Shown here: positions 1 through 17,970 of the stretch, piece by piece | Position numbering within the stretch: position 1 is the first letter of the stretch | Layout: the number at the start of each line of letters is the position of its first letter | Virus record (IMG/VR): IMGVR_UViG_2648501130_000005 | Coordinates: 1 to 17,970 of that record | Length of the DNA: 17,970 nt | Direction: 5' to 3' (one strand) | Source of the DNA: a virus | Lineage: Duplodnaviria; Heunggongvirae; Uroviricota; Caudoviricetes | Made by a program: the position numbers and the translations under genes | The notes under the pieces: generated by a model | The model's database searches: none | Told to the model about the DNA's origin: nothing | The model's input: the letters and a program-made list of their open reading frames with translations, nothing else

Positions 1-2073
1 AGTTGCTAACAGTCTTGTATGGAGAATTCCACTAGATGTGTATGTATTGGTCGAATCACTATATCTATCAAGAAATAGACTGTTAAGTTGAGGGCTGTTG
101 TTCCTACCTAAGCCAAGATTCGTTCTGGCACCATCAACAGTTGCCGCATTAGTGCCTCCTTGTCCAATAGGTAATGGAACCCATGACGATCCGTTATGGC
201 AACCCCACAATCCAGATGTTGACACCTGAAGTCGTGGCGCTGATGGTGAGTAATTCGAATAAACGTAAGTAGTCGATTCGCCTTCTTCAATTCTTTCTGT
301 TAATACTATTTTTTTCCATACACTCCAACCTTGTGTGCTGGTATATATCCTTCTATAAAGAATTGATGAATTGTTATATACAAAATAGCTCTGGATACAA
401 CCATCACTACCATTAGCACCAGTTCTTTGCACTAACAATGCACCAGCAAGCTGTATCGGGTAATTTAGTTCTGGCTTTGCGTTGGCAGACATTGGTTGGT
501 AATAAAAACCGGCTGTAGTACCTTTTATATCGTTTAAGTTCGTATTCGCATCAAGGCCAGTTTTTGCTTCAAACATGACTTCAAGTTTAGAGCGCGCTGT
601 ACTTGCATCATTCGCCCCTGTGCCACCTTGCGCAACTGCGAGCGGTTGCCATCTACCAGCTTTAGGGTTAAATGCGCCCCACTGACCGTCAGCATCAACC
701 TGTAAGTAACAGCCGTCCGCCTGAACGTCAGTAGATAAAATGATGGTTCTTGTGTCGCTTGAACGCTGAAATCGGATAACCTCATCTTTTCTTGCGTGGC
801 GTGTCCATTGCGGGCCTATTGTCGGATTCCAGCGATAAGTATAAAGCGAGCGCGTAGCCCATCCCTGAAATACACCTGTATACGCTGGTGTTCCATCTAC
901 CTGACTAATAAACCCCGTAAGACTGCTTTCACCGGATGCAATCGATGGAAATCCTTTTGCATTACTCATAATGCGCATAAATCCGATATACCCTGATGGG
1001 TTGCCGGAAATATCAGGACAATCACGCGGGGCTGAGCCAAGACCGATATTATCGCCAACAATTAATTGCGCCTGGTTGCGATAATTAAGTGCGTCCGCCG
1101 CAGATTTCGCCGCGTTTGTTTCACTGGATTTAGCATTAGTTTCGCTGGCTTTAGCGTTTGTTTCGCTGCTCTTTGCTGCTGCCTCGCTATTTTTCGCGTT
1201 GGTTTCTGATTTTTTGGCTGCTGTCGCGGAGTTTGCCGATGCAGTTTGTGAGTCTGCTGCCGCCTGTGCGCTGTTACCCGCAATATAAAGGCGTCCGTCC
1301 TGCATCTGCTGCAGCTTCACTGCCCACATGCTGTTCAGGTTATTATTTGTATCAACCTGAACCTTCTGTATCTGCTGGATCGCTGCACTCTGGTCTTCCA
1401 GTTTCTTATTGACGGTCTGTGTTATTTCATTGCTGACATCCGTTATGGACGTCCTGATTTCAGTCAGGTCAGGCGCAAGCTGACCGTTATCAATCTGCGT
1501 CCACAGCTCCTGAGCCAGATGGGTTTTCCCTATCCGGATATTAAACGGGCGCGGCGGCAGGTTATCCACCACCACCGAGGCCAGATACTGCGAGGTGGTT
1601 TTGCCCTTAATGGTGATGTCTTTTTCCGTCACCCAGCCACCATTACGCTGTATCTGAACCAGCAGGCGAACTTCCGACGGATTCCGGTCCCCCTTTGAGG
1701 TGGTTTCCACCAGTGCCTGCACGCCGAAGGTAAAGCGCAGACGGTCGATGTTTGCAGACGTAATGGTGCGGGTGATCGGCGTGTCATATTTCACTTCCGT
1801 ACCCAGCACCGTCTCGGAGCCGGAGGATTCAAACCCCTCCGGCGGTGTCTGCTCCTGCTCACCGGCACGGAACACCACCGTGACACCGGAGATGTTGGTA
1901 TTCCCCTCAGTGTCCAGCACCGGCGTACTGTTCAGCAGCACGCTTTTTAATCCATCCACCGGACCTTCAACCGGCCCTTCGCTGATGGCATCGATCACAC
2001 TCAGCAGCTGCGTGGACTTCAGGTTGTCCTTCGCTTCGCGCGGGGTATGCCCCTTACTGCTGCCTTTACCCAT
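1..2073 (-). CDS. Tail tip / side tail fibre chimeric protein, 3'-partial (runs past window start): lambda J-like N-terminus (~186 aa) followed by fibre-type repeats
   Basis: ATG at 2073-2071, preceded by GGAG/GAGGA. I checked all 691 in-frame triplets down to position 1 and found no stop; it is missing from the ORF track only because no stop lies inside the window. N-terminus MGKGSSKGHTPREAKDNLKSTQLL... matches my recollection of lambda gpJ. Later SETNAK-type repeats and two QGGTGA/QGGTNA...AR.NLGL motifs are typical of enterobacterial side tail fibres. Confidence 0.8.
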   Translation of the reverse strand, partial: MGKGSSKGHTPREAKDNLKSTQLLSVIDAISEGPVEGPVDGLKSVLLNSTPVLDTEGNTNISGVTVVFRAGEQEQTPPEGFESSGSETVLGTEVKYDTPITRTITSANIDRLRFTFGVQALVETTSKGDRNPSEVRLLVQIQRNGGWVTEKDITIKGKTTSQYLASVVVDNLPPRPFNIRIGKTHLAQELWTQIDNGQLAPDLTEIRTSITDVSNEITQTVNKKLEDQSAAIQQIQKVQVDTNNNLNSMWAVKLQQMQDGRLYIAGNSAQAAADSQTASANSATAAKKSETNAKNSEAAAKSSETNAKASETNAKSSETNAAKSAADALNYRNQAQLIVGDNIGLGSAPRDCPDISGNPSGYIGFMRIMSNAKGFPSIASGESSLTGFISQVDGTPAYTGVFQGWATRSLYTYRWNPTIGPQWTRHARKDEVIRFQRSSDTRTIILSTDVQADGCYLQVDADGQWGAFNPKAGRWQPLAVAQGGTGANDASTARSKLEVMFEAKTGLDANTNLNDIKGTTAGFYYQPMSANAKPELNYPIQLAGALLVQRTGANGSDGCIQSYFVYNNSSILYRRIYTSTQGWSVWKKIVLTERIEEGESTTYVYSNYSPSAPRLQVSTSGLWGCHNGSSWVPLPIGQGGTNAATVDGARTNLGLGRNNSPQLNSLFLDRYSDSTNTYTSSGILHTRLLAT

Positions 2074-2095
2074 TCCTCACGCTCCATAAATGACA

Positions 2096-2115
2096 AAACC
2101 GCCCGCAGGCGGTTT
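2096..2115 (-). terminator. Hairpin between the I-like stop and J-like start (perfect 8-bp stem, 4-nt loop, T-rich tail on minus strand)
   Basis: AAACCGCC cgca GGCGGTTT; on the minus strand the stem is followed by TTTTGTCATTT. Same intergenic arrangement as I recall for lambda I-J; may be an attenuator or stability element rather than a full terminator. Confidence 0.4.
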
Positions 2116-2133
2116 CACATAAAACATTTTGCA

Positions 2134-3060
2134 TCAGCGACCAATCACCACAACCTGACCACCGTCCCCTTCGTCTGCCGTGCTGATCTCCTGAGAAACC
2201 ACGCGAGACCCCACGCGCATTTCCCCGTACAGAACAGGCAGAACATTGCCCTGGGCAACCATGTTATCCAGTGAGGAGAAATAGGTGTTCTGCTTACCGT
2301 TATCCGTTGTCTGTGTACGGGGAGTTCTGGCTTTCGGTGCCAGCATCTGCGCCACACCACCGAGCACCATACTGGCACCGAGAGAAAACAGGATGCCGGT
2401 CATACCACCGGTCCCAATGGCTGCCCCCCATGCTGCAAGGGTGGCTCCGGCGGTAAAGAATGATCCGGCAATGGCGGCAGCCCCCAGGACAATCTGGAAT
2501 ACGCCACCTGACTTGGCCCCGGCGACTCTGGGAACAATATGAATCACAGCGCCATCAGGCAGAGTCTCATGTAACTGCGCCGTTAATATGTGCTGTTTGA
2601 GTTGACTTTCTTTTGCCGCATAGCCGTCACTTTTGCCGCGATATGGCCCCTGGTAATGTTCAGCAAACAGAACGCGTTCTGTTGCGGGAAAATATGCGCG
2701 CAGACTTTCTTTATTACACCCGTTCCATCGTCCGGACGGCTTCGCCCAGATAATATGGTTAAGAACGTTGAAACGTTCACGCATCATGATCTCGATATCA
2801 GATGCGAGGCGATGTCCACAGAACAGGTAAAGGCTTCCGGCAGGTTTCAGCACCCGCCAGAACTGAGCCAGACAGTGGTCCAGCCACTTCAGGTAATCTT
2901 CGTCCCCTTTCCACTGATTGTCCCAGCCGTTGGGTTTCACCTTGAAGTACGGCGGATCGGTAACAATCAGGTCAATGGAATCATCAGGCAGGGACTGAAT
3001 AAAATGCAGGCAATCAGCGTTGATTAAATCAACACTGTTTATTTTTACAGTATTTTTCAT
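2134..3060 (-). CDS. Chimeric ORF: N-terminal ~165 aa of a beta-class DNA methyltransferase (DPPY motif, no AdoMet-binding motif) fused in frame to the C-terminal ~140 aa of tail assembly protein I
   Basis: N-terminus has DLIVTDPPYF (motif IV) but no FxGxG motif follows. From about residue 166 the sequence (TAQLHETLPDGAVIHIVPRVAGAKSGG ... GGQVVVIGR) matches my recollection of the lambda gpI C-terminus. Junction at about nt 2582/2583. Probably a non-functional fusion. Confidence 0.65.
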   Translation of the reverse strand: MKNTVKINSVDLINADCLHFIQSLPDDSIDLIVTDPPYFKVKPNGWDNQWKGDEDYLKWLDHCLAQFWRVLKPAGSLYLFCGHRLASDIEIMMRERFNVLNHIIWAKPSGRWNGCNKESLRAYFPATERVLFAEHYQGPYRGKSDGYAAKESQLKQHILTAQLHETLPDGAVIHIVPRVAGAKSGGVFQIVLGAAAIAGSFFTAGATLAAWGAAIGTGGMTGILFSLGASMVLGGVAQMLAPKARTPRTQTTDNGKQNTYFSSLDNMVAQGNVLPVLYGEMRVGSRVVSQEISTADEGDGGQVVVIGR

Positions 3061-3209
3061 GGATCAGTAAGCGTAACTCTGGTAGGCTCACTCTGCTTTT
3101 GCGCTAAAGCAGTGGGCCGTGGTTCGCTTGTGACCAGTAAGCATGAGCGAATGGCTGGCAGGTGCTACCAACACCCACCAGCCGCCCATTTTCACAAATT
3201 AAAAGCCCT

Positions 3210-3404
3210 TCATTGCTGAAGGCGTCTGTAACAGCCGAACTGGTAATCTGCCAGCCCCGCCATAACCAACTGGGTCAGTATTAACTGACAGCGTTCGCGT
3301 GAAAGGTATGTGTTTTGTGCAATCTCCCCGACTGTTGCCGGTTCGATGCTTAATTCATTAAAAACAACTTTCGCCGTTTCTGTCATATCTTGCTGTTTTA
3401 GCAT
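3210..3404 (-). CDS. Small putative winged-helix DNA-binding protein (64 aa), function unknown
   Basis: 64-codon ORF with AAGGT 11 nt upstream of the ATG; the central segment ATVGEIAQNTYLSRERCQLILTQLVMAGL looks like a helix-turn-helix. Divergent from the KAP NTPase gene. Start could instead be the internal Met at 3386. Confidence 0.45.
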   Translation of the reverse strand: MLKQQDMTETAKVVFNELSIEPATVGEIAQNTYLSRERCQLILTQLVMAGLADYQFGCYRRLQQ

Positions 3405-3527
3405 GTCTTTTTACCTTCATGGTTAACATGACATACCAATAACTCTTGTCTAAAAAGCCAGCAAGATAAAAAATCAGTATTCACTACCACCAGCGTGTTT
3501 ACCGTACTGCACCAGGTTTACAGGTAC

Positions 3528-3553
3528 AAAAAAACCCGCTCGACAGCGGGTTT
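3528..3553 (-). terminator. Intrinsic terminator on minus strand (8-bp perfect stem, 5-nt loop, U-run)
   Basis: Plus strand reads AAAAAAA-CCCGCT-cgaca-GCGGGTTT, so the minus-strand RNA has the stem followed by a run of U. No annotated minus-strand gene lies immediately upstream. Confidence 0.5.
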
Positions 3554-3676
3554 AAGCTGTGTGGCGAAGTAACCACTCTTAACAGATTACAAGAATTTTT
3601 GCGGACCGCGTTAATGATTTTTAATCCCAAAGTCGTATTATTCGTTTTTTACTGTAGGAGTTAATAGGTTTATATT

Positions 3677-5008
3677 ATGTTAGATACACTATCTTTCACT
3701 GAACGTGACGAGTTCCAACGAAGAAACATCGCTGAAAATATCATCAAGTTGCTAAAACCAGAGGCAGACATTTCACCACTGGTAATAGACGGCGCATGGG
3801 GAACAGGGAAAACAGAATTTAGTATCAAACTGAAAAATCTCATTATTGAGCAAGAAACTGAATCTAAAGTTGTTTATATTGATGCCTTTAAAGGGGATCA
3901 TGCAGAATCTCCATTACTTCTCATAACCTCTGCAATTGCCAGCATTTTGCCTGAGGAAGAAAAACAACACTTCATTAAGAGATCTCTTCCTGCAATTCGC
4001 TTTGGTTTAAAAACGGTACTAAAAGCTGGTGCAGGTTGGTTTTTACGACAGGAGGCTAGTGAAGTTGCCGAAGAATTCCAAGATGCGATGAAGAAAGCAA
4101 GCAATGCAGCAATAGATGGGACTATTGAAAATTTGCTTGAAGACCATATGGACTCAGAGAAAAACATAAATTCACTTAAATCCTGCATCGAAAGCATATC
4201 AAAAAATCAAAAAATCGTAATTATAATTGATGAATTAGACCGATGTAAGCCGAGTTTTTCAACAAATGTCATTGAAACAATAAAACACATTTTTGACATC
4301 AATAATGTCTTTTTTATTTTAGTTACAAACACAGAACAATTAAAAGCATCTATAAATCATATTTATGGTTATAGCATTAACTCACAAAAGTATCTTGACA
4401 AGTTTATAAAATATACCATCACGCTTCCAGATACATGTTTGATAAATGGTCACAACGTATGTAAAGCCTCTGTTATATATTGGGATTACCTTGTAGAAAA
4501 AACAAGGTTATTGAATAAAATCAATAGATTATCAGGTTACTTTATCCGTGATTTAATTCAACGAACCAACTTATCATTACGTGAAACACAAACATTTTCA
4601 CGCAATCTTAACATTTTCCAACTGTTAAACGACGATGAGAACAAAAGCAGTGATCCTTTAATAAATATGATCTTTGTCGTAGCTGCCTTCATACATTGCT
4701 TTGGTAACAAGGAAAAACTAAAACAAGAAATTACCGCTGAATCTATATCTTATTTAGCAGACCTGCTTAACATAAAAGAAATACCTTATTCTTATGAGAG
4801 AAGATCGCAAATCCCTGAAATATCGATTGTATTCTTCGGAATAATTAAAGACAGTATTACTCTTAATGAGCGATTTGCCCCTAAAAGTGATGAAGAACTT
4901 AAAAAATTCACAAATGTTTATACTGATTATGAACACATAAATTTTTGGAGTACTACACCCAGAGAGTTATTGATAAAATATATTAATCAAATGTCATTCA
5001 TCCAGTAA
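3677..5008 (+). CDS. KAP-family P-loop NTPase (443 aa)
   Basis: Walker A DGAWGTGKT and the KAP-typical Walker B region IVIIIDELDRCKP. Visibly AT-rich with long A/T runs compared with flanking genes. Ends at the hairpin at 5011-5035. Confidence 0.85.
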   Translation: MLDTLSFTERDEFQRRNIAENIIKLLKPEADISPLVIDGAWGTGKTEFSIKLKNLIIEQETESKVVYIDAFKGDHAESPLLLITSAIASILPEEEKQHFIKRSLPAIRFGLKTVLKAGAGWFLRQEASEVAEEFQDAMKKASNAAIDGTIENLLEDHMDSEKNINSLKSCIESISKNQKIVIIIDELDRCKPSFSTNVIETIKHIFDINNVFFILVTNTEQLKASINHIYGYSINSQKYLDKFIKYTITLPDTCLINGHNVCKASVIYWDYLVEKTRLLNKINRLSGYFIRDLIQRTNLSLRETQTFSRNLNIFQLLNDDENKSSDPLINMIFVVAAFIHCFGNKEKLKQEITAESISYLADLLNIKEIPYSYERRSQIPEISIVFFGIIKDSITLNERFAPKSDEELKKFTNVYTDYEHINFWSTTPRELLIKYINQMSFIQ

Positions 5009-5010
5009 AT

Positions 5011-5035
5011 AATACGCCCCATGCAGGGGCGTATT
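5011..5035. terminator. Bidirectional intrinsic terminator between convergent KAP NTPase and Q genes
   Basis: Perfect 10-bp inverted repeat AATACGCCCC / GGGGCGTATT with loop ATGCA, sitting exactly between the KAP stop (5008) and the Q stop (5037), with A/T-rich flanks on both sides. Confidence 0.6.
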
Positions 5036-5036
5036 A

Positions 5037-5402
5037 TTAAACGTCCAAATCTAATGTTAGATCTAGCATGGAAAGGCAGCCATCAATAAATCCTTCGGCT
5101 AGCTGTATTTCTATACGTATCAATTTCTCATCTTTTTTACGAGCCTTGGCGAGCTTTCTTTTAGAGATACCGTATAGGTAATGGGCAACAAGAAGCGAAT
5201 GTTCGTCCGGCCTTTTTTGCTTTAGATGAGCAAGACAACCTTCAATAATTAAGGCATCACTATCCGAACAAGCCAAGCGTTTCTTGCTTGTATAGGGAAG
5301 AAGTCCCTTAAACCCAGCGGCTATAGGTGAATAATCAACGCCTGAACTATCACTCGCCGCCCATGCCCCCCAACGCTCCAGAACCATCTGAATATCACGC
5401 AT
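5037..5402 (-). CDS. Antitermination protein Q (QuuD-like lambdoid late-gene antiterminator)
   Basis: N-terminus MRDIQMVLERWGAWAA... is the signature I recall for E. coli prophage Q/QuuD proteins. ATG at 5402 with GGTGGAGA upstream; the track's first residue is a TTG one codon earlier. Confidence 0.8.
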   Translation of the reverse strand: MRDIQMVLERWGAWAASDSSGVDYSPIAAGFKGLLPYTSKKRLACSDSDALIIEGCLAHLKQKRPDEHSLLVAHYLYGISKRKLAKARKKDEKLIRIEIQLAEGFIDGCLSMLDLTLDLDV

Positions 5403-5419
5403 CAACTTTCTCCACCAAA

Positions 5420-6415
5420 TCAGGCTAGCACACCAATTGCCAACACACGGTCGATAAAACGAAATATCAGCTCCAGCTGGGAGCCATACTTCTCTTCAAA
5501 TGCCACGGTATCCGCATGCAGCTCGTCGTGATGCTTTCTGCACAAAGGCAACACAAAGAGGTCATGCGCTTTTGTACTCATTCCCCCCTGACCGTGGCCT
5601 ATCAGGTGGTGGGGATCATCAGCAGGCTTTCCACAACATGCACACGGCTGTGTCTTAACCCAGCGCGTGTACTTTTCATTAACCCAGCGGCGACGTTTGG
5701 GGCGTAACATAAAAGACTCCGGCGACTCCGGTTCCACTTTCAGCGCCAGCACCTTTTTCGCTTTATCCTGCATGATGCTGGTGGCTGGAACCGAAGGCAC
5801 AAGGTCACTTTCCCGGGTGACAGACGGCACAACAGGCTTCGGTAATCTCAGTGCCTTACGGGCTGCGCTTTCCGGTAAGGCATCCGCCAGATCATTACGA
5901 ACCAGCCACCAGCACAGTTCCGGCATTGTCACAACGTGACTATCATCAAAACCGAGATCCCGACGCACAACAGACAACACCCAGCGGGCACAGTTATCCG
6001 TTGCCATTGATTCCAGCCGTTCCGTGAACTGATCGCGCAGTTGGTTATCGCAGTGCCAGCACAGACGGATTGCGCCAGGCGCGTGTCGCATTGTGGTCAT
6101 GTTCTCGCTGTGCCAGTTGGAATGAGGCCACTGGCAGCCTTTTTCACGAAGTAACCAGCTTTCAAGACATTCCACGCCACCAGCACGACGGATCACTGCC
6201 TCATTGCGGAACACGGCCCGAACGGCAGGATCATCCGCCAGCGGTTGTGATGCCGCCGGAACGGCACCACTGGCGAAAGATGAATAACGTTCCGGCTCAG
6301 GCTCCAGCAGTACACGCCCCTGCATAAACAGGGGCATCAACTCTGAACCTGGCCTGAACAATACGATCCCCATACGCGGGGCAATTTCAGGGGTCAGTAG
6401 TGCTCTCACGGTCAC
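5420..6415 (-). CDS. DUF968-like nin-region protein with C-terminal HNH-like Cys/His motif
   Basis: C-terminal CACCGKPADDPHHLIGHGQGG...LCRKHHDELH; placed between KilA-N and Q as in lambdoid nin regions. Start uncertain: GTG at 6415 or 6409, or ATG at 6373; none has a clean SD. Confidence 0.6.
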   Translation of the reverse strand: MTVRALLTPEIAPRMGIVLFRPGSELMPLFMQGRVLLEPEPERYSSFASGAVPAASQPLADDPAVRAVFRNEAVIRRAGGVECLESWLLREKGCQWPHSNWHSENMTTMRHAPGAIRLCWHCDNQLRDQFTERLESMATDNCARWVLSVVRRDLGFDDSHVVTMPELCWWLVRNDLADALPESAARKALRLPKPVVPSVTRESDLVPSVPATSIMQDKAKKVLALKVEPESPESFMLRPKRRRWVNEKYTRWVKTQPCACCGKPADDPHHLIGHGQGGMSTKAHDLFVLPLCRKHHDELHADTVAFEEKYGSQLELIFRFIDRVLAIGVLA

Positions 6416-6416
6416 C

Positions 6417-7226
6417 TCAATGAACGGTATCGAGCAGCTTTAACAGCTCAGGGAATCGGGATTCGAAGAAATGCGGCTGCGTCTCGCGCGGATTTGCAGG
6501 ACTGGTGATGTTCTTGCCGAACATGCAGCCTTTCGCCGTCAGCGACCAGAATTTTTTGATGTTGTTAATCGCTGTACGGCTGTATCGTTCGCGCTGTTCG
6601 ACGATCCCCAGCTTCGCCATCTGGTGATATGCCTGATTAGCCGTAAGGCGGATACCATACTGTTTCAGCAGTGCACTCAGCGACAGTGTCGGGCGACTTG
6701 AGCCATCAGGCGCGTCAGCAGGAGCATCAATGGCATAGCGCGGTGCCAGATTCGGTAAGCCAACAGCCTCCTGGAGTTTCTGACAGGCCCCAAGCACTGA
6801 AGAGTTAGACAGGTTTAACTCCCTGCGCATAAAGTCCAGCAGAATCACGCCAGCCTGCATCTTGTCAGCAGCCTGCCCGGATAATTTTTCCGGTGCGCTG
6901 GTTACCATATCGAAAGTACGGATCACCTTCAGATGGAATGACGGGCTGATCCACATTGCATAGGCATACACCAGTTCTTTGCAGACATACGTCCCCTGGT
7001 TATTTCCGCCATTAATGACGCTAACTGGTTGATTTTGTTCCAGAGGCGGAATTCCACCCTCGGTGAAAAGTTGTTCAATCAATTCACAGGTTTGCTTATT
7101 GGAGAGCCAGTATTTCGGGCGGTTTTTTTGTTCTCCCCCGGCTGCCCTGTGCAGATCGTTCAGGCTGTAACGCCCATAAGCATCACGACGAACTTCAATA
7201 CCATCAATGACCATCAGATTATTCAT
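6417..7226 (-). CDS. KilA-N domain protein
   Basis: N-terminal MVIDGIEVRRDAYGRYSLNDLHRAAGG...YVCKELVYAYAMWISPSFHLKVIR is KilA-N-like. ATG at 7226 with AGGAGA 9 nt upstream; the track's GTG at 7259 was rejected. Confidence 0.7.
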   Translation of the reverse strand: MNNLMVIDGIEVRRDAYGRYSLNDLHRAAGGEQKNRPKYWLSNKQTCELIEQLFTEGGIPPLEQNQPVSVINGGNNQGTYVCKELVYAYAMWISPSFHLKVIRTFDMVTSAPEKLSGQAADKMQAGVILLDFMRRELNLSNSSVLGACQKLQEAVGLPNLAPRYAIDAPADAPDGSSRPTLSLSALLKQYGIRLTANQAYHQMAKLGIVEQRERYSRTAINNIKKFWSLTAKGCMFGKNITSPANPRETQPHFFESRFPELLKLLDTVH

Positions 7227-7245
7227 ACTTCGTTTCTCCTCTTGA

Positions 7246-7635
7246 TCAGGCGGCTGCACCCGCCGTTTTCTCGTACTTACTGATAGTGATCTCGACCTTC
7301 CCTTCCGGGATAACCGGTCCCCACTCCACCAGCATTCTTTTCACCTGGCTGTCGTCTTCCCACACACCCGCGTGGGTCAGGGCGTCAAACAGCGCCTTGT
7401 TATAGTTGTCCAGATCGCGGATCCGGTTATCCGGAGGAAACAACACGATCTCCACTGAAGCAGGTGCCGACGTTGGTTTCGGCAGACGACGTAACTGCTC
7501 AACTATTGCTGTGCACGCCGCACTTTGGAATTTTCGCCCCGCCGCGCTTATCAGGCTCTTACCAGCAAATGCCCCTTTGTTGGGGTGTCGCCAGTAGGTG
7601 TTCACGCTGGGTGGAAAAGGCAGAATCAGCTTCAT
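7246..7635 (-). CDS. rusA: Holliday junction resolvase RusA
   Basis: LPFPPSVNTYWRH ... RDLDNYNKALFDALTHAGVWEDDSQV matches the RusA family signature. Start ATG overlaps the upstream stop (ATGA). Confidence 0.85.
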   Translation of the reverse strand: MKLILPFPPSVNTYWRHPNKGAFAGKSLISAAGRKFQSAACTAIVEQLRRLPKPTSAPASVEIVLFPPDNRIRDLDNYNKALFDALTHAGVWEDDSQVKRMLVEWGPVIPEGKVEITISKYEKTAGAAA

Positions 7636-7958
7636 ACTTTCAGCCCCCTCTCATGTAACCAGTGGGCTGCACGCAGCCTTGCGTTTTCCTCACCGGCAAG
7701 CAGTGAGCGGATAATCCCGACCGCCTCGCTGTCGTCGTCCTTCACCGCGGTATGAAGCGTGATCCCCCGGGCCACACCACGCTTTATCGTGATGACGCCT
7801 TTTTTCTCCAGTGCGCGAAGATGCTCCACCGCTGCATTCACCGAACGGTATCCCAGCATGGTTGCCACCTCCTGATTGGTTGGCGGGAAGCCGCGTTCTT
7901 TCTGATAAGAAATCAGCATATCCAGCACCTGCTGCTGGCATTGAGTTAACGTCGTCAT
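7632..7958 (-). CDS. LexA N-terminal DNA-binding-domain-like protein (no peptidase domain)
   Basis: LTQCQQQVLDMLISYQKERGFPPTNQEVATMLGYRSVNAAVEHLRALEKKGVITIKRGVARGITL aligns closely with the LexA N-terminal winged helix as I recall it (…RSPNAAEEHLKALARKGVIEI…). Only 108 aa, so no S24 cleavage domain. ATGA overlaps at both ends. Confidence 0.75.
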   Translation of the reverse strand: MTTLTQCQQQVLDMLISYQKERGFPPTNQEVATMLGYRSVNAAVEHLRALEKKGVITIKRGVARGITLHTAVKDDDSEAVGIIRSLLAGEENARLRAAHWLHERGLKV

Positions 7959-8608
7959 GCCGCCATCTCCCTGACCAGTTTTTCTGCCTGCTGGCGAATC
8001 TGCGCCAGAAAGGCCTCACCACATGCCTCAAGTTCATCGCGCCCGATGTAGCTGATTGCCGGTCCCTTCCAGGTCTTGTCGAAAACAGCAATAGCACCAG
8101 CGAAGAAAGCGCCTGTCGGCACCTGCTTCTCATCCTTCGGGATAAACCAGGCAGGCAGTTCAAAACCAATACGCCCGCGAATAAAAGCAATATGATCTAC
8201 ATCTTCCGGCCACCACACTTCGCTGGTGGCAGCTTTGATCAGGAAAACATAGCGCCCGCCTTTATCACGCATGGCACTGGCATGCTTCATGATGTAACGC
8301 ATGCCGGTGATGTATTGCCCCTCATGCTGACTGGCGCGGCTGTATGGGGGATTACCAAAGGCAGCACCTTTAAGCTCCGCAAGGCGTTCTGACCAGTCAT
8401 GCGCCAGCGCGTTGTCTTCCGCCGTGTAATACGCAGCACATTTGGCGTTATCACCGTCAGTGAACAGATCCAGAACAAACGGGCCAAACAGGGTGTTAAT
8501 TCCCCAGAAAATGTTGTCCGGCGTGCGCCACTGATCGCCCACTTCCTTCAGTTCATGGGCTGGTTTGTTCCGCAGTTCCACCAGCGCCTGGCAATATTTA
8601 TTACTCAT
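7955..8608 (-). CDS. Phage N6-adenine DNA methyltransferase (Dam-type)
   Basis: GNPPYS (NPPY catalytic motif). ATG at 8608 with GTGGGGG upstream, overlapping the upstream TAA (TAATG). The track's GTG extension to 8641 was rejected. Confidence 0.75.
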   Translation of the reverse strand: MSNKYCQALVELRNKPAHELKEVGDQWRTPDNIFWGINTLFGPFVLDLFTDGDNAKCAAYYTAEDNALAHDWSERLAELKGAAFGNPPYSRASQHEGQYITGMRYIMKHASAMRDKGGRYVFLIKAATSEVWWPEDVDHIAFIRGRIGFELPAWFIPKDEKQVPTGAFFAGAIAVFDKTWKGPAISYIGRDELEACGEAFLAQIRQQAEKLVREMAA

Positions 8609-9096
8609 TAAGCCCCCACGTAATTCCCTGAGAGATACCACTCTTCACCTGATGCAGCCCGCTTACTGCTTTTCCGTAAACACCGTTCACGACGCGCCAA
8701 AAAATTGTTTCGTTCTGGCAGGGAGTGGCTTTCACGGAATGCCGCCATCCACACCGTTGCAGCACGACGGTATAAGCCCCTGGACTCCAGTTCTTCCGCC
8801 TGGCGGGTCAGGCACAAAATCACCCGCGGGTCGTTAGTGCCGACATAGAAATTGCGCACAGGTCTGGTTTCACGAACTGGTTGTGGTTCCGGATCCTGCG
8901 CTCTCTCAGTCAGGCGCGGGAAATGTCTGTGTGTATCTCCTTCACAACGGTGAGCCACACGCCCACTCTGACGTAACTTGCTTGCTGACTGCAGAACGCG
9001 CTGCCGTGAGTAACCTGCAAAAGCATCCGCAATGTCTCCGGAAGTACAGCCCGGATGGGCTTCAATGAATTTCTGAACGTCATTCAAAAGACTCAT
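8608..9096 (-). CDS. Putative transcriptional regulator with PerC-like C-terminal region
   Basis: AEELESRGLYRRAATVWMAAF resembles the PerC/Pch core motif (LESAGFWRRAAARW type). ATG at 9096 with GGGGGTGA upstream, 2 nt after the replication gene stop. Confidence 0.55.
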   Translation of the reverse strand: MSLLNDVQKFIEAHPGCTSGDIADAFAGYSRQRVLQSASKLRQSGRVAHRCEGDTHRHFPRLTERAQDPEPQPVRETRPVRNFYVGTNDPRVILCLTRQAEELESRGLYRRAATVWMAAFRESHSLPERNNFLARRERCLRKSSKRAASGEEWYLSGNYVGA

Positions 9097-9098
9097 GC

Positions 9099-9869
9099 TC
9101 ACCCCCTGAATCCTGCCGGGATCTGGCTGTAGTCCACATTGTCGTAACTGGCTTTGAAGTACGGGTCTTCGCGTTTTTCTGTGTACGTGCTGACGGACGG
9201 CGATAAGCGCAGGGAAAGCTCATCCCATTTTTCCCGCAGCTTCGACGGGCTGAGCACGTTACGGCACCAGAACGGATCGCGGCTGACGCGGCTGTACATC
9301 TCGCAGATTTGTTTGTGAGTACGACCATCCTGCACACACATCAGGCGAATTTCGTTTGCCCAGGCTGTCCAGTTCGGTTCTTTGGGACGAACCACCTCGC
9401 CGTCACATTCGGCAGCCTGCTCGTACAGGGCGATGATTTTTTTCCAGAGCCACTGTGCGCAGGTCAAATCATCCTGCGTCCCCCACTGGCGCTTTTTAGG
9501 GCTGAATACAACCGCATCAGGATGGCGAGTTAAAAAATCCTGTTCATCCGTCTGCGTGTCCGGTTGCGAAGCGTCCGGACGAGAAGGTTTTTTATCTGAC
9601 GGATCATGTTTTGATTTTACTGACGGATCCCCGCCAGATTCTGACGGGTGAAAACCCGCTTTTTTGCCAGATTTCGACGCATCAAATTTTGACGGGTCAG
9701 ATTTTGATGCGTCAGATTTTGACGGGTCAGAATCTGACAGTTGAGAAAATGCCGCTGCCTGAAGCTTCGCAACGTTAAGCTGATAAACATTCGACGCATT
9801 GCGGTTACCCACGGTTAGCCTCATCGTTCTGTGGTTTCTGTTAATCGATTTATCCATTAGATTTTTCAT
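9099..9869 (-). CDS. Replication initiation protein (lambda O-like role) with internal iteron-encoded peptide repeats
   Basis: Sits directly downstream of cro. The central SDSDPSKSDASKSDPSKFDASKSG region is encoded by tandem DNA repeats. Start uncertain: ATG at 9869, 9857 or 9824; the track's first codon at 9926 is GTG and lies deep inside cro. Confidence 0.6.
   Translation of the reverse strand: MKNLMDKSINRNHRTMRLTVGNRNASNVYQLNVAKLQAAAFSQLSDSDPSKSDASKSDPSKFDASKSGKKAGFHPSESGGDPSVKSKHDPSDKKPSRPDASQPDTQTDEQDFLTRHPDAVVFSPKKRQWGTQDDLTCAQWLWKKIIALYEQAAECDGEVVRPKEPNWTAWANEIRLMCVQDGRTHKQICEMYSRVSRDPFWCRNVLSPSKLREKWDELSLRLSPSVSTYTEKREDPYFKASYDNVDYSQIPAGFRG
9590..9740. repeat. Iteron array (putative origin of replication) inside the replication initiator gene
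   Basis: At least seven tandem ~15-17 bp copies of a (C)AGATTTTGACGGGTCA-like unit, e.g. attttgacgggtcag / attttgatgcgtcag / attttgacgggtcag. Analogous to the lambda ori iterons inside gene O. Confidence 0.6.
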
Positions 9870-10050
9870 AAAGCTCAGGTTTAAATGGCAACCGTCCGCA
9901 AGTTCTATATGCAGCTTCTGCTGCACGTCCTTTTGGAATTAACTGGCCCGGACGGTTTCGCCACTGATAAACGGCTTCAGTTGTTATGCCGAAAAAAGCA
10001 GCAACTTTCTCAATACTGCCGAAGTAGCTTTCGATATCGTCAGTTGTCAT
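9850..10050 (-). CDS. Cro-like transcriptional regulator
   Basis: 66 aa, divergent from the repressor gene; KVAAFFGITTEAVYQWR is a Cro/YdaS-type helix-turn-helix. Confidence 0.7.
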   Translation of the reverse strand: MTTDDIESYFGSIEKVAAFFGITTEAVYQWRNRPGQLIPKGRAAEAAYRTCGRLPFKPELYEKSNG

Positions 10051-10147
10051 ACGCCCTCCAAACTAAGTTTTATTAGATGCTAATTACAAATCTATCTTTG
10101 GTCAATAAAAACTAAGATTACTTAGCAATTAAAGAAATGGTGCTCCT
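10051..10147. promoter_or_regulatory. Divergent promoter/operator region between cro-like and cI-like genes
   Basis: 97-bp AT-rich intergenic region with two 14-bp palindromes: CTAAGattaCTTAG (10112-10125, perfect) and CTAAGttttATTAG (10063-10076, one mismatch). Minus strand carries TTGACC and a possible -10. Confidence 0.55.
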
Positions 10148-10774
10148 ATGGAAACGGTTGGTCAGCGTATAAAAGCTCTGAGAAGAGTTACCAGAACGTC
10201 CCAGAAAGAATTGGGTAAATTTTGTGGAGTAAGCGACGTTGCTGTGGGGTACTGGGAGAAAGACATCAATACCCCTGGTGGGGAGGCACTTTCGAAATTA
10301 GCGAAGTTCTTCAATACGTCAATAGATTACATTCTTTATGGTGCTGAGTTTGAAGGCAAACTCGTCACAAACATGCGCAGAGTTCCTGTAATATCGTGGG
10401 TTCAGGCTGGGCAGTTTACTGAGTGCAGGGCAGCAGAAGTGTTTAGTGAAGTGGACAAGTGGGTAGATACATCATTAAAGGTTGGTGATAACTCATTTGC
10501 ATTAGAGGTTAAAGGTGACTCCATGACTAACCCTAATGGCCTCCCAACAATACCAGAAGGCGCAACAGTGATTGTAGATCCAGATGCAGAACCTCGTCAT
10601 GGAAAAATAGTCATCGCTCGACTTGATGGAACAAACGAAGCTACAGTAAAAAAATTAGTCATCGATGGCCCTCAAAAGTTTTTAGTACCATTAAATCCTC
10701 GGTATCCCAACATCCCTATCAATGGTAATTGCCTTATCATTGGTGTAGTCAAAGGAGTTCAATACGAACTCTAA
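10148..10774 (+). CDS. CI-like prophage repressor (HTH plus S24 LexA-type autopeptidase domain)
   Basis: N-terminal XRE-type HTH (QKELGKFCGVSDVAVGYWE); C-terminal GDSM and a downstream Lys (VKKLV) typical of S24 self-cleaving repressors. SD-like sequence before the ATG. Confidence 0.85.
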   Translation: METVGQRIKALRRVTRTSQKELGKFCGVSDVAVGYWEKDINTPGGEALSKLAKFFNTSIDYILYGAEFEGKLVTNMRRVPVISWVQAGQFTECRAAEVFSEVDKWVDTSLKVGDNSFALEVKGDSMTNPNGLPTIPEGATVIVDPDAEPRHGKIVIARLDGTNEATVKKLVIDGPQKFLVPLNPRYPNIPINGNCLIIGVVKGVQYEL

Positions 10775-10927
10775 GGCCTCTCTTCTCTAACTAAGGCACC
10801 GAACTAAGAAAAGTTTGGTGTTTTCTCTTGCCATGACAACTAAGTTAAGTTAGATTTTATATCAAAGATAACGAACAGGCAGGACGCCCACGAAGTAGCC
10901 GCCTGGGGCATATGAAGTCCAGGATGA

Positions 10928-10952
10928 TTCGTTAGCAACAAAAAAGCGCCCT
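10928..10952 (-). terminator. Intrinsic terminator on minus strand downstream of the 173-aa gene
   Basis: On the minus-strand RNA: 7-bp stem AGCGUCC / GGGCGCU (one G-U pair), loop UGUA, then UUUUUUGUU. The G-U pair forms only on the minus-strand transcript. Confidence 0.5.
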
Positions 10953-11004
10953 ACAGGACGCTTAGCTCTTTAACAATCTGGGTATCATCCAACCAATGCA
11001 AGAT

Positions 11005-11526
11005 TTAAGGAATCCAAGGCGAATTCAGATCTCGCCCCAACTCACGTAATGATCTTGGTCGTTCGTACATCGGATTTTTTTCCATAAGAAATTTATTTTC
11101 ACAGTGAAGGCAACGGCTTGTAAGAAAATGAGAAGTTTTACCTACTGGAAGCGGATGAAGTATCGATTTTATATTTTTGGAATAACAAAGTGGGCACAGA
11201 TGCACAGTTATTTCTTTTCCACTCACAATTTCATTTTTAGAGTAAACAAAAGCACCAGAGTCAAGCTGATCAAGGACATATCCTTCTACCTTGGCACAAA
11301 AATCTTCAAACTCTGCAATTTTTGCTTTGAGATGCATCACCTCTTCATCACGAAGGCGGATCGCATCGCCAAGAGAGAAGCATTCTGCCTGAAGCGTGAT
11401 TAGTTTGTTCTGGAGTTCAATGGTTGCAGCTTTAACTTCTGCATCCGTTTTCGCGTCATTAATAACCTTAGCAAGACCGGCAGTCTCCTTTATAGCGGCC
11501 ATAGCCGCAGACAGTTCAGCTATCAC
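11005..11526 (-). CDS. Hypothetical coiled-coil / zinc-ribbon protein (moron convergent with cI)
   Basis: 173-codon ORF; N-terminal half is Ala/Lys/Glu-rich helical, C-terminal part has CPLC ... CLHC. C-terminal half is visibly AT-rich. Start is GTG at 11526 or ATG at 11502; neither has a strong SD. Confidence 0.6.
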   Translation of the reverse strand: MIAELSAAMAAIKETAGLAKVINDAKTDAEVKAATIELQNKLITLQAECFSLGDAIRLRDEEVMHLKAKIAEFEDFCAKVEGYVLDQLDSGAFVYSKNEIVSGKEITVHLCPLCYSKNIKSILHPLPVGKTSHFLTSRCLHCENKFLMEKNPMYERPRSLRELGRDLNSPWIP

Positions 11527-11542
11527 GTTGAATACTCAGCTA

Positions 11543-11586
11543 GTTGTTGGGGATATCCAGATTAACCAAATCCTTGTTGTTGGGGA
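11543..11586. repeat. Two exact 11-bp direct repeats GTTGTTGGGGA, 33 bp apart, just upstream of the 173-aa gene
   Basis: Seen directly at 11543-11553 and 11576-11586; function unknown. Confidence 0.5.
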
Positions 11587-11848
11587 ATAACTAGGTCCAC
11601 CTCGCCTGATGTGGCTAAAAGCAGGCACATAACAGCTAAGTATTTTCAACCAGAGAGAATCCTTAGCGTTGTGGTGAATGCGGCTCAGCGCACGCGGGTT
11701 AAGGTTGAGGCTGACAGTCGACCTTCTGTGGATACCCACCCGCCTGGTGTGCAACCTTCGCCAGGCACCGGGAGGCACCCGGCACCACAACTTTATGCTG
11801 TGTGTAGTCCTCGCGGTACCAGTTTGTACACTTGCTTCCGGCTGGTAC

Positions 11849-11947
11849 CGCTCTTTTTACAAAACAGAGAAGAACATCACCGGACGACGGGCTCATAACC
11901 CAATCCATCCGGGCGGCTGCCACCGCAGGTGTTCTTCTCTGTTTTGT
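11849..11947 (+). promoter_or_regulatory. boxA-like motif followed by an 18-bp perfect inverted repeat enclosing 53 nt (nut-like site or structured leader)
   Basis: CGCTCTTTTTAC (11849-11860) resembles boxA. Arms ACAAAACAGAGAAGAACA (11859-11876) and TGTTCTTCTCTGTTTTGT (11930-11947) are exact reverse complements. Lies 49 nt upstream of the yfdP-like ATG. Confidence 0.45.
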
Positions 11948-11995
11948 GGAGAAACCAACCGACCTTGCAGGGTCGATATGATTAGGAGCAGAAAA

Positions 11996-12358
11996 ATGGC
12001 TAGCGAACGCAGTACTGATGTGCAGGCATTTATTGGGGAGCTGGACGGCGGCGTATTTGAAACCAAAATCGGCGCAGTTCTCAGTGAAGTCGCTTCCGGT
12101 GTGATGAACACGAAAACCAAAGGTAAGGTCTCACTCAACCTGGAAATCGAACCATTTGATGAGAACCGTGTGAAAATCAAACACAAACTCTCATATGTTC
12201 GCCCGACTAACCGCGGGAAAATTTCCGAAGAAGACACCACCGAAACGCCGATGTATGTCAATCGCGGTGGTCGCCTGACTATTCTGCAGGAAGACCAGGG
12301 ACAATTACTGACTCTTGCCGGTGAACCTGACGGAAAACTCCGCGCAGCAGGTCATTAA
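11996..12358 (+). CDS. yfdP: YfdP-like early-left protein (120 aa)
   Basis: ATG at 11996 with AGGAG 7 nt upstream; the track ORF from 11678 is an unsupported upstream extension. Length and position match the yfdP-yfdQ-yfdR order I recall from CPS-53. Confidence 0.55.
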   Translation: MASERSTDVQAFIGELDGGVFETKIGAVLSEVASGVMNTKTKGKVSLNLEIEPFDENRVKIKHKLSYVRPTNRGKISEEDTTETPMYVNRGGRLTILQEDQGQLLTLAGEPDGKLRAAGH

Positions 12359-12423
12359 TATCGTTCTTAATTAACCGATTATTTATCTCATCACTGAATA
12401 TCTTTATATAGTGAGGACTTATT

Positions 12424-13248
12424 ATGTCTCAGAACTTAGACGCAACCGCAATTAATCAAATCCATGCCCTTATTTCTGCTCAGGGTGTTAATGAAATTAT
12501 CAGTAAGATTGGTGCCGATGCTGTGGCATTGCCTGAGAATTTCCGCATTCATGATCTGGAAAAATTTAATTTAAATCGCTTCCGTTTCCGTGGTGCGCTT
12601 TCCACTGCCAGCATCGATGACTTTACCCGTTACTCTAAAGATCTTGCAGATGAAGGCACCCGCTGCTTTATCGATGCCGATAATATGCGAGCCGTCAGTG
12701 TGCTTAACCTGGGTACTATTGATGAACCAGGTCACGCAGATAACACCGCCACACTCAAACTGAAAAAGACAGCACCGTTCTCTGCTCTGTTGTCTATTAA
12801 CGGCGAGCGTAACTCCCAGAAGTCACTAGCAGAATGGATTGAAGACTGGGCAGACTATCTTGTGGGCTTTGATGCTAATGGTGACGCTATTCAGGCAACA
12901 AAAGCGGCTGCGGCTGTCCGTAAAATCACGATTGAAGCAAACCAGACCGCTGATTTTGAAGATAATGACTTCAGCGGCAAACGCTCCCTGATGGAGTCTG
13001 TCGAAGCGAAGACCAAAGATATTATGCCTGTGGCATTTGAATTTAAATGCGTTCCGTTTGAAGGCCTGAAAGAACGTCCGTTTAAATTACGCCTCAGCAT
13101 TATCACTGGCGATCGTCCTGTACTGGTTCTGCGCATTATTCAGCTGGAAGCAGTGCAGGAAGAAATGGCTAACGAATTTCGTGATCTGCTTGTTGAGAAA
13201 TTCAAGGACAGCAAAGTAGAAACCTTTATTGGTACTTTCACCGCCTGA
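12424..13248 (+). CDS. yfdQ: YfdQ-like protein (DUF2303 family, 274 aa)
   Basis: GAGGA 6 nt upstream of the ATG. Length and N-terminus [14 protein letters not shown]... match my recollection of K-12 YfdQ. Confidence 0.7.
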
Positions 13249-13260
13249 TTTCATTACTGC

Positions 13261-13282
13261 AAATGCCCCTGCGGGGGCATTT
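13261..13282 (+). terminator. Hairpin downstream of yfdQ-like gene (possible partial terminator or attenuator)
   Basis: AAATGCCCC tgcg GGGGCATTT: perfect 9-bp stem, but only a short T-run follows. Confidence 0.4.
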
Positions 13283-13375
13283 ATGGAAACGTAATTGACT
13301 CAATAATCGCCGGATGGTGAGGGCTTCCTTTTACCAGAATTCAGCGCGGTGCAGCGCATATACGTGGAGAACAAA

Positions 13376-13912
13376 ATGTCATTTATTAAAACTTTTTCCG
13401 GGAAGCATTTTTATTATGACAGGATAAATAAAGACGACATCGTTATTAACGATATCGCGGTTTCTCTTTCAAATATCTGTCGCTTTGCAGGGCATCTTTC
13501 ACATTTCTACAGCGTTGCCCAACATGCGGTGCTTTGCAGCCAACTGGTACCGCAGGAATTTGCTTTTGAAGCGTTAATGCATGATGCAACAGAAGCGTAT
13601 TGCCAGGACATCCCGGCGCCACTGAAACGCCTTCTTCCTGACTATAAACGGATGGAAGAAAAAATAGATGCAGTAATCCGTGAGAAATACGAGTTGCCCC
13701 CGGTTATGAGCACGCCCGTGAAATATGCCGATCTCATCATGCTGGCAACCGAACGCCGTGATCTCGGGCTTGATGATGGCTCTTTATGGCCTGTACTGGA
13801 AGGTATCCCGGCAACAGAGATGTTCAAAGTTATTCCACTGGCACCGGGCCATGCCTACGGGATGTTTATGGAACGCTTCAACGAGTTATCGGAATTACGC
13901 AAATGTGCATAA
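13376..13912 (+). CDS. yfdR: HD-domain phosphohydrolase (YfdR-like, 178 aa)
   Basis: H...HD motif (AQHAV ... LMHDATEAY). ATG at 13376 with GGAGA upstream; the track's GTG at 13349 was rejected. Its 3' end overlaps the next gene by 10 nt. Confidence 0.8.
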   Translation: MSFIKTFSGKHFYYDRINKDDIVINDIAVSLSNICRFAGHLSHFYSVAQHAVLCSQLVPQEFAFEALMHDATEAYCQDIPAPLKRLLPDYKRMEEKIDAVIREKYELPPVMSTPVKYADLIMLATERRDLGLDDGSLWPVLEGIPATEMFKVIPLAPGHAYGMFMERFNELSELRKCA

Positions 13913-14781
13913 CTCATGTAGTTAGTTTTTCTGGCGGGAGAACATCCGCATATCTTGTTCACCTGATGGAAGAACAAAGAAAGGCTGGCAATAACGTCTG
14001 CTACATCTTTATGGATACCGGTTGCGAACATCCGCTGACATACCGCTTTATCCGGGAGGTTGTGAAGTTCTGGGACATACCACTAACTGTGTTACAGGTC
14101 GATATAAATCCTGAGCTTGGGCAGCCAAATGGTTATACAGAATGGGAGCCAAAGGATATTCAGACACGAATGCCGGTGCTTAAACCGTTTATGGACATGG
14201 TTAAAAAGTACGGCACGCCATACATCGGCGGCGCGCTCTGTACTGATAGGCTAAAACTCATCCCTTTCACAAAATACTGCGATAACCATTTCGGGCGAGG
14301 TAATTACATCACATGGCTGGGTATTCGTGCAGACGAACCCCGTAGGCTGAAACCGAAATCGGGCGTCCGGTATCTTGCCGAGCTGTCAGATTTTGATAAG
14401 TCGGATGTTATCCGGTGGTGGCGAAAACAACCTTTTGATTTGCAAATCCCGGAGCATCTCGGGAACTGTGTTTTCTGCATCAAAAAGTCAACGCAAAAGC
14501 TGGGGCTTGCATGTAAAGACGAACCAGGTCTGATGCGAGTTTTTAATGAGCTGGTTACAGGCAAACACGTCAGGGATGGTCATCGCAGAACAGGTAAAGA
14601 CATTATGTACCGTGGTCACCTGACGCTTGACGGAATTGCCAGAATGTCTGCCAACAGCGACTACAGAAATTTGTATCAGGCGATGGTACAGGCCAGGCGA
14701 TTCGATACCGGCTCGTGTTCAGAGTCATGTGAAATCTGGGGTGATCAATTGGAATTGGAATTCAAAGAGGTAGGGGTATGA
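13903..14781 (+). CDS. PAPS-reductase-like PP-loop ATP pyrophosphatase family protein with C-terminal Cys cluster
   Basis: PP-loop VVSFSGGRTSAYL near the N-terminus; Cys pairs (CVFC, CSESC) near the C-terminus. ATG at 13903 overlaps the HD gene stop; the track's 13786 start is an upstream in-frame extension inside the HD gene. Confidence 0.8.
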   Translation: MCITHVVSFSGGRTSAYLVHLMEEQRKAGNNVCYIFMDTGCEHPLTYRFIREVVKFWDIPLTVLQVDINPELGQPNGYTEWEPKDIQTRMPVLKPFMDMVKKYGTPYIGGALCTDRLKLIPFTKYCDNHFGRGNYITWLGIRADEPRRLKPKSGVRYLAELSDFDKSDVIRWWRKQPFDLQIPEHLGNCVFCIKKSTQKLGLACKDEPGLMRVFNELVTGKHVRDGHRRTGKDIMYRGHLTLDGIARMSANSDYRNLYQAMVQARRFDTGSCSESCEIWGDQLELEFKEVGV

Positions 14782-15122
14782 CAACCGAAATTAACTACCA
14801 TGCACTGCTTGAGCGCGCACGGAATAAAGTGCAGAGCATTGAGTTCGCCTTAACACAGAGTGCATTCGCTGAGATTCGCGCTGAGCTTGAAAATGATTTA
14901 GAACTGGCACGGATTGCACTGGCATCTCTGGAAGTTGAGCCAGATGAACGCGCAGCCTATGAATTATTTATGGAAAAGCGTTTCGGTAAAACAGTCGATC
15001 GTCGGAGAGCAAAAAACGGCGATAACGAATACATGGCATGGGATATGACTCTCGGTTGGATCGTCTGGCAGCAACGAGCTGGTATCCATTTTTCAACAAT
15101 GTCACAGCAAGAGGTGAAATAA
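14778..15122 (+). CDS. Hypothetical early protein (114 aa)
   Basis: ATG overlaps the upstream TGA (ATGA) and its TAA overlaps the xis ATG (TAATG). GAGG/GGGG upstream. No recognisable motif. Confidence 0.6.
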   Translation: MTTEINYHALLERARNKVQSIEFALTQSAFAEIRAELENDLELARIALASLEVEPDERAAYELFMEKRFGKTVDRRRAKNGDNEYMAWDMTLGWIVWQQRAGIHFSTMSQQEVK

Positions 15123-15472
15123 TGGAGCCATACAGCCTCACACTCGATGAGGCCTGTCATTTTCTCAAGATATCCAGACCGACTGCCATTAACTGGATAC
15201 GCACAGGGCGTCTTCAGGCAACACGCAAAGATCCCACTAAGAATAAATCTCCTTACCTCACAACACGACAAGCCTGCATTGCGGCTCTTCAGTCTCCGCT
15301 GCATACTGTCCAGGTGAGCGCGGGTGATGGCATAACAGAGGAAAGAAAATGTCACTCTTCCGCAGAGGTGAAATATGGTACGCCAGTTTCACATTGCCGA
15401 ACGGTAAAAGATTTAAACAGTCTCTTGGAACAAAGGACAAAAGGCAGGCGACAGAACTCCATGACAAGCTAA
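15122..15472 (+). CDS. xis: Excisionase (Xis), 116 aa
   Basis: ATG at 15122 with GAGGTGA upstream. HTH-like [24 protein letters not shown]. Overlaps the int start as in lambda/P22 xis-int. The track's 15038 start is an unsupported extension. Confidence 0.7.
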
Positions 15473-16512
15473 AGGCTGAAGCATGGCGGGTCAGCAAACT
15501 TGGTGAAATACCTGATATAACGTTCGAGGAAGCGTGTGTCAGGTGGCTTGAAGAGAAAGCACATAAAAAATCACTGGACGATGACAAAAGCCGGATCGGA
15601 TTCTGGCTTCAACATTTCGCAGGAATGCAACTAAGAGACATTACTGAATCAAAAATTTATTCAGCAATGCAGAAAATGACGAACCGGCGTCATGAGGAAA
15701 ACTGGAAACTCAGGGCAGAAGCATGCAGAAAAAAAGGGAAACCTGTTCCAGAATACACGCCAAAACCAGCGTCCGTTGCAACGAAGGCTACGCATCTTTC
15801 ATTTATAAAGGCCCTACTAAGAGCCGCAGAGCGTGAATGGAAAATGCTGGATAAGGCACCAATTATTAAAGTGCCTCAACCAAAGAATAAACGGATCCGC
15901 TGGCTGGAGCCCCATGAAGCACAAAGGCTGATTGATGAATGTCCGGAGCCATTAAAGTCTGTTGTTGAATTTGCACTGGCAACAGGCTTAAGACGCTCGA
16001 ACATCATCAACCTTGAATGGCAACAAATAGATATGCAGCGCCGGGTGGCATGGATAAACCCAGAAGAGAGTAAATCAAACCGCGCAATCGGCGTTGCGCT
16101 GAATGATACTGCATGTCGCGTTTTGAAAAAACAAATCGGGAATCATCACCGTTGGGTATTTGTGTACAAGGAAAGCTGTACCAAACCAGACGGAACGAAA
16201 GCGCCAACAGTAAGGAAGATGCGGTATGACGCAAACACAGCCTGGAAAGCGGCGCTGAGACGGGCTGGTATTGATGATTTCAGATTTCACGACTTGAGAC
16301 ACACCTGGGCAAGTTGGCTGGTTCAAGCCGGAGTCCCGTTGTCAGTGTTACAGGAAATGGGAGGCTGGGAGTCTATCGAAATGGTTCGTCGATATGCTCA
16401 CCTTGCACCTAATCACCTTACCGAACACGCACGGCAAATAGACTCGATCCTGAACCCATCGGTCCCAAATTTGTCCCAGTCAAAAAATAAGGAAGGTACT
16501 AATGATGTGTAA
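15349..16512 (+). CDS. int: Tyrosine-recombinase phage integrase (P22-type, thrW-specific), 387 aa
   Basis: AGAGGAAAG upstream of the ATG. Catalytic HDLRHTW ... RYAHL motifs. Stops 14 nt before the tRNA-Thr 3' end. Confidence 0.9.
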
Positions 16513-16526
16513 CTTATTGATTTAAA

Positions 16527-16602
16527 TGGTGCCGATAATAGGAGTCGAACCTACGACCTTCGCATTACGAATGCGCTGCTCTACCAACTGAGCTATATCG
16601 GC
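16527..16602 (-). tRNA. thrW: tRNA-Thr (anticodon CGU)
   Basis: Reverse complement reads GCCGATATAGCTCAGTTGGTAGAGCAGCGCATTCGTAATGCGAAGGTCGTAGGTTCGACTCCTATTATCGGCACCA: 7-bp acceptor stem, GTTCGA T-loop, anticodon loop with CGT, encoded CCA. Confidence 0.9.
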
Positions 16603-16716
16603 CCTGAAAGGACATGTTCACGAACGTGAATCACGGTGGACAAGGTTAAAACTAACCGGGCGATGCGTCAATGGCCTTGTGAATCAAATGGCTACTTTTG
16701 CATCACCCGGTTTTAT

Positions 16717-17970
16717 TTACGCACGAATGGTGTAATCACCAATACCGATCCACTTGTAAGTGGTCAGTGCTTCCAGCCCCATTGGGCCACGCGCGTGGAG
16801 TTTTTGTGTGCTTACCGCCACTTCCGCACCTAGTCCAAACTGGCCGCCGTCGGTAAAACGCGTAGAGGCGTTAACGTAAACAGCGGACGAATCCACTTCG
16901 TTAACAAAACGCTGGGCGTTGCGCATATCGCGGGTCAGGATCGCATCGGAGTGTTGTGTGCCGTGTTCACGAATATGGGCGATGGCATCGTCAAGATCAC
17001 TGACGATTTTGACGTTCAAATCTAATGACAGAAACTCATCGTCATACTCTTCCGCTTTAACAGCCACCACCTTCGCGGGGCCTGTCTGCAACTGCGCCAG
17101 CGCAGCTGCATCTGCGTGTAATGCCACGCCGCTTTCCTCCATTTGTTTGCTTAATGCGGGCAGGAAGCTATCGGCGATGTTTTTATTCACCAGCAACGTT
17201 TCTACCGTATTACATGTGCTCGGACGCTGAGTTTTCGCGTTGACGATCACTTTTAATGCTTCAGCAATCTCTACACTTTCATCAACATAAATATGGCATA
17301 CGCCTATACCACCTGTGATCACCGGGATCGTCGACTGTTCGCGGCACAGTTTATGCAAACCAGCGCCACCACGCGGGATCAGCATGTCGATGTATTTATC
17401 CATACGCAGCATTTCACTGACCAGCGCACGGTCAGGATTATCAATCGCCTGCACGGCACCCACCGGTAAGCCACAGGATTTCAGGGCGTCCTGAATCACC
17501 GCCACCGTTGCCGCGTTAGTGCGACAGGTTTCTTTACCGCCACGCAGAATCACTGCGTTACCGGTTTTCAGGCACAGCGAAGCGACATCAACCGTCACGT
17601 TCGGGCGCGCTTCATAAATCACGCCAATAACCCCCAGCGGTACGCGACGACGCTCAAGACGCAGGCCGCTGTCCAGTACGCTGCCATCGATTACCTGCCC
17701 CACCGGATCGGCGAGGTTACACACCTGGCGCACATCATCGGCAATGCCTTTCAGCCGTGCGGGCGTCAGTGCCAGACGGTCAAGCATCGCTTCGCCAAGG
17801 CCATTGGCACGCGCGTCAGCAACATCCTGGGCGTTAGCGTTGAGGATGATTTCGCTTTGTGCTTCCAGTTCATCGGCGATTTTTTCCAGCACGCGATTTT
17901 TTTCGCGGCTGGAGAGTTGCGCTAATTTATACGAGGCTTGCTTCGCGGCAATGCCCATTTGTTCCAGCAT
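16717..17970 (-). CDS. proA: Gamma-glutamyl phosphate reductase ProA (417 aa, host gene)
   Basis: Full-length ORF starting exactly at the window end; [40 protein letters not shown]... matches E. coli ProA as I recall it. Confidence 0.95.

Follow-up and report, generated by a model that had tools for sequence, protein, structure and literature searches.

A lambda-like J–side-tail-fibre chimera in a cryptic Escherichia coli prophage at thrW is very probably a relic of prophage decay

INTRODUCTION

Fibre modules are substrates for host-range recombination. The stretch analysed here, 17,970 nucleotides of the IMG/VR record IMGVR_UViG_2648501130_000005 (hereafter, the window), begins with a reading frame that the initial annotation, made from the sequence alone, described as the N-terminus of a lambda-like J tail-tip protein joined by internal rearrangement to side-tail-fibre (Stf) repeats, and as probably non-functional as a tail tip. 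The locus raises the question of which parents contributed to this gene, by what events they were joined and whether the product could still serve a phage tail or some other purpose.

RESULTS

Composition of the chimeric gene

An open reading frame scan of window positions 1–2100 returned a single open frame, located on the minus strand, with an ATG at 2073 and no stop codon down to position 1 (691 codons). A plus-strand reading of 1–2073 was ruled out, as no long frame occurs on the plus strand of 1–2100. The frame leaves the window at position 1 and continues for ~1.6 kb to an S74 chaperone domain and a stop codon; the full-length product, read from three complete E. coli genomes, has 1235 aa. 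In order, it comprises J residues 1–180, J residues 822–907 and Stf residues 285–1253, the last portion consisting of coiled-coil repeats, the distal fibre and a putatively self-cleaving S74 chaperone (Table 1). This structure is not a product of chance, because each of the three segments is 99–100% identical at the DNA level to intact genes elsewhere, and these identities bear out the claim of an internal J–Stf rearrangement.

Table 1. Features of the chimeric gene and its upstream neighbour (window coordinates)
Feature	Position	Strand	Description	Basis
Upstream neighbour	2134..3060	-	308-aa fusion of a DNA methyltransferase N-terminus and the C-terminal two-thirds of tail assembly protein I	Translation, Bongo comparison
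Segment 1	1535..2073	-	J start codon and codons 1-180 (N-terminal part and truncated FNIII-A)	Identity to lambda/phiSTEC1575 J
Junction 1	1532..1534	-	J codon 180/181 to J codon 821/822; 3-nt microhomology GAT	Parental versus product sequences, alignment offsets
Segment 2	1275..1531	-	J codons 822-907: linker/coiled stretch and first 36 residues of the Phage_Tail_Tip domain; includes MWAVKLQQMQDGRLYIAG	
Junction 2	1275..1282	-	J codon 907/908 to Stf codon 284/285; imperfect 8-nt microhomology TGCGG(G/A)TA	Comparison with J (L003) and intact Stf (L006)
Segment 3	1..1274	-	Stf body from residue N285 of a 1253-aa Stf; Ala/Ser-rich SETNA repeats (1209-1111) and two QGGT(G/N)A...AR modules (630-577, 162-109)	99-100% DNA identity to intact Stf genes

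Residues 1–180 are identical to lambda J at 177/180 positions (98%; PDB 8IYK, 8XCJ) and to phiSTEC1575 J at 179/180, and the DNA of this segment is 97.3% identical to lambda (15378–16046) and 99.3% identical to phiSTEC1575. The native J ribosome-binding site GAGG is kept upstream of the ATG (about 2078–2081), and the I–J intergenic region is native. Chain J of PDB 8iyk matches residues 1–206, and the Pfam domain FNIII-A_GpJ (PF24801) was found at aa 86–184 (96.8 bits), truncated at profile position 102/126. The recognition of an N-terminal J match in the initial annotation was therefore correct, but the match extends over 180 residues, not ~186, and the divergence placed at nt 1500–1520 lies at 1534–1532. 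At this first junction, an in-frame deletion has removed 1923 nt (641 codons) from inside J.

The coiled region that follows (aa 181–266) had been read as fibre and the gene as having one breakpoint. It is a second piece of J, identical at 86/86 residues to J 822–907 of phiSTEC1575-Stx2k and distantly matching about residues 790–879 of lambda J, and there are accordingly two breakpoints, one between J residues 180 and 822 and the other between J residue 907 and Stf residue 285 (window 1282–1275). PDB 8xcj, a C-terminal fragment of lambda J, matches aa 182–269, and a match to PF09327 at aa 231–281 is below threshold. At the second junction the deletion, measured against strain 442/2, is also in frame and spans 2337 nt, taking away the 3΄ part of J, lom and the 5΄ part of Stf. 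An 80-mer across either junction was found in only 3/5426 complete genomes.

The Stf portion starts at chimera residue 267, and its DNA is 99–100% identical to the Stf genes of 442/2, WCHEC020031 and many other genomes. The chimera is collinear from N285 with P0007, the intact parent-type Stf, and its aa 265–825 are 99% identical to residues 281–841 of 442/2 Stf. The SETNA-type repeats and QGGTGA...AR motifs previously noticed are present: SETNA occurs four times at aa 289–321, in a region that includes a 21-nt tandem repeat (window 1118–1168); QGGTGA at aa 482–487 (630–613) is followed by ARSKLEV (597–577), and QGGTNA at aa 638–643 (162–145) by ARTNLGL (129–109). On the 3΄ side of the gene lies a 135-nt tfa remnant, as at intact loci.

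Loss of tail domains

The only Pfam domains in the chimera are the partial FNIII-A, a sliver of PF09327 and Peptidase_S74 (PF13884; aa 1092–1143 of the full frame, outside the window; 51.1 bits versus a cut-off of 22). The hub domain Phage-tail_3 (PF13550), Ig_J and Ig_J_second, which occupy 330–498, 610–714 and 716–818 of intact J, are absent, as is the receptor-binding Ig_GpJ_C (PF12421; 1029–1164 of intact J), and most of PF09327 is missing; the impression that most of the J body had gone was thus accurate. Compared with lambda gpJ, the chimera lacks 641 internal codons, the last 258 codons (J codons 908–1165 of phiSTEC1575) and the LamB-binding C-terminal domain. The NCBIfam model lambda_TipJ (NF049904), for which family membership requires 1950 bits, gave 449.7 bits for the chimera and 2330.7 bits for intact phiSTEC1575 J, with only profile positions 1–181 and a second short stretch covered.

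Compared with lambdoid side tail fibres (Ur-lambda Stf and the E. coli 'tail fiber N-terminal domain' proteins, including P0007 and 442/2), the chimera is collinear and 99% identical from residue 267, but lacks Stf residues 1–284 with their collar: phage_tail_N (PF08400), at 1–134 of intact 442/2 Stf, has no match in the chimera. In the Ur-lambda structure, Stf attaches through residues 1–94, with the collar on gpV/gpM (PMC12617516). A protein without Stf 1–284, including this collar, is therefore not mountable on a tail. Like the endosialidase-type fibres with an S74 chaperone (PF13884), the chimera carries a C-terminal Peptidase_S74, and it may share the trimerisation and the autoproteolytic release of the chaperone that mark this group. 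Close relatives of the chimera are named 'pyocin knob domain-containing S74 family peptidase' by PGAP.

Prophage context and rarity

The chimera lies in a prophage at the thrW tRNA-Thr gene, with the order proA-tRNA-Thr-int ... Q-KAP NTPase-Mtase'::'I-J fusion-'tfa. We compared the prophages of YD786, 2-101, EC98 and WCHEC020031, together with the intact relative in strain Bongo, which has a full late region. Lysis, head and tail-tube genes were not found in the annotated prophage with the chimera, which has the features of a cryptic lambdoid prophage: an integrase by a tRNA attachment site, immunity and Q regions present, and lysis, head and tail-shaft genes missing. In the upstream neighbour, the methyltransferase'::'I join (window 2587/2586) is in frame and corresponds to a 17,883-nt deletion without microhomology relative to Bongo. 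This deletion is found in the window and in YD786; the sister strains 2-101 and EC98 have different upstream deletions and share both chimera junctions.

A contiguous J or Stf ortholog lacking a breakpoint would have refuted the initial annotation, but this test did not refute it: contiguous copies of the chimera occur only in 3/5426 complete genomes, each time in the same thrW prophage. In 14 further genomes there is no J sequence at all, and the distal fibre is present in an HTH'::Stf form of 1047 aa, with GGGTAA at the join. An exact-sequence look-up returned 10 contigs with the EC98 form and 171 contigs with the HTH'::Stf form. The sister strains and the J-less genomes are a decay series of one prophage.

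With neither the hub, Ig and receptor-binding domains of J nor the collar of Stf, and in a prophage without lysis, head and tail-tube genes, the chimera can have no tail-tip role, as had been expected. We infer that it plays no part in the virion. Any transcription would most likely come from the remnant late operon, and a translated product could form no more than a free fibre-like trimer.

DISCUSSION

Origin by two deletions

What is observed directly is the identity of each segment, the sequence and frame of each junction, the lost domains, the surrounding genes and the rarity of the chimera. We consider it highly probable (about 0.88) that the chimera is a relic of prophage decay, produced by two in-frame microhomology deletions in a lambda-like thrW prophage. 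The ancestor would have been a lambda-like prophage at thrW with the usual L-K-I-J-lom-stf-tfa tail-end genes. A first illegitimate deletion at short homology would have removed J codons 181–821, and a second, separate one, also illegitimate and at short homology, would have excised everything from the 3΄ part of J through lom to stf codon 284. Both would have been in frame by chance, leaving one 1235-aa frame, and later deletions, differing among sister strains, would have eliminated the lysis, head and tail-shaft genes. The type of junction suggests replication slippage or microhomology-mediated end joining.

A J::Stf relic in a cryptic prophage is a known kind of thing and is ordinary prophage decay. 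The fibre genes of E. coli cryptic prophages (K-12 stfR, stfQ and stfE/stfP, and StfE2 of e14) are likewise chimeric remnants in defective prophages. StfE2 is a published precedent for a virion-independent role of a fibre chimera, and arises reversibly through the Pin invertase at pix sites (PMC12529663). In contrast, the joins of the present chimera are irreversible deletions at sites unlike pix and without a paired inverted repeat at the breakpoint; a pix/gix-type 26-bp site (TTCTCCCAAACC..GGTTT; pix according to PMC12529663) with an inverted partner did not occur at its junctions. A Pin/Gin-type invertase crossover was rejected accordingly, intact loci also having no inverted partner site. 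An intact Pin-like recombinase gene lies downstream of the fibre in ACN002, and none is present in the thrW lineage.

Reuse of the Stf breakpoint

The Stf breakpoint, TA/ACAGCGCACAGG (the slash marks the joint), has at least five left partners, unrelated and independently joined, among prophages that include thrW, Rac-like and DLP12-site ones; one of these events, of the ACN002 type, is an inversion. Such reuse by unrelated deletions suggests something more specific than random slippage. It is conceivable, though improbable in our judgement, that this site, and perhaps also GAT/AGGGAAAACC in J, is a specific hot spot at which lambdoid tail-fibre genes break or recombine and that, together with the in-frame excess described below, the distal fibre is preferentially salvaged, and possibly expressed, during decay. 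At the right-hand J site the sole second case is an essD'::J joint in three genomes, and no hot spot was seen there in viral contigs, undeleted parental flanks being present in 122/122 J genes; for Stf, the corresponding figure was 49/52.

Most of the signal in a metagenome scan for further left partners came from a second canonical Stf allele (GCAGCTA/ACAGCG), and only one new partner, IS3, emerged; a scan of genome contigs returned mostly chance 19-mer matches in GC-rich genomes. Several specific processes were tried and rejected. A Chi-anchored, RecBCD-limited deletion is not borne out, as the 442/2 locus (L006, covering J, lom and Stf) contains neither GCTGGTGG nor CCACCAGC, and the other loci have no copy close to the junction. 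Small stems flank both sites (TGCG..CGCA at Stf), with folding energies like those of shuffled sequences (z = –1.6 to –0.2), which does not favor hairpin-driven breakage. A mobile cassette with a fixed right end does not fit right boundaries that vary between loci, and relocation of the J remainder does not fit the locus, no other part of which contains lom or the missing ends of J (3΄) and Stf (5΄). A general GG(G/A)TA junction motif is missing from three other joints of the lineage. Comparison by eye with integron core sites, dif/XerC arms and the IS608, IS5 and Tn7 end rules gave no convincing match.

In-frame joints and possible domestication

In the thrW lineage, 6/6 independent deletion joints are in frame, for which the chance expectation is (1/3)^6 = 0.0014. 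This is contrary to the prediction of neutral decay; the frame is also intact and the same in 19 E. coli entries. Together with the breakpoint reuse, these observations leave room for selection on the fibre part, without restoring a tail-tip function. One might suppose that the fibre part is domesticated and beneficial to the host, the in-frame joins keeping the distal module translated under any remaining promoter and the free fibre acting at the cell surface, e.g. by masking receptors against phage adsorption, as StfE2 blocks adsorption of T2 (PMC12529663). Across all gene::gene joints, 9/14 are in frame (binomial P about 0.017); no decay stage lacks the distal fibre (J fusion, 3 genomes; HTH'::Stf, 14 genomes), and none of 60 viral-contig loci showed the reciprocal product, in which the Stf N-terminus would remain without the distal part. 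The gene is downstream of a PR'/tR'-like promoter–terminator pair and adjoins the defence gene PD-T4-3. However, an intact frame carries no weight in a lineage this young, whose members are 100% identical, and elsewhere this fibre is also joined out of frame (MS20649, L142, L137 and L158). Moreover, the N-terminal stubs differ (J, HTH and DUF4222), so that there is no consistent export or anchoring signal, and PADLOC gave no match for the chimera or for gene X. We regard domestication as quite unlikely.

Two remaining readings are, in our opinion, scarcely tenable. A single breakpoint, placing the J N-terminus directly on a side tail fibre with the coiled region as fibre, could appeal to the predicted coil after the break and to its weak resemblance to Ala-rich repeats in lambda orf-401, but is refuted by window 1534–1275, of which all 260 nt are 100% identical to J (codons 822–907) of phiSTEC1575-Stx2k, Stx2a phages, Kati and others, and which is absent from the intact Stf genes compared. 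A natural functional mosaic serving as a tail-tip or host-range protein would suit the PGAP name 'TipJ family phage tail tip protein' and the calling of the gene as intact, but every J domain for hub and receptor binding is missing, the chimera is confined to prophages without head or tail-tube genes, and no contiguous unit was found among 50,697 phage records (best coverage, 41%); the other option under this reading, an assembly artefact, is excluded because three complete genomes, each assembled independently, have this sequence in common, and 19 UniRef100 entries from E. coli are identical to its protein.

Implications

The chimera, read as a relic of two deletions, shows the decay of a prophage tail end at nucleotide resolution, and its sister strains provide a rare ordered series of decay intermediates of a single prophage. 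Short-homology deletions of this kind leave long, intact-looking frames that annotation mislabels, for example as a 'TipJ family phage tail tip protein'. Should the reuse of the Stf breakpoint and the surplus of in-frame joints prove real, the implication would be that side-tail-fibre genes contain a defined fragile or recombinogenic site and that selection retains the receptor-binding fibre module. If true, this would bear on the role of cryptic prophages as donors of host-range modules to incoming phages or as protectors of the host against them.

Structure of the fusion ORF

We found no long ORF on the plus strand of window positions 1–2100, and the minus-strand frame starting from the ATG at position 2073 was open as far as position 1 (691 codons). 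Across this region, the sequence was 100% identical to that of E. coli 2-101 and differed by one base from that of YD786; in these two genomes the full ORF encodes 1235 aa, and the identical fusion protein was found in 19 E. coli entries of UniRef100. Upstream of the ORF, both the native lambda I-J intergenic stem-loop and a GAGG ribosome-binding site are retained.

Matches were mapped along the reverse complement of window 1–2200 (coordinate q; window position = 2201 – q), and three segments separated by two junctions were recognized, as listed in the table below. The DNA of segment 1 was 97.3% identical to lambda 15378–16046 and 99.3% identical to phage phiSTEC1575-Stx2k, and 177 of its 180 residues were identical to lambda J. 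Segment 2 matched an internal stretch of J, with 100% identity over 260 nt, in many phages, among them phiSTEC1575-Stx2k, several Stx2a phages, Kati and 569R4, and all 86 of its residues matched J; MWAVKLQQMQDGRLYIAG within it is the beginning of the Phage_Tail_Tip domain. Segment 3 was 99–100% identical to side-tail-fibre (Stf) genes in many E. coli genomes. In lambda itself, the DNA-level match was confined to segment 1 and the tfa remnant; lambda orf-401 shared 35–44% aa identity with the repeat region, and lambda orf-314 gave no match in the comparison of the fusion with lambda.

Components of the fusion ORF and the adjacent fused gene (slashes mark joints)
Feature	Description	Window position	Strand	Basis
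Segment 1	Start of J, codons 1–180	2073–1535	minus	DNA and protein matches
Junction 1	CCGGAT/AGGGAAAACC	1532–1534	minus	parents compared
Segment 2	J codons 822–907 (fusion codons 181–266)	1531–1275	minus	DNA and protein identity
Junction 2	TTGCGGGTA/ACAGCGCAC	1275–1282	minus	parents compared
Segment 3	Stf, starting at N285 of P0007, an intact Stf of 1253 aa	1274–1 and beyond	minus	DNA identity
Mtase'::'I	In-frame fusion, 308 aa, join at 2587/2586	2134–3060	minus	

The parents of junction 1 read CCGGAT/GCGCAGG and GCGAGAT/AGGGAAAACC, with GAT common to both, and the deletion comprised 1923 nt (641 codons). At junction 2, J reads TTGCGGGTA/TCGG and Stf reads ATGCGGATA/ACAGC; relative to the J-lom-stf arrangement of strain 442/2, 2337 nt (779 codons) were deleted. 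The initial annotation had described a probably non-functional chimera of J and fibre sequence formed by rearrangement, which our results confirm in outline, and its SETNA repeats and QGGT(G/N)A...AR motifs were found where it had placed them. It overlooked the second junction and where the middle segment comes from: the 'coiled region' that it assigned to the fibre is J sequence.

Reuse of junction sites and reading frame

Five left partners unrelated to one another were found joined to the Stf position of junction 2, TA/ACAGCGCACAGG, in separate prophages (L163, L142, L166, L234 and L005 among the compared loci), and all five partners end in TA. The partner is J in the present window and HTH' in L163 and the WCHEC-type genomes. 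In a Rac-like prophage (L142 and strain AR_0369) it is a truncated TET-associated glycosyltransferase, and in L234 an internal position of IS3. In a DLP12-site prophage (L166; ACN002 and six other genomes), where the late region and the fibre are inverted with respect to each other, the partner is the stop codon of a 339-aa gene. Other Stf endpoints, at Stf nt 190, 328, 422 and 773, had one left partner each, and an endpoint about 20 nt downstream of the reused position was common to J211 (MS20649) and Lom' (P0010). The reciprocal product, retaining the left side of Stf, was found in none of 60 viral-contig loci. This Stf position may be a hot spot for breakage or recombination.

Reuse was also seen in J, where an independent essD'::J deletion, present in strain 2 HS-C and two further genomes, ends within 1–3 nt of the right end of junction 1, although the site was intact in 122/122 viral-contig J genes. 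Chi, pix-type sites, inverted repeats and significant hairpins were sought at the reused sites, and no tie was found. The essD'::J case lies in a DLP12-site prophage (L008 5995–6010, near GAT/AGGGAAAACC), and in its locus J is also joined, directly and in frame, to the S74 chaperone domain. In the DLP12-site prophage of E. coli ACN002 (L331 11586–23678), the inverted late region extends from methyltransferase to Nu1; the tfa remnant is followed closely by an intact gene for a Pin-like serine recombinase, and the reciprocal inversion junction is no longer present.

In the thrW lineage, each of the six independent deletion joints was in frame (chance (1/3)^6 = 0.0014), namely junctions 1 and 2 and the Mtase'::'I joint of the window and those at L001 17880–18749, L005 8771–11914 and L007 6938–10543. 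When joints from other prophages were included, 9/14 were in frame (P about 0.017): J::S74 of 2 HS-C and two terminase::Stf joints were in frame, and J211::Stf of MS20649, essD'::J of 2 HS-C, L::Stf, TAGT'::Stf and one other were out of frame. The MS20649 joint is an independent J(codon 211)::Stf deletion in a dusA-site prophage (L004 9001–12459), which likewise retains only L-K-I and the fibre, with a reverse transcriptase/SLATT gene pair downstream.

Distribution of the fusion

The 80-mer spanning each junction was present in three of 5426 complete E. coli genomes (YD786, 2-101 and EC98), in every case at thrW. These strains agree on both junctions but not upstream, where the joint is Mtase'::'I in YD786, as in the window, HTH'::L in 2-101 and DUF4222'::J codon 57 in EC98. 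In 14 further genomes (WCHEC020031-type), HTH' is joined straight to the fibre at the junction 2 nucleotide via GGGTAA, a form also found in 171 contigs of the protein collection. Because GGGTAA is restricted to the J::Stf chimera (GGGTAT in J, GGATAA in Stf), the simplest reading is that the HTH'::Stf form would have descended from the J fusion.

The defective prophage and its neighbouring genes

The gene order of the window, a defective lambdoid prophage at thrW, is proA, tRNA-Thr, integrase, early genes, cI/cro, replication module, RusA, Q, KAP NTPase (opposite in orientation to the late genes), Mtase'::'I, fusion ORF and a tfa remnant of 135 nt. It has no lysis, head or tail-shaft genes; strain Bongo carries an intact relative with a complete late region. 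Mtase'::'I combines the N-terminus of a DNA methyltransferase with a C-terminal portion of tail assembly protein I, and its joint, which shows no microhomology, marks a 17,883-nt deletion in which the genes for lysis and the head and most of those for the tail were lost.

Q and the late promoter region flank the KAP family NTPase gene (window 3677–5008, plus strand), whose slot is taken by the 339-aa gene in ACN002-type prophages. Within the replication module, window 8667–9804 (1.1 kb) contains a PerC-like gene and the gene for an O-like replication protein that has SDPSK/SDASK peptide repeats; YD786 has unrelated sequence there (ymfL, DUF4222 and an HTH gene), the flanks on either side being 100% identical, and both edges of the swap fall at ...GTAA. 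Directly 3΄ of the fibre and tfa remnant, about 1.9 kb past the window start and on the opposite strand, a GIY-YIG gene (L002 27846–28619) matches the PADLOC defence model PD-T4-3 over its full length (E = 7.6e-140).

A PR'-like promoter (3664–3637; TTAACT-16-AATAAT, minus strand) lies between the remnant late genes and the KAP NTPase gene, and about 85 nt further on is a strong hairpin that resembles a terminator and has a T run (3553–3532). Together (window 3532–3664) they resemble the PR'/tR' layout of lambdoid late operons. Since both lie upstream of the fusion ORF on the same strand, it is conceivable that the relic is transcribed late under Q.

Possible function of the fusion product

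Intact J contains FNIII-A, Phage-tail_3 (hub), two Ig domains, Phage_Tail_Tip and a C-terminal receptor-binding domain, and intact Stf begins with phage_tail_N. All that remains in the fusion is FNIII-A in truncated form, 36 residues of Phage_Tail_Tip, the shaft and distal part of Stf, and the Peptidase_S74 chaperone. The fusion scored 450 bits against the NCBIfam lambda_TipJ cut-off of 1950 bits. The Stf of Ur-lambda is anchored through residues 1–94, a collar on gpV/gpM (PMC12617516); these residues are deleted in the fusion. With the tape-measure, tube, head and lysis genes lost as well, the product can be neither a tail tip nor a mounted side fibre, which makes the PGAP name 'TipJ family phage tail tip protein' misleading. 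A virion-independent role of the retained fibre is conceivable but unlikely; StfE2 provides a precedent for it (PMC12529663), and the gene adjoins the PD-T4-3 defence gene. As a gene, the fusion is a fresh example of a well-known kind, the deletion-derived chimeric ORFs of cryptic prophages.

Follow-up and report, generated by a model that had tools for sequence, protein, structure and literature searches.

Is the 308-residue open reading frame at positions 2134..3060 (minus strand) the scar of a deletion that removed the late genes of a prophage, a protein family in its own right, or an error of assembly? The frame lies in a window of 17,970 nucleotides, the whole stretch of DNA analyzed here (IMG/VR virus record IMGVR_UViG_2648501130_000005). 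A preliminary description made from its sequence had read the frame as a methyltransferase 5' fragment fused in frame to the 3' fragment of tail assembly gene I. The evidence below makes it very probable that an illegitimate (non-homologous, end-joining-type) deletion in a lambdoid prophage at thrW gave rise to the frame as a chimeric pseudogene, an instance of ordinary prophage decay.

The Deletion Junction

The frame runs open from a native start to a native stop codon, and its change of source falls between window positions 2587 and 2586, as defined by BLAST and by a base-by-base three-way alignment. The alignment compared the window with CRE10, which carries the intact methyltransferase parent, and with isolate 2-101, which carries the intact gene I parent. 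Codons 1-158 (2587..3060, minus strand) are the 5' fragment of the methyltransferase gene, and the last 150 codons plus stop (2134..2586, minus strand) are the 3' fragment of gene I, both assignments resting on BLAST and Pfam. Reading continues across the join without a shift, from ...KQHI at the end of the methyltransferase codons to LTAQLHETL... at the start of those of gpI. The N-terminal part contains …TDPPYF… and the gpI-like C-terminal part reads …LTAQLHETLPDGAVIHIVPRVAGAKSGG…. Both halves are collinear with the genes of intact relatives, which bears out the fusion as first described. The breakpoint given in that description, 2582/2583, was 4 nt off, but the junction does lie within the interval 2560-2600 that it had flagged.

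Searches from either side converge on the same base. When positions 1800-3500 were compared with 5,426 complete E. coli genomes, all methyltransferase matches began at window position 2587, which is base 788 of the query (limits 787/788), and one genome, that of YD786, spanned the junction at 99.9% identity. With positions 1-2590 as query, isolate 2-101 is 100% identical on the I/J side up to 2586, where its match stops. Among phage genomes, SfV matches from 2587 onward (97.3%), and lambda and many lambdoid phages match up to 2586 (98.3-100%). The BLAST search of the 2134-3060 region proposed in the preliminary description therefore settled the breakpoint at 2586/2587.

The microhomology whose presence it had proposed to check is absent. 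In gene sense, with a slash at the breakpoint, the methyltransferase parent reads …AAACAGCACATA/ATGGCACCG…, the gene I parent reads …GTCAGCACGTCCGGG/TTAACGGCGCAG… and the window reads …AAACAGCACATA/TTAACGGCGCAG…. In the three-way alignment 0 nt are common to both parents at 2586/2587, and the join is blunt as well as in frame. A CAGCAC hexamer occurs 3 nt and 7 nt upstream of the two breakpoints, not at the join itself. No IS or long repeat lies at the junction, where there is no extra sequence between the parental segments; the nearest IS1 is about 5 kb past the left end of the window.

Two Truncated Genes

The methyltransferase half is 99.9% identical to the intact gene for a 350-aa N6/N4 DNA methyltransferase in CRE10 and 97.3% identical to the DNA methyltransferase gene of phage SfV. 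The late-region N6/N4 methyltransferases of SfV and related lambdoid phages have the same first 158 codons (97-99.9%), including motif IV, but they keep a C-terminal stretch of 192 residues with FFMGSGS that the fusion lacks. The frame matches profile positions 1-104 of the 221 in Pfam N6_N4_Mtase (PF01555). Motif IV is retained as DPPY at residues 35-38 (TDPPY at 34-38). AdoMet motif I (FxGxG), represented in the intact protein by FFMGSGS near the C-terminus, is encoded downstream of codon 158 and is absent, and the target-recognition region has also been lost from this fragment of a beta-class N6/N4 methyltransferase. The combination first noted at this locus, DPPY without an AdoMet motif, is thus correct, and is accounted for by deletion of FFMGSGS and by a Pfam match covering only half of the profile.

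The gene I half is 100% identical to isolate 2-101 and to phage phiSTEC1575-Stx2k. Over positions 1800-2586, which take in the final 150 codons of I and the beginning of J, identity to lambda is 98.3%, and the resemblance to the lambda gpI C-terminus noted in the preliminary description proved sound. Most of the N-terminal Lambda_tail_I domain (PF06805) is gone: the match is limited to the last 27 of the 83 profile positions (57-83) and, at 23.7 bits, falls just short of the cut-off of 23.8. Lambda gpI is complete, whereas the fusion lacks the first 40 residues of the 190-aa annotation of I, the kept part beginning at residue 41. Relative to the 223-aa lambda protein, about 73 N-terminal residues are missing. 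The glycine-rich C-terminal region and the C-terminus of gpI are present, followed at native spacing by J, which starts at 2073.

This J-like tail tip gene (1..2073, minus strand) is represented in the window by its 5' part and runs off the left end; it is annotated in YD786 as gpJ, of 1235 aa, and maps to the J and side-tail-fibre genes of CRE10. The gene is a chimera in its own right and bears older scars at ~1532-1534 and ~1275-1282. The 5' end of J (~180 codons) is followed by an internal piece of J, joined through GAT microhomology, and then by a side-tail-fibre-like part with a Peptidase_S74 C-terminus. The last of these joins lies at GCGGGTA/ACAGC, a TA-type GGGTA site, and the deletion of the WCHEC020031 type reuses the same site.

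Neither a Protein Family nor an Assembly Artefact

A frame that is open from native start to native stop could encode a natural two-domain protein, with a methyltransferase-like N-terminal and a gpI-like C-terminal domain, rather than the product of a deletion. A search of 5.8 billion proteins returned 2,115 homologues, and only one cluster among them spans both halves, with a single residue different. The others cover ~52% of the query (the methyltransferase part) or ~47-49% (the gpI part), and no diverged full-length homologue with both halves was found among the 2,115. Furthermore, each half has at least 99.9% DNA identity to part of a longer intact gene, and both Pfam domains are cut in their middle. 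A single near-identical full-length cluster is not what a protein family would leave, and this explanation is rejected as extremely unlikely. The many query coverages of 52% arise because the methyltransferase part of the query has that length and do not imply a hotspot.

The occurrence of the junction in only 1 of the 5,426 complete E. coli genomes might instead point to a sequencing or assembly chimera. However, separate NCBI, ENA and Logan assemblies include at least 24 contigs (in 30 index blocks) that code for exactly this fusion protein, always beside the same flanking genes, and the finished YD786 chromosome has the junction as well. At least 24 independent contigs are incompatible with an assembly error, and an artefact has next to no probability. 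Neither of the two outcomes named in the preliminary description as fatal to a deletion scar, a natural full-length family or an assembly error, was thus what the searches returned.

The RefSeq (PGAP) annotation of YD786 divides the same sequence into ASE18_RS27635 and ASE18_RS27640, a "DNA-methyltransferase, missing C-terminus" and a "hypothetical protein, missing N-terminus", which meet at the junction. The halves had therefore already been flagged as truncated, but that annotation gives no single open frame, no gene I identity and no reconstruction of the deletion.

The Missing Late Region

The same chromosomal site in CRE10, tRNA-Thr (thrW) next to proA, is occupied by an apparently complete prophage. 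In the window, the thrW gene (CGU anticodon; 16527..16602, minus strand) is the prophage attachment site and adjoins the integrase gene and proA. The early genes of CRE10 run in the order integrase; repressor and cro; O-like initiator; PerC; Dam-like methylase; RusA; KilA-N; DUF968; and Q. Q is followed by a KAP NTPase gene on the opposite strand, a 64-aa ORF and the 350-aa methyltransferase, and then by essD, rrrD, a lysis protein, nohD, terminase, portal, protease, decoration and capsid genes. The distal part comprises the tail genes through L, K and I, and then J, lom, stf and tfa.

Between the two breakpoints of the window, CRE10 has 18,940 bp (locus positions 18375 and 37316). This stretch holds the holin, endolysin, Rz/spanin, terminase, portal, protease, capsid, tail tube, tape measure, M, L and K genes and the start of I. 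These are exactly the functions (lysis, packaging, head and most of the tail) whose loss had been proposed from the window alone. Identity to CRE10 is 99.4% on the side running from the methyltransferase to the early genes and 96% on the I/J side, indicating that CRE10 is a close model of the parent prophage and not the parent itself. The length (~19 kb) and gene content of the deletion are accordingly estimates based on this close relative, and the loss may have occurred in several steps rather than one.

Several elements next to the fusion correspond to those of the intact prophage. A 64-aa ORF (WP_001355891.1, hypothetical protein; 3210..3404, minus strand) precedes the methyltransferase gene in intact and deleted prophages alike. 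Upstream of it, on the same strand as the fusion and between the 64-aa ORF and the KAP NTPase gene, lie a candidate late promoter (3664-3637), matching 9 of 12 positions, and a strong intrinsic terminator (3553-3532) with a 9-bp stem, 5 G-C pairs and a T run; together they occupy 3532..3664, and both are identified by consensus matches only. The layout resembles pR'-tR', and these consensus matches suggest that any transcription of the fusion would depend on Q. A Q-family antiterminator gene (PF06530) is present at 5037..5405 (minus strand), and the late operon that now holds the fusion would depend on it. The KAP-family P-loop NTPase gene (3677-5008, plus strand), which is also found in CRE10, lies between Q and the candidate late promoter and looks like an inserted accessory (moron) gene.

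Origin and Fate of the Fusion

One breakpoint of the deletion follows codon 158 of the late-region DNA methyltransferase gene, and the other leaves the final 150 codons of tail assembly gene I in place. Joining of the ends involved no microhomology, and ~19 kb was lost. That the two genes share a frame is probably a matter of chance, with a likelihood of 1 in 3. The product should be unable to methylate DNA, having neither an AdoMet motif nor a target-recognition region, and unable to act as gpI, since most of the N-domain is gone and there would be no tail to assemble. Loss of the AdoMet motif and truncation of both domains thus predict a protein that is catalytically dead and useless in tail assembly. 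The deletion may have been tolerated, or even favored, because the prophage can presumably no longer lyse the cell or form particles; the deleted prophage still has its immunity region, integrase, Q, KAP NTPase and Dam-like methylase. If the fusion is transcribed at all, it would be read from the candidate Q-dependent late promoter. The scar probably arose once and marks a clade of E. coli, in which further lineage-specific deletions appear to have followed.

Alternatively, the fusion could have been kept for a function, for example as a membrane-associated protein by virtue of the glycine-rich hydrophobic C-terminal part of gpI, or because loss of the C-terminal half of the methyltransferase was selected. 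The open frame, its identity across many isolates and the candidate late promoter and terminator upstream are compatible with such a role, as is the repeated truncation of the methyltransferase gene by independent deletions. An in-frame join is nevertheless expected one time in three, and the flanking DNA of the fusion copies is also 100% identical, which explains their identity by recent clonal descent. That all copies encode the same or a near-identical protein fits recent common descent, although purifying selection would look alike.

The repeated truncations also have a simpler explanation. The same methyltransferase N-terminal part has been fused by other deletions to fragments of Rz, endolysin, K, Lom, head protease, baseplate, J and tail-fibre-assembly proteins (P0006-P0021, P0051, P0056). 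Their breaks are scattered over residues 163-307 and their partners are unrelated, a pattern to be expected of a gene that is the first of appreciable size upstream of the lysis genes. Scattered breaks and varied late-gene partners indicate that in-frame methyltransferase fusions are common by-products of late-region deletions and not evidence of function. The same scatter led to rejection of a nucleotide-level hotspot in the methyltransferase gene. Retention for a function is accordingly improbable, and the fusion product is most likely an inert pseudogene, as judged from its sequence. Several of the methyltransferase junctions (P0014, P0015 and P0016) also cross over at a shared TA.

The scar is another instance of a well-known kind, the deletion-derived chimeric pseudogene of a decaying lambdoid prophage. 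The e14 ymfN locus (oweE'-'aaaE) of E. coli K-12 is likewise the result of a prophage deletion, which took out many genes and left two abutting gene fragments, from an O-like replication gene and from terminase, as a pseudogene. It differs from the fusion in the genes involved and in its junction, which lies at a TA-centered site (site A, discussed below) with ACCC microhomology, whereas the main junction of the window is blunt and lies elsewhere.

Ordered Decay in Related Strains

Sister strains carry different deletions of the same prophage, and its decay can therefore be ordered. The left flank, consisting of IS1A, a LEM-3-like gene, a tfa fragment and the chimeric J, is common to all strains compared except Survcare253, and the right flank of integrase, thrW and proA is common to all of them. 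In contigs of the L008 type (GCA_012384195.1) the methyltransferase-I scar is present and the early region is intact. The window departs from this state by one extra deletion of 1,124 bp, a second scar at 9805..9810 with TTACCC microhomology, and is otherwise 100% identical to it; L013 (GCA_021087585.1) shares both scars with the window. This second deletion took ymfL and ymfM/DUF4222, together with codons 1-78 of the O-like initiator gene.

Other carriers of the methyltransferase-I scar have lost different segments. YD786 has a different, adjacent deletion of 1,135 bp that joins PerC to the O-like gene, and the window and YD786 differ in 8667-9804, which shows that the window does not derive from YD786. 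The second deletion joins RusA to the O-like gene in L009, KilA-N to the end of ymfL in L015 and DUF968 to KilA-N in L016. Among strains without the scar, L, K and an intact I survive in isolate 2-101, where L is joined to the O-like gene; in WCHEC020031 and many related genomes it is J/stf that is joined to this gene; EC98 has J joined to ymfM/DUF4222; and Survcare253 is cut in rusA. These arrangements suggest that the old J/stf scars came first (in strains with J), followed by lineage-specific large deletions including the methyltransferase-I event, and last by small deletions in the O-like region. The expectation that the decay of the prophage could be reconstructed thus holds, as scar-bearing and sister strains together give the order of deletions.

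The scar provides a clean, datable marker and indicates that the prophage has lost the ability to lyse its host and make particles, and it defines an E. coli clade in which later decay steps can be ordered, which is useful if unsurprising. One metagenome contig (L014; ENA ERZ27293264 k141_14387) carries the identical fusion beside a different immunity and early region, of the ymfK/ymfT/ash type and with no Dam-like methylase. Either the early region was replaced by recombination after the deletion or the scar was transferred.

A Breakpoint Hotspot in the O-like Replication Gene

More interesting than the scar itself is that many independent prophage truncations, including those of the textbook K-12 prophages e14 and CPS-53, end at the same base of the O-like gene. 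The site, here called site A, lies in the O-like (HTH_36) initiator gene at codons 77-80 and reads CAGGGTA/ACCGC in gene sense (GCGGTTACCC in window orientation). Breaks fall within the same 10 nt in the second scar of the window, three other thrW variants, CPS-53, e14, the argU prophage of OHT76-1 and the e14-site prophage of 23CRST035. The K-12 junctions at site A join the O-like fragment to yfdP in CPS-53 (yfdO/yfdP) and to terminase in e14 (oweE/terminase). Besides positions 9805-9810 of the window, site A junctions lie at 22861-22867 in L001, 10270-10279 in L005, 5632-5637 in L009, ~4506 in L018, ~4509 in L019, ~4012 in L020, ~7805 in L021 and 6236 in L022. At least 45 distinct junctions with different partners use the site.

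A search seeded on the first 76 residues of the O-like initiator recovered 112 truncated or fused proteins, all of at most 133 aa. Divergence begins at residues 77-80 in 56 clusters (46 of them exactly after G78) and at residues 60-61 in 17, and the other 39 are scattered. The codon after G78 nearly always starts with A, which places the break at CAGGGTA/ACCGC. A second, weaker site reads ACGGCTA/TCGCA (codons 59-62). One junction deduced from protein sequence was checked in DNA and reads GCCAGGGTA/TGGTCAAAAATCC. Site A events are about 25 times as numerous as those at neighboring TAs, each of which has some, a ratio that comes from a search seeded on the O gene and is no measure against the rest of the prophage.

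Partner sites, where recovered, nearly always have TA at the crossover, often with identity of no more than 2-3 nt, and their flanks fit GG-N-TA-N-CC (GGNTANCC). Partner sites in rusA, terminase, DUF968 and the late methyltransferase gene recur in junctions with each of the two O-gene sites, in either orientation. This precision, the nearly obligatory shared TA and the reuse of partners suggest a site-preferring nuclease or recombinase, unlike random microhomology joining. If an enzyme were responsible for the breaks at site A, prophage inactivation would be partly directed and not purely random decay. No relevant description of a deletion hotspot in prophage O genes came up in literature searches.

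Could the process that acts at site A also have made the main deletion, in place of a random blunt join? On the gene I side the break does fall 1 nt short of the TA in CCGGGTTAACGG, a sequence similar to the GGNTANC(C) hot sites, and the methyltransferase side ends in ...CACATA in gene sense. However, the parents have no common TA at the crossover, exchange at a common TA could not produce CACATA/TTAACGG, and the methyltransferase side is without a GG-N-TA motif. A TA-centered, motif-associated origin of the main deletion is therefore improbable. The main junction, blunt and with no shared TA, is not of the site A type.

Two explanations of the preference for site A itself were rejected. DNA folding z-scores of about 0 argue against a hairpin or cruciform. 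Cleavage at GGTNACC (BstEII-type) does not agree with the other such sites in the window (6410, 6900 and 14614), which are not junctions, and a G^GTNACC cut does not fit the break GGTA/ACC.

A broader proposal, which we consider possible but doubtful, holds that the scar opens a reproducible route of decay. Once the genes for lysis and morphogenesis were lost, the prophage would be inducible and replication-competent but non-lytic, and possibly harmful through in situ replication or through ymfM. Its descendants would then repeatedly lose the O-like region by a nucleotide-precise, TA-centered cut-and-join at quasi-palindromic GGNTANCC-like sites. A precedent for the first part is the "replicative killing" caused by lambda prophage fragments with their late genes deleted, in work where selection yields survivors defective in O, P or ori (Hayes and colleagues, PMC6022878). 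Those strains, like the prophage in the window, keep the repressor, early and replication genes and lack the lysis and structural genes, and the natural descendants of the prophage then lose the O-like region. Unlike those strains, the window prophage still has its integrase gene, and killing by in situ replication is here a supposition. By analogy with these strains, losses of the O region could plausibly persist because in situ replication is selected against. The ymfM product is reported to be an SOS-inducible division inhibitor (bioRxiv 10.1101/2020.11.19.390815); on that description, selection against ymfM would be another plausible reason for their retention. Neither form of selection accounts for the single-base precision of site A.

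About 70 nt from site A, the O-like gene contains ~4.3 copies of a 15-nt repeat (CAGATTTTGACGGGT; window 9668-9731) that encode SDPSKSDASKSDPSK. By analogy with lambda O, these repeats are presumed to be origin iterons. Perfect GGNTANCC octamers occur at about twice the number expected for uniform base composition, with 21 against 10.4 in the 42 kb of the CRE10 prophage and 8 against 3.6 in the 15 kb of L008, an excess that may be an effect of codon usage.

Follow-up and report, generated by a model that had tools for sequence, protein, structure and literature searches.

We found that a decayed lambdoid prophage of E. coli carries, directly after its antiterminator gene Q, a cargo cassette with a single gene for a KAP-family P-loop NTPase. 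This prophage is the window of the present study, a stretch of 17,970 nucleotides that was analyzed as a whole. It lies at the tRNA-Thr gene thrW, adjoining proA, and E. coli strain YD786 is nearly identical to it across positions 1-8666 and 9805-17970. We favor, with moderate confidence, the explanation that the cassette provides a lysogen-expressed, sensor-type anti-phage NTPase, carried as cargo in a slot between the Q stop codon and the late leader. The gene belongs to a family that had already been flagged computationally, and we regard it as a sound candidate and an unsurprising one.

The cassette and its surroundings

The features of the region are listed below by their positions in the window.

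2134..3060, minus strand: deletion scar, a single ORF in which the N-terminal half of a DNA methyltransferase (2584-3060) runs into the C-terminal part of lambda tail protein I (2134-2580)
3210..3404, minus strand: 64-aa ORF of PHROG 331 (function not annotated), conserved in Stx-type prophages as the gene that comes first behind the late leader
3531..3621, minus strand: conserved 91-bp element ending in an intrinsic terminator
3622..5036, plus strand: cargo cassette of ~1.4 kb, made up of a 55-nt leader/putative promoter region, the KAP coding sequence, and a 3' hairpin
3677..5008, plus strand: coding sequence of the KAP-family P-loop NTPase, 443 aa (PF07693; PADLOC PDC-S20; PHROG 8614)
5008..5038, no strand assigned: inverted repeat/hairpin with a 13-bp stem, between the KAP and Q stop codons
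5037..5405, minus strand: antiterminator Q, 122 aa (PF06530, E 3e-52), whose stop codon is the right edge of the cargo slot

The initial annotation had described positions 3405-5036 as one AT-rich island that is convergent with Q and takes the position of the late operon. The AT-richness was borne out. The KAP gene has a G+C content of 33.0% and a GC3 of 0.284, the flanks are at 52-55% G+C, and the whole window is at 48% (among the neighbors, Q has 43% and a GC3 of 0.55, and the DUF968 gene has 55% and a GC3 of 0.64). By base composition, the gene is foreign to the prophage. The convergent orientation also holds, with Q on the minus strand and the two stop codons 28 nt apart.

Comparison with relatives lacking the insert, which the initial annotation had proposed, bounded the cassette cleanly. 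Homology to KAP-less relatives ends at 3621-3631 on the left and resumes at 5034-5077 on the right, at or just inside the 3' end of Q. When the relative has other cargo, the left boundary falls at 3621-3631 and the right boundary at 5034-5059; when the site is empty, the right boundary falls at 5057-5077. Empty sites exist in the O157:H7 Stx2c prophage and in an O158 prophage, where the Q stop codon abuts the homologue of the window sequence up to 3621. The same boundaries enclose alternative cargo in other relatives: a DUF6731 protein with a small protein, a LAPAL-motif protein with a small protein, or a TIR-domain protein (E. coli AST240). Because of these boundaries in empty-site and other-cargo relatives, we place the insert at approximately 3622-5036. 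The island as first drawn therefore has to be divided: 3622-5036 is an inserted cassette, and 3405-3621 is conserved phage late-leader DNA.

The hairpin at the right end of the cassette has an A-rich arm, a GC core, and a U-rich arm (dG -20.8 kcal/mol, z -5.84). It is specific to the KAP cassette and is probably a bidirectional terminator. A promoter scan returned weak consensus-like sites at a frequency no higher than in shuffled sequence, and none could be assigned to the KAP gene with certainty; the region upstream of the KAP gene is partly conserved in Citrobacter. The cassette is present or absent at a fixed site among related phages, deviates in G+C content, and has a terminator hairpin of its own, as is expected of a moron. 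We thus class it as a moron-type cargo cassette: a single gene with its own predicted terminator, foreign in composition and antisense to all lytic transcription. Because of this antisense placement, the KAP gene would lie outside both the early and the late lytic transcripts.

The 91-bp element to the left of the cassette was found in every variant of the locus (empty, KAP, TIR, DUF6731, and LAPAL). Its canonical terminator consists of a stem at 3553-3532 followed by a U-run, and the element has a folding z of -3.76 against shuffled controls. A core of ~60 nt is conserved even in Citrobacter, where the overall identity is 70%. The position, conservation, and terminator of the element suggest that it is the late promoter/Q-utilization leader with a tR'-like terminator. 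Its promoter hexamers are weak, and an Rfam search over 3050-5450 returned nothing above noise. We rejected a transfer of the published Q21 promoter anatomy, as Q21 is ~160 aa and belongs to a different Q family (Q21 structural paper).

The 64-aa ORF had been called a small winged-helix ORF divergent from the KAP gene. It is divergent, and its winged-helix signals are sub-threshold (DprA_WH, E 0.0045; TrmB, E 0.0064); one homologue is named "TrmB family transcriptional regulator" by PGAP. A pairing with KAP did not stand. We rejected the ORF as a regulatory partner because Stx2c-type prophages have the ORF and the methyltransferase but no KAP gene, and XH988 has KAP but neither of the other two. 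Judged by these sequence comparisons, the 64-aa ORF is ordinary late-region DNA, unlinked to KAP.

In the Stx2c prophage, the leader is followed by a 65-aa ORF, a 352-aa DNA methyltransferase, three tRNAs, stx2, and the remaining late genes. In the window, the methyltransferase breaks off after ~157 residues, and its reading frame continues into the C-terminal part of tail protein I, with J next. Because of this fusion ORF and the J gene after it, the sequence indicates that a single deletion, running from the middle of the methyltransferase to gene I, took out the tRNA, lysis, head, and tail genes and that the KAP insertion was not responsible. XH988 has this cassette too, at 99.8% identity from 3531 onward, and beyond it come holin, endolysin, spanin, terminase, portal, capsid, and tail genes; the same order of cassette and then late genes is found in Citrobacter and Klebsiella prophages. 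Thus, the cassette does not take the position of the late operon: these intact relatives keep their late operon beyond it, and the loss in the window was a separate deletion.

The KAP protein, its family, and its prophage slots

The 443-aa KAP-family NTPase of the initial annotation was recovered at 3677..5008 with both of the motifs quoted for it, DGAWGTGKT (Walker A, residues 39-46) and IIIDELDRCKP (Walker B, DELDRCxP at residues 185-192). The Pfam and PADLOC searches that had been recommended agree with this assignment. Pfam KAP_NTPase (PF07693) matches residues 15-317 over profile positions 1-292 of 293, at 238.9 bits against a cutoff of 20 (E 9.4e-71). The PADLOC candidate system PDC-S20 (model PDLC04956) matches from end to end, with residues 3-442 aligned to profile positions 4-449 of 450 (E 4.5e-177), and PHROG 8614, whose function is not annotated, matches with an E value of 4.4e-189. 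An identical coding sequence in RefSeq, WP_001542658, is annotated as "KAP family NTPase." The gene neighbors differ from locus to locus, in keeping with PDC-S20 as a single-gene system. On this sequence evidence the window gene is a full member of PDC-S20, which is itself a computational candidate family. In a searched literature of 8 million papers there was no mention of PDC-S20 or WP_001542658, and we found no experimental test of PDC-S20. KAP is not mentioned in the DefensePredictor paper, the STAND-receptor preprint, the Vassallo pangenome preprint, or the S. Typhimurium defense survey.

The protein comprises a core (residues 1-317) and a hypervariable C-terminal helical domain (residues 318-443). 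In an AlphaFold model (pLDDT 80.6, pTM 0.76) the core is AAA-like, and residues 264-439 are all helical, mostly at pLDDT 80-94, which corresponds to the alpha-helical C-terminal domain of the KAP type. Two or four TM helices between Walker A and Walker B are typical of many KAP members. No TM helix was predicted in the window protein, where the 19-residue Kyte-Doolittle mean peaks at 1.53, at a position outside the insert. A helical insert (~110-155), which is poorly defined in the model, takes the place where canonical KAP proteins hold TM hairpins. Residues 99-160 of this insert region are charged and amphipathic (muH 0.58), have low AF2 confidence, and begin with a cationic amphipathic helix. 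The protein is predicted to be soluble. We saw no signal peptide, secretion signal, or recognizable effector domain in it. A PDB sequence search with the family profile returned nothing, and relatives were reached through fold comparison only; RdrA is the structurally closest ATPase, at 11-16% sequence identity.

Conservation divides the protein in the same place. Across 41 aligned homologues, the most distant at 38% identity, about 57 columns are invariant within residues 1-315, and none are beyond R309. G39, W41-K45, D185-C190, and P192 are invariant in all 41 homologues, and T46 is nearly so. The other invariant features are an N-terminal F-x2-RDE-x2-R, H204, H228, YLDKF, R302 (in a nearly invariant SLRE), and R309. 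Close alleles compared with one another give a dN/dS of 0.10-0.16 over residues 1-317 and of 0.37-0.62 over residues 318-443. The NTPase core is thus under strong purifying selection; the C-terminal ratio stays below 1 and does not demonstrate positive selection. When the C-terminal domain alone was used as the query, just 5 matches were found among 1.84 billion cluster representatives. The allele of the window is carried by 50 of 5426 complete E. coli genomes (~1%). Unrelated strains have the ORF in intact and identical form, and in one strain (H9) IS903B disrupts it.

A search of 5.8 billion proteins returned 2189 relatives. The best 120 of these 2189 are mostly ~440 aa, and those among them that are named all come from Enterobacterales. 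All nine of the lineages sampled, 43-92% identical to the window protein, are prophage-borne, occupy two slots only, and are classed as PDC-S20 by profile. The first is the Q slot, where the gene is convergent with Q, in Salmonella Typhimurium, Citrobacter, Klebsiella variicola, and Cronobacter. The second is the CI-integrase slot of P2/186-like prophages, where the gene shares its strand with cI and int, in E. coli (three alleles), Yersinia, and Serratia. The CI-Int interval is a defense hotspot in P2-related Vibrio phages (PMC9122126). The S. Typhimurium homologue lies in the sspH2/oafA remnant, and its 90%-identity cluster has 2139 member sequences. The gene is intact in decayed prophages, namely the window, this S. 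Typhimurium remnant, and Cronobacter. The phage genome collection held no close copy (best, 44.6% identity, a Salmonella contig), and we found no isolated, sequenced phage carrying the cassette.

We surveyed the Q slot at 160 loci that have a related Q, drawn in equal parts (80 each) from species-representative genomes and IMG/VR; 155 of these loci had enough downstream sequence. A slot was counted as occupied when a convergent ORF of at least 100 aa ended no more than 320 nt from the Q stop codon. Occupancy was 114/155 (74%), with 64 clusters at 30% identity; with so crude an ORF rule and loci that lack phylogenetic independence, these numbers describe diversity and carry no statistical test. 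Nineteen cluster representatives were scanned against PADLOC, Pfam, or both, and most had no defense annotation. The annotated cargo comprised TIR-TM, PDC-S42, PDC-S49 (a second P-loop family), nucleases of the HNH (CBASS-effector-like) and NYN types, a ClpP/SDH-type protease, an MBL-fold protein, and an NA37 protein next to a membrane protein; some of it, such as TIR-TM, HNH, and NYN, is of the defense type. The most frequent cargo is a membrane protein of ~150 aa with a DUF6731 protein of ~313 aa, and it has no defense annotation. Because many of the cargo genes lack such an annotation, the slot alone is no proof of defense. The wider Q-to-lysis region of lambdoid phages is a classic site of stx and other morons. 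A description of the slot between the Q stop and the late leader was not found in the searchable literature, and we consider this precisely bounded antisense slot a more original by-product of the analysis than the KAP gene itself.

Proposed function and its alternatives

The initial annotation had proposed superinfection exclusion or abortive infection as the function of the gene. A defense-type role still appears to be the best explanation, given the full-length PDC-S20 match, the strictly prophage-borne homologues, and the varied slot cargo, which is partly of the defense type. There is precedent in other single-gene KAP NTPases that act against phages, namely Tmn, EF_KAP with three others, and Reve. 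We propose that the KAP NTPase would be expressed from the resident prophage and would shield the lysogen against incoming phages. A phage-made protein would be recognized by the hypervariable C-terminal helical domain. This recognition would switch the conserved NTPase core, probably through NTP-dependent oligomerization as in RdrA, and the activated assembly would then block infection, either as abortive infection or through sequestration of some required factor. This output step is the weakest point of the proposed mechanism, since the protein shows no visible effector domain; the outputs of published KAP systems are diverse. Read-through from pR past Q would run against the KAP gene and could lower KAP expression upon induction of its own prophage.

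A wider joint reading is tentative, and we think it rather unlikely. It holds that PDC-S20 is a prophage-specific, minimal, soluble class of KAP proteins without a separate effector, sensing invading phages through a fast-evolving helical C terminus and stopping them by a mechanism new among defense NTPases. It also holds that the junction of the Q stop and the late leader is an undescribed hotspot of defense cargo, in which the antisense orientation silences the cargo on induction and so gives self-immunity.

The KAP NTPase might instead serve the life cycle of the prophage (induction or late-gene timing) or competition between elements (exclusion of satellites or plasmids). Its neighbors, Q and the late leader in one slot and CI and Int in the other, are both regulatory, and Tmn and PifA are carried on plasmids, where defense is discussed as a conflict between mobile elements. 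However, the gene is dispensable, with empty sites and other cargo at the same place in related phages; it is kept in prophage remnants that are no longer inducible; and the family occurs in two unrelated phage backbones with different regulation. We therefore judge a life-cycle role improbable.

Still less probable is a role as a moron for host fitness or virulence, with no relation to phages, like the stx, bor, and sopE cargo. Such a moron would be in its classic site between Q and lysis, with stx2 lying downstream of the same leader, and the S. Typhimurium gene adjoins the effector gene sspH2. Yet the product is a predicted cytoplasmic P-loop NTPase without a signal peptide, TM helix, or secretion signal. 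Its nearest relatives in sequence and structure are defense ATPases, and the hypervariable C terminus is more in keeping with an arms race than with a housekeeping benefit.

That the gene is hitchhiking or decaying, and currently without function in the strain of the window, would suit the heavily degraded prophage, the IS903B interruption in H9, and the limited spread of the allele in complete E. coli genomes, but we give it just as little credence, as the ORF is intact and identical in unrelated strains, the dN/dS of the core is low, and the Walker A and B columns, among others, stay invariant in all the homologues aligned.

If the anti-phage explanation is right, a catalogue entry, PDC-S20/PHROG 8614, would become a functional family. 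It is a family present in every sampled remnant of the S. Typhimurium sspH2 type and in prophages of many Enterobacterales. The protein would also offer a small, soluble, single-polypeptide model for how KAP proteins couple recognition to action, and its natural C-terminal variants would be ready-made specificity swaps. The Q slot is a compact and easily scanned locus whose dozens of unannotated cargo families can be mined for new systems. Current ideas are not overturned, since defense-encoding prophage morons are expected.

Comparison with known systems

The initial annotation knew of no characterized phage-borne single-gene KAP system. Several single-gene KAP systems have been published: Tmn, PifA, EF_KAP with three metagenomic relatives, and the P4-borne Reve. 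None of them is in the PDC-S20 family. The closest known counterpart of the window gene is PDC-S20/PHROG 8614 itself, with the same single-gene architecture of ~440 aa and likewise in lambdoid and P2-like prophages; nothing structural differs.

Tmn, a transmembrane NTPase of the KAP/YobI type, likewise consists of one P-loop protein, and it defends only with its Walker motifs. Its published trigger is the phage protein T2 RIIB, the NTPase acts as a switch, and the outcome is Mg2+ export and plasmolysis. Tmn has two TM helices inside the NTPase domain, acts at the membrane, and is plasmid-borne, whereas the window protein has no predicted TM helix and is prophage-borne. The Tmn model was absent among the PADLOC matches of the window protein at E values up to 0.01. 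PifA, which excludes T7 from cells with the F plasmid, is likewise a single gene on a mobile element, and its N-terminal KAP core aligns with the window protein (PADLOC PifA profile, E 6e-18, residues 7-252 against profile positions 13-255 of ~720). The C-terminal two thirds of PifA, however, have no counterpart in the 443-aa window protein, whose own C terminus is unrelated.

Two multigene systems were rejected. QatA matches the N-terminal core in PADLOC (E 8e-12), but the NCBIfam QatA score of 34.4 bits is below the cutoff of 600, and the neighbors are Q and the late leader rather than qatB, qatC, and qatD, so the locus is not QatABCD. For RADAR, RdrA is ~800 aa and depends on the adenosine deaminase RdrB, a partner for which the window locus has no gene.

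Reve is a 586-aa, experimentally validated protein of P4 satellites, and we recovered its DNA from the bioRxiv supplement for comparison. Its similarity to the window protein is confined to the P-loop, where BLASTP aligns 27 residues (E 0.019). Reve matches PDC-S49, not PDC-S20, so we rejected it as a member of the same family. EF_KAP is also experimentally validated and carried on a mobile element, and it requires its Walker B motif; unlike the window protein, it carries TM helices at its N terminus and an effector region of 322 aa. EF_KAP has been reported not to work by abortive infection.

As cargo, the cassette resembles the stx-type morons, which are likewise autonomous, foreign in composition, equipped with their own terminator, and variably present. 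The stx genes lie downstream of the late leader and are cotranscribed with the late genes, whereas the KAP cassette is found upstream of that leader, immediately behind Q and in antisense orientation. As a protein, the window NTPase appears to differ from the validated KAP systems in being short and soluble, with no effector appended to its core.

The cargo slot downstream of Q

The KAP-family NTPase gene (3677-5008, plus strand) lies in a cassette spanning 3622-5036. The boundary of this cassette defines a slot for cargo, situated where the Q stop codon meets the conserved, putative late leader. We surveyed loci with a related Q antiterminator gene for convergent ORFs of at least 100 aa that ended within 320 nt of the Q stop. 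Such ORFs, one to three per slot, were observed in 114 of the 155 loci with enough downstream sequence, and they form 64 sequence clusters. Several are of defense type (TIR-TM, HNH, NYN, PDC-S42, and PDC-S49), and many have no annotation. We found no description of this slot in the literature searched.

Homologues of the KAP gene were also present in P2-like prophages of Yersinia and Serratia, where CI and the KAP gene are separated by an unannotated ORF of 160 to 169 aa:

L015/L016 (prophage loci), 7494-7976
L186/L187 (prophage loci), 5461-5970

This ORF is missing in the E. coli P2-type loci and may represent either an accessory gene or cargo in its own right. Separately, we observed that an IS903B element interrupts the KAP gene in one strain, E. 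coli SZQ1 (hit H9).

The probable island and other features

Further features are listed below.

16509-16572 of the window and 7380-7443 of locus L001: 64-bp perfect direct repeat overlapping the 3' part of tRNA-Thr
2134-3060, minus strand: fusion ORF that starts as a DNA methyltransferase (N-terminal half) and reads on in frame into the C-terminal part of lambda tail protein I
13786-14781, plus strand: PAPS-reductase-family protein of the early-left region (PHROG 33262/424)

The second repeat copy is located ~5.5 kb past the left end of the window, and the two copies are probably the att sites bounding an island of ~22 kb. This island also carries IS1, an AraC regulator, and a LEM-3-like GIY-YIG gene. 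The fusion, both halves of which are pseudogenes in the PGAP annotation, marks a deletion that took out most of the tail genes together with the tRNA, lysis, and head genes. The PAPS-reductase-family protein partially matched the PADLOC SspD model (E = 4e-14) and may have a DNA-modification or anti-restriction function. When the window was compared with E. coli strain YD786, the sole differing segment was 8667-9804 in the replication/early region, where ~1.1 kb was replaced. Because this segment differs, the window derives from another strain, one in which a mosaic substitution has taken place.

The putative late-leader element

3531-3621, minus strand: 91-bp element that every variant retains and that is conserved in part in Citrobacter

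The fold of this element gave a z score of -3.76, and no Rfam match was found for it. RNA from this strand would be ~60 to 75 nt long and would fold into two small hairpins plus a terminator. This predicted RNA resembles the small RNAs (StxS) that Stx phages make as short pR'-tR' transcripts.

Follow-up and report, generated by a model that had tools for sequence, protein, structure and literature searches.

A putative late promoter lies beyond a convergent cargo gene downstream of Q in a defective thrW-integrated lambdoid prophage

The lambdoid Q cassette is defined by a Q gene, the late promoter PR', a pause element, a terminator and the late genes, and the element bound by Q lies between the -35 and -10 hexamers of the promoter (bioRxiv 10.1101/651190; PMC6606751). 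In the DNA studied here (the window, by which we mean the whole 17,970-nt stretch, positions 1 to 17,970 of IMG/VR virus record IMGVR_UViG_2648501130_000005), the Q gene ends against a hairpin that it shares with a convergent gene for a KAP-family NTPase. The locus raises the question whether Q has been cut off from its target by a replacement that starts at its stop codon, as a preliminary description held, or whether the target is still present on the same element. We conclude that the window very probably holds a thrW-integrated lambdoid prophage whose Q regulatory cassette has been split by a cargo gene and not broken. The features on which the argument rests are as follows.

Minus strand: right-hand early operon, comprising Dam (7955-8641), a LexA-like gene, RusA, KilA-N and DUF968, with Q as its last gene
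5037..5405, minus strand: Q antiterminator gene, 122 aa, Q21/Q933W family (PF06530), ORF intact
5008-5020/5026-5038, both strands: perfect hairpin with a 13-bp stem and a 5-nt loop, arms 100% complementary
3677..5008, plus strand: KAP-family P-loop NTPase gene, 443 aa (PF07693, E 9.4e-71)
3525..3625, minus strand (the Q strand): candidate PR'-qut-tR' block, 1,411 nt past the Q stop codon

The genome of Escherichia coli YD786 is 100% identical to the window over 2400-5450 and matches it elsewhere at essentially 100%, except in one 1.1-kb segment. The prophage is integrated at a tRNA-Thr gene (thrW) adjoining proA, and what the window holds is an ordinary defective lambdoid prophage. Its Q belongs to a recognised family, with a profile match to PF06530 over the full length of the model (E 3.1e-52, model positions 1-118 of 118), and it matches the solved Q21 structures (6P18/6JNX) weakly (E 0.005).

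The Q and KAP genes converge with 28 nt between their stop codons (5009-5036), and an inverted repeat occupies this whole gap and overlaps both stops. We thus recover the perfect hairpin that the preliminary description placed immediately at the Q stop and assigned jointly to the convergent KAP gene, with a stem of 13 bp and not the 10 bp given there. The predicted folding energy is -21.5 kcal/mol (z-score -5.3) on the Q strand and -20.8 kcal/mol (z-score -5.8) on the KAP strand, and none of 200 shuffled sequences folded equally well; hence the hairpin is real and not a chance match. Its stem-loop has a GC-rich core, ACGCCCC/GGGGCGT, as expected of an intrinsic terminator, and the U-tracts that come after this core (AUUAUUUAC on the Q strand and AUUAUUAAAC on the KAP strand) are interrupted and pair with the opposite flank. 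A terminator scan made no call at this site, and an Rfam search returned no family over this hairpin or over the leader of the candidate PR'. The hairpin probably acts as a terminator in both directions, insulating Q against the convergent cargo gene.

The KAP protein corresponds to the PADLOC entry PDC-S20 (PDLC04956; E 4.5e-177, residues 3-442 against model positions 4-449 of 450). PADLOC PDC entries are candidate systems only, and the KAP gene is accordingly a candidate single-gene anti-phage system; we found no experiment on the KAP gene of the window. Its GC content is 0.30-0.32, compared with 0.52-0.57 in the flanking phage genes, and its own promoter would lie within 3626-3676. The foreign GC content of KAP, the hairpin that directly abuts the Q stop and a prophage without remaining lysis genes would together suit a replacement that brought in KAP and removed PR', qut and the lysis genes, leaving Q orphaned at its stop codon and the hairpin as the breakpoint. 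However, a junction 99-100% identical to this one stands ahead of intact lysis and virion modules in CRE10, XH988, H10407 and other genomes, a PR' block is present beyond KAP, and the window departs from its intact relatives at 2587 and not at 5037. We therefore give an orphaning at the Q stop very little credence, and the evidence on each of these points is set out below.

The complete module of Q, hairpin, KAP and block is found at 95-100% identity in many of 5,426 complete E. coli genomes. In CRE10 it is followed by orf64, a full-length methylase gene, holin, lysozyme, spanin, terminase and portal genes, and farther downstream by head and tail genes through J, lom, stf and tfa of the lambda type. 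In XH988 and in ETEC H10407 the module leads directly into holin, endolysin and spanin genes and a virion module of the P27/SfV type. The arrangement of Q, hairpin and KAP was also present in 15 of the loci examined. The junction between Q, hairpin and KAP, which the preliminary description took as the boundary of the replacement, is a shared and apparently ancestral arrangement. A survey of viral contigs gave a similar picture for the block: among the best 80 of 594 IMG/VR relatives encoding this Q, 76 carry it on the Q strand 0-3.1 kb after the Q stop, and in 40 of the 62 loci that have at least 2.2 kb of sequence beyond it, the Q strand also carries a recognisable holin or endolysin gene, whose start is typically ∼150 nt past the block.

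The block itself was delimited by comparison with phages in which the interval after Q is different. When window positions 3000-5450 were compared with phage genomes by megablast, the hits were split. Phage 1720a-02 has no KAP gene, and its Q homologue is contiguous with DNA homologous to ∼3620-3000; in phage cdtI the same two flanks enclose two other convergent ORFs. Alignment of the window, 1720a-02 and cdtI places the start of the common block at ∼3625. In 1720a-02 and in contig L042 the block begins 0-4 nt after the Q stop, and no other intergenic DNA separates Q from the late genes. Phages with the Q type of the window share the whole block. SfV, which has a 250-aa Q, shares only the terminator and the DNA downstream of it, and 933W, whose 144-aa Q belongs to the Pfam family of the window's Q, has the block in common from the -10 hexamer onward but not the upstream spacer. 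Because the spacer differs in 933W and is absent from SfV, the upstream half of the block tracks Q type. Such a spacer is what would be expected of a promoter to which Q binds, and GCGGTCCGC is a candidate for the binding element. Within the block we distinguish the following elements.

3622-3618, minus strand: A-tract
3614-3609, minus strand: -35-like hexamer TTAACG
3609-3601, minus strand: invariant GCGGTCCGC, candidate Q-binding element
3589-3584, minus strand: -10 hexamer TAATCT (pattern TAnTnT)
3584-3572, minus strand: invariant TGTTAAGAGTGGT, with the predicted start at A3577
3553-3532, minus strand: terminator stem of 9 pairs (5 GC), candidate tR'
3534-3528, minus strand: T7 run

Thus, the block contains, in order, the invariant GCGGTCCGC, a -10 hexamer of the pattern TAnTnT, the invariant TGnTAAGAGTGGT and an intrinsic terminator. 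When 57 distinct sequences from relatives were compared, GCGGTCCGC was kept in 55-57 of them, the -10 hexamer read T in 56, A in 57, any base, T in 49, any base and T in 57, and the 12 positions 3' of it were nearly invariant with one position free. Fixed T, A and T with free positions between them are a promoter-like -10 signature. The leader folds at -22.9 kcal/mol (z -3.3), and a hairpin with a T-run is present in 41 of 56 relatives under a strict rule, 43-58 nt from the predicted +1, which places an intrinsic terminator shortly after the candidate promoter. RNAalifold detected compensatory changes in four stem pairs of tR'; indels restricted its use on the leader to these four pairs, and the per-sequence count of hairpin and T-run was added to it.

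The start site can be placed through the Sakai prophage Sp5, for which Sy et al. mapped a primary start of PR' by dRNA-seq and the 3' end of the transcript by Term-seq, 257 nt apart (PMC7547250). The Sp5 homologue of the block is TTTACG-16-TATCAT, and exactly 257 nt separate the A that follows TATCAT by 7 nt from the final T in the T-run of the second terminator. Because the two spacings agree, the mapped Sp5 start is placed at the A of ...TAAGAGTGG, and this A aligns with window position 3577; the published start refers to NC_002695.1, and it was placed on version.2 by this spacing and not by coordinate. In Sp5, the homologue of the first hairpin lies inside the 258-nt PR' transcript, and therefore may terminate only partly. 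Moreover, record Y10775.2 of 933W annotates a 'putative pR'' and a 'tR'' at positions that align with the block. By homology and conservation, we take 3625-3525 to be the putative PR' of this prophage, starting near 3577, on the same strand as Q and 1.4 kb downstream of it. The statement that the locus has no late promoter or qut site does not stand against this conserved block of promoter, leader and terminator, which lies 1,411 nt past the Q stop and matches intact relatives, and Q is not an orphan in the sense of a regulator whose cognate promoter is absent from the element.

Several details of the block are less regular. The distance of 19 nt from the -35-like TTAACG to the -10 hexamer is longer than optimal, and a generic sigma-70 scan of 2900-5500 did not flag the proposed PR'. 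The same scan found 7 AT-rich sites where 7.9 were expected, which is chance level, and we did not count its result as evidence either way. The site of Q21 is a direct repeat of TGAGCA (PMC6606751), which the block does not have; GCGGTCCGC, by contrast, takes the form of an inverted repeat. The invariant sequence TGnTAAGAGT at the predicted start holds the -10-like hexamers TAAGAG and AAGAGT, which lie closer to the -10 than the lambda geometry allows; positions +5 to +12 contain no conserved nAnnnT hexamer, and there is no clean -10-like hexamer at +2 to +12. We rejected an assignment of the Q-binding and pause elements modelled on lambda, 21 and 82, as no geometry fits cleanly. We also rejected an alternative -10 (CAAAAA/CATTTT at 3601-3596), which is not conserved, and a reading of TGnTAAGAG as an extended -10, which is without T at -7 and conflicts with the Sp5 start site.

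These irregularities bear on whether the block could be something other than a late promoter, such as a terminator or small-RNA element or an anchor for recombination, with the late genes reached by read-through from PR or from another promoter. The -35 is weak and the generic scan missed the block, the leader from +1 to the terminator is common to phages with other Q types, and the flanks of the interval (the 3' end of Q and the block) could be used to swap cassettes by homologous recombination. However, in almost all relatives a transcript reading through would have to traverse a strong hairpin and 0.8-3 kb of antisense cargo, and the Sp5 homologue has a primary start mapped by dRNA-seq (PMC7547250). 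Moreover, the TAnTnT pattern points to selection on the -10, and the part upstream of the -10 changes with Q type. We therefore regard a role other than that of a promoter as unlikely, and treat the block as PR' in what follows.

Downstream of the putative tR', the prophage departs from its intact relatives, and the following features remain.

3210..3404, minus strand: orf64, first small late-region ORF, 64 aa
2134..3060, minus strand: fusion ORF, 308 aa, in frame, joining methylase codons 1-158 to the 3' part of a lambda-type tail gene I
1..2072, minus strand: remnant of tail-tip gene J, running off the window, with a divergent fibre-like 3' part

The orf64 gene is kept 3' of PR' and tR' in cdtI, SfV, 1720a-02 and CRE10. 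Identity to CRE10 runs from window position 9174 to 2587; the next window position, 2586, corresponds to a point 18,940 bp farther along the CRE10 prophage, from which identity continues. The junction joins codon 158 of the methylase gene to nt 121 of tail gene I, and both halves are recognisable in the fusion product (Pfam N6_N4_Mtase at residues 29-133 and Lambda_tail_I at 157-182). The deletion thus extends from methylase codon 159 to nt 120 of tail gene I, and with it the lysis cassette, the terminase, portal and head genes and most of the tail genes were lost. Among complete E. coli genomes only YD786 has the junction 2587|2586, and RefSeq marks both halves of the fusion as partial pseudogenes there. 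Gene J has a second junction at ∼1532-1534 and lacks ∼1.9 kb relative to the J of CRE10.

Because of the 18,940-bp deletion at 2587|2586, the lysis genes are absent: neither the window nor the remainder of the YD786 prophage has an annotated gene for a holin, endolysin or spanin, and the lysis and morphogenesis genes expected downstream of tR' are missing from this prophage. The observation that no lysis genes follow Q is therefore sound, and so is the view that Q has lost its lysis and virion genes as targets. What does not hold is that the promoter went with them, since the PR' block was retained; elsewhere on the prophage there is a putative late promoter but no annotated lysis cassette. 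Alignment with CRE10, an intact prophage with the same Q module, puts the breakpoint at 2587|2586 and not at the Q stop or its hairpin. The true deletion breakpoint is inside the DNA methylase gene downstream of PR', and the lesion is 2.4 kb away from the end of Q.

A module that is present may still have lost its function, and Q or PR' could have decayed after the late operon was deleted. The prophage is clearly degrading, with its 18.9-kb deletion, the rearrangement of J and a further difference in the replication region. In addition, the Q allele of the window differs from that of CRE10 and XH988 by R60H, and H60 is unique to the window among 50 distinct Q sequences. But position 60 is variable in the family (R in 35, L in 7, Q in 4, K in 3 and H in 1), and no position conserved at 90% or more is altered in the window allele; R60H was hence rejected as a sign of decay. 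Similarly, the intact relatives L005, L007, L008 and L037 have exactly the sequence of the window in the promoter part of the block, and the terminator of the window is intact. A dead module is thus highly unlikely.

We propose the following working of the split cassette. The delayed-early operon ends with Q, and the low-GC KAP cassette sits exactly between the Q stop and PR'. The hairpin would end both the cargo transcript and any transcription of the Q strand by unmodified RNA polymerase, so that neither runs antisense into the other. PR' (3614-3584, start near 3577) would be constitutive like other PR' promoters, with transcription ending at tR' (3553-3528) and a terminated RNA of ∼49 nt in the lysogen. 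Going by the mechanism of the family, Q made after induction would act in trans, bind the promoter spacer (candidate GCGGTCCGC), load onto the paused RNA polymerase and carry it through tR'. Because Q acts in trans on DNA, it need not adjoin its target. In intact relatives, PR' and tR' lead straight into the lysis and virion genes. Because of the 18,940-bp deletion, Q-dependent transcription here would reach only orf64, the methylase'-'I fusion and the rearranged J.

The separation of Q from PR' is not peculiar to KAP. The interval, or slot, between the Q stop and the block is filled in about 75 of the best 80 IMG/VR loci, where the block then lies 0.8-3.1 kb downstream of Q. At least 27 unrelated sequence clusters occupy it, and there are two empty cases. 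The cargo is convergent to Q in all but two cases (P27 L22 and one locus carrying an IS), and the GC content of the cassettes is 32-43%. Among sequenced phage and proviral genomes, cdtI, SfII, mEp460_4F5 and Stx2a_1447 have the slot filled with other cargo, and in Stx2a_1447 stx2 lies downstream of the promoter block. A hairpin beside the Q stop is a regular part of the slot cassettes: one of -11.8 kcal/mol or lower was found in 21 of 25 other cargo-bearing representatives (one further representative, L077, was unscorable), and a divergent KAP locus (L052) retains the core ACGCCCC/GGGGCGT of the hairpin in the window. The cargo recognised in the slot includes the following.

P27 L22: PD-Lambda-1 (E 2e-89)
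SfII: PDC-M53A/B (PADLOC match)
Slot cassette: PDC-M68A-like HNH nuclease (PADLOC match)
Slot cassette: PDC-S42 (PADLOC match)
Slot cassette: TIR-TM (PADLOC match)
Slot cassette: NYN nuclease (Pfam NYN, E 1.4e-09; weak PADLOC match)
Slot cassette: SDH-type protease (Pfam match)

Approximately half of the cassettes tested had no PADLOC or Pfam match. We hold tentatively, as a real possibility that falls just short of an even chance, that the junction between the Q stop and PR' is a dedicated hotspot of cassette exchange in a widespread group of enterobacterial lambdoid phages, which would include Stx2a phages, SfII, cdtI, P27 and the thrW prophages of ETEC H10407 and many other E. coli. On this proposal, dozens of mostly uncharacterised anti-phage systems appear to be parked in the slot, nearly all of them running antisense to the early and late operons, with a hairpin at the Q stop as insulation. 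The cassettes are probably transcribed from their own promoters, back-to-back with PR', and the conserved 3' end of Q and the PR' block would serve as anchors for recombination. Our literature searches, which covered the literature incompletely, found no description of this slot.

These results suggest some caution in reading such loci. A regulator that seems cut off from its target is here merely separated from it by inserted cargo, and adjacency is an unsafe criterion for calling a Q 'orphaned'. Apparently complete prophages and sequenced phages, Stx2a_1447 among them, can have 0.8-3 kb between Q and PR', a point of relevance to the definition of the q-stx 'pR' region' used in typing studies. 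The slot is also an easily anchored place to search for defence genes carried by prophages, as PD-Lambda-1 of P27 and the many unmatched cassettes illustrate, and if it is indeed an exchange hotspot, the unmatched cassettes are candidates for new defence systems.

The cryptic lambdoid prophage DLP12 of E. coli K-12 offers a parallel for the retention of Q, as it kept a PF06530-type Q (quuD) after large deletions of late genes; unlike the prophage of the window, DLP12 retains a lysis cassette. The present locus resembles the lambdoid Q cassettes of lambda, 21 and 82 (bioRxiv 10.1101/651190; PMC6606751) in having a Q of the Q21/Q933W Pfam family, in the order of a promoter, a terminator within ∼50 nt and then late genes, and in a spacer between -35 and -10 that is specific to Q type, which is where the Q-binding elements of lambda and 21 lie. 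It differs from them in the convergent cargo and hairpin between Q and PR', and in a candidate site that is an inverted repeat whereas that of phage 21 is a direct repeat of TGAGCA. Moreover, the Q of the window has only 122 aa and a weak match to Q21 (E 0.005), and its late genes are mostly deleted.

The likeness to Stx phages (933W and the Sakai prophages Sp5 and Sp15; PMC7547250) is closer within the block, where the -10, the start region, the leader (TGnTAAGAGTGGTTAC...GCCAC) and the first hairpin are homologous, and PR' directly follows Q when no cargo is present. The PR' of these phages is constitutive and yields a short terminated RNA in lysogens (PMC7547250). In contrast with the window, 933W has a 144-aa Q and the spacer ATCGTAAAAATCTGCA, which is 16 nt long compared with 19 nt here. 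The tR' mapped in Sp5 corresponds to a second terminator, at +258, and processing of the transcript gives the 74-nt StxS (PMC7547250), whereas only the first terminator is recognisable in the window and the predicted RNA is ∼49 nt long.

The slot also recalls morons and defence hotspots (those of P2 and P4, PMC9122126; rexAB, bor and lom of lambda), which share with it a fixed site and interchangeable low-GC cassettes that carry their own terminators; its matches comprise PD-Lambda-1, PDC-S20, PDC-M53, PDC-M68A-like, PDC-S42 and TIR-TM. It differs from these hotspots in that its cassettes are almost always antisense to the surrounding operon, and in that it does not lie between structural or integration genes but splits a regulator from its cis target, with Q on one side and PR' on the other.

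We found that the interval between the Q stop codon and the candidate late promoter block (PR′) is a hypervariable slot, which was delimited in the window and in the compared loci as follows.

Window 3626-5036: hypervariable interval from the Q stop to PR′ (loci L002, L007-L086, L089 and L092-L094).

Among the best 80 of 594 viral loci encoding a related Q, this slot held 27 unrelated cargo clusters, and in nearly all of them the cargo was low in GC and convergent to Q, with a hairpin adjoining the Q stop in nearly all cassettes. Matches of the cargo include PD-Lambda-1 (P27 L22), PDC-S20, PDC-M53, a PDC-M68A-like system, PDC-S42, TIR-TM and NYN, and approximately half of the cassettes tested were without any match in PADLOC or Pfam.

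Downstream of this module, an 18.9-kb deletion with its junction at 2587|2586 happens to be in frame. In the resulting 308-aa chimeric ORF (2134-3060, minus strand), a DNA methylase reduced to its N-terminal half is fused to tail assembly protein I, of which the C-terminal part is present. The neighbouring tail-tip gene is also rearranged.

Window 1-2072, minus strand: tail-tip gene J, with a junction at ~1532-1534 and divergence from ~1275.

Compared with J of CRE10, ~1.9 kb is missing from the window gene, and beyond this gap its 3′ part is different and fibre-like; the rearranged J in YD786 is annotated in RefSeq as a single 1,235-aa TipJ protein.

Window 16530-16602, minus strand: tRNA-Thr gene adjoining proA, the attachment site.

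The 64-nt stretch at window 16509-16572, which includes the 3′ part of this tRNA gene, is repeated ~22 kb away in YD786 (L006 24949-25012). This second copy delimits the element on its far side, where an IS1 and a GIY-YIG gene are also present. The RefSeq record of YD786 lacks window 8667-9804 (1,138 bp), carries 1,126 different bases in its place and is identical elsewhere. In XH988 (L005) the two stretches are adjacent segments, 3659-4796 for the window and 2529-3654 for YD786, and the pattern looks like that of two deletions that exclude each other, or else like an assembly difference. The STnc100 sRNA family (RF02076) of Rfam matched window 11638-11860 (plus strand), within the early-left region of the prophage, scoring 49.1 bits where the gathering score is 47.

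In the proposed PR′ promoter (3609-3584, minus strand), the spacer between the −35-like element and the −10 is 19 nt, compared with 16 nt in 933W, and the three additional bases are located within GCGGTCCGC, which is invariant; activity of this promoter may require the A-tract upstream of it or another factor. In Stx phages, a homologue of the 3553-3532 hairpin occupies positions ~+25 to +50 in the 258-nt transcript from PR′ (933W, L088 1474-1767; Sakai Sp5, L095 713-1003), from which the StxS sRNA derives, and the mapped tR′ is a second terminator (PMC7547250). Therefore, because the first hairpin lies inside this transcript, it must be at least partially read through in Stx phages.

Follow-up and report, generated by a model that had tools for sequence, protein, structure and literature searches.

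A LexA DNA-binding domain without its autocleavage domain, encoded in the early operon of SfV-like lambdoid prophages of Escherichia coli and related enterobacteria

RESULTS AND DISCUSSION

The prophage and its early operon

The window (the whole stretch of 17,970 nucleotides that was analyzed) corresponds to an SfV-like lambdoid prophage of E. coli, integrated at a tRNA-Thr gene (thrW) beside proA. Its closest match was E. coli YD786 (94% of the window covered, at 100% identity). The window contains a prophage remnant, in which a tail gene (gpJ) adjoins a truncated orf48-type DNA methyltransferase, and neither lysis nor head genes were found in the window. The early region is intact, including CI, a P22-type Cro and a pR-like promoter (Table 1), and the early-right genes appear in the order O-like, yfdN/PerC, Dam, LexA-like, RusA, KilA-N, DUF968, and Q. 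Judging by its domain composition, CI, with its predicted S24 domain, is the prophage's own SOS sensor.

The dam, LexA-like and RusA genes are intact open reading frames on the minus strand, transcribed in this order. Both Dam and RusA scored above the curated cutoffs of their profiles (TIGR01712 and PF05866), and the RefSeq start of Dam is the ATG at 8608. An earlier note on this DNA had described the three genes as linked by ATGA start/stop overlaps, and both overlaps are indeed present, on the minus strand, where the plus strand reads tcat. However, they are real but not distinctive, since the whole operon is equally tightly packed: the O-like and yfdN genes share a GTGA, yfdN and dam share a TAATG at 8606-8610, and only 20 nt separate the stop of RusA from the annotated start of KilA-N. 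Membership in a defense system was also considered and dropped, as PADLOC gave only a marginal CARF match (E = 3.6e-4).

Transcription of the three genes probably starts at the pR-like promoter upstream of cro. Just before dam, on the same strand, a consensus scan of the window did not reveal any promoter-like site; an internal promoter at this place is annotated in the SfV record. Both cro and the replication genes precede the LexA-like gene, which should thus be expressed only after derepression. Going by this gene order, it should be silent in a repressed lysogen and be turned on once CI has been cleaved. A cleavable CI is already encoded by the prophage, and the LexA-like protein is therefore probably not the induction switch.

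Table 1. Location of the features discussed in the text (coordinates of the window)
Feature	Position	Strand	Remarks
Strong SOS box TACTGTAAAAATAAACAGTG	3033-3052	-	Only one in the window; codons 3-9 of the truncated orf48-type DNA methyltransferase
RusA-family Holliday-junction resolvase	7246-7635	-	Pfam PF05866, E = 7.4e-15, 56.1 bits (cutoff, 22.8); phrog_34, E = 1e-57
ATGA overlap, LexA-like stop/RusA start	7632-7635	-	Plus strand, tcat
LexA DNA-binding-domain-only protein, 108 aa	7632-7958	-	Pfam LexA_DNA_bind (PF01726), E = 2.9e-19
C-terminal two-helix tail, residues 74-102	7653-7739	-	In place of the S24 domain
Winged helix-turn-helix domain, residues 1-69	7752-7958	-	Homology to the N-terminal domain of LexA
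Recognition helix, residues 40-52, VNAAVEHLRALEK	7803-7841	-	S39 just before the helix
ATGA overlap, Dam stop/LexA-like start	7955-7958	-	Plus strand, tcat
Dam, phage N-6-adenine methyltransferase	7955-8608	-	TIGR01712, 256.3 bits (cutoff, 97.05); Pfam Dam, E = 1.3e-45
cro	9850-10050		Downstream of the pR-like promoter
pR-like promoter upstream of cro	10077-10105	-	TTGACC-17-TAGCAT, consensus match
CI-type prophage repressor with self-cleaving S24 domain	10148-10774	+	Pfam HTH_3 and Peptidase_S24, E = 1.8e-27

A LexA winged helix with a different tail

The 108-aa protein matched the Pfam LexA_DNA_bind profile from end to end (positions 1-65 of 65). Against the lexA equivalog TIGR00498, it reached 70.8 bits, below the cutoff of 110.95, and aligned only with model positions 1-91 of 203. 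The Pfam search gave no match to Peptidase_S24, and the chain ends at residue 108. The best sequence matches in the PDB are LexA N-terminal domains (phmmer, 1lea, E = 7e-16), and residues 1 to 69 are identical to E. coli LexA at 35 of 69 positions (51%). The AlphaFold2 model (mean pLDDT, 79) has the three helices and two strands of a LexA-type winged helix (helices 6-22, 28-35, and 40-52; strands 56-59 and 65-68), and Foldseek superimposed it on chain 3jso_B of the LexA-DNA complex 3JSO with an rmsd of 1.5 Å over 68 residues, at 50% identity. The peptide RSVNAAVEHLRALEKKG, quoted in the earlier note for its resemblance to LexA, corresponds to residues 38 to 54 and includes the predicted recognition helix. 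Sequence profiles and model alike indicate that this protein is the N-terminal winged helix of LexA without the autocleavage domain, as had been proposed on both counts, and self-cleavage stimulated by RecA is therefore not possible.

The protein also matched phrog_362 along its entire length (E = 1.4e-59, residues 1-108 on profile positions 1-106 of 106). PHROG 362 is labeled "transcriptional repressor," a label that is annotation only, and the RefSeq entry, WP_000210164.1, is named "LexA family transcriptional regulator."

Beyond a linker modeled with low confidence (residues 69-74), the S24 domain is replaced by two helices (74-87 and 93-102; pLDDT, ca. 88). The hydrophobic pattern of this tail is kept in relatives with 39 to 52% identity, and three tail sequences scanned against Pfam had no significant match. 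HMMER pairs A88-G89 of the 108-aa protein with the cleavage site A84-G85 of LexA. However, the relatives have AN, VG, ER, TR, SG, or DD at this position, and the segment is modeled as a helix, so that the conserved Ala-Gly cleavage site of LexA is not found here. For these two reasons, we dropped the idea of a pseudo-substrate, i.e., a tail that is cleaved in trans or that blocks the active site. In summary, the protein shares with E. coli LexA (TIGR00498; 1LEA and 3JSO) the N-terminal fold, with the identity given above over residues 1 to 69 and with S39, N41, A42, and E45 in common, but differs from it in the lack of the S24 catalytic and dimerization domain, in the lack of the Ala-Gly site, and in the replacement of Glu44.

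DNA-contact residues and selection

The residues of E. coli LexA that contact DNA are, according to secondary sources, Ser39, Asn41, Ala42, Glu44, and Glu45 (PMC3091678, PMC13416735). The window protein has S39, N41, A42, V44, and E45 at these positions, so that four of the five are kept, and the same four are retained throughout the E. coli clade. We extended the comparison to relatives from Citrobacter, Cronobacter, Kosakonia, Enterobacter, and Cedecea with 39 to 66% identity. Among them, S39 is invariant and N41 nearly so, whereas positions 42 and 45 are altered in some divergent members and vary between genera. Position 44 was never Glu in the family members examined, as opposed to 9 of the 11 full-length LexA proteins retrieved by the same search. 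The close resemblance to the recognition region of LexA that had been noted from the sequence thus holds for S39, N41, A42, and E45 but fails at Glu44, which is replaced by Val. The half-site recognized by the E. coli clade is probably CTGT-like, but a specificity identical to that of LexA cannot be assumed. The constant loss of Glu44 and the changes of residue 42 or 45 in divergent members would not be expected of a protein that targets the invariant SOS box of the host.

To follow the variation of the gene, we used 84 loci, which provided 51 distinct alleles. None of the 51 has an internal stop. The variant codons were synonymous in 49 cases and nonsynonymous in 14, and only 3 of the nonsynonymous changes fall within residues 1 to 69, with none at positions 39 to 46. 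Purifying selection thus acts on the LexA-like gene and is concentrated in its DNA-binding domain.

Distribution and annotation

The 1,651-base region that contains the three genes (7100-8750) was compared with 5,426 complete E. coli genomes. It was matched in 2,675 of them (about half), 1,667 of which had a coverage of at least 80%. Among GenBank phage records, 61 encode the LexA-like protein, e.g., those of SfV, SfII, SfIV, cdtI, mEp460, and the Stx2a-, Stx2c-, and Stx2k-converting phages; phages that convert the serotype of Shigella also have the gene. In prophages of Escherichia, Shigella, Citrobacter, Kluyvera, Kosakonia, and Enterobacter, the gene is always located between the replication genes and DUF968/Q, with Dam, RusA, and KilA-N as optional neighbors. 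In 11 diverse loci, the next gene downstream was RusA or, in those without RusA, DUF968. Immunity regions and Q types vary among the carrier phages.

Depositors have used names as different as "unknown" and "LexA family transcriptional regulator." Some of the names are wrong, namely, "SOS-response repressor and protease LexA" and "RecA-mediated autopeptidases." A literature search did not find any experimental study of the enterobacterial protein. The gene is common and already annotated, with a function that is predicted from sequence.

SOS boxes in the lineage

SOS boxes were searched for with a position-specific scoring matrix built from an uncurated list of E. coli boxes. With this uncurated matrix, the single strong box of the window scored 20.8 to 21.3 bits, a value that falls among those of the training boxes and exceeds the maximum of 50 shuffles (17.0). 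It includes the sole exact match to CTGT-N8-ACAG in the window (3035-3050). The methyltransferase in which it lies is downstream of Q. Homologues from Citrobacter, Klebsiella, Kluyvera, Kosakonia, and Enterobacter have the box at the same methyltransferase codons in spite of differences in the encoded residues. The box of the window is a candidate cis target for both host LexA and the LexA-like protein. Within the lineage, SOS boxes recur at three places: the start of the methyltransferase, the inside of a cI-like gene, and the region upstream of a KilA-N gene. Perfect boxes within a cI-like gene were seen in other carriers of the LexA-like gene, and there are also carriers in which a box comes right after RusA, ca. 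100 bp before a variant KilA-N gene. The latter arrangement looks like the promoter of a LexA-controlled antirepressor.

We then took a census of the IMG/VR loci, with a threshold of ≥18 bits and with those carriers (n = 43) whose flanks extended ≥4 kb upstream and ≥7.5 kb downstream of the gene. By the uncurated matrix, 23 of the 43 carrier loci had a box of this strength, and the remaining 20 had no strong SOS box within 10 kb. A control lambdoid lineage with lambda-type Q (80 loci, 1.34 Mb) had no box of ≥18 bits and no LexA-like gene in any of its 80 loci; RusA was present in 59 of them. The association of boxes with the gene is between lineages only. Among loci with SfV-type Q, the LexA-like gene was found in 57 of 60, and the 3 loci without it are too few for a comparison within the lineage (boxes versus gene, Fisher P = 0.57). 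The LexA-like gene also co-occurs with the orf48-type methyltransferase, in 63 of 66 loci and in at least 28 of 29 GenBank phages, which may reflect only linkage and shared ancestry.

A proposed LexA-type binder made after derepression

The explanation that we prefer, to which we would give somewhat less than an even chance, is that the 108-aa protein is a RecA-insensitive binder of LexA-type operators that is made after derepression and acts on SOS boxes. It would be a descendant of the N-terminal domain of an enterobacterial LexA, made from the pR operon only after CI has been inactivated, at a time when host LexA is being destroyed. The protein would pair through its C-terminal two-helix tail and bind SOS-box palindromes of the CTGT type, both the phage boxes of the lineage and the SOS operators of the host. 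LexA-type occupancy would thereby be restored in a form that RecA could not remove. The parts of this scheme that we infer are the dimerization by means of the tail, the identity of the DNA target, and the choice between repression and activation.

The binding of SOS boxes, as suggested in the earlier note, seems plausible. It is favored by the four contact residues kept, by the selection acting on the DNA-binding domain, and by the canonical boxes found in phages of the lineage. It is disfavored by the constant replacement of Glu44, by the precedent of a phage protein of similar architecture that recognizes a different palindrome (gp6, see below), and by the lack of boxes within 10 kb in about half of the carriers. 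The isolated N-terminal domain of LexA binds DNA weakly, and this also counts against the explanation.

Comparison with known phage regulators

The most similar case is gp6 of GIL01, a tectivirus of Bacillus thuringiensis. It is a truncated LexA homologue of 66 aa that binds GaCACAnnTGTGaC at -43.5 of the late promoter P3, which is thereby activated; the same promoter is repressed by host LexA together with gp7 (PMC6182141). Both gp6 and the window protein are encoded by phages, consist essentially of the LexA winged-helix domain without an S24 peptidase, and belong to the early genes of phages that are tied to host LexA through SOS boxes. However, gp6 has no tail, whereas the window protein has a conserved one of 35 residues with two helices; gp6 has an altered recognition helix and an altered site, whereas the window protein keeps most of the contact residues of E. 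coli LexA; and GIL01 has no repressor of its own, whereas the window prophage has a cleavable CI. BLASTP did not produce any alignment between gp6 and the window protein at E ≤ 100, indicating that this architecture arose independently, from different host LexA proteins. A phage regulator reduced to the LexA DNA-binding domain is a known concept, and its sole characterized example is an activator with altered specificity.

This precedent makes it worth considering that, also in the enterobacterial phages, the domain has shifted its specificity to an operator of the phage, whether or not SOS-like, and sets the timing of phage gene expression as an activator or repressor, with no meaningful action on the host SOS regulon. 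The position of the gene, shortly before Q and the late region, would suit such a role, and the variation at the contact residues (44 never Glu, 42 and 45 changing between genera) is the pattern expected if protein and site had co-evolved. On the other hand, gp6 changed its recognition helix, something that the E. coli clade, with four of five contacts, did not. Besides, no conserved palindrome other than the SOS type was found traveling with the gene, the immunity regions and Q types around it vary, and late expression is already served by the Q antiterminator. All things considered, we regard this alternative as rather unlikely, although it is the one that survives best.

Other phage proteins are known to reach the outcome proposed here, that is, to hold down genes controlled by LexA. 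GIL01 gp7 stabilizes LexA on DNA and blocks its cleavage (PMC4551915), and AriS of a Listeria phage downregulates the SOS response and cohabiting prophages (PMC9043618). They are unrelated to the window protein: gp7 acts via host LexA and AriS via an ANT/KilAC domain, and neither is a LexA-like DNA binder.

Natural fusions to RusA and DUF968

A group of Kluyvera and Klebsiella prophages has, at the same locus, a single ORF (P0311 to P0334) with a LexA_DNA_bind domain, a linker of 12 residues, and a complete RusA (Pfam, LexA_DNA_bind at 1-65 and RusA at 86-199). The fused domain has ca. 60% identity to residues 1 to 82 of the window protein, and the two-helix tail is missing wherever the LexA-like domain is fused to RusA. 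The architecture is found in at least 24 sequence clusters (74 to 97% identity), one of them with a strongly diverged RusA part. In another protein (P0158), LexA_DNA_bind is joined to the HNH part of DUF968, and a fusion from E. coli (P0371) clearly arose by deletion. The domain, the locus, and the RusA neighbor are thus equivalent to those of the window, but in the fusions RusA is covalently bound and there is no tail, while in the window the two are separate proteins coupled by an ATGA.

RusA is dimeric, and one possible reading of the fusions is that the two-helix tail is a dimerization module that a dimeric RusA can replace, which would agree with the LexA-type binder proposed above. The other possible reading is that the LexA-like domain works together with the neighboring nucleases. 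Taken further, the latter would make the domain a partner or targeting module that tethers, or dimerizes with, RusA or the DUF968 HNH protein and serves recombination or DNA processing instead of transcription. Besides these fusions, including that to the HNH part of DUF968, the constant location immediately upstream of RusA or DUF968 in the 11 diverse loci and the ATGA overlap with RusA in the window point in this direction. Yet fusions of adjacent genes can come from deletion, as the E. coli case illustrates, tight coupling is general across the operon, RusA does without the LexA-like gene in the control lineage (59 of 80 loci against 0 of 80), and the fusion to a dimeric RusA is equally explained by a need to dimerize. 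We consider a role as a nuclease partner improbable. More improbable still is the specific version, suggested by the natural in-frame fusions to RusA and the DUF968 HNH part, in which the LexA-derived domain is a site-targeting or dimerizing subunit that takes a resolvase or nuclease to SOS-box DNA freed by the cleavage of LexA. If this were the case, there would be a sequence-directed step of recombination or DNA processing tied to the SOS state of the cell.

Finally, we considered an SOS inducer or decoy, which would compete with intact LexA at operators, or interfere with it in some other way, without repressing, and would so raise SOS expression and prophage induction. The shared LexA fold and most of the contact residues make such competition physically possible, but this role seems very improbable, since any occupant of an operator that overlaps a promoter would be expected to repress by itself, the gene lies behind a CI-controlled pR-like promoter and would be made during LexA cleavage, when there is little to compete with, and the protein has no LexA C-terminal domain with which to form heterodimers.

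Implications

If the 108-aa protein is, as we tentatively propose, a LexA surrogate resistant to RecA, it would provide a shutoff of SOS-controlled genes timed by the phage. SOS functions of the host and the LexA-controlled antirepressors of coresident prophages could then also be affected. This could influence induction dynamics, the biology of Shiga toxin phages, and mutagenesis after antibiotic stress, and it would matter because of the prevalence of the three-gene module, present in about half of the complete E. coli genomes, and the presence of the gene in Shiga toxin phages.

SOS boxes within and between genes

A near-consensus SOS box (LexA operator) lies near the start of the orf48-type methyltransferase gene, downstream of the late antiterminator gene Q (see the table). 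The box occupies the same codons in methyltransferase homologues of five genera despite differences in the amino acids encoded, a conservation which, judged from sequence, suggests a genuine LexA site within the coding region. The window also contains a pair of weak SOS-like half-palindromes that overlap each other and score 7-9 bits with a matrix built from E. coli SOS boxes; they are located 40-75 nt upstream of a small orf47-like gene (3209-3403) and directly past the late terminator-like hairpin.

SOS boxes were also found in other IMG/VR loci. In L083 and L001, one perfect or near-perfect version falls within the gene of a cI-like repressor, and in L083 it is located in the linker that joins the HTH domain to the S24 domain; the L085 copy comes from the matrix scan only. 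In L337 and three more loci, a different box is found ca. 100 bp upstream of the start of a variant KilA-N gene, and the gap that contains it looks like a LexA-controlled, antirepressor-type promoter. Unlike this variant, the KilA-N gene of the window has no such 150-bp gap.

Features of the window and of the compared loci and proteins
Feature	Locus or protein	Position	Strand	Description
SOS box, near-consensus	Window	3033-3052	Minus	TACTGTAAAAATAAACAGTG; codons 3-9 of orf48-type N6/N4 DNA methyltransferase
Weak SOS-like half-palindromes	Window	3444-3479	Minus	CTGA-N8-CTTG and CTGG-N8-ACAAG
SOS box, perfect or near-perfect	L083; L001; L085	2103-2122; 14402-14421; 1865-1884		TACTGTAT[A/G]TAAAAACAGT[A/G]
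SOS box	L337 (likewise L340, L321, L339)	10765-10784		TACTGTATTTATGAACAGTG; 150-bp intergenic gap, RusA to variant KilA-N gene
Repeats	Window	9668-9731		15-bp unit CAGATTTTGACGGGT, 4.3 copies, within O-like replication gene
Truncated methyltransferase ORF	Window	2134-3060		Only first 104 of 221 profile positions matched
KAP-family P-loop NTPase	Window	3677-5008	Plus	Match to PDC-S20, a candidate defence family in PADLOC (E = 4.5e-177)
PAPS-reductase-family protein	Window	13786-14781	Plus	Leftward operon of prophage
LexA DNA-binding domain + complete RusA resolvase	L086; L087 (Kluyvera)	5001-5603; 5001-5603		Single ORF; proteins P0311-P0334
LexA DNA-binding domain + DUF968 part	P0158 (240 aa), 401-kb metagenome contig	Residues 33-94; 112-237		112-237, C-terminal HNH part

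Deletion remnant and further genes

The prophage is a deletion remnant (window 1-3060) and has no lysis or head genes. Beyond its profile match, the methyltransferase ORF continues into a lambda tail-I-like fragment, followed by gpJ. Q is separated from a strong terminator-like hairpin (3532-3553) by the KAP-family NTPase gene, an insertion with the opposite orientation. The PAPS-reductase-family gene adjoins homologues of yfdR and yfdQ. The repeats within the O-like gene resemble the iterons of a lambda-type origin.

LexA-domain fusions and tandem domains

The fusion of the LexA domain to RusA is conserved in at least 24 sequence clusters, and some gene callers annotate the RusA part alone. 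In P0158, the LexA DNA-binding domain takes the place of the usual N-terminal domain of DUF968. [quoted passage not shown]

Follow-up and report, generated by a model that had tools for sequence, protein, structure and literature searches.

The window, by which we mean the whole 17,970-nucleotide stretch of DNA analyzed here, represents a prophage in decay that sits at thrW, beside proA. It contains an array of palindromic repeats at 9582-9739 (minus strand), on the coding strand of a gene for an O-like replication initiator. We consider it probable, at roughly 75%, that this array is the cis-acting replication origin of a lambdoid prophage of the SfII/CPS-53 type, placed within its initiator gene and orphaned in the window. 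The central idea, that an initiator-binding array lies in an O-type initiator gene, is well supported by sequence comparison. It would extend lambda's design of an origin inside the initiator gene to a large, widespread enterobacterial prophage initiator family (2,374 homologues of the HTH_36-type winged-helix [wHTH] initiator at E ≤ 1e-5) whose origins are unannotated, and it overturns no current view. We found no description of the origin of SfII, SfIV, SfV, CPS-53, or yfdO in the searchable literature, and no report there of initiator binding or origin activity in the SfII-type phage group.

Anatomy of the repeat array

The first-pass annotation had described at least seven tandem repeats of about 15-17 bp at 9590-9740. 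The array is present, but its period is exactly 15 bp and only five of its units are strictly tandem. The count of seven holds for a shared CCGTCAG core, but two of those copies belong to a different, 24-bp repeat that carries GATC, and the sixth 15-bp-type unit lies 33 bp from the fifth. The parts of the array are:

9667-9739, minus strand: five tandem, abutting 15-bp units, the proposed initiator-binding iterons
9645-9668, minus strand: A-tract/T-tract spacer between units 5 and 6 (sense GGCAAAAAAGCGGGTTTTCACCCG)
9634-9644, minus strand: sixth unit (sense TCAGAATCTGG)
9582-9629, minus strand: two 24-bp A/T-rich GATC boxes (sense GATCCGTCAGTAAAATCAAAACAT followed by GATCCGTCAGATAAAAAACCTTCT)

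Tandem Repeats Finder, a check that the annotation had proposed, reported 9668-9731 as 4.3 copies of a 15 bp period (81% matches) and also as 2.1 copies of a 30 bp period (88% matches). The 10-bp core TGAYGSRTCA, with at most one mismatch, occurs at seven distinct sites within 9597-9729, and the 11-bp palindrome TCARAWTCTGR occurs at six sites in 9634-9737 versus three elsewhere in 18 kb. For neither motif did any of 200 dinucleotide-preserving shuffles equal the window total, which confirms that the clustering is real and far beyond chance.

Each 15-bp unit consists of a palindromic TCARAWTCTGAC and three variable bases. On the sense strand, the five tandem units read TCAGATTCTGAC-CCG / TCAAAATCTGAC-GCA / TCAAAATCTGAC-CCG / TCAAAATTTGAT-GCG / TCGAAATCTGGC, and the 11-bp dyad TCARA-W-TYTGA is present in every one of them. 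The period corresponds to five codons and the minus-strand units are in frame, so that, as the annotation had stated, the repeats lie inside a coding sequence and encode a repetitive peptide; its pentapeptides are (D/S)(P/A)SKS (DPSKS/DASKS-type). The GATC boxes occupy 9606-9629 and 9582-9605, each begins with GATC (9626-9629 and 9602-9605), and they share the CCGTCAG core with the 15-bp units. The A6...T4 pattern of the spacer is kept in relatives, and on the plus strand the spacer has a weak terminator-like hairpin score. The sixth unit is retained even where relatives have lost most of the tandem units.

The hairpin potential of the array is strong (z = -5.0), as is expected of nested palindromes. 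No Rfam family covers the array, and a reading of it as an RNA gene was rejected on anatomy. A CRISPR array was also rejected, in agreement with the annotation: the units abut with three or four variable bases between them, there are no unique spacers of similar length, the repeats are in frame in coding DNA, and the array is conserved across species.

The truncated initiator gene and its prophage

The surroundings of the array contain the following features:

9099-9812, minus strand: truncated O-like initiator open reading frame, 237 aa (phrog_391, E 3.5e-97, profile positions 75-298 only)
9744-9809, minus strand: winged-helix remnant, comprising the second wing strand and last helix (residues 78-99 of the intact protein)
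9129-9545, minus strand: C-terminal helical domain, homologous to the C-terminal domains of lambda O and phi80 gp15
9102-9128, minus strand: C-terminal tail SQIPAGFRG, which matches the extreme C-terminus of E. coli DnaT (SQIPPGFRG)
9805-9810, no strand assigned: deletion junction with 6-bp microhomology
9850-10050, minus strand: cro-like gene upstream of the fused open reading frame (P22_Cro, E 4e-11)
10077-10105, minus strand: pR-like promoter upstream of cro, which would transcribe through the array
10148-10774, plus strand: CI-type repressor (HTH_3 and Peptidase_S24)
7955-8641, minus strand: phage Dam-type N6-adenine methyltransferase (Dam, PF05869, E 1.3e-45), two genes downstream of the array

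The annotation had taken the host gene to be an intact initiator gene, and this part of it is wrong: codons 1-77, which include the whole helix-turn-helix, are deleted, and what is left is a 5'-truncated remnant. The open reading frame around the array spans 9099-9926 (minus strand). Its PHROG family, 391, is annotated as "replication initiation O-like," and Pfam found no domain in the window's truncated product. The GTG annotated as the ymfL start (9812-9810) now leads in frame into codon 78 of a 313-aa initiator, and an in-frame ATG also lies at 9824. E. coli DNA matches on either side of window position ~9810 never run across it. In an intact relative, E. coli NZ_CP135488 (L001), the initiator gene lies at 4100-5041, and the gene order is cI, cro, ymfL (CII-like), a DUF4222 gene, the 313-aa "HTH domain" gene, yfdN, and dam. 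Window 9000-9810 corresponds to L001 4001-4811 (100% identity) and window 9805-10900 to L001 5936-7031 (99.9% identity). Because the two flanks align to separated L001 segments with a 6-bp overlap, ~1,124 bp (L001 4812-5935) must be missing from the window, and with it ymfL, the DUF4222 gene, and initiator codons 1-77. The deletion is apparently unique: its junction was found in none of 5,426 complete E. coli genomes, a 34-nt junction probe had no match in 185,579 species-representative genomes, and neither of the fused products (237 aa and 241 aa) had an exact match when looked up by sequence.

Shigella phage SfII encodes an O protein with 100% identity to the intact 313-aa initiator. Pfam places an HTH_36 winged helix at residues 23-70 of this protein, with weak DnaD_N and RP-C matches, and the N-terminal domain has no match to Phage_rep_O at E ≤ 1. 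In the AlphaFold2 model, residues 3-99 form a winged helix (pLDDT about 70-88) and residues 164-278 a helical domain; residues 102-164 (pLDDT 30-39) are predicted to form a disordered linker, and the array encodes about residues 102-150 within it. The predicted fold of the N-terminal domain resembles DNA binders of the MarR/ArsR type, and a sequence search of solved structures gave just weak MarR-type wHTH matches. In tblastn, residues 166-277 are 39% identical to lambda O and 35% identical to phi80 gp15 (E about 1e-17), and a WGxxxDL motif lies at aa 186 here and at aa 189 in lambda. The literature gave no definite role for the DnaT C-terminal tail.

The remnant in the window retains a predicted strand (85-88) and helix (90-99). 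Because codons 1-77 are deleted, the window's copy has no helix of the DNA-binding domain but the last. The array DNA itself is intact and 100% identical to that of functional-looking relatives. This copy of the putative origin should therefore not be firable by its own initiator, and the segment cloned with the window's own gene, as the annotation had suggested, would be expected to fail in an autonomous replication test, since that initiator lacks codons 1-77.

Homologues of yfdN, yfdP, yfdQ, and yfdR flank the initiator module, which is the same gene module as in the CPS-53/KpLE1 cryptic prophage of E. coli K-12 (yfdN-yfdO-yfdP) and in Shigella phages SfII and SfIV. The window's prophage differs from these in lying at thrW/proA and in having its own, apparently unique, deletion. 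In both the window and L001, the initiator gene is followed by yfdN (PerC) and dam, with no P- or DnaC-type loader gene. The phage Dam-type methyltransferase is a candidate modifier of the GATC boxes, and at least 34 of 80 species-level relatives have a methylase gene no more than ~600 bp downstream.

Conservation of the array and its linkage to the winged-helix domain

We compared the codons of the intact gene with those of Klebsiella phage 1 LV-2017, Citrobacter phiNP, Yersinia YeP3, and phage phiP27. Where amino acids were identical, the same codon was used at 87%, 95%, 81%, and 79% of positions in the array (residues 101-150), respectively, versus 46%, 49%, 40%, and 37% in the adjacent N-terminal domain (Fisher p = 8e-6, 5e-8, 7e-5, and 2e-4; these values are nominal, because relatives and repeat units share ancestry). 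The nucleotide identity of the array was also higher than its amino-acid identity. We also examined Ser-x-Ser tripeptides in 79 distinct linkers, defining the tripeptides on the protein alone so that they were free of DNA-motif selection. The first serine was encoded by TCA in 297 of 339 tripeptides and the second by TCT in 258 of 339; outside the array in the same genes, AGC is the commonest serine codon, and TCA and TCT make up 17% and 10%. This asymmetry has no coding rationale, yet the TCAGA-W-TCTGA dyad needs exactly those codons. The comparative evidence shows that the array is constrained as DNA and not as peptide.

An in-frame repetitive peptide that is predicted to be disordered, with a unit number that ranges from about 1 to 10 in relatives as slippage would give, might be a coding feature only, that is, a slippage-prone, low-complexity Ser/Asp/Pro/Lys linker that has no function as DNA. 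We regard this as extremely unlikely, because the array, compared with the folded domain beside it, has much higher conservation at synonymous sites but lower conservation of amino acids, and because codon choice differs systematically between the first and second serine of each unit, which yields the palindrome. The dyad symmetry and strong hairpin potential of the units also argue against a purely coding feature, as does the conservation of the GATC boxes at 90% or more per position across genera.

To survey relatives, we scanned one genome per species, which gave 80 loci from Escherichia to Proteus and Rahnella with N-terminal identities of 61-100%. At least three units were present at nt 280-470 of the gene in 79 of the 80 (mode 5, maximum 9), and the unit density there was 27.2 per kb, versus 0.14 per kb in the rest of the gene. 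The best tandem period after the wHTH was 15 or 30 bp in 71 relatives, and a GATC pair 21 or 24 bp apart was present in 70. Most positions of box 1 are conserved in at least 90% of these relatives, across genera. A scan of viral contigs with the family alignment returned only copies that were 96-100% identical and added no diversity.

The relatives also differ in the domain to which the array is joined. In tblastn, phiNP, YeP3, and phiP27 share the N-terminal part alone, as the gene is mosaic, yet they carry the same units and boxes. Of the 77 genes that are complete, 14 have a lambda-O-like C-terminal domain, 57 have one of the phiNP/YeP3 type, 1 has one of the phiP27 type, and 5 have others; these types are mutually unrelated by BLAST and were assigned against four reference types, single-linkage clustering having proved too permissive. 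Across the loci compared, the array evidently travels with the N-terminal winged-helix domain, whichever unrelated C-terminal domain follows.

Within this family, units are altered in some wHTH subtypes (TCAAnnnTTGAC in the P0113 type and CCAGAAWCTGAAC in the P0093 and phiP27 types), and the GATC boxes are almost invariant across those subtypes. A second wHTH subgroup (SfV orf39, Stx2a_F403 O, Klebsiella RothC, Vibrio D67, and Aggregatibacter S1249) has, at the same position, three or four copies of wholly different repeats at 21/24 bp spacing. Covariation between unit and wHTH is weak within the subgroup studied here, because wHTH variants of 61-100% identity show only modest differences in their units. 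In natural relatives, the number of tandem units ranges from about 1-2 (P0017 and Salmonella P0034) to about 10 (Klebsiella P0047), and most tandem units must therefore be individually dispensable. This dispensability and the weak covariation are points against reading the array as an origin.

If the array is an origin, its true initiator sites could be the 21/24-bp GATC boxes, with the 15-bp units as an auxiliary or expendable expansion. In favor of this, no part of the module is better conserved than the boxes (70 of 80 relatives), which form the strongest repeat in 9 of 80; the tandem units can be reduced to one or two, and the repeats of the SfV-type subgroup have the same 21/24 spacing. 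Such an assignment is nevertheless very unlikely, because the boxes are nearly invariant across wHTH subtypes whose 15-bp units differ, which is more in keeping with a host-directed or unwinding element than with a determinant of specificity, and because they coincide with the least stable duplex, like the AT-rich region of lambda. We favor the site model in which TCAGA-W-TCTGA dyad units bind the initiator and are followed by GATC boxes. This model would provide a simple sequence signature for annotating origins and for predicting replication-specificity groups among SfII, SfIV, and CPS-53-like elements. The origin reading would also show which prophages of the SfII type can still replicate; that of the window could not do so alone.

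Comparison with known origins and a model for replication

The annotation had likened the arrangement to ori-lambda inside gene O, and this idea draws support from the DNA-level constraint, the linkage to a DNA-binding domain, the position of the least stable segment, and the lambda-O-homologous C-terminal domain, as well as from lambda as a positive control. In a nearest-neighbor scan across the whole gene, the least stable 40-mer was sense nt 420-459 (window 9582-9621; z 3.17, 70% A+T); the least stable duplex thus lies directly after the units, within the 9582-9629 stretch that holds the two GATC boxes. When lambda O was analyzed by the same blind procedure, the four known iterons were found at nt 349, 369, 393, and 416 and the known AT-rich region at nt 437-476 (z 3.03, 78% A+T). 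The layout of the array almost superimposes on that of ori-lambda, the anatomy of which is described in PMC7466680.

In both systems, the middle of the initiator gene, which codes for the linker, holds dyad-symmetric repeats, and the next element along the path of transcription is an A/T-rich segment of lowest stability. Read-through from pR is a further parallel, here from the putative pR-like promoter. The C-terminal initiator domains are homologous (39% identity), the gene coordinates nearly coincide, and iteron number varies naturally; in lambda-type origins it is four in lambda and six in Stx phages (PMC7466680). The comparison that the annotation proposed with lambdoid ori sequences succeeds for layout and fails for unit sequence: the unit here is TCARAWTCTGAC, whereas that of lambda is the unrelated ATCCCTCAAAACGAGGGA, so the array does not belong to the lambda specificity group. 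The units here are spaced by 15 bp rather than 20-24 bp, the N-terminal domain is HTH_36, a different Pfam family from Phage_rep_O, and the A/T-rich part consists of two GATC boxes (70% A+T versus 78% in lambda). Unlike in lambda, no P gene follows the initiator gene, and the protein ends in a DnaT-like tail.

Some of these differences are points against the origin reading. The 15-bp spacing is no whole number of helical turns and is shorter than that of lambda, the SfII-type module has no loader gene of the P or DnaC type after its initiator gene (only 10 of 80 relatives have such a gene adjacent), and the A+T content is lower than in lambda.

Two other kinds of origin share part of this anatomy. 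GATC-containing A/T-rich repeats are found in Dam-controlled origins such as E. coli oriC, with its 13-mers, and the P1 plasmid origin, with its heptamers. As in those origins, the A/T-rich elements here each start with GATC and lie beside putative initiator sites, and a Dam methylase is available, in this case a phage-encoded one; the boxes differ in being 24 bp long and within coding sequence, and no DnaA boxes lie nearby (DnaA boxes are not enriched, and there are none in 9580-9745). The theta plasmids pSC101, R6K, F, and P1 have winged-helix Rep initiators, direct-repeat arrays, and an adjacent A/T-rich region, a combination that is also seen here. Plasmid iterons are typically 17-22 bp long, lie about two helical turns apart and outside the rep gene, and are usually accompanied by DnaA boxes, whereas the units here are palindromic, spaced by 15 bp, and inside the gene. 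An iteron-type theta plasmid origin was rejected on the 15-bp period, the position of the array within the gene, and the absence of a DnaA box from 9580-9745.

A functional DNA element need not be an origin. Sites in the initiator's own gene could repress read-through from pR, and the region borders mosaic exchange and deletions, so the array might instead be an autoregulatory operator or roadblock on the early operon, or a recombination joint for module exchange. We consider this unlikely. The succession of units, A/T-rich segment, and GATC matches origin anatomy and the lambda control, and an operator role leaves the conserved, least-stable GATC boxes unexplained. Breakpoints of mosaic exchange and of deletion fall outside the array, either upstream of it (codons 78-80) or downstream. 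Autoregulation could, moreover, coexist with origin function.

For the origin that we favor, we propose the following mechanism. In intact phages, dimers of the N-terminal winged-helix domain would bind the palindromic 15-bp units, and the resulting nucleoprotein complex would destabilize the adjacent A/T-rich GATC boxes. The C-terminal domain, which is lambda-O-like and has the DnaT-like tail, would then bring in the host helicase machinery, while transcription from pR, like that in lambda, would cross the site. Firing is probably subject to Dam/SeqA control through the GATC boxes. The orphaned origin of the window would fire only with initiator provided in trans by a coresident or superinfecting phage that has the same specificity.

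The initiator gene has also been broken elsewhere in this prophage group. The same prophage, with both sides 100% identical, occurs in E. coli YD786, where a different, adjacent deletion (L001 3668-4802) takes out the array and the C-terminal domain instead, and in a third E. coli genome (L154) the gene is broken at codon ~79. Several assemblies contain contigs that end at codon 78, and P0032 (236 aa, from G78), a candidate for the same truncation as in the window, proved to be a set of such contig-end fragments. Codons 78-80, which lie ~70 bp upstream of the array, may be a hot spot at which independent deletions end (the window, YD786, and ECDA1023), and each deletion would disable prophage replication. 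It is conceivable but very doubtful that the orphaned origin and truncated initiator are a selected state, in which they serve as a decoy and, when an SfII-type phage superinfects, titrate its initiator or the host loading factors; the surviving in-frame product, with its lambda-O-like C-terminal domain and DnaT-like tail, would then act together with the intact binding array. The breakpoints at codons 78-80 might themselves have arisen from fork collapse when the origin fired in situ.

Spacer and methylase gene beside the array

The fifth and sixth units of the array are separated by a spacer with an A-tract and a T-tract, and a phage methylase gene lies near the conserved GATC boxes (9582-9629).

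9645-9668, plus (antisense) strand: weak hairpin resembling an intrinsic terminator, in the spacer (A6...T4) that separates unit 5 from unit 6
7955-8641, minus strand: phage Dam-type methylase gene

Both tracts of the spacer are kept in relatives but the hairpin is not conserved, and so a role in bending or spacing is more likely than one in termination. In 34 or more of the 80 relatives, the initiator gene is followed downstream by a methylase gene at a distance of about 600 bp or less. This arrangement points to control by methylation of origins of this type.

The array's design probably recurs, as unannotated origins, in a second subgroup of HTH_36-type initiators, whose members are SfV orf39, Stx2a_F403 O, RothC, Vibrio D67, and Aggregatibacter S1249 (L006-L010). 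These genes carry three or four phage-specific repeats, spaced at 21/21/24 bp, directly after the winged-helix domain (gene nucleotides ~264-360), followed by a conserved RTSHSFEPVNEP-coding segment that has short repeats of its own (GAACCAGTCAA).

Breakpoints and C-terminal tail of the initiator

Comparison of the window with E. coli YD786 (L099) and ECDA1023 (L154) revealed a cluster of breakpoints in the initiator gene, at codons 78-80.

Window 9805-9810: start of the deletion, within the codon 78-80 cluster
L099 9160-9166: end of the YD786 deletion, at most 9 bp from the deletion point of the window
L154 1201-1437: broken initiator gene of ECDA1023, joined to terminase-like sequence after a break at codon ~79
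Window 9102-9128, minus strand: initiator tail SQIPAGFRG, the counterpart of SQIPPGFRG at the very C-terminal end of E. coli DnaT

YD786 is 100% identical to the window apart from the deletion, and its own deletion does not overlap that of the window. Codon 78 is also the exact contig end in several assemblies (L096-L098). These codons lie a short way upstream of the array and may mark either a boundary of mosaic exchange or a hot spot for deletions.

At the C-terminus, a relative of the P0113 type (an initiator with altered 15-bp units) shares 14 of its last 20 residues (301-320) with DnaT (E 1e-7), and an ending of the form ...IPxGFRG is found in many relatives whose C-terminal domains are unrelated. 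The match to DnaT and its recurrence on unrelated domains suggest that the tail mimics a DnaT contact in phages without a P gene; the literature we found defines no binding partner for it.

Chromosomal junction, late region, and other genes

16527-16602, minus strand: tRNA-Thr (CGT)
15349-16512, plus strand: tyrosine integrase gene
16717-17970, minus strand: proA
2134-3060, minus strand (with 1-2100): fusion ORF, DNA methylase N-terminal part with lambda tail-assembly-I-like C-terminus
3677-5008, plus (opposite) strand: KAP-family P-loop NTPase gene (E 9e-71)
7632-7958, minus strand: 108-aa protein with a LexA DNA-binding domain (E 3e-19) only, lacking the peptidase domain
11638-11860, plus strand: gammaproteobacterial STnc100 sRNA, Rfam match (49.1 bits; gathering threshold 47)

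The tRNA-Thr lies between the integrase gene and proA, and the window therefore includes a prophage-chromosome junction; this locus is the thrW attachment site of SfII-type phages. The fusion ORF is a further deletion scar and shows that the late region of the prophage is gone. In YD786, PGAP annotates the methylase and tail-assembly pieces each as a partial pseudogene, adjoining a gpJ tail-tip gene. Between the Q antiterminator gene (5037-5405) and this scar lies the KAP-family gene, possibly a moron or cargo of the defence type.

The gene for the LexA-domain protein lies between dam and rusA and is kept in relatives. The STnc100 match is placed between a 173-aa ORF (11005-11526) and yfdP-like genes.

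Follow-up and report, generated by a model that had tools for sequence, protein, structure and literature searches.

The window, 17,970 nucleotides in all, is an SfV/e14-like Escherichia coli prophage integrated at tRNA-Thr and adjoining proA, and it carries a lambdoid immunity region that we read as a P22-c2-type repressor, three predicted operators, the promoters pR and pL, and a leader RNA. We hold this reading as a whole to be about 80% probable. The repeated CTAAG palindromes of the region are the predicted repressor sites of the lysis/lysogeny switch and as such an ordinary feature; the leader RNA is the interesting part. Sequence comparison suggests that the pL site marks a previously unnoticed predicted promoter of a widely conserved, apparently undescribed structured RNA. 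The prophage is common in E. coli, with the exact block present in 156 complete genomes.

The cI/cro switch and its predicted operators

The original prediction placed a divergent cI/cro switch around one perfect and one near-perfect 14-bp palindrome, and the following features bear out both the gene assignments and the palindromes, whose starts are 49 bp apart.

9850 to 10050, minus strand: cro-like gene, 66 aa (Pfam P22_Cro, E 4e-11)
10063 to 10076, no strand: predicted operator OR-a, CTAAGTTTTATTAG, 1 mismatch to CTAAG-N4-CTTAG (motif search)
10077 to 10105, minus strand: putative pR-like promoter toward cro (promoter scan)
10112 to 10125, no strand: predicted operator OR-b, CTAAGATTACTTAG, perfect palindrome (motif search)
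10148 to 10774, plus strand: cI-like repressor gene, 208 aa, WP_000450738.1 (Pfam HTH_3 and Peptidase_S24)

The two genes are divergent and 97 bp apart. The cro product has matches of known structure in the Cro proteins of N15 and P22 and carries the RefSeq label Cro/CI family regulator. The N-terminal domain of the cI product (residues 3 to 65) matches the P22 c2 N-terminal domain (1adr, 2r1j, and 3jxb; E ~5e-10), and the C-terminal domain matches that of lambda cI (E 5e-28); by this homology the C-terminal domain is of the lambda cI type and predicted to be cleavable and oligomerizing.

The pR hexamers are a -35 TTGACC (10105-10100) and a -10 TAGCAT (10082-10077) with a 17-nt spacer. OR-a directly adjoins the -10 hexamer and spans the predicted pR start, and OR-b lies 6 bp upstream of the -35 hexamer and 22 bp ahead of the cI start codon. 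The 49-bp spacing corresponds to ~4.7 helical turns, which puts the two sites out of phase. As had been proposed, the two palindromes that separate cro from cI look like operators of the switch; they are conserved and flank a pR-like promoter. Repressor on OR-a would stop transcription of cro and of the replication genes, and OR-b probably governs the expression of cI itself, serves Cro in shutting cI off, or does both. No cI maintenance promoter (pRM) reached the threshold of the promoter scan; the best candidates by eye, TTATTA-17-TATCTT (10070-10098) and TGGTCA-18-TAGCAA (10099-10128), each agree with the consensus at 7 of 12 positions.

The relaxed palindrome CTAA-N6-TTAG occurs exactly three times in the 17,970 bp, at 10063-76, 10112-25, and 10840-53, and nowhere else. 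Shuffled sequence gave a mean of 0.13, and none of 200 shuffles reached three copies. For CTAAG-N4-CTTAG with at most one mismatch, three sites were observed against a shuffled mean of 0.32, a count reached by 5 of 1,000 dinucleotide-preserving shuffles. The single CTAAG is underrepresented across the window (16 copies versus 23.9 expected), with 7 of the 16 falling within 10063-10844, and four CTAAG within 85 bp were matched by 1 of 1,000 shuffles of the same kind. Full palindromes and the CTAAG cluster thus exceed chance. At two mismatches the palindrome is not enriched (5 versus 5.1 expected), which leaves the copy at 10804-10817 statistically unsupported when taken alone.

Conservation singles out the same three sites. 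Among 51 distinct relatives, 1 of 42 operator columns is variable versus 71 of 255 noncoding columns overall (hypergeometric P = 5e-6), and the flanks vary at 28% of columns. The single variable column is an A/G difference at 10072, the innermost arm base of OR-a (1 of 14 columns); OR-b and the third site have none (0 of 14 each). In a Kluyvera prophage with 74% identity in cI and 76% in the OR spacer, six of six operator arms are retained, as are the 49-bp and 36-bp spacings. There, OR-a is unchanged, OR-b differs at one central base only, and pR keeps its -35 hexamer with a -10 of TAGTAT. The CTAA and TTAG arms are invariant in the relatives and across genera, and the central four to six bases differ among the three sites and among the relatives. 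A repressor dimer would most likely recognize these 14-bp sites through the invariant outer arms CTAA-N6-TTAG, with an extended form A-CTAAG-N4-CTTAG-T.

The operator of P22 is ANTNAAG-N4-CTTNANT, and that of 434 is ACAA-N6-TTGT. Operators of the P22 c2/434 type are symmetric sites of ~14 to 18 bp with conserved outer arms and a variable, noncontacted center, and the window sites agree with this in symmetry, length, conserved arms, and variable center. They share the TAAG-N4-CTTA core with P22, whose c2 repressor has a homologous N-terminal domain and whose Cro belongs to the same P22_Cro family, and they resemble 434 sites in their 14-bp length, four invariant outer bases per arm, and variable center. 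They differ from P22 in the outer specificity base (T in TTAAG, C in CTAAG) and in site number and spacing. Our literature search found no description of a CTAAG-N4-CTTAG immunity specificity.

The pL site and the other CTAAG motifs after cI

The original prediction also proposed an OL-like operator set after cI, with no obvious promoter or gene downstream. A second operator does lie there; it is not a set, however, since 10840-10853 is the only full palindrome and the only site invariant among relatives. The promoter had been missed: a pL-like promoter encloses this operator, and no protein gene follows, as stated, with no plus-strand gene in the window for 800 nt after pL. The features past the cI gene are as follows.

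10771 to 10775, plus strand: lone CTAAG over the cI stop codon (TAA, 10772-10774), judged a nonoperator
10793 to 10831, plus strand: cI intrinsic terminator, 13-bp hairpin at 10793-10824 and U-rich run UUUUCUCUU at 10821-10829
10804 to 10817, no strand: 2-mismatch palindrome copy CTAAGAAAAGTTTG (motif search), at best a weak second OL site
10828 to 10856, plus strand: putative pL-like promoter (promoter scan), -35 TTGCCA (10828-33), 17-nt spacer, -10 TAGATT (10851-56)
10840 to 10853, no strand: predicted operator OL, CTAAGTTAAGTTAG (motif search), inside the pL spacer and overlapping the first 3 bases of the -10 hexamer

The pL hexamers are sigma-70-like, directly follow the cI terminator, and score 9 of 12. 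Within 9700-12500, pR and pL are the only intergenic promoter-like matches, each beside or overlapping an operator site. The scan total is not enriched (3 promoter-like sites versus 4.8 in shuffles), and the case for the predicted pL is made by conservation and context rather than by the scan. Positions 10840-10856 are invariant in the 51 relatives, versus a highly variable 10831-10839. A 23-nt block, AACTAAGTTAAGTTAGATTTTAT, is identical in Kluyvera, versus 67% identity of the surrounding DNA. The -35 hexamer varies as TTGTCA, TTGCTA, and TTGCCT in relatives and as TTGACC in Kluyvera, a drift toward consensus. By eye, a -35/-10 pair stands at the equivalent place in four of five phages of other immunity and in most of 96 species-level loci. 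SfV, ZF40, and ST64B share the order of terminator, -35, palindrome related to their own OR sites, -10, and the same leader RNA; SPN3UB has this order too, its OR sites sharing just an ATCGAT/TCGATA half-site with the pL palindrome. From these placements we infer repressor binding and promoter activity at the site. Repressor on OL would silence the early-left operon leading to xis and int, and upon SOS-induced repressor cleavage pL would fire. An ArcA box in OL was considered and rejected, the repeat spacing of GTTAAGTTA being wrong for ArcA. A study of sRNA-17 screened GTTA-N-GTTA sites in an mEp460-like prophage, and its sRNA-17 primers map to the STnc100 locus, not to pL (PMC7719688).

The window resembles the lambda immunity region in its divergent repressor and cro genes with common palindromic operators between them, in a second operator location beyond cI for control of an early-left promoter, and in having the same inverted repeat at OR and, past the repressor gene, at OL. 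As in lambda, the operators sit at early promoters, here predicted ones, with OR-a abutting the pR -10 and OL overlapping the pL -10, and the repressor has a C-terminal domain homologous to that of lambda cI together with the S24 self-cleavage domain. The differences are that the lambda sites are 17 bp and these 14 bp, that the DNA-binding domain belongs with that of P22 c2 and not with lambda's, that lambda has rex genes where pL here directly follows the cI terminator, and that the N gene after lambda pL has no counterpart here. Lambda and P22 have three operators per side. Instead of the tandem 3 + 3 arrangement of lambda, 434, and P22 with an activatable pRM, the window has 2 + 1 operators and no recognizable pRM, and given this 2 + 1 arrangement, cooperative or looping behavior is not to be assumed.

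The four CTAAG motifs counted after the cI stop in the original prediction are present at 10771, 10791, 10804, and 10840, the first of them overlapping the stop codon rather than following it. In every member of the 95%-identical E. coli group this first copy reads CTAGC or CTAGT, and Kluyvera does not have it; the 10791 copy is lost in most of that group and also in Kluyvera. The cI terminator contains the lone CTAAG of 10791-95 at its stem base and that of 10804-08 at its stem top and loop. It folds at -15.1 kcal/mol with a z-score of -3.4, a stability equaled by none of 200 shuffles, and the first four U residues of its U-rich run belong to the 3' arm of the hairpin. Kluyvera has an equivalent hairpin (z-score, -4.3), and a G-to-A change at 10801 in relatives turns a G-U pair of the stem into A-U. 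The 10804-10817 copy retains its 5' arm in Kluyvera and lies 36 bp from OL there too; its TTAG arm, invariant elsewhere, reads TTTG, and two E. coli variants have CCAAG. The terminator alone accounts for this conservation, and the CTAAG kept in the loop is at best a weak second OL site. The three extra motifs are by-products of the stop codon and terminator, not operators, and since two of them are lost in relatives they do not form an operator array.

We weighed other accounts of these sites against the reading of two OR operators and one OL operator. A multisite OL array, with several repressor dimers or monomers binding across 10771-10853 at all four copies, would fit the unusual clustering of four CTAAG in 85 bp, the longer AACTAAG carried by three of them as by both OR sites, and the retention in Kluyvera of the 10804 copy at 36 bp from OL. 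We consider it improbable, however: the 10771 and 10791 copies are mutated in the E. coli group (in all and in most members, respectively) and both absent in Kluyvera, none of the three extra copies has a TTAG partner at the right distance (the best, 10804-17, breaks the arm), two lie inside the terminator hairpin and one over the stop codon, and at two mismatches the palindrome is at chance level. That 10840-53 serves mainly as an anchor for looping to OR or as a roadblock to cI transcription, and not as a promoter operator, is very unlikely, even though the repressor has a lambda-type C-terminal domain, the domain that mediates OL-OR looping in lambda cI, and the site comes directly past the cI terminator. 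Against it stand the conserved surrounding -35 and -10 hexamers, with -35 variants drifting toward consensus, the invariance of 10851-56 beyond the operator arm, the consensus-like -35 at the same place in four phages of other immunity, and a conserved RNA structure at the transcript level from ~8 nt past the predicted start; looping and repression of pL can, moreover, both hold. We give next to no credence to functionless palindromes arising by chance. The intergenic DNA is AT rich, the promoter scan overall is unenriched, and the two-mismatch count equals expectation, but the observed palindrome counts were reached by 0 of 200 and 5 of 1,000 shuffles, the arms stay invariant in 51 variants and across genera beside flanks that vary at 28% of columns, and phages of other immunity types have the same architecture.

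A structured RNA heading the predicted pL transcript

Past pL, the predicted transcript opens with the following elements.

10871 to 10932, plus strand: structured leader RNA, 62 nt, 5' end of the pL transcript (covariation, cross-species matches)
10944 to 10963, no strand: hairpin AAGCGCC-CTACA-GGACGCTT (terminator scan)
10964 to 10976, plus strand: boxA-like sequence AGCTCTTTAACAA, 1 mismatch to the rrn boxA TGCTCTTTAACAA

The consensus fold of the leader is a three-way junction in which P1 pairs 10871-75 with 10928-32, P2 pairs 10878-80 with 10886-88, and P3 pairs 10902-06 with 10919-23; a pseudoknot between 10898-900 and 10907-09 (GCC/GGC) is possible. P1 begins ~15 nt past the -10 hexamer and ~8 nt past the predicted pL start. 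Compensatory changes were found in 9 of 13 pairs, 95% of cells were paired versus at most 45% when the partners were slid, and the covariation score was 0.52 versus 0.15 in shuffles.

The leader, which has an invariant 25-nt core, matched 49 phage records and 96 stretches in a scan of one genome per species that required a 20-nt core. It spans many Enterobacterales genera, including Xenorhabdus, Yersinia, Pectobacterium, and Klebsiella, and is found in SfV, SfII, SfIV, ST64B, SPN3UB, mEp237, ZF40, and E. coli K-12 e14; a virulent T5-like phage has it as well, within its pre-early operon. The five phages of other immunity that were examined all carry it after the repressor gene and a promoter with palindromes of the phage's own type (in SPN3UB, the pL palindrome and the OR sites share a half-site only). 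The cI gene, terminator, pL/OL, and leader are inherited as a single block, with mosaic breakpoints at ~10923-37 or 10976-78.

Rfam gave no match to the leader (10857-10935), whether 3 kb was searched with E values up to 5 or 141 nt with E values up to 10, and the sole real match nearby was STnc100 at 11638-11860. A full-text literature search for the invariant core sequence found no paper. Across the window and five phage loci that take in the pR side, covariance model R1 detected no second, pR-side copy of the leader. The model has a weak match (11.8 bits) inside yfdR (13566-13635), which recurs in SfV because the gene is homologous and for no other reason. We rejected a leader peptide, ATG AAG TCC AGG ATG ATT CGT TAG/TGA in the window and SfV, as many relatives have ACG for ATG and the frame is lost. 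A hammerhead or other small ribozyme was rejected as well, since the order of GAA-like and UGA-like junctions, judged by eye, fits no hammerhead permutation and Rfam gave no match.

A possible role in antitermination

The hairpin at 10944-10963 is a strong minus-strand terminator for the convergent gene (-11.5 kcal/mol for the centroid; minimum free energy [MFE], -12.1 kcal/mol) and a weaker hairpin on the plus strand (MFE, -7.5 kcal/mol). Many species have this hairpin, with differing loops, behind the leader, even at loci where the next gene is on the plus strand. The rrn boxA consensus is TGCTCTTTAACAA, and the boxA-like sequence at 10964-76 is the only match to it with at most 2 mismatches in the window. 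Of 94 species loci, 17 have GCTCTTTAAC with no more than 1 mismatch in the 160 nt that follow the leader, versus 1 occurrence in threefold as much control sequence, and a boxA-like sequence is also present in the T5-like phage PR1.

The pL transcript would open with the three-helix leader of 62 nt, and the hairpin and boxA-like sequence would come next. We infer that the leader may let RNA polymerase pass the hairpin terminator, the 520-nt stretch that is antisense to the inserted convergent gene, and the terminator of STnc100. We propose, tentatively and at well below even odds, that the leader, often together with boxA, is a cis-acting element of a new class, either for processive antitermination or for some other modification of RNA polymerase. 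Roberts et al. reportedly described a transcription-termination immunity of SfV in 2007, which may bear on the leader or on STnc100.

The antiterminator of the rrn leader consists of a boxB hairpin, boxA, and boxC, and lambda nut is boxA followed by boxB. The window shares with the rrn leader a hairpin directly ahead of boxA, a boxA-like sequence one base off consensus, and a position in the leader of a long, partly untranslated transcription unit. Unlike in rrn and nut, the hairpin here doubles as the terminator of a convergent gene, and a canonical boxA occurs in only 17 of 94 leader-bearing loci. Lambda nut differs further in its N protein and in having boxB 3' of boxA, whereas here there is no N and the hairpin precedes boxA. 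No N-like protein was found by PHROGs among the first genes past the leader in seven phages. A literature search for how N-less phages carry early transcription past terminators found no explanation.

A parallel is offered by HK022, whose putL is a cis-acting antiterminator RNA just downstream of PL; put reportedly requires no dedicated protein factors acting in trans (PMC9378689). Like putL, the leader is a structured RNA of ~60 to 70 nt that starts a few nucleotides past the pL start and is tied to promoter position, not to a particular downstream gene. HK022 is without N, and so reportedly are SfII, SfV, and SfIV, relatives from the phage family of the window (PMC3851460). The two elements differ in fold, put having two long stem-loops and the leader a three-way junction, and in number, put having copies after pL and pR and the leader a single copy per phage on the pL side only. 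A boxA-like sequence follows the leader in a subset of loci, whereas put reportedly needs no dedicated trans-acting protein. Homology of the leader to put was rejected: covariance model R1 gave no match on putL or putR, and blastn gave none. The short strings ACGAAC and CAGGATGA, common to the leader and the HK022 pL leader, are unsupported by the covariance model.

An alternative is that pL makes a stand-alone, repressor-controlled, trans-acting RNA of ~100 nt, with the 10944-63 hairpin as its terminator. The missing plus-strand gene within 800 nt in the window fits this account, the hairpin with its CUCUUU could terminate on the plus strand, the element and hairpin are seen as a module in many species, and an invariant core, here of 25 nt, is typically seen in RNAs with a conserved binding partner. 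We nevertheless regard it as unlikely. In mEp460_4F5 the leader leads straight into a plus-strand gene, and in SfV, ZF40, SPN3UB, and many of the species loci, too, no terminator separates the element from the plus-strand genes that it enters; of 96 loci, only 30 have a terminator-like site within ~130 nt downstream. On the plus strand the hairpin is weak, at -7.5 kcal/mol, and has a poor U run, and the boxA-like sequence past it points to elongation control.

With the operator sites, the P22/434-type repressor family gains one more predicted immunity specificity, CTAAG-N4-CTTAG; the sites also amend how a common E. coli prophage is annotated and place its predicted pL. The greater value is that locating pL revealed a strongly covarying, Rfam-unmatched RNA at the early-left transcript start, and the leader with boxA is a concrete candidate for antitermination, genetically testable in E. 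coli K-12. If the antitermination proposal is true, the leader would let the early operons of N-less Enterobacterales temperate phages pass terminators and Rho-sensitive untranslated stretches, and it would resemble HK022 put in function but not in fold.

Predicted operators and promoter-like sites around the repressor gene

The sequence from 9805 to 11700 of the window is 100% identical to E. coli chromosomes, in a prophage that adjoins tRNA-Thr and proA and carries, in order, ymfL, cro-like, LexA-family repressor, hypothetical, yfdP, yfdQ, yfdR, integrase. The nearest phages are vB_EcoS-569R4, vB_EcoM-689R6 and mEp460_4F5; SfV, SfII and SfIV have only portions of this region in common with the window. 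Judged by sequence, the repressor and Cro are homologues of the P22/lambda type, the N-terminal domain of the repressor resembling that of P22 c2 (E 5e-10) and its C-terminal domain that of lambda cI (E 5e-28). Below cro, the minus strand encodes an O-like initiator with 15-bp iterons, PerC-like activator, methylase and RusA proteins; because these genes serve replication and regulation, we take the minus strand as early-right and the plus strand as early-left. The iteron array is presumably the phage origin, and its repeats give rise to a spurious Rfam match to mir-5880.

Features of the region
9591-9742, five 15-bp iteron copies of the CAGATTTTGACGGGT type, plus two more distant repeats, within the O-like replication initiator gene
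9850-10050, minus strand, cro-like gene, P22_Cro family, matching N15 and P22 Cro structures
10105-10077, minus strand, pR-like promoter toward cro, TTGACC-17-TAGCAT (promoter scan)
10148-10774, plus strand, cI-like repressor with HTH_3 and Peptidase_S24 domains
10793-10824, plus strand, cI terminator, 13-bp hairpin, -15.1 kcal/mol, z -3.4
10828-10856, plus strand, pL-like promoter after cI, TTGCCA-17-TAGATT (promoter scan)
11005-11526, minus strand, convergent gene of 173 aa, PHROG 1244 (E 3e-52), a family of unknown function, with its own strong terminator
11638-11860, plus strand, STnc100 (Rfam, 49.1 bits against a gathering score of 47), between the convergent gene and yfdP

The original prediction had described CTAAG palindromes at the cI/cro switch and a CTAAG cluster downstream of cI, and we confirmed the position of every motif and palindrome that it named. 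CTAAG is rarer than expected across the window (16 observed versus 23.9 expected), and 7 of the 16 copies fall in 10063-10844; four within 85 bp were seen in only 1 of 1,000 dinucleotide-preserving shuffles. Three CTAAG-N4-CTTAG palindromes with at most one mismatch occur in the window against a shuffle mean of 0.32, with three or more in 5 of 1,000 shuffles, and CTAA-N6-TTAG occurs three times against 0.13 expected, a count reached in none of 200 shuffles. With two mismatches there was no enrichment in the window (5 versus 5.1 expected), so a further copy at 10804-17 is without statistical support.

These three palindromes, the predicted operators OR-a (10063-76), OR-b (10112-25) and OL (10840-53), sit on two conserved promoter-like sites, pR and pL, which are the only intergenic promoter-like sites that the scan returned in 9700-12500. 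The pR -10 hexamer is followed immediately by OR-a, which spans the predicted start; OR-b is 6 bp past the pR -35 hexamer, and OL occupies the spacer of pL, with TAG common to OL and the -10 hexamer. We also looked for pRM, the cI maintenance promoter, and identified none. The pL site contradicts the earlier statement that no downstream promoter was obvious on the plus strand, and the OL-like operator set proposed after cI reduces to one operator, the remaining CTAAG copies being incidental motifs. Those at 10791 and 10804 are contained in the cI terminator, which explains them without a binding role. A U-rich run (10821-10829) starts within the 3' arm of the terminator hairpin and extends past it.

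Conservation of the predicted operators

From 80 viral contigs that share the repressor, together with phage and genome records, we obtained 51 distinct sequences of 9850-10940, including one group about 5% diverged. Variable columns numbered 0 of 14 in OR-b, 0 of 14 in OL and 1 of 14 in OR-a, compared with 71 of 255 in noncoding DNA overall (hypergeometric P = 5e-6). The sole variable column in OR-a is position 10072, where the right arm has A or G as its innermost base, and OL carries G at the equivalent position; the operator arms are therefore CTAA/TTAG with a tolerant fifth base. The invariant block at OL is 10840-10856, the operator plus the -10 hexamer, and 7 of the 9 positions directly upstream (10831-10839) vary. 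The lone motifs change among relatives: the stop-codon CTAAG (10771) to CTAGC or CTAGT, that at 10791 to CCAAA or CCAAG, and that at 10804 to CCAAG in two variants.

As a sequence comparison, the strongest test of operator conservation is a Kluyvera sichuanensis prophage, with nucleotide identities of 74% in cI, 76% in the OR spacer and 67% after cI. OR-a is unchanged there, OR-b differs at one central base, the 49-bp spacing of the OR sites is the same, and AACTAAGTTAAGTTAGATTTTAT at OL/pL is matched at all 23 bases; the -35 hexamer there (TTGACC) is better. Of the lone CTAAG motifs, the first two are missing and the one in the terminator loop is retained. A small palindrome, ATTAG-ATG-CTAAT (10072-10084), shares bases with the OR-a right arm and with the pR -10 hexamer; its right arm is CTAAA in Kluyvera, where the palindrome is not kept, and it is probably incidental.

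The same layout occurs in phages of other immunity. SfV has a different repressor, yet it shares 98% identity with the window over the 60 nt that follow pL. SfV, ZF40 and ST64B all have, in this order, a repressor gene, a terminator, a -35 hexamer, a palindrome, a -10 hexamer and the same leader, and the pL palindrome (TGTACC...GGTACA, GTAAC...GTTAC and TTGCGCA...TGCGCAA, respectively) is related to each phage's own OR palindromes. SPN3UB has this order with the pL palindrome TATCGATTGAATCGATA, of which only half-sites recur in its OR region. This change of an immunity-specific palindrome within a constant frame supports the OL/pL assignment. Downstream of cI, mosaic breakpoints lie at ~10923-37 or 10976-78, which argues that pL and OL are co-inherited with cI.

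A structured RNA at the 5' end of the predicted pL transcript

The predicted pL transcript begins with a conserved structured RNA of 62 nt (10871-10932, plus strand), the leader RNA. By blastn its core is present in 49 phage records from at least 8 host genera, and an exact search with a 20-nt core, using one genome per species, gave 96 stretches, nearly all from Enterobacterales, of which 2 were chance matches without the remainder of the motif. RNAalifold folded 90 sequences into a three-way junction of 13 pairs, 9 with compensatory changes. An extended model of 17 pairs, with one more P1 pair and a pseudoknot, had 95% of cells paired versus at most 45% with partners slid, and its covariation score of 0.52 (0.15 in shuffles) was reached by none of 500 shuffles. 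P2 and a 25-nt core are invariant, in part since the search required the core. The GCC/GGC pseudoknot, with 3 compensatory and 15 wobble changes, has modest support from these alignments. No Rfam family matches the leader RNA, and a full-text literature search found no paper containing its core.

Leader motifs elsewhere
L186 6109-6181 (NC_000913.3 1202108-1202180), minus strand of L186, K-12 MG1655 e14, between ymfK (cohE) and ymfJ, scoring 73 bits (E 5e-27), at a place with no annotated RNA
L187 9517-9553, minus strand, degenerate remnant in Rac, between racR and ydaG
L188 1499-1572, plus strand, terminal repeat of the virulent T5-like Providencia phage vB_PreS_PR1 (70 bits)

The vB_PreS_PR1 copy has a compensated P1 (GGAAC/GUUCC) and an enlarged P2 loop. 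It directly follows a strong promoter (TTGCTT...TATACT), with CGCTCTTTAAAAA 10 nt further on, and lies upstream of pre-early genes that include the A2 DNA transfer protein.

The same-strand ORF upstream of the leader is detectably cI-like in 36 of 72 loci (phmmer), and many of the others are short helix-turn-helix repressors by eye; at some loci another gene, of about 300 aa, separates the repressor from pL. Downstream, the first genes in seven phages fall into unrelated families, with no N-like gene among them; in mEp460_4F5 a plus-strand gene directly follows the leader. Each phage has one copy, and none was found on the pR side in the window or in five phage loci.

Downstream, AGCTCTTTAACAA at 10964-76 is one base off the rrn boxA consensus; among 94 species loci, 17 have boxA after the leader motif, versus 1 in threefold control sequence. 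It belongs to a module at 10936-10978, AACAAAAAAGCGCCC-N4-GGACGCTT-N-GCTCTTTAACAATCTGG, made up of an A-run, a hairpin and boxA, which recurs with variable loops after the leader in several genera, whatever lies next. The module is a strong terminator on the minus strand, and its plus-strand U-rich tail is boxA; the mosaic junction at ~10976-78 comes directly after it. We read other blocks in the 60 nt after the motif, in SPN3UB/mEp237-type phage stretches (L086 and L087) and about 20 species loci. A subfamily with P1 CCACC/GGTGG or CATC/GATG (SPN3UB, mEp237 and their relatives) has a second conserved block, TTAACGCGCAGCAGG...ACGTTCCGCCAGCCTGGCGA, after the leader, and in Xenorhabdus and Photorhabdus the leader precedes another, different conserved block with a terminator at its end. 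Such blocks may belong to the leader as additional structured elements.

The convergent gene is an insertion that separates the pL leader from the early-left genes, and relatives carry other cassettes at this site. Beyond it, the sRNA-17 primers from work on E. coli K1 RS218 (PMC7719688, Table S2) match both ends of the equivalent STnc100 locus, so sRNA-17 appears to be an STnc100-family RNA; it was called novel, without an Rfam homologue, and validated by RACE and Northern blotting (PMC7719688). RefSeq has a "frameshifted hypothetical protein" over this stretch (window ~11671-11981), which is probably not a gene.

Proposed regulation

By analogy with lambda, P22 and 434, repressor dimers on OR-a and OL would keep pR and pL off in the lysogen, OR-b would tune cI expression, serve Cro, or both, and RecA-stimulated cleavage at the S24 domain would free both promoters.

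For the leader RNA we tentatively favor elongation control as the most likely role. The element goes with the position of the promoter, not with a particular gene, boxA co-occurs with it, and its location at the 5' end of the transcript resembles that of HK022 putL, a cis-acting antiterminator RNA. The leader covariance model, R1, did not detect HK022 put. The element is found in phages without N (SfII, SfV and SfIV were reported to lack N, cII and cIII [PMC3851460]) and in the first operon of a lytic phage. In the window, the first early-left genes come only after a hairpin terminator, then 520 nt of antisense RNA, and then the terminator of STnc100, which also argues for such a role. The three predicted operators are an ordinary feature that adds a new specificity to a known kind; the part worth pursuing is the predicted pL transcript with its leader RNA.

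What the first reader, a model, noticed from the sequence alone, without database searches (positions are those of the whole stretch)
10928..11590. Convergent coiled-coil/zinc-ribbon moron inserted beside the repressor gene
A 173-aa ORF on the opposite strand to cI and the early-left operon has its own minus-strand terminator, two exact 11-bp direct repeats upstream and an AT-rich C-terminal half. This is the position where lambdoid phages often carry exclusion genes (rexAB or sieB-like). The protein has a helical N-terminal half and a CPLC...CLHC zinc ribbon with no family I can name.
Basis: partly seen in the sequence, partly recalled or inferred. Interest (0 to 1): 0.65.

Follow-up and report, generated by a model that had tools for sequence, protein, structure and literature searches.

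The report
Rip1-family pore-forming antiphage gene in prophage
The 173-residue helical and zinc-ribbon protein next to the prophage repressor is a divergent member of the recently described Rip1 family, single-protein defences that assemble around ring-shaped proteins of an infecting phage and punch a pore in the membrane, so it is a real defence gene of a known kind.

Summary
There is a 173-aa minus-strand ORF (11005-11526, GTG start) with a strong minus-strand intrinsic terminator, two exact 11-bp direct repeats upstream, a lower-GC 3' half and four invariant cysteines.

The "no family" part is out of date. The protein belongs to phrog_1244 (E 2.7e-52). A profile of its homologues hits PDB 9OOX, phage HK446 Rip1 bound to T6 small terminase, at E 1e-20 over nearly full length. 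The AlphaFold2 model (pLDDT 92.6) has 9OOX as its only significant Foldseek match. It is 25% identical to HK446 Rip1 and 30% to Pseudomonas JBD30 gp30.

By homology it is a single-gene abortive-infection defence. A ring of Rip1 forms around a phage small-terminase or portal ring and makes a membrane pore. That function was not tested here.

Two corrections to the reading:
- **Position.** The gene lies beyond OL/PL, antisense inside the early-left transcription unit, not in the cI-rex position.
- **Repeats.** They belong to a 100-bp upstream block that is more conserved than the coding sequence across more than 15 genera.

The slot holds other cargo in related phages. My call is a new member of a known kind, of moderate interest.

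The parts
11005..11526 (-). rip1-like gene: 173 aa, GTG start, TAA stop. Residues 1-79 form two long helices (amphipathic N-terminal module). Residues 84-150 form a beta-rich domain with a C4 zinc ribbon (C111, C114, C139, C142). Residues 152-173 are a variable tail.
   Evidence: median dN/dS 0.23
10934..10963 (-). Intrinsic terminator for the minus-strand gene (stem 10963-10944, then a T-run). It lies in a block that is conserved whatever cargo occupies the slot.
11527..11626 (-). Conserved 100-bp upstream block (promoter and leader region). It contains the two direct repeats, an invariant TAATCT hexamer (11564-11559) and a conserved GAG Shine-Dalgarno. Majority-base frequency is 0.83-0.96 across 20 loci, higher than in most of the coding sequence.
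   Evidence: no conserved RNA structure; shared with a different cargo gene in phage vB_EcoS-569R4
11543..11553 (-). Proximal direct repeat TCCCCAACAAC (read on the gene's strand), 17-27 nt upstream of the GTG. It is also the point where homology resumes in loci that carry other cargo.
11576..11586 (-). Distal direct repeat TCCCCAACAAC, 33 bp from the proximal copy.
10828..10856 (+). PL-like promoter (TTGCCA, 17 nt spacer, TAGATT) overlapping a cI operator (10837-10853) of the same CTAAG-N4/5-(C)TTAG type as the two OR sites at 10060-10076 and 10109-10125. Transcription from here would run antisense through the rip1-like gene.
   Evidence: homology with heteroimmune phages begins at about 10867-10870
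10965..10976 (+). rrn-type boxA GCTCTTTAACAA on the PL-sense strand, immediately after the hairpin. It is the only copy in the window, is conserved across genera, and is followed by a degenerate inverted copy of the AATCTGGATATCC..CAAC motif (10974-10992).
   Evidence: the boxA consensus is from my own knowledge of the rrn and lambda nut sites
10148..10774 (+). cI repressor (HTH_3 plus Peptidase_S24), convergent with the rip1-like gene.

Best explanation
The ORF at 11005-11526 (minus strand) encodes a divergent member of the Rip1 ("ring interacting pore 1") family of prophage-borne, single-protein antiphage defences.

Shown here: full-length sequence and fold homology to characterised Rip1 proteins, conserved architecture, purifying selection, and residence in a prophage cargo slot.

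Inferred from the family (review PMC13434031, summarising Patel et al. 2026, and the PDB 9OOX title): the protein is harmless on its own in the lysogen. When a superinfecting phage makes its ring-shaped small terminase or portal late in infection, the C-terminal zinc-ribbon domain binds around that ring. About 12 Rip1 copies are brought together, their N-terminal amphipathic helices form a membrane pore, and the cell lyses or dies before progeny mature (abortive infection).

Inferred from the anatomy: the gene has its own terminator and a strongly conserved 100-bp upstream block. It uses a weak GTG start with a GAG Shine-Dalgarno, which would keep expression low. It sits antisense just downstream of PL, so de-repression of PL on induction could switch it off by transcriptional interference and spare the prophage's own terminase and portal.

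The more variable, AT-rich C-terminal half is the presumed sensor and probably sets which phages are recognised.
For: - **PHROG membership.** The protein hits phrog_1244 at E 2.7e-52. HK446 Rip1 (gp37) and JBD30 gp30 fall in the same PHROG at 2.2e-53 and 2.7e-61.
- **Sequence homology.** A profile of 37 homologues against PDB sequences gives 9oox_L 'ring interacting pore 1 (Rip1)' at E 1e-20, positions 5-152 against 15-161, with the next hit at E 0.37. The single sequence gives E 1.8e-9. BLASTP gives 25% identity to HK446 gp37 (2e-13) and 30% to JBD30 gp30 (3e-20) over about 150 residues with at most 3 gaps.
- **Fold.** The AF2 model has pLDDT 92.6. Foldseek against the PDB returns only 9oox_L and 9oox_M as significant (E 4e-7 and 1.7e-6, probability 1.0, target-normalised TM 0.52 and 0.72); the next hit is at E 0.37.
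- **Zinc site.** All four cysteines are invariant across the three clades.
- **N-terminal module.** There is no transmembrane segment (maximum Kyte-Doolittle 19-residue mean 1.06). The first 30 or so residues are moderately amphipathic and rich in small residues, as in HK446 and JBD30 Rip1.
- **Selection.** Median dN/dS is 0.23.
- **Family size.** 2,492 clusters at 50% identity score E<=1e-3, and the 150 listed are mostly 145-180 aa.
- **Context.** It is an opposite-strand gene inside a lytic operon in all three clades: here, in HK446 between N and an anti-restriction gene, and in JBD30 between the small and large terminase genes.
- **Slot behaviour.** The same slot holds a phrog_5286 gene in vB_EcoS-569R4 and orf33 in SfV.
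- **Mechanism of the family.** Review PMC13434031 section 5, conference report PMC12908700 and PMC13601566.
Against: - Nothing functional was tested for this protein.
- Identity to the characterised members is only 25-30%, and the presumed sensor half is the least conserved part (39% for residues 126-151 and 23% for the tail within its own clade). The trigger, and even whether there is one, cannot be transferred with confidence.
- The clade has an extra C-terminal tail of about 20 residues and an invariant C49 that HK446 and JBD30 Rip1 lack.
- No convincing sigma-70 promoter was found for the gene. The only candidate is an invariant TAATCT with a poor -35.
- The primary paper could not be read, so the mechanism rests on secondary summaries and the PDB entry title.
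- The antisense switch-off idea is pure inference.
Confidence: 0.8

Rival explanations
1. It is a Rip1-fold protein that serves the prophage's own cycle rather than host defence. For example, it could be a timing or lysis accessory that engages the prophage's own terminase or portal ring, or a superinfection-exclusion factor acting by some route other than pore formation.
For: The gene is embedded antisense in lytic operons in three clades. Its upstream block is tightly conserved, suggesting integration into phage regulation. The clade has its own tail and C49.
Against: Secondary sources report that characterised family members protect lysogens against other phages and are non-toxic alone. The slot carries unrelated cargo in sibling phages, so the gene is dispensable for the phage cycle. 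It persists in a degraded prophage remnant in E. coli WCHEC020031, which fits a benefit to the host.
Confidence: 0.1
2. It is a zinc-ribbon nucleic-acid-binding regulator, such as a DksA/TraR-like coiled-coil plus C4 zinc-finger protein, or an antirepressor acting on the immunity switch next door.
For: It combines long helices with a C4 motif and lies adjacent to cI and PL.
Against: Pfam gives no match to zf-dskA_traR or any DNA-binding family, and NCBIfam gives nothing. The only significant sequence and fold match is Rip1.
Confidence: 0.03
3. It is a silent or decaying passenger: an intact-looking ORF that is not expressed in the lysogen.
For: No strict sigma-70 promoter was found on the minus strand. 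It has a GTG start with a weak Shine-Dalgarno. One Symbiopectobacterium copy has an early stop.
Against: dN/dS is about 0.2 across genera. The upstream block, the GTG start and the terminator are conserved in 19-20 loci. At least 80% of the 711-bp region around the gene is present in 373 of 5,426 complete E. coli genomes.
Confidence: 0.05

Closest known systems
Rip1 of Escherichia phage HK446 (gp37, YP_007111990; PDB 9OOX with T6 small terminase)
   Same: Same PHROG (phrog_1244). It aligns over nearly the full length, with the same helices followed by a beta-rich C4 zinc-ribbon domain and all four cysteines aligned. Size is similar (164 against 173 aa). It is also a lone opposite-strand gene inside the PL operon of a lambdoid phage.
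   Different: Only 25% identical. The HK446 gene lies between N and an anti-restriction gene, not right after PL. HK446 Rip1 lacks the C-terminal tail of about 20 residues and has Q where this clade has invariant C49. HK446 lacks the conserved upstream block and the AATCTGGATATCC motif. The trigger of the window protein is unknown.
Rip1-type protein of Pseudomonas Mu-like prophages (JBD30 gp30, D3112 orf25, DMS3)
   Same: 30% identity over 152 residues (E 3e-20). Same PHROG and same cysteines. It is an opposite-strand gene within a lytic operon.
   Different: It lies between the small and large terminase genes of a transposable phage. The review reports that escape mutations for the Pseudomonas system map to portal. 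I assume, from its position, that JBD30 gp30 is the type of protein described there; the primary paper was not readable.
RAZR (PD-T7-4), ring-activated zinc-finger RNase
   Same: It works on the same principle: a zinc-finger sensor domain assembles around large rings made by phage proteins such as portal, and that geometry activates the effector (PMC13017515).
   Different: The effector is a HEPN RNase (DUF4145), not pore-forming helices, and the zinc-finger domain is N-terminal. PADLOC, which I assume holds the PD-T7 systems, gave no hit. No homology is claimed.
Lambda RexAB and lambda/P22 SieB
   Same: They are prophage-expressed abortive-infection or exclusion genes in the immunity and early-left region. 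RexB is a membrane ion channel whose opening kills the infected cell (my own knowledge).
   Different: There is no sequence or fold similarity. RexAB is a two-gene system co-transcribed with cI from PRM, whereas this is a single gene beyond PL on the opposite strand.

Membership tests
Rip1 (ring interacting pore 1) antiphage family | Significant, near full-length sequence similarity to an experimentally characterised Rip1 | tested here: met
   Profile against 9oox_L gives E 1e-20 over positions 5-152 of 171. The single sequence gives E 1.8e-9. BLASTP gives 2e-13 to HK446 gp37 and 3e-20 to JBD30 gp30. All three fall in phrog_1244.
Rip1 (ring interacting pore 1) antiphage family | Fold: N-terminal long helices followed by a compact C-terminal domain, matching the solved structure | tested here: met
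   The AF2 model has pLDDT 92.6, with H2-24, H28-79 and a six-strand domain. Foldseek against the PDB returns 9oox_L and 9oox_M as the only significant hits, probability 1.0, target-normalised TM up to 0.72.
Rip1 (ring interacting pore 1) antiphage family | CxxC...CxxC zinc-ribbon cysteines in the C-terminal domain | tested here: met
   C111, C114, C139 and C142 are invariant in 37 homologues and aligned with the cysteines of HK446 and JBD30. Metal binding itself was not tested.
Rip1 (ring interacting pore 1) antiphage family | Amphipathic N-terminal helix without a classical transmembrane segment | tested here: inconclusive
   The maximum Kyte-Doolittle 19-residue mean is 1.06, so no transmembrane segment is predicted. 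The hydrophobic moment is only 0.31-0.34 in residues 7-30, similar to HK446 and JBD30. This is consistent but not discriminating.
Rip1 (ring interacting pore 1) antiphage family | Stand-alone small gene carried by a prophage | tested here: met
   The window is a lambdoid prophage at tRNA-Thr/proA, with int, cI, cro, Q and other phage genes. The gene has its own terminator and no operon partner.
Rip1 (ring interacting pore 1) antiphage family | Oligomerises (about 12-mer) around a ring of phage small terminase or portal and forms a membrane pore | not testable with these tools
   This needs co-expression, cryo-EM and liposome assays. Only monomer prediction was available.
Rip1 (ring interacting pore 1) antiphage family | Protects against phage infection by premature lysis or abortive infection, and is non-toxic alone | not testable with these tools
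   Experimental. Reported for family members only in secondary sources.
DksA/TraR C4 zinc-finger proteins | Match to the zf-dskA_traR domain after a coiled coil | tested here: not met
   Pfam scan at E<=0.01 gave only a sub-threshold DUF641 hit. NCBIfam gave nothing significant.
Known defence systems in PADLOC v2 (assumed to include RexAB and the PD-T7 and PD-lambda systems) | HMM match to any model | tested here: not met
   The only hit was a chance-level typeIV_DinG match at E 0.023. The library dates from 2023 and predates Rip1.

The most novel reading that the evidence does not exclude
The Rip1 homologue sits in a dedicated, genus-spanning cargo slot at the very start of the PL transcript. 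The slot supplies the expression signals: a 100-bp upstream block with two TCCCCAACAAC repeats and an invariant TAATCT, a shared terminator fused to an rrn-type boxA, and inverted AATCTGGATATCC motifs at both ends of the cargo. Its antisense position makes defence expression the mirror image of PL activity. The gene would be on in the lysogen and silenced by antiterminated PL read-through on induction, so the prophage does not trigger its own pore. If so, this would be a general self/non-self safeguard for late-sensing abortive-infection genes, and it would explain why Rip1 genes are antisense in lytic operons in three unrelated phage groups.
Probability: 0.3. Interest if true: 0.55.

Novelty: new member of a known kind. 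Interest (0 to 1): 0.35.

Why it matters
The result gives a function to a protein that RefSeq calls "hypothetical" (WP_000559913.1). At least 80% of the 711-bp region around the gene is found in 373 of 5,426 complete E. coli genomes (about 7%), and related copies occur in prophages of more than 15 enterobacterial genera.

The protein belongs to a clade only 25-30% identical to the studied Rip1 proteins, and its sensor half is highly variable. Testing it would show how far trigger specificity (small terminase or portal, and which phages) has diversified.

The regulatory anatomy is not covered in the sources I could read. It offers a testable answer to how a prophage avoids setting off a defence that senses packaging proteins it also makes itself.

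Tried and rejected
- **Family libraries.** Pfam, NCBIfam and PADLOC gave no usable hit for the ORF. Only PHROGs did, and that family has no annotated function.
- **DksA/TraR-like regulator.** Rejected, because there is no domain match.
- **Structured RNA in the upstream block.** RNAalifold consensus energies were only -4.4 kcal/mol (sense) and -7.9 kcal/mol (antisense). Single-sequence z-scores were +1.5 (sense, dinucleotide shuffles), and about 0 (sense) and -0.5 (antisense) with mononucleotide shuffles. No convincing covariation was seen. Rejected.
- **Rfam on 10775-12000.** The permissive E-value search found nothing new apart from STnc100.
- **Repeats as cI operators.** The direct repeats do not resemble the OR and OL operators. 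Rejected.
- **Pairing of the inverted AATCTGGATATCC copies.** They differ independently between loci and show no compensatory change. An invertible segment is unsupported, because all 20 loci have the same orientation.
- **Promoter.** The strict sigma-70 scan found no minus-strand promoter upstream of the gene.
- **Primary paper.** Patel et al. 2026 could not be retrieved by DOI or PMID, and no preprint was found.
- **Alternative cargo.** The phrog_5286 gene in vB_EcoS-569R4 has no Pfam or PADLOC hit.

Full report
**What is in the sequence**

The window is the left arm and immunity region of a lambdoid prophage of the SfV / CPS-53 / mEp460 type, integrated at tRNA-Thr next to proA. Reading rightwards, it contains:
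- a Q antiterminator, DUF968, KilA-N, RusA, Dam and a PerC-like gene, all on the minus strand
- a further 275-aa minus-strand ORF (9099-9926) with no Pfam match, at the position where the replication protein O gene is annotated in vB_EcoS-569R4
- a P22-Cro-like gene (9850-10050, minus strand)
- cI, with HTH_3 and Peptidase_S24 domains (10148-10774, plus strand)
- the ORF in question (11005-11526, minus strand)
- an Rfam STnc100 match (11638-11860, plus strand)
- yfdP, yfdQ and a PAPS-reductase-like gene, all plus strand, then the integrase (15349-16512), the tRNA and proA

- **ORF.** It encodes 173 aa from a GTG start.
- **Terminator.** A minus-strand hairpin at 10963-10944 is followed by a T-run.
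- **Repeats.** Two exact GTTGTTGGGGA copies lie at 11543-11553 and 11576-11586.
- **Composition.** GC is 0.456 in the first half of the ORF and 0.372 in the second.
- **Zinc ribbon.** The CPLC...CLHC motif is present.

**What the protein is**

Pfam, NCBIfam and PADLOC (2023) give nothing. PHROGs places it in phrog_1244, a family of unknown function, at E 2.7e-52. A search of about 5.8 billion proteins found 167 clusters, all named "hypothetical" and nearly all from Enterobacterales. An alignment of 37 of them shows an invariant CxxC...CxxC and a well-conserved helical N-terminal half.

A profile of that alignment, searched against PDB sequences, hits 9oox_L, "ring interacting pore 1 (Rip1)". 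The E-value is 1e-20 over positions 5-152 of 171, and the next hit is at E 0.37. The single sequence already gives 1.8e-9.

The AlphaFold2 model is confident (pLDDT 92.6). It has helices at residues 2-24 and 28-79, followed by a six-strand domain. Its only significant Foldseek matches in the PDB are chains L and M of 9OOX, [quoted passage not shown]. Probability is 1.0 and target-normalised TM reaches 0.72.

tblastn links the protein directly to HK446 gp37 relatives and to the gp30 / orf25 genes of Pseudomonas Mu-like phages such as JBD30, DMS3 and D3112. BLASTP gives 25% identity to HK446 gp37 (2e-13) and 30% to JBD30 gp30 (3e-20). Both of those proteins fall in the same PHROG, and the four cysteines align in all three clades.

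The family is large. A profile search of 1.84 billion representative proteins found 2,492 clusters at E<=1e-3 and 767 at E<=1e-10. The 150 listed are mostly 145-180 aa. Median dN/dS across genera is 0.23, so this is a functional coding gene.

**How it most likely works**

I could not retrieve the primary paper (Patel et al. 2026, Nature 651:1060). A review (PMC13434031) and a meeting report (PMC12908700) summarise it as follows:
- Rip1 is prophage-encoded and non-toxic alone.
- Escape mutations map to portal in Pseudomonas phages and to small terminase in coliphages.
- Cryo-EM shows 12 Rip1 subunits around an 11-mer small-terminase ring.
- The N-terminal part is an amphipathic helix, and the C-terminal half contacts the ring.
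- The assembly forms a pore that releases dye from liposomes and causes premature lysis.

By homology I assign this mechanism to the window protein. Homology, architecture and context are shown here; trigger, oligomerisation and pore formation are inferred.

The inferred mechanism fits the conservation pattern within this clade. The helical effector half is 76% identical on average, residues 126-151 only 39%, and the tail 23%. That is what an arms race on the sensor would produce.

The N-terminus has no transmembrane segment and only a moderate hydrophobic moment, as in HK446 and JBD30 Rip1. This is consistent with the model but does not discriminate.

The gene is not in the rexAB position. 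Several observations place PL between cI and the gene:
- **Operators.** The repeat search found the cI operators. Two lie in OR (10060-10076 and 10109-10125) and a third copy of the same CTAAG-N4/5-(C)TTAG type lies at 10837-10853, between the cI stop codon and the gene.
- **Promoter.** That third operator sits inside a plus-strand promoter-like site, TTGCCA-17-TAGATT, at 10828-10856.
- **Mosaic boundary.** Homology with heteroimmune relatives (SfV, SfIV, PhiR49) begins at about 10867-10870, which is where the start of a shared PL transcript would be expected.
- **boxA.** An rrn-type boxA, GCTCTTTAACAA (10965-10976), lies on the plus strand right after the hairpin. It is the only copy in the window and is conserved across genera. 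The boxA consensus is from my own knowledge.

So PL lies between cI and the gene, and PL transcripts must cross the gene in antisense to reach STnc100 and yfdP. HK446 Rip1 is likewise antisense in the PL operon, between N and an anti-restriction gene. JBD30 gp30 is antisense between the small and large terminase genes.

I infer, without having tested it, that lytic transcription silences the gene when the prophage itself is induced.

**The repeats and the slot**

Across 20 loci from more than 15 genera, the 100 bp upstream of the start codon (11527-11626) have a majority-base frequency of 0.83-0.96. That is higher than in most of the coding sequence, and conservation drops sharply beyond 11627. 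The block holds both TCCCCAACAAC repeats, an invariant TAATCT hexamer (11564-11559, a possible -10), a conserved GAG Shine-Dalgarno and a GTG start (19 of 20 loci).

The block has no conserved RNA structure on either strand. It is therefore more likely a promoter or protein-binding region, or an unstructured C-rich leader. I cannot tell which.

In phage vB_EcoS-569R4, which has the same cI, the segment 10982-11542 is replaced by an unrelated minus-strand gene (phrog_5286). The replacement joins exactly at the proximal repeat and keeps the terminator and boxA block. SfV carries yet another gene, orf33, in this slot.

Most rip1 loci also have an inverted copy of AATCTGGATATCC..CAAC right after the stop codon. 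The window's own copy is degenerate.

Megablast with the 711-bp segment 10930-11640 (gene, terminator, boxA and upstream block) matched 1,123 of 5,426 complete E. coli genomes. 373 of them cover at least 80% of the query, so they carry this gene.

**Verdict**

The protein is a new, divergent member of the recently described Rip1 family and not a new kind of system. What remains open, and is mildly novel, is its trigger specificity and the conserved regulatory slot with its antisense placement.

Noticed in passing
window 3677-5008 (+): A KAP-family P-loop NTPase (443 aa) lies on the opposite strand just past the Q antiterminator (5037-5405, minus strand). It matches the PADLOC candidate defence system PDC-S20 at E 4.5e-177, with a weaker hit to PifA. 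It is probably a second defence moron in the same prophage.
   Followed up: partly
window 11638-11860 (+), plus hairpin 11859-11947: There is an Rfam STnc100 (RF02076) match at 49.1 bits (gathering threshold 47) in the long leader between the rip1-like gene and yfdP. A hairpin with 25-nt arms follows it. STnc100 is a prophage sRNA family that a 2026 preprint relates to PasD. RefSeq annotates a frameshifted hypothetical CDS over the equivalent region.
   Followed up: partly
window 11527-11626 (-) and 10965-10992 (+): The non-coding block upstream of the gene is more conserved than the gene itself across more than 15 genera. An AATCTGGATATCC..CAAC motif occurs in inverted orientation at both ends of the cargo in most loci, and the downstream copy is fused to an rrn-type boxA. 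No RNA structure or covariation was found, and the function is unexplained.
   Followed up: partly
L001 (phage vB_EcoS-569R4) 3883-4550; L026 (SfV) 2591-2887: The same slot between the PL leader and the repeat block carries unrelated cargo. In 569R4 it is a 144-aa minus-strand gene (phrog_5286, no Pfam or PADLOC hit) plus a 68-aa plus-strand ORF. In SfV it is orf33. These are candidate unknown defence or moron genes.
   Followed up: partly
window 13786-14781 (+): A PAPS-reductase-domain protein in the early-left operon gives a PADLOC hit to SspD (E 4e-14). It may be a phage DNA-modification or anti-defence function.
   Followed up: no
window 2134-3060 (-) and 7955-8641 (-): The prophage has two DNA methyltransferases: an N6_N4_Mtase (PADLOC MTase_II, 7.7e-74), whose ORF also carries a short lambda tail-assembly-I-like stretch (possibly a fusion or a mis-joined ORF), and a Dam-family methylase.
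   Followed up: no
L007 (Trabulsiella odontotermitis) 3698-3922; L020 (Symbiopectobacterium purcellii) 4001-: L007 has a second, partial rip1-like stretch (34% identity) immediately upstream of its full-length copy, and it lacks the distal repeat. The L020 copy has a stop at codon 13 and is a likely pseudogene in a symbiont.
   Followed up: no
L027 (E. coli WCHEC020031) 9971-17583: In this complete genome the 711-bp segment 10930-11640 is 100% identical, but the prophage is a remnant. cro and ymfL abut tail-fibre genes directly, yet the cI, rip1-like, yfdP and int genes are retained.
   Followed up: no

Follow-up and report, generated by a model that had tools for sequence, protein, structure and literature searches.

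A widespread, unannotated RNA motif with a tRNA-like relative in the early-left leader of a lambdoid prophage

Background

Long hairpins that are cut by RNase III are found in the leader of the lambda N gene, at the early sites of T7 and in the metY-nusA-infB operon, where the hairpin separates tRNA-fMet2 from the mRNA; in the lambda N leader, the RNase III site tunes translation or stability. The tRNA cluster of T4 ends in two tRNA-like stable RNAs (species 1 and 2), and the thrS operator is an anticodon-arm mimic in an mRNA leader that is bound by ThrRS. Processive antitermination sites are either nut-like (a boxA bound by NusB/NusE, with the consensus CGCUCUUA / UGCUCUUUAACAA, together with boxB, a short hairpin of about 5 bp with a GNRA-like pentaloop that an N-type protein binds a few nucleotides after boxA) or put-like, as in HK022, binding RNA polymerase directly; the HK022 put RNA precedes the terminators that it suppresses and works by way of the zinc-binding domain of the beta' subunit.

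We analyzed a stretch of prophage DNA of 17,970 nucleotides (the window), in which the original prediction had singled out a boxA-like string and a long perfect inverted repeat ahead of an early-left operon, proposing a nut-like antitermination site, a structured leader or an inverted-repeat protein-binding site. We find that the inverted repeat is very probably the closing helix (P1) of a conserved three-way-junction RNA in the early-left leader. The motif is widespread and unannotated, and one of its relatives is tRNA-like.

This junction resembles the RNase III leader hairpins in presenting a long, near-perfect duplex of about two turns within an untranslated leader, between a small stable RNA with its terminator and the first open reading frame (ORF) of a long operon; it differs from them in that the duplex closes a three-way junction with an invariant arm, that most members of the family have a central mismatch, and that its cleavage is putative. 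Relatives of the junction in late operons are, like T4 species 1 and 2 and other tRNA-like RNAs, tRNA-sized, located after tRNA genes and provided with an acceptor-like stem, an NCCA end and a CAU loop, whereas the junction has neither a D arm nor a T-loop consensus and is missed by tRNA finders, and the window copy has a stem of 20 to 24 bp and no CCA. As in the thrS operator, a leader hairpin reproduces a tRNA anticodon stem-loop (here 14 of 14 nucleotides of the initiator tRNA), but the genes downstream of the junction are unrelated to translation and the two loop positions 3' of the CAU are not conserved across the family. The junction shares with HK022 put and lambda nut the properties of a cis-encoded structured RNA near the early-left start, here in an N-less lambdoid phage; in contrast to these sites, it has no putL similarity, no boxB and no conserved boxA, and it follows the leader terminator instead of preceding it. 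The STnc100/PasD small RNAs (sRNAs; RF02076; bioRxiv 10.64898/2026.05.13.724894) adjoin the junction on one transcript, and both are found in early-left and late contexts; a term search of this Pas/STnc100 survey, which treats the neighboring sRNA, found nothing on the junction. Unlike MITE- and REP-type repeats, the junction is syntenic and not dispersed (a median of one place per E. coli genome).

Results

Genomic setting

E. coli chromosomes that are 100% identical to the window place it in a truncated lambdoid prophage at thrW, beside proA, and ARAGORN called thrW alone in the window. The features of the locus are listed in Table 1. A Pfam scan of 10 neighboring ORFs recovered Cro, CI (S24), DUF2303, an HD-type nucleotidase, a PAPS reductase, an HTH protein and the integrase, and the gene set from yfdP to the integrase is the early-left operon. 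No N-like protein was found among these 10 ORFs or in the early-left operon by the same scan, in agreement with the original prediction that no N-like ORF lies nearby. The 360-nt leader as a whole is unusually structured (z = -6.3), and a mosaic joint lies at 11813, just upstream of the inverted repeat. The promoter feeding the yfdP leader is only predicted. A separate promoter between the terminator and P1 was considered; no conserved -35 or -10 element was found there, and the terminator loop varies.

Table 1. Features of the early-left leader and its surroundings (positions in the window)
Feature	Position	Strand	Remarks
Cro-like gene	9850-10050	minus	RefSeq annotation of identical locus, Pfam
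CI/LexA-type repressor gene	10148-10774	plus	RefSeq annotation of identical locus, Pfam
173-aa ORF	after CI/LexA-type repressor gene	minus	RefSeq annotation, Pfam context
Noncoding stretch, about 470 nt	between 173-aa ORF and yfdP		
STnc100-like sRNA, structured body and terminator	11638-11860	plus	Rfam RF02076; adjoins repeat upstream
Intrinsic terminator of STnc100-like sRNA	11813-11858	plus	stem, then TCTTTTT 11852-11858
P1, 5' strand	11854-11878	plus	left arm ACAAAACAGAGAAGAACA 11859-11876, two further pairs (U.G, C-G) and terminator U-tract
Arm H1, CCGGACGACGGGCUCAUAACCCAAUCCAUCCGG	11880-11912	plus	loop CUCAUAA 11892-11898; CAU 'anticodon' on three G-C pairs
Arm H2, GCGG-CUGCCA-CCGC	11913-11926	plus	length variable, base conserved
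P1, 3' strand	11928-11952	plus	right arm TGTTCTTCTCTGTTTTGT 11930-11947 and GGAGA pairing with U-tract
Conserved GGAGAAAC	11948-11955	plus	after closing helix
Hairpin H3, CGACCU-UGCA-GGGUCG	11960-11975	plus	between junction and ribosome-binding site
Shine-Dalgarno sequence and yfdP	11984-12358	plus	AGGAG 11984-11988, ATG 11996; first early-left gene, operon runs to xis/int
yfdP, yfdQ (DUF2303), nucleotidase, PAPS-reductase-like, HTH/xis-like, integrase	in this order	all plus	RefSeq, Pfam

The boxA-like string belongs to an sRNA terminator

The string CGCTCTTTTTAC does lie at 11849-11860, as originally located, and is made up of the three bases that end a terminator stem, the U-tract and the two bases that begin the repeat. 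The upstream sequence scores 49.1 bits with the full-length RF02076 model (E = 4e-08), for which the gathering score is 47; the match is borderline, related copies in other phages scoring below the gathering threshold. The terminal hairpin and U-run of the STnc100 model align to 11813-11860, and the terminator stem is a perfect 10-bp inverted repeat (GCGGTACCAG at 11813-11822, CTGGTACCGC at 11842-11851). Relatives do not keep GCUCUUU, having CCCUUUUU, CACUUUUUU or ACCUUUUU instead, and their terminator stem sequences differ, several being unrelated to one another; a GC-rich hairpin of at least 6 bp that ends no more than 2 nt from a tract of five to seven U residues is nevertheless present in 72 of the 87 distinct relatives. 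Such a pattern is typical of an intrinsic terminator and not of a boxA that binds NusB/NusE; the 'boxA' is only the 3' end of the sRNA terminator. The STnc100 model ends at 11860, leaving the repeat (11859-11947) outside it, and an Rfam scan of the repeat region by E value returned nothing credible; the Rfam search that had been suggested thus yields a family for the sRNA upstream (11638-11860) and none for the repeat itself.

The inverted repeat closes a three-way junction

The two 18-bp arms are exact reverse complements with 53 nt between them, and 48 nt separate the right arm from the yfdP ATG, so that this part of the original description stands. A repeat search extends the arms to 25 nt at 88% complementarity. 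Twenty shuffles of the window yielded no inverted repeat with 14-, 16- or 18-mer arms, and by analytic calculation chance would supply 3.7e-5 repeats with 18-mer arms per window. The plus-strand RNA from 11840 to 11998 is predicted to fold stably (-64.2 kcal/mol; z = -5.8 relative to dinucleotide shuffles), with the long helix closing two inner hairpins.

Using an alignment of 27 diverse copies, RNAalifold found the three-way junction independently and extended the outer helix into the terminator U-tract by way of the conserved GGAGA; the pairs U11854-A11952, U11855.G11951 and U11856-A11950 are predicted in 26 to 27 of the 27 sequences. P1 therefore has 20 bp, and pairing of the U-tract with GGAGA brings it to 24 bp. 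In this alignment 95.5% of the paired cells can pair (37-50% when the partners are slid), compensatory double changes are present at 11 of 34 pairs (one to four in the controls), and the covariation score was reached by none of 500 shuffles. Six of the 20 stem pairs of P1 show compensatory changes; the pair 11867/11939, for example, is G-C in 17 sequences and C-G in 10. To avoid circularity, a second, unbiased set was collected with a pattern that fixes parts of both helix strands and leaves the interior free; its 71 distinct sequences have a fold identical to that of the 27-sequence alignment. The folding and covariation checks thus bear out the structured leader among the original proposals: the arms are kept across genera with compensatory changes, and the transcript folds stably.

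The strand on which the structure acts can be read from its wobble pairs. All 71 sequences of the second set and 26 of the 27 in the alignment have the U.G wobble at 11877/11929, and within the helix and H1 there are 116 G.U cells, which pair only in plus-strand RNA, compared with 30 A.C cells, whose pairing would require the opposite strand; the U-tract:GGAGA extension also depends on U.G pairs. Given the invariant wobble and the excess of G.U, we conclude that plus-strand RNA, in the sense orientation for yfdP, is under selection, and not duplex DNA, which runs counter to the proposed inverted-repeat protein-binding site. Folding energy does not separate the strands (-68.8 kcal/mol for minus, -64.2 kcal/mol for plus).

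The perfection of the repeat is a peculiarity of one E. coli lineage and an exception within the family. Helix position 11 is a conserved mismatch (C.U, C.C or A.C) in 87% of the 71 distinct relatives, and G-C is found at this position only in the lineage of the window. The best-conserved part of the element is the 53-nt interior. On the explanation that we favor, the junction forms only when transcription continues past the terminator of the STnc100-like sRNA, which lies directly upstream.

The arms of the junction

The upper core of H1 (GACGGGCUCAU..CCCAAUCCA) is near-invariant, as are UCAU and CCCAAUCC in the unbiased set. In the window copy, CGGGCTCATAACCC within H1 equals 14 of 14 nucleotides of the E. 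coli initiator tRNA anticodon stem-loop, and CGGGCUCAUAACCC is identical to that stem-loop (three G-C pairs and the loop CUCAUAA); the initiator tRNA sequence used for this comparison was verified by a 100% match in all 5426 genomes, annotated there as tRNA-Met. The two loop bases 3' of the CAU are AA in 46 of the 71 sequences of the unbiased set, UC in 20 and UA in five, a pyrimidine thus occupying the equivalent of tRNA position 37 in about a third of the family, which is un-tRNA-like. The resemblance to the initiator anticodon loop is real, and strict identity is not a family-wide requirement. The base of the H1 stem covaries (at one pair of the 27-sequence alignment, G-C in 19, A-U in five and G.U in three sequences), and the second set adds other swaps, CCAUGC/GCAUGG among them. 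H1 is also more conserved than the flanking coding DNA: Klebsiella and Pantoea phages match only 11879-11915. We tried pairing of the CUCAU loop with a start-codon AUGAG and rejected it, the different downstream genes sharing only the AUG.

The base pairs of H2 covary as well (in one example from the 27-sequence alignment, G-C in 13, C-G in four, U.G in four and U-A in two sequences). The length of H2 ranges from 13 to 38 nt among the relatives and falls in all three classes modulo 3, and no reading frame is therefore conserved across it. Of 48 distinct relatives, 45 have a hairpin at the place of H3; the stem strands are of 17 kinds, yet 30 hairpins share a loop of GGCA or UGCA. We also considered whether the tip of H2 might form a kissing interaction with the loop of H3 (UUGCAG is self-complementary, and CUGCCA complements UGGCAG); the loops show no consistent covariation.

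Distribution and genomic context

By BLAST, the segment is present in about half of complete E. coli genomes (2811 of 5426) and in phages SfV, SfII, SfIV, mEp460 and cdtI, Stx2-converting phages, Salmonella ST64B, Citrobacter phiNP and Klebsiella phages; the most distant matches cover only the interior, 11879-11915. A pattern scan of one genome per species adds Citrobacter, Enterobacter, Kosakonia, Leclercia, Mixta, Erwinia, Pantoea, Phytobacter, Raoultella and others, and the motif is thus spread through prophages of the Enterobacterales. A locus search based on YfdP returned 80 loci, all with an identical protein, and added no diversity. The median E. coli genome has the motif at one place, the prophage context does not vary, and the order is fixed: terminator, junction, H3, ribosome-binding site. 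What follows is not fixed, the module preceding at least four unrelated first genes and, in the e14 prophage of K-12, lying directly before xisE-intE; given these unrelated genes downstream, the module travels with the terminator and not with yfdP.

In e14 the motif is annotated as 'ymfH', an ORF that spans the junction in full as well as the terminator and the 3' portion of the STnc100-like RNA. A preprint describes 'ymfH' of e14 as a trigger of the retron-Sen2 toxin (a toxin-antitoxin system), and the agent behind this trigger could be an RNA rather than a protein. The treatment of intE-xisE-ymfH as one operon in another preprint, with ymfH, xisE and intE in the co-regulated YmfT gene set, is consistent with transcription through the element. 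No family in Rfam 15 matches the junction: searches with the window and with the late version described below, at gathering and E-value thresholds, gave STnc100, tRNA-Thr and noise. A full-text search of one collection of papers found no description of the element and no occurrence of its core sequence.

A tRNA-like version in late operons

H1 is also found in lambdoid phages of Klebsiella, Raoultella and E. coli at a place in the late operon that has the Q antiterminator on one side and the lysis genes on the other, and one viral contig (L052) carries both the leader and the late version. The late version is about 71 nt long and stands at the end of a tRNA array, separated from the final tRNA gene by only 6 nt. 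Its junction has the same spacing as that of the leader version (A, 0-1 nt, 1-2 nt), and its outer stem is reduced to 6 bp (GGCCUG/CAGGCC), which together with the 6-bp stem of H2 makes 12 bp, the length of the tRNA acceptor/T stack. Right after the stem, 67 of 69 distinct late copies have NCCA (GCCA in 56, ACCA in 11), and beyond it the flanks diverge into at least five different continuations. The late version is not annotated by ARAGORN (which called only the flanking tRNAs at five loci), by an Rfam E-value scan (no tRNA match) or by RefSeq.

When the window copy is compared with a canonical tRNA, the CAU anticodon stem-loop is present and a cloverleaf call is absent; its stem of 20 to 24 bp is followed by GGAGAAAC, with no discriminator and CCA. 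The leader and late junctions are homologous throughout, with H1 and the junction spacing in common, and the element in the window is thus a long-stem, CCA-less version of a D-arm-less tRNA-like RNA.

Discussion

The explanation that we prefer, and that we hold tentatively when it is taken as a whole, is that the element serves as a module for RNA processing ('punctuation'). The junction would fold in transcripts that continue past the terminator. In the leader version, RNase III would cut the 24-bp duplex of about two turns, and the cut would uncouple the sRNA from the mRNA, reset the 5' end of the mRNA to a point just upstream of H3 and the ribosome-binding site, and free a compact tRNA-like RNA made up of H1 and H2; in the array version, RNase P and 3' trimming would free the corresponding RNA. 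The freed RNA might then show its CAU anticodon-arm mimic to a putative host or phage factor. RNase III accommodates about 22 bp of double-stranded RNA (PMC6212723), a size for which the predicted fold provides 20 contiguous pairs plus four into the U-tract, and in vivo its sites are enriched in 5' untranslated regions and in intergenic regions within transcripts (PMC6212723).

Some features of the family sit less comfortably with such processing. RNase III has little sequence specificity, which leaves the conservation of the P1 strands and the mismatch at position 11 unexplained; about one family member in three departs from AA at the loop bases 3' of the CAU; and neither version is recognized by ARAGORN or by the Rfam tRNA model. 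An extended form of the proposal, in which phages process the junction in these two ways into a free tRNA-sized RNA that acts in trans as a decoy or competitor for a reader of the initiator anticodon arm, we regard as doubtful; candidate targets would be a VapC-type anticodon nuclease or other tRNA-directed toxin, the 30S P site, MetRS or a modification enzyme.

Among the alternatives, a purely cis-acting leader, in which helix and H3 control the yfdP operon through RNase III tuning or Rho shielding with no functional RNA product, is on the unlikely side. The position of the junction 48 nt before the first ATG, with the conserved H3 and GGAGAAAC between, the 24-bp duplex and the unusual structure of the 360-nt leader (z = -6.3) would all suit such a leader; yet the module is kept before unrelated first genes (in e14 directly before xisE), the junction with a 6-bp stem and an NCCA end occurs in tRNA arrays, where there is no gene start to regulate, and neither tuning of translation or stability nor Rho shielding needs the near-invariant sequence of H1. 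Processive antitermination, nut-like or put-like, is improbable. It could draw on the resemblance of CGCTCTTTTTACAA to the boxA consensus UGCUCUUUAACAA, on the lack of an N gene (as in HK022), on the conserved terminator at the head of the early-left operon, past which some way is needed, and on the presence of the motif in late-operon leaders as well. The nut-like site that had been suggested does not survive the analysis of CGCTCTTTTTAC, which is the 3' strand of a terminator stem with its U-tract and is accompanied by neither boxB nor N: GCUCUUU, half stem and half U-tract, is unconserved, and the next structure is a helix of 20 to 24 bp instead of a boxB. The junction lies downstream of the leader terminator and so cannot act on it; HK022 putL aligned to 11854-11952 gives a local score of 15, as against 13.8 +/- 2.2 for shuffles; and neither mode of antitermination explains the NCCA end and the tRNA-array position of the relatives.

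A functionless relic, left in mosaic phage genomes by a tRNA(CAU)-type gene or by an attachment or recombination site that derives from a tRNA, would be in keeping with the match to a tRNA anticodon arm, with the relatives in tRNA arrays and with the mosaic joint at 11813 just upstream, but three helices are maintained by compensatory substitutions across many genera, the syntenic position behind the terminator is fixed, and H1 is conserved beyond the flanking protein-coding DNA, which together make a relic quite improbable. It is still harder to credit that the repeat acts as DNA, whether by binding a protein at a palindrome, by forming a cruciform or by marking the ends of a small mobile element. 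The perfect 18-bp arms of the window invite this reading, and the minus-strand RNA folds about equally well (-68.8 versus -64.2 kcal/mol), but the invariant U.G and the excess of G.U (116 versus 30) would be mismatches in DNA or on the other strand, most relatives have one or two mismatches in the arms, the best-conserved part is the 53-nt interior and not the arms, and the motif occurs once per prophage at a fixed position (a median of one place per genome, and a single copy in the window). Equally slight is the chance that the region codes for protein, as 'ymfH', as a 'frameshifted hypothetical protein' or as an N-terminal extension of YfdP (ORF 11678-12358). Open frames do span the region, several of them open across the junction in most relatives, but H2 varies from 13 to 38 nt through all classes modulo 3, substitutions compensate pairs and are not patterned by codon, and an intrinsic terminator lies inside the putative ORF.

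Conclusions

Genome annotation currently leaves this motif unlabeled or places it under doubtful protein calls ('ymfH', 'frameshifted hypothetical protein'). The motif links the structured early-left leaders of N-less phages with an unannotated tRNA-like gene that ends late tRNA arrays. Even as a processing signal only, the element would correct the annotation and account for the sharing of one promoter by an sRNA gene and an mRNA. An excised RNA whose mimic does have a partner would constitute a new class of phage tRNA mimic; and if the decoy reading were true, about half of complete E. coli genomes, with 'ymfH' of K-12 included, would carry a phage RNA for counter-defence or translation takeover.

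Putative operators and promoter of the early-left region

The window contains six copies of the heptamer AACTAAG, five of which form two clusters (Table). These clusters look like the OR and OL/pL operators, and the cluster past cI includes a copy that overlaps a promoter-like site; if the clusters are indeed OR and OL/pL, then the putative pL precedes the STnc100-like small RNA (sRNA) by about 780 nt. This sRNA lies ahead of the three-way-junction RNA of the early-left leader. Just 5' of this sRNA, and adjoining the start of a minus-strand open reading frame (ORF) for 173 amino acids, is a direct repeat that may bind a regulator or form part of a promoter. The ORF itself, for which a Pfam search returned no credible match, is absent from the corresponding place in mEp460, ST64B and phiNP, and it looks like a moron insertion.

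Table. Features of the early-left region of the window
Feature	Position	Strand	Remarks
AACTAAG cluster 1	10061, 10110		cro/cI intergenic region
AACTAAG cluster 2	10789, 10802, 10838		directly 3' of cI stop codon
Promoter-like site	10828-10856		TTGCCA-17-TAGATT
Terminator of 173-aa ORF	10963-10944	minus	
173-aa ORF	11005-11526	minus	between putative pL and STnc100-like sRNA, antisense
Direct repeat	11537-11586		CTAGTTGTTGGGGA / CTTGTTGTTGGGGA, spacing 33 nt
STnc100-like body	11638-11812		
H2 loop	11917-11922		CUGCCA
H3 loop	11966-11969		

Composition of the STnc100-like RNA and recurring loops

The body of the STnc100-like RNA is a mosaic, as judged by comparison with phage mEp460 (L003, 2840 to 3000) and three other loci (L005, L006 and L008, at about 2380 to 2470). 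Its conserved parts are a closing helix (GUUGUGGUG...CACCACAAC), a linker (UGCUGUGUGUAGUC) and an AGGCA-loop hairpin whose stem covaries (CCGGG/CCCGG in the window versus GGUGG/CCACC in Klebsiella-type copies). The interior varies between copies, most copies in relatives miss the Rfam gathering score for STnc100, and in many Escherichia coli phages the sequence switches exactly at the point corresponding to window position 11813.

Loops of the GGCA/UGCA type recur at the tip of H2 (an arm of the junction), in H3 (the hairpin between the junction and the ribosome-binding site) and in the AGGCA hairpin of the sRNA. The H2 tip in relatives is often UUGCAG, which is self-complementary, and the H2 loop of the window is the exact complement of UGGCAG, the commonest H3 loop; across relatives, covariation between the H2 and H3 loops is not consistent. 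Such loops might form a kissing interaction or serve as a common protein site.

Related loci

In the e14 element of E. coli K-12, the ORF call ymfH (L004, 2373 to 2684) overlies the three-way junction as well as the terminator and the 3' portion of the STnc100-like RNA ahead of it. 'ymfH' has been reported among the triggers of the retron-Sen2 toxin (preprint), and as co-regulated with xisE-intE (preprint).

Separately, the minus strand of the lambdoid phage mEp460 (L003, 321 to 509) carries a C4 antisense RNA (83.6 bits) adjoining IsrK (67 bits), inside an antirepressor-like gene annotation (coordinates 1 to 869), an arrangement that resembles the P1/P7-type immunity module. A contig labelled Chryseobacterium sp. 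18061 has an enterobacterial-type junction copy, nearly identical to Citrobacter/Mixta versions; this assembly is likely contaminated or mislabelled.

In Klebsiella phage 2 LV-2017 (L009, 2570 to 2650) and many loci with the late-type element (the short-stem, tRNA-like version of late operons), some 50 nt that include GACAUUGCU, a sequence also present in the RyhB seed region, lie 3' of this element and lead into a strong intrinsic terminator; in Rfam, RyhB is matched weakly here (18.6 bits). This stretch, together with its terminator, may be a phage-encoded sRNA.

Follow-up and report, generated by a model that had tools for sequence, protein, structure and literature searches.

The genes between the immunity region and xis/int in the 17,970-nt stretch of virus DNA analyzed here (IMG/VR record IMGVR_UViG_2648501130_000005; referred to as the window) form an ordinary repressor-controlled early-left operon in which one gene has been replaced by a NinC homologue. 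The region as a whole is likely to belong to an E. coli prophage that is lambdoid, defective and of the SfV / SfIV / CPS-53 type, located at thrW by proA, and to be its early-left (PL) operon, with ninC in place of yfdS, expressed stepwise and with gene roles as proposed below. The cassette is not new: by sequence comparison, it is the known yfdPQRST module of CPS-53, or orf32-28 of SfV. More unusual than anything else in the vicinity is an RNA of 64 nt with strong covariation and no annotation, with which the operon starts.

Table 1. Features in and around the early-left operon (window coordinates).
Feature	Position	Strand	Remarks
Phage Dam (PF05869)	7955-8641	-	rightward operon; candidate functional partner of NinC
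Putative OL/PL	10790-10860	+	inferred from AACTAAG-type operator repeats and promoter-like site
Conserved structured leader RNA, 64 nt	10870-10933	+	blastn, covariation, RNAalifold
Hairpin	10944-10963	-	reads as orf173 terminator on this strand; terminator scan
boxA-like GCTCTTTAACAA, exact	10965-10976	+	pattern search; directly after the preceding hairpin
orf173 (phrog_1244)	11005-11526	-	antisense to PL transcript
Non-coding yfdP leader, ~400 nt, conserved	11597-11995	+	
yfdP	11996-12358	+	120 aa; PF27127 / phrog_204
yfdQ	12424-13248	+	274 aa; DUF2303
GC-rich 9-bp hairpin in yfdQ-yfdR spacer	13261-13282	+	folding
yfdR	13376-13912	+	178 aa; HD-domain 5'-deoxynucleotidase; phrog_318
ninC homologue	13903-14781	+	292 aa; PP-loop / PAPS-reductase-like
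yfdT-like gene	14778-15122	+	114 aa
xis	15122-15472	+	116 aa; P22/SfV type
int	15349-16512	+	387 aa tyrosine recombinase; SfV/P22 type
tRNA-Thr(CGU), thrW attachment site	16527-16602	-	
proA	16717-17970	-	adjoins thrW

Reading the sequence directly and listing its ORFs bears out the arrangement described in the initial annotation: yfdP, yfdQ, yfdR, the PP-loop gene and a 114-codon gene, all on the + strand, run co-directionally into xis and int. The assignments to YfdP, YfdQ, an HD hydrolase and a PP-loop protein were correct, and the early-left position also holds: with the immunity region on one side and xis/int on the other, the genes share the strand of the cI-like repressor gene. The true ATG of yfdR, preceded by GGAG, is at 13376. 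All three overlapping junctions that had been listed are present: 10 nt between yfdR and the ninC homologue (13903-13912), ATGA between the latter and the yfdT-like gene (14778-14781), and TAATG at the entry into xis (15120-15124). A fourth overlap, absent from that list, consists of 124 nt shared by xis and int, matching the SfV annotation. Tight coupling, which had been claimed for the entire operon, thus applies to the distal half, where the genes from yfdR onward overlap, but not to the proximal half, where yfdP and yfdQ are separated by 65 nt and yfdQ and yfdR by 127 nt that include a hairpin. This hairpin was not called in the terminator scan and is possibly a weak attenuator or an RNA-stability element. 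As judged from related sequences, the overlaps are not due to chance, because K-12 CPS-53, SfV, SfIV and phage Kati have genes of identical length with identical overlaps, and because the start codon within the 10-nt yfdR overlap is common to both alternative downstream genes, yfdS and ninC. PGAP places the xis start at 15038. However, residues 1-116 of the product from the ATG at 15122 cover positions 2-117 of the 117-position PHROG excisionase profile phrog_2907, and because this 116-aa product spans the profile from end to end, the profile supports the start at 15122, and hence the TAATG junction. Xis has an HTH_17 match in Pfam; Int matches PF00589 (E = 3e-48) and is 98-100% identical to Int of SfV and SfIV.

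The synteny comparison with CPS-53, which had been suggested as a check, recovered yfdP-Q-R-S-T with the same lengths and overlaps, and SfV and SfIV have the same order. CPS-53 (KpLE1) of E. coli K-12 shares the yfdP-yfdQ-yfdR order, both spacers, the 10-nt overlap after yfdR and a TAATG-type junction into a P22-type xis. On the other hand, it carries yfdS (DUF551) in the place of the ninC homologue and differs in the first ~45 codons of yfdT, it has lost the xis start (ATG is ATA), and it uses torI and intS at argW, whereas in the window xis and int are intact and integration is at thrW. Among phages, the Shigella serotype-converting SfIV and SfV are closest, with 98% DNA identity over most of the region and the same gene order. 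They (orf32-orf28 / xis / int) have the same int, xis, thrW-proA site, leader RNA and yfdP leader, but carry yfdS/yfdT rather than ninC, and they are complete, with gtr genes beyond int, whereas the prophage in the window is a remnant. Like the other members of the CPS-53 / SfV module, the window has yfdP and yfdQ adjacent, yfdR next and, in part, yfdT before xis.

The one departure from this module is a segment of about 1 kb, at about 13914-14912, that holds the ninC homologue and a new yfdT 5' end in place of yfdS. K-12 YfdS is a DUF551 protein, and no YfdS match was found in the window. The left breakpoint is the shared ATG together with the yfdR stop, and DNA homology to K-12 resumes at about 14913. 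Matches in E. coli genomes without ninC stop at query position 131-133, at most 2 nt from the yfdR stop. The yfdS slot, with its start 10 nt inside the end of yfdR, has kept its ATG, which now opens the ninC homologue. By these alignments, a swap of about 1 kb replaced yfdS and reused its overlapping start codon. In the same comparison, the 114-aa protein proves to be YfdT-like: its C-terminal 81 aa are 83% identical to K-12 YfdT, whereas its N-terminal ~35 aa are unrelated to YfdT, and about the first 45 codons are found only in the swapped cassette. At the DNA level, the cassette is 89% identical to that of the Stx2a-type phage Ss-VASD, and the ninC variant is present in 291 of the 5,426 complete E. 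coli genomes.

How is the operon controlled? Pfam identifies an S24/HTH cI-like repressor and a P22_Cro. Operator-like repeats (D2, D3 and D5) link 10061-10125 with 10802-10863, on both sides of cI, and the AACTAAG-type repeats at the putative OL/PL resemble those between cI and cro. A promoter scan found the promoter-like site TTGCCA-17-TAGATT at 10828-10856, with the predicted -10 ending at 10856. Next to it lies the 64-nt leader RNA, in which a closing stem (P1) surrounds two hairpins, one invariant and the other (P2) covarying, together with AGGCAGGACGCCCACGAAGUAGC, a single strand that is likewise invariant. It was found by blastn in 51 phage records and is present on at least 120 IMG/VR contigs. 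Paired cells amount to 95.4%, versus 22-43% in slid controls, compensatory changes occur at 10 of the 14 pairs, and RNAalifold predicts the same fold as that derived from covariation. A search of Rfam with the RNA gave no match. In all six phages examined, the RNA precedes the early-left genes, and in five of them it follows the repressor gene and shares its strand. Of 74 sequences, 42 have a promoter-like -10 whose end lies 12-16 nt before P1, compared to 6 of 59 shuffles. The RNA lies outside the interval 11996-15124 with which the initial annotation was concerned.

The leader may be required for read-through into the early-left operon. It resembles the put RNAs of HK022, which are RNA-only processive antiterminators, in its size (~64 nt versus ~70 nt), in having two hairpins, and in being positioned directly downstream of the predicted PL; a structured RNA of roughly put size directly after an early promoter is thus present, the promoter being a predicted one. 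In this comparison with the put setting, no recognisable N gene was found in the phage. By analogy, antitermination may be considered a candidate role. However, the leader RNA is single-copy and holds its two hairpins within a closing stem, and neither BLAST nor a covariance model (R1) revealed similarity to the HK022 region that holds putL and putR: the model scores 89.9 bits on the window copy and finds nothing better than E = 4.7 in HK022 24-36 kb. The same model detected no second copy after PR, and its other matches in the window were no better than E = 0.8.

The interval between the leader RNA and yfdP contains several further signals. The boxA-like sequence corresponds to the boxA consensus as known from rrn and nut sites; with up to one mismatch allowed, one match was found versus 0.11 expected. 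In SfV, the position held here by the antisense orf173 is occupied by orf33 on the + strand. The yfdP leader is conserved at 95-97% in SfV, SfIV and Kati and at 77% in ST64B, and includes a terminator-like hairpin with a U-tract (about 11812-11858) followed by a hairpin with 25-bp arms (inverted repeat I1, 11859-11947). STnc100 (RF02076) matches 11638-11860 marginally (49.1 bits versus an Rfam gathering score of 47), and gave no match at the gathering score in the corresponding regions of SfV (95.6% identical) or of SfIV and Kati (96% identical).

Upon inactivation of the cI-like repressor, transcription would start from the promoter just after cI (about 10828-10856). The first product would be the leader RNA, and the transcript would then continue antisense through orf173 and through the structured leader with its terminator-like hairpin into yfdP. 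From yfdR onward, ribosomes would be handed from gene to gene via the overlapping stop/start signals, which would fix both the sequence and the proportions in which NinC, the YfdT-like protein, Xis and Int are produced. The start site, PL itself and the read-through are all predictions. The seven genes may not form a single transcript, because of the U-tract hairpin upstream of yfdP and the strong hairpin between yfdQ and yfdR, and the operon may no longer serve the lytic cycle, because the prophage is a remnant.

Might the genes instead be a domesticated remnant, kept for host benefit such as stress tolerance or replication braking, with promoters of their own independent of PL, xis and int? 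Head and lysis genes are missing from the prophage, the CPS-53 equivalents persist in K-12 despite inactivation of xis, terminator-like structures lie between PL and the genes, and yfdQ and yfdS have been linked to stress tolerance (PMC4776307); a phenotype of CPS-53 yfdQ has also been reported in a preprint. However, the prophage in the window retains intact xis, int, cI, cro and operators, its genes still overlap at the junctions leading into xis, and the promoter scan found no promoter-like site between 11527 and 13376. Moreover, the viable phages SfV, SfIV, Kati and PhiR29 carry the same operon. Domestication is thus unlikely, and an early-left operon under phage control remains the preferred reading.

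The initial annotation had also noted that canonical recombination genes are not recognisable in the operon, and that profile searches might yet expose them. Such searches with Pfam, PHROG and NCBIfam found none among the five operon proteins, and in the final ~7.1 kb of the window, which begin at the leader element and include the whole operon, tblastn gave no match to Bet, Exo, Gam, RecE, RecT, Erf or Abc2. Among the other window ORFs, profile scans found a RusA resolvase as the sole recombination-related match, and no annealing protein. YfdP (99.2% identical to K-12 YfdP, with PF27127 recorded on its homologues) and YfdQ (98.9% identical to K-12 YfdQ; Pfam DUF2303, E = 2e-92) are an obligate pair, co-occurring in 29 of 29 loci, and are not recognisable as a recombinase. 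A homologue of YfdQ has been solved as PDB 9o7m, with 36 chains, and is therefore a large oligomer.

This pairing, the oligomer, and a RusA resolvase without an annealing protein would be consistent with YfdP-YfdQ standing in for RecET, Red or Erf in this phage lineage as a homologous-recombination module of a non-canonical kind, the cassette then being a recombination operon. Indeed, YfdPQ occupies the recE/recT position, and among 82 IMG/VR loci in which the PL leader RNA is followed by 3 kb or more of sequence, 25 have YfdP and YfdQ, 37 have RecE/RecT-like proteins and none has both (Fisher p = 4e-9, which is overstated, since the loci are related to one another). However, fold searches of YfdQ and YfdP gave no match to annealing proteins (Rad52 / Redbeta / RecT / Erf-like), the YfdP structure model having no fold match at all, and some relatives keep yfdR-S-T-xis-int without yfdPQ. 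YfdPQ also coexists with the very genes that it would replace, adjoining Bet/RecT-like and lambda-Exo-like genes in the Stx2a-type phage Ss-VASD and a recombinase, exonuclease and SSB in Xylella phage Usme. Because of these neighbors, the absence of recombination genes is a trait of this phage lineage and not of the cassette, and a recombination operon is slightly less probable still than domestication.

The initial annotation had placed the cassette where host-takeover and anti-defence genes normally sit. For early-left genes acting on the host, takeover has external support: K-12 YfdR binds DnaA, multicopy yfdQR with yfdS or yfdT blocks replication initiation in K-12, and yfdQ is required for the DnaA-related phenotype, these effects having been obtained by multicopy expression in K-12; deletion of yfdQRST in K-12 was without phenotype (PMC4776307). 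The YfdR in the window is 97.2% identical to that of K-12 (phrog_318, E = 2e-109), and by analogy the published DnaA binding supports the takeover reading. The likely target of YfdQ, YfdR and the YfdT-like protein is the initiation of host replication, which YfdR would affect by binding DnaA, and YfdR is likely to hydrolyse dNMPs as well. The anti-defence role for NinC, on the other hand, is supported only indirectly.

The PP-loop protein is a NinC homologue by sequence, with 79% identity to lambda NinC over 285 aa. It has an SFSGGRTS motif at residues 8-15 and six invariant cysteines (C113, C126, C189, C192, C272 and C276), and shares with lambda NinC the SGGRTS motif, the conserved CxxC and CxxxC, and the ATGA overlap with the following gene. 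In lambda, however, NinC is encoded in the nin region of the rightward operon, between ninB and ninD, whereas the homologue is in the leftward operon near xis, as it is in Stx2a-type phages such as Ss-VASD (93% identity). It is very improbable that the protein is the product of an auxiliary metabolic gene, enhancing sulfur assimilation in the host as a CysH-like PAPS reductase. A PAPS reductase is suggested by its names in PHROG and PGAP and by a PF01507 match (35.5 bits versus a cut-off of 22.5), but that match is limited to the PP-loop in the ~65 N-terminal residues, the CysH equivalog match reaches 20 bits versus a cut-off of 154, APS/PAPS reductases in PDB match only residues 4-70 (E about 0.003), and the protein belongs with NinC, a family fused or adjacent to Dam DNA methyltransferases, and has SspD as its best defence-library match.

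The protein probably shares a PP-loop ATP-pyrophosphatase domain with the phosphorothioation enzymes DndC and SspD and with BrxP of BREX type 4 (E = 4e-4). The SspD HMM (E = 2.9e-14) aligns residues 5-152 with profile positions 2-125 of 277, so that the likeness is confined to the N-terminal half, and NinC stands outside any host modification-restriction system; when the window ORFs were scanned with profiles, none matched the partner proteins DndA/B/D/E or SspA/B/C. NinC is likely to be an ATP pyrophosphatase of the PP-loop type that has a metal site rich in cysteines and is related to DndC/SspD. Its probable target is DNA, on which it would act jointly with the phage Dam, allowing escape from phosphorothioate-type or other modification-dependent defence. 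The PAPS-reductase-Dam fusion of Vibrio phage 44E38.1, which is presumably the phage PAPS reductase reported to promote evasion of Dnd, is 55% identical to the NinC homologue over 283 aa in its N-terminal half and homologous to the window Dam in its C-terminal half (28% identity, E = 4e-14), whereas in the window NinC and Dam are separate genes in opposite operons. PMC13551039, citing Piel 2022, states that a phage PAPS reductase has been reported to promote Dnd evasion. The fusion family phrog_33262 matches the NinC homologue at positions 2-279 and the window Dam at 283-492, the Vibrio phage fusion protein P0199 has both NinC-like and Dam domains, and in Salmonella phage Oslo dam and ninC are adjacent.

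Judged from its sequence, the cassette is the already known yfdPQRST module of CPS-53, a prophage of E. coli K-12, and of SfV, with ninC exchanged for yfdS. YfdP (PF27127), YfdQ (DUF2303) and YfdR (HD domain) share 99.2%, 98.9% and 97.2% identity with their K-12 counterparts, respectively. The PP-loop protein is homologous to lambda NinC, with 79% identity over 285 aa. The C-terminal 81 residues of the 114-aa protein are 83% identical to K-12 YfdT; its N-terminus is unrelated to YfdT, and the first 50 aa found their sole match among the fetched loci in an identical E. coli locus. This protein was also considered as a NinD-like partner of NinC, which was rejected since it has no similarity to lambda NinD. 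The DNA is collinear with K-12 up to CGCAAATG, which holds, 10 nt ahead of the yfdR stop, the start codon common to yfdS and the ninC homologue; there the two diverge, and homology resumes at about 14913, within yfdT. The swapped segment of ~1 kb is 89% identical to an early-left ninC-like gene of the Stx2a-type phage Ss-VASD. The exchange was evidently made at a translational-coupling junction, and with alternative cargo (yfdS or ninC) swapped precisely at that junction, the new gene inherits the old start codon. The yfdR-ninC-orf114 arrangement, orf114 being the 114-codon gene, is found in 291 of 5,426 complete E. coli genomes, and among the listed genomes without the ninC gene, the match stops no more than 2 nt from the yfdR stop. 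The finding is mostly an ordinary one, a mosaic version of a prophage operon already catalogued.

The initial annotation described a tightly coupled operon with three overlapping junctions. On direct reading of the sequence, the 10-nt overlap of yfdR with ninC, the ATGA that follows and the TAATG before xis are all there, and to these can be added an xis/int overlap of 124 nt. The tight coupling applies to these distal junctions, but not to the proximal ones, where yfdP and yfdQ are separated by 65 nt, and yfdQ and yfdR by a spacer of 127 nt containing a GC-rich hairpin (13261-13282). A Shine-Dalgarno-like purine run precedes each start. Since the gene lengths and overlaps are alike in K-12 CPS-53, SfV, SfIV and phage Kati, the junctions are conserved features and not chance. 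PGAP places the xis start upstream of 15122; the product read from the ATG at 15122 fully covers the PHROG excisionase profile. In K-12, a P22-type xis remnant directly follows yfdT (12170-12240 of the CPS-53 locus, corresponding to 15110-15180 in the window), and its start codon is ATA instead of ATG (TAATAG vs TAATGG), which accounts for the ypdJ fragment and for torI being used instead in that strain.

Coordinates of the cassette genes and of the prophage features that orient them
Feature	Position	Strand	Basis or remark
dam (phage Dam)	7955-8641	-	matches phrog_33262 positions 283-492
P22-type cro	9850-10050	-	
S24/HTH cI-like repressor	10148-10774	+	
yfdP	11996-12358	+	direct sequence reading
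yfdQ	12424-13248	+	direct sequence reading
yfdR	13376-13912	+	direct sequence reading
PP-loop gene (ninC homologue)	13903-14781	+	direct sequence reading
114-codon gene (yfdT-like)	14778-15122	+	direct sequence reading
xis	15122-15472	+	direct sequence reading
int	15349-16512	+	direct sequence reading
tRNA-Thr(CGU)	16527-16602	-	right end of window
proA	16717-17970	-	right end of window

The window is E. coli DNA, and the prophage in it is lambdoid and lies to the left of proA and tRNA-Thr(CGU). Its closest phages are the Shigella serotype-converting SfIV and SfV (98% DNA identity), for which thrW/proA is the integration site as well. After cro, the minus strand carries an O-like replication gene, a PerC-like gene, Dam, a LexA-like gene and RusA, along with a KilA-N gene, a DUF968/HNH gene and Q. 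Because the cI-like repressor is on the plus strand and cro and the replication genes are on the minus strand, the plus direction is "leftward" in lambda terms, and the cassette therefore lies in the PL (early-left) operon. Further left are a KAP NTPase gene, a methyltransferase-tail-assembly fusion fragment and the tail-tip J gene. The window ORFs include neither head nor lysis genes, making the prophage a remnant. In the fusion fragment, a chimeric ORF at 2134-3060 (-), the N-terminal half of a DNA methyltransferase runs into the C-terminal portion of a lambda tail-assembly protein I. This ORF is the mark of a deletion in which the lysis, head and most tail genes were lost, leaving the prophage defective.

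How does transcription reach yfdP? Operator-like AACTAAG repeats are found on both sides of cI, together with a promoter-like site at 10828-10856. Immediately downstream of this putative PL is a 64-nt leader RNA element (10870-10933, +), and about 30 nt past it an exact GCTCTTTAACAA (10965-10976, +), which we take to be boxA-like by the rrn/nut consensus and which suggests that Nus factors are involved in early-left transcription. The hairpin before it (10944-10963) is also the minus-strand terminator of orf173. This gene (11005-11526, -; phrog_1244), which has a coiled-coil N-terminus, a CxxC...CxxC C-terminus and its own strong terminator, is inserted antisense between PL and yfdP, in the place occupied by orf33 in SfV. 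The non-coding yfdP leader of ~400 nt (11597-11995, +), conserved at 95-97% in SfV, SfIV and Kati and at 77% in ST64B, holds a terminator-like hairpin with a U-tract as well as an almost perfect hairpin with arms of 25 bp (11859-11947), a possible RNase III site. An STnc100 Rfam match in this leader was not relied on, being marginal (49.1 bits vs 47) and absent in near-identical relatives. A PL transcript would first cross the antisense orf173 and then the yfdP leader with both of its hairpins, and a promoter-proximal RNA that aids RNA polymerase past these structures would fit such a path.

The greatest potential novelty lies in the leader RNA at the head of the operon, outside the cassette itself. 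By blastn, it is present in 51 phage records, of which nearly all the listed ones carry no annotation for it, and an invariant 22-mer from it occurs in at least 120 IMG/VR contigs. The phages include SfV, SfII, SfIV, ST64B, ZF40, YeP1, SPN3UB, mEp237 and Klebsiella phages. In all six phages examined, it stands upstream of very different early-left genes, and in five of the six it also follows the repressor gene, on that gene's strand. Across 50 distinct sequences, the proposed structure is 95.4% paired, compared to 22-43% when the partners are slid; compensatory changes are found in 10 of the 14 pairs, in two stems, and RNAalifold independently gives the same fold. In 42 of 74 sequences, the end of the best promoter-like -10 falls 12-16 nt before the closing stem, vs 6 of 59 shuffles, a comparison that is only indicative because the 74 sequences are mutually related. 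The element was rejected as a known Rfam family, with no match even at E <= 10, and as put or nut; a covariance model built from the alignment, which finds a single copy in the window, is blank in the HK022 put and lambda nutL regions. The leader RNA may allow transcription to run through the entire early-left operon of lambdoid phages without N, such as SfV, ST64B, Gifsy/mEp237-like phages, ZF40 and the Klebsiella phages. It could do so by modifying RNA polymerase in the manner of put, or by serving as a switch that senses a ligand or factor, and in the window it may act jointly with the exact boxA 30 nt downstream. This widespread RNA, with its strongly covarying stems, is a candidate answer to how N-less lambdoid phages cross terminators to reach xis and int.

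In K-12, YfdR binds DnaA via Phe46 and competes with DiaA and DnaB, and multicopy yfdQ and yfdR together with either yfdS or yfdT inhibit initiation at oriC, for which yfdP is not required (Noguchi and Katayama, PMC4776307). Since the window retains yfdQ, yfdR and a yfdT-like gene, the initiation-inhibiting activity could survive the loss of yfdS.

The NinC homologue has an SFSGGRTS PP-loop motif and six invariant cysteines, including CxxC and CxxxC pairs. It matches the model of SspD, part of the phosphorothioation machinery, at E = 2.9e-14, and BrxP weakly. Its match to true PAPS/APS reductases is limited to the PP-loop, and an identity as CysH was rejected. Vibrio phages have NinC-family proteins joined to a PF05869 Dam methyltransferase (P0199), and along the 495 positions of phrog_33262, the window's NinC matches 2-279 and the window's Dam 283-492; dam and ninC are also neighbours in Salmonella phage Oslo. 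This Rosetta-stone link suggests a joint function for the two window proteins, and NinC would most likely be a DNA-directed PP-loop enzyme working with the phage Dam. To our knowledge, lambda NinC has no assigned function, and a literature search on NinC function gave nothing useful. A passage in a 2026 paper (PMC13551039), with reference to Piel et al. 2022, credits a phage PAPS reductase with promoting evasion of host Dnd. The hypothesis for lambda NinC is that of a DndC/SspD-like PP-loop enzyme acting with a phage Dam against modification-based defence, with the genes available in E. coli; if true, lambda NinC would gain a function. That the leader RNA is a new class of promoter-proximal RNA and, jointly, that NinC and Dam form a DNA-directed counter-defence enzyme is a tentative and rather doubtful proposition.

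Could YfdP and YfdQ instead be a hidden recombinase? The initial annotation had recognised no canonical recombination genes and named a profile search as the refuting check; Pfam, PHROG and NCBIfam identified none of the cassette proteins as such. Likewise, tblastn with lambda Exo, Bet and Gam, Rac RecE and RecT, and HK022 Erf and Abc2 gave no match over the last ~7.1 kb of the window, starting at the leader element, whole operon included. In favour of a hidden recombinase, among 82 IMG/VR loci that have the PL leader RNA followed by 3 kb or more of sequence, YfdP and YfdQ occur together in 25 and RecE/RecT-like genes in 37, and no locus has both. However, in Ss-VASD, a Bet/RecT-like gene and a lambda-Exo homologue immediately precede the YfdP and YfdQ genes, and in Xylella phage Usme a recombinase, an exonuclease and an SSB are encoded in one operon with them. 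Because of this coexistence, a hidden recombinase was rejected as the main reading and is quite improbable; the mutual exclusivity reflects lineage, not function. The initial interpretation is borne out in part; the cassette genes are accessory ones, probably directed at the host and at its defences, and not recombination genes. YfdP and YfdQ behave as an obligate pair, being found together in 29 of 29 loci. A Xanthomonas-type phage homologue of YfdQ has a solved structure (PDB 9o7m, 36 chains), which could show the role of DUF2303. The entry is titled just "YfdQ Protein", and its sequence is 98.8% identical to a protein of Xanthomonas phage MET23-P3; a literature search found no paper on it.

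Elsewhere in these prophages, C4 antisense RNA and isrK are matched above the Rfam gathering score in the rightward operon of SfV-like phages, at 3813-4001 (-) in SfV and 4100-4288 (-) in a further locus (L032), with no Rfam match to either in the window. The KAP-family P-loop NTPase gene (3677-5008, +), with a low GC content of ~31%, lies beside Q but on the other strand. It matches the PADLOC candidate defence family PDC-S20 over its full length (E = 4.5e-177), and PifA and QatA more weakly, and is probably a defence gene borne by the prophage.
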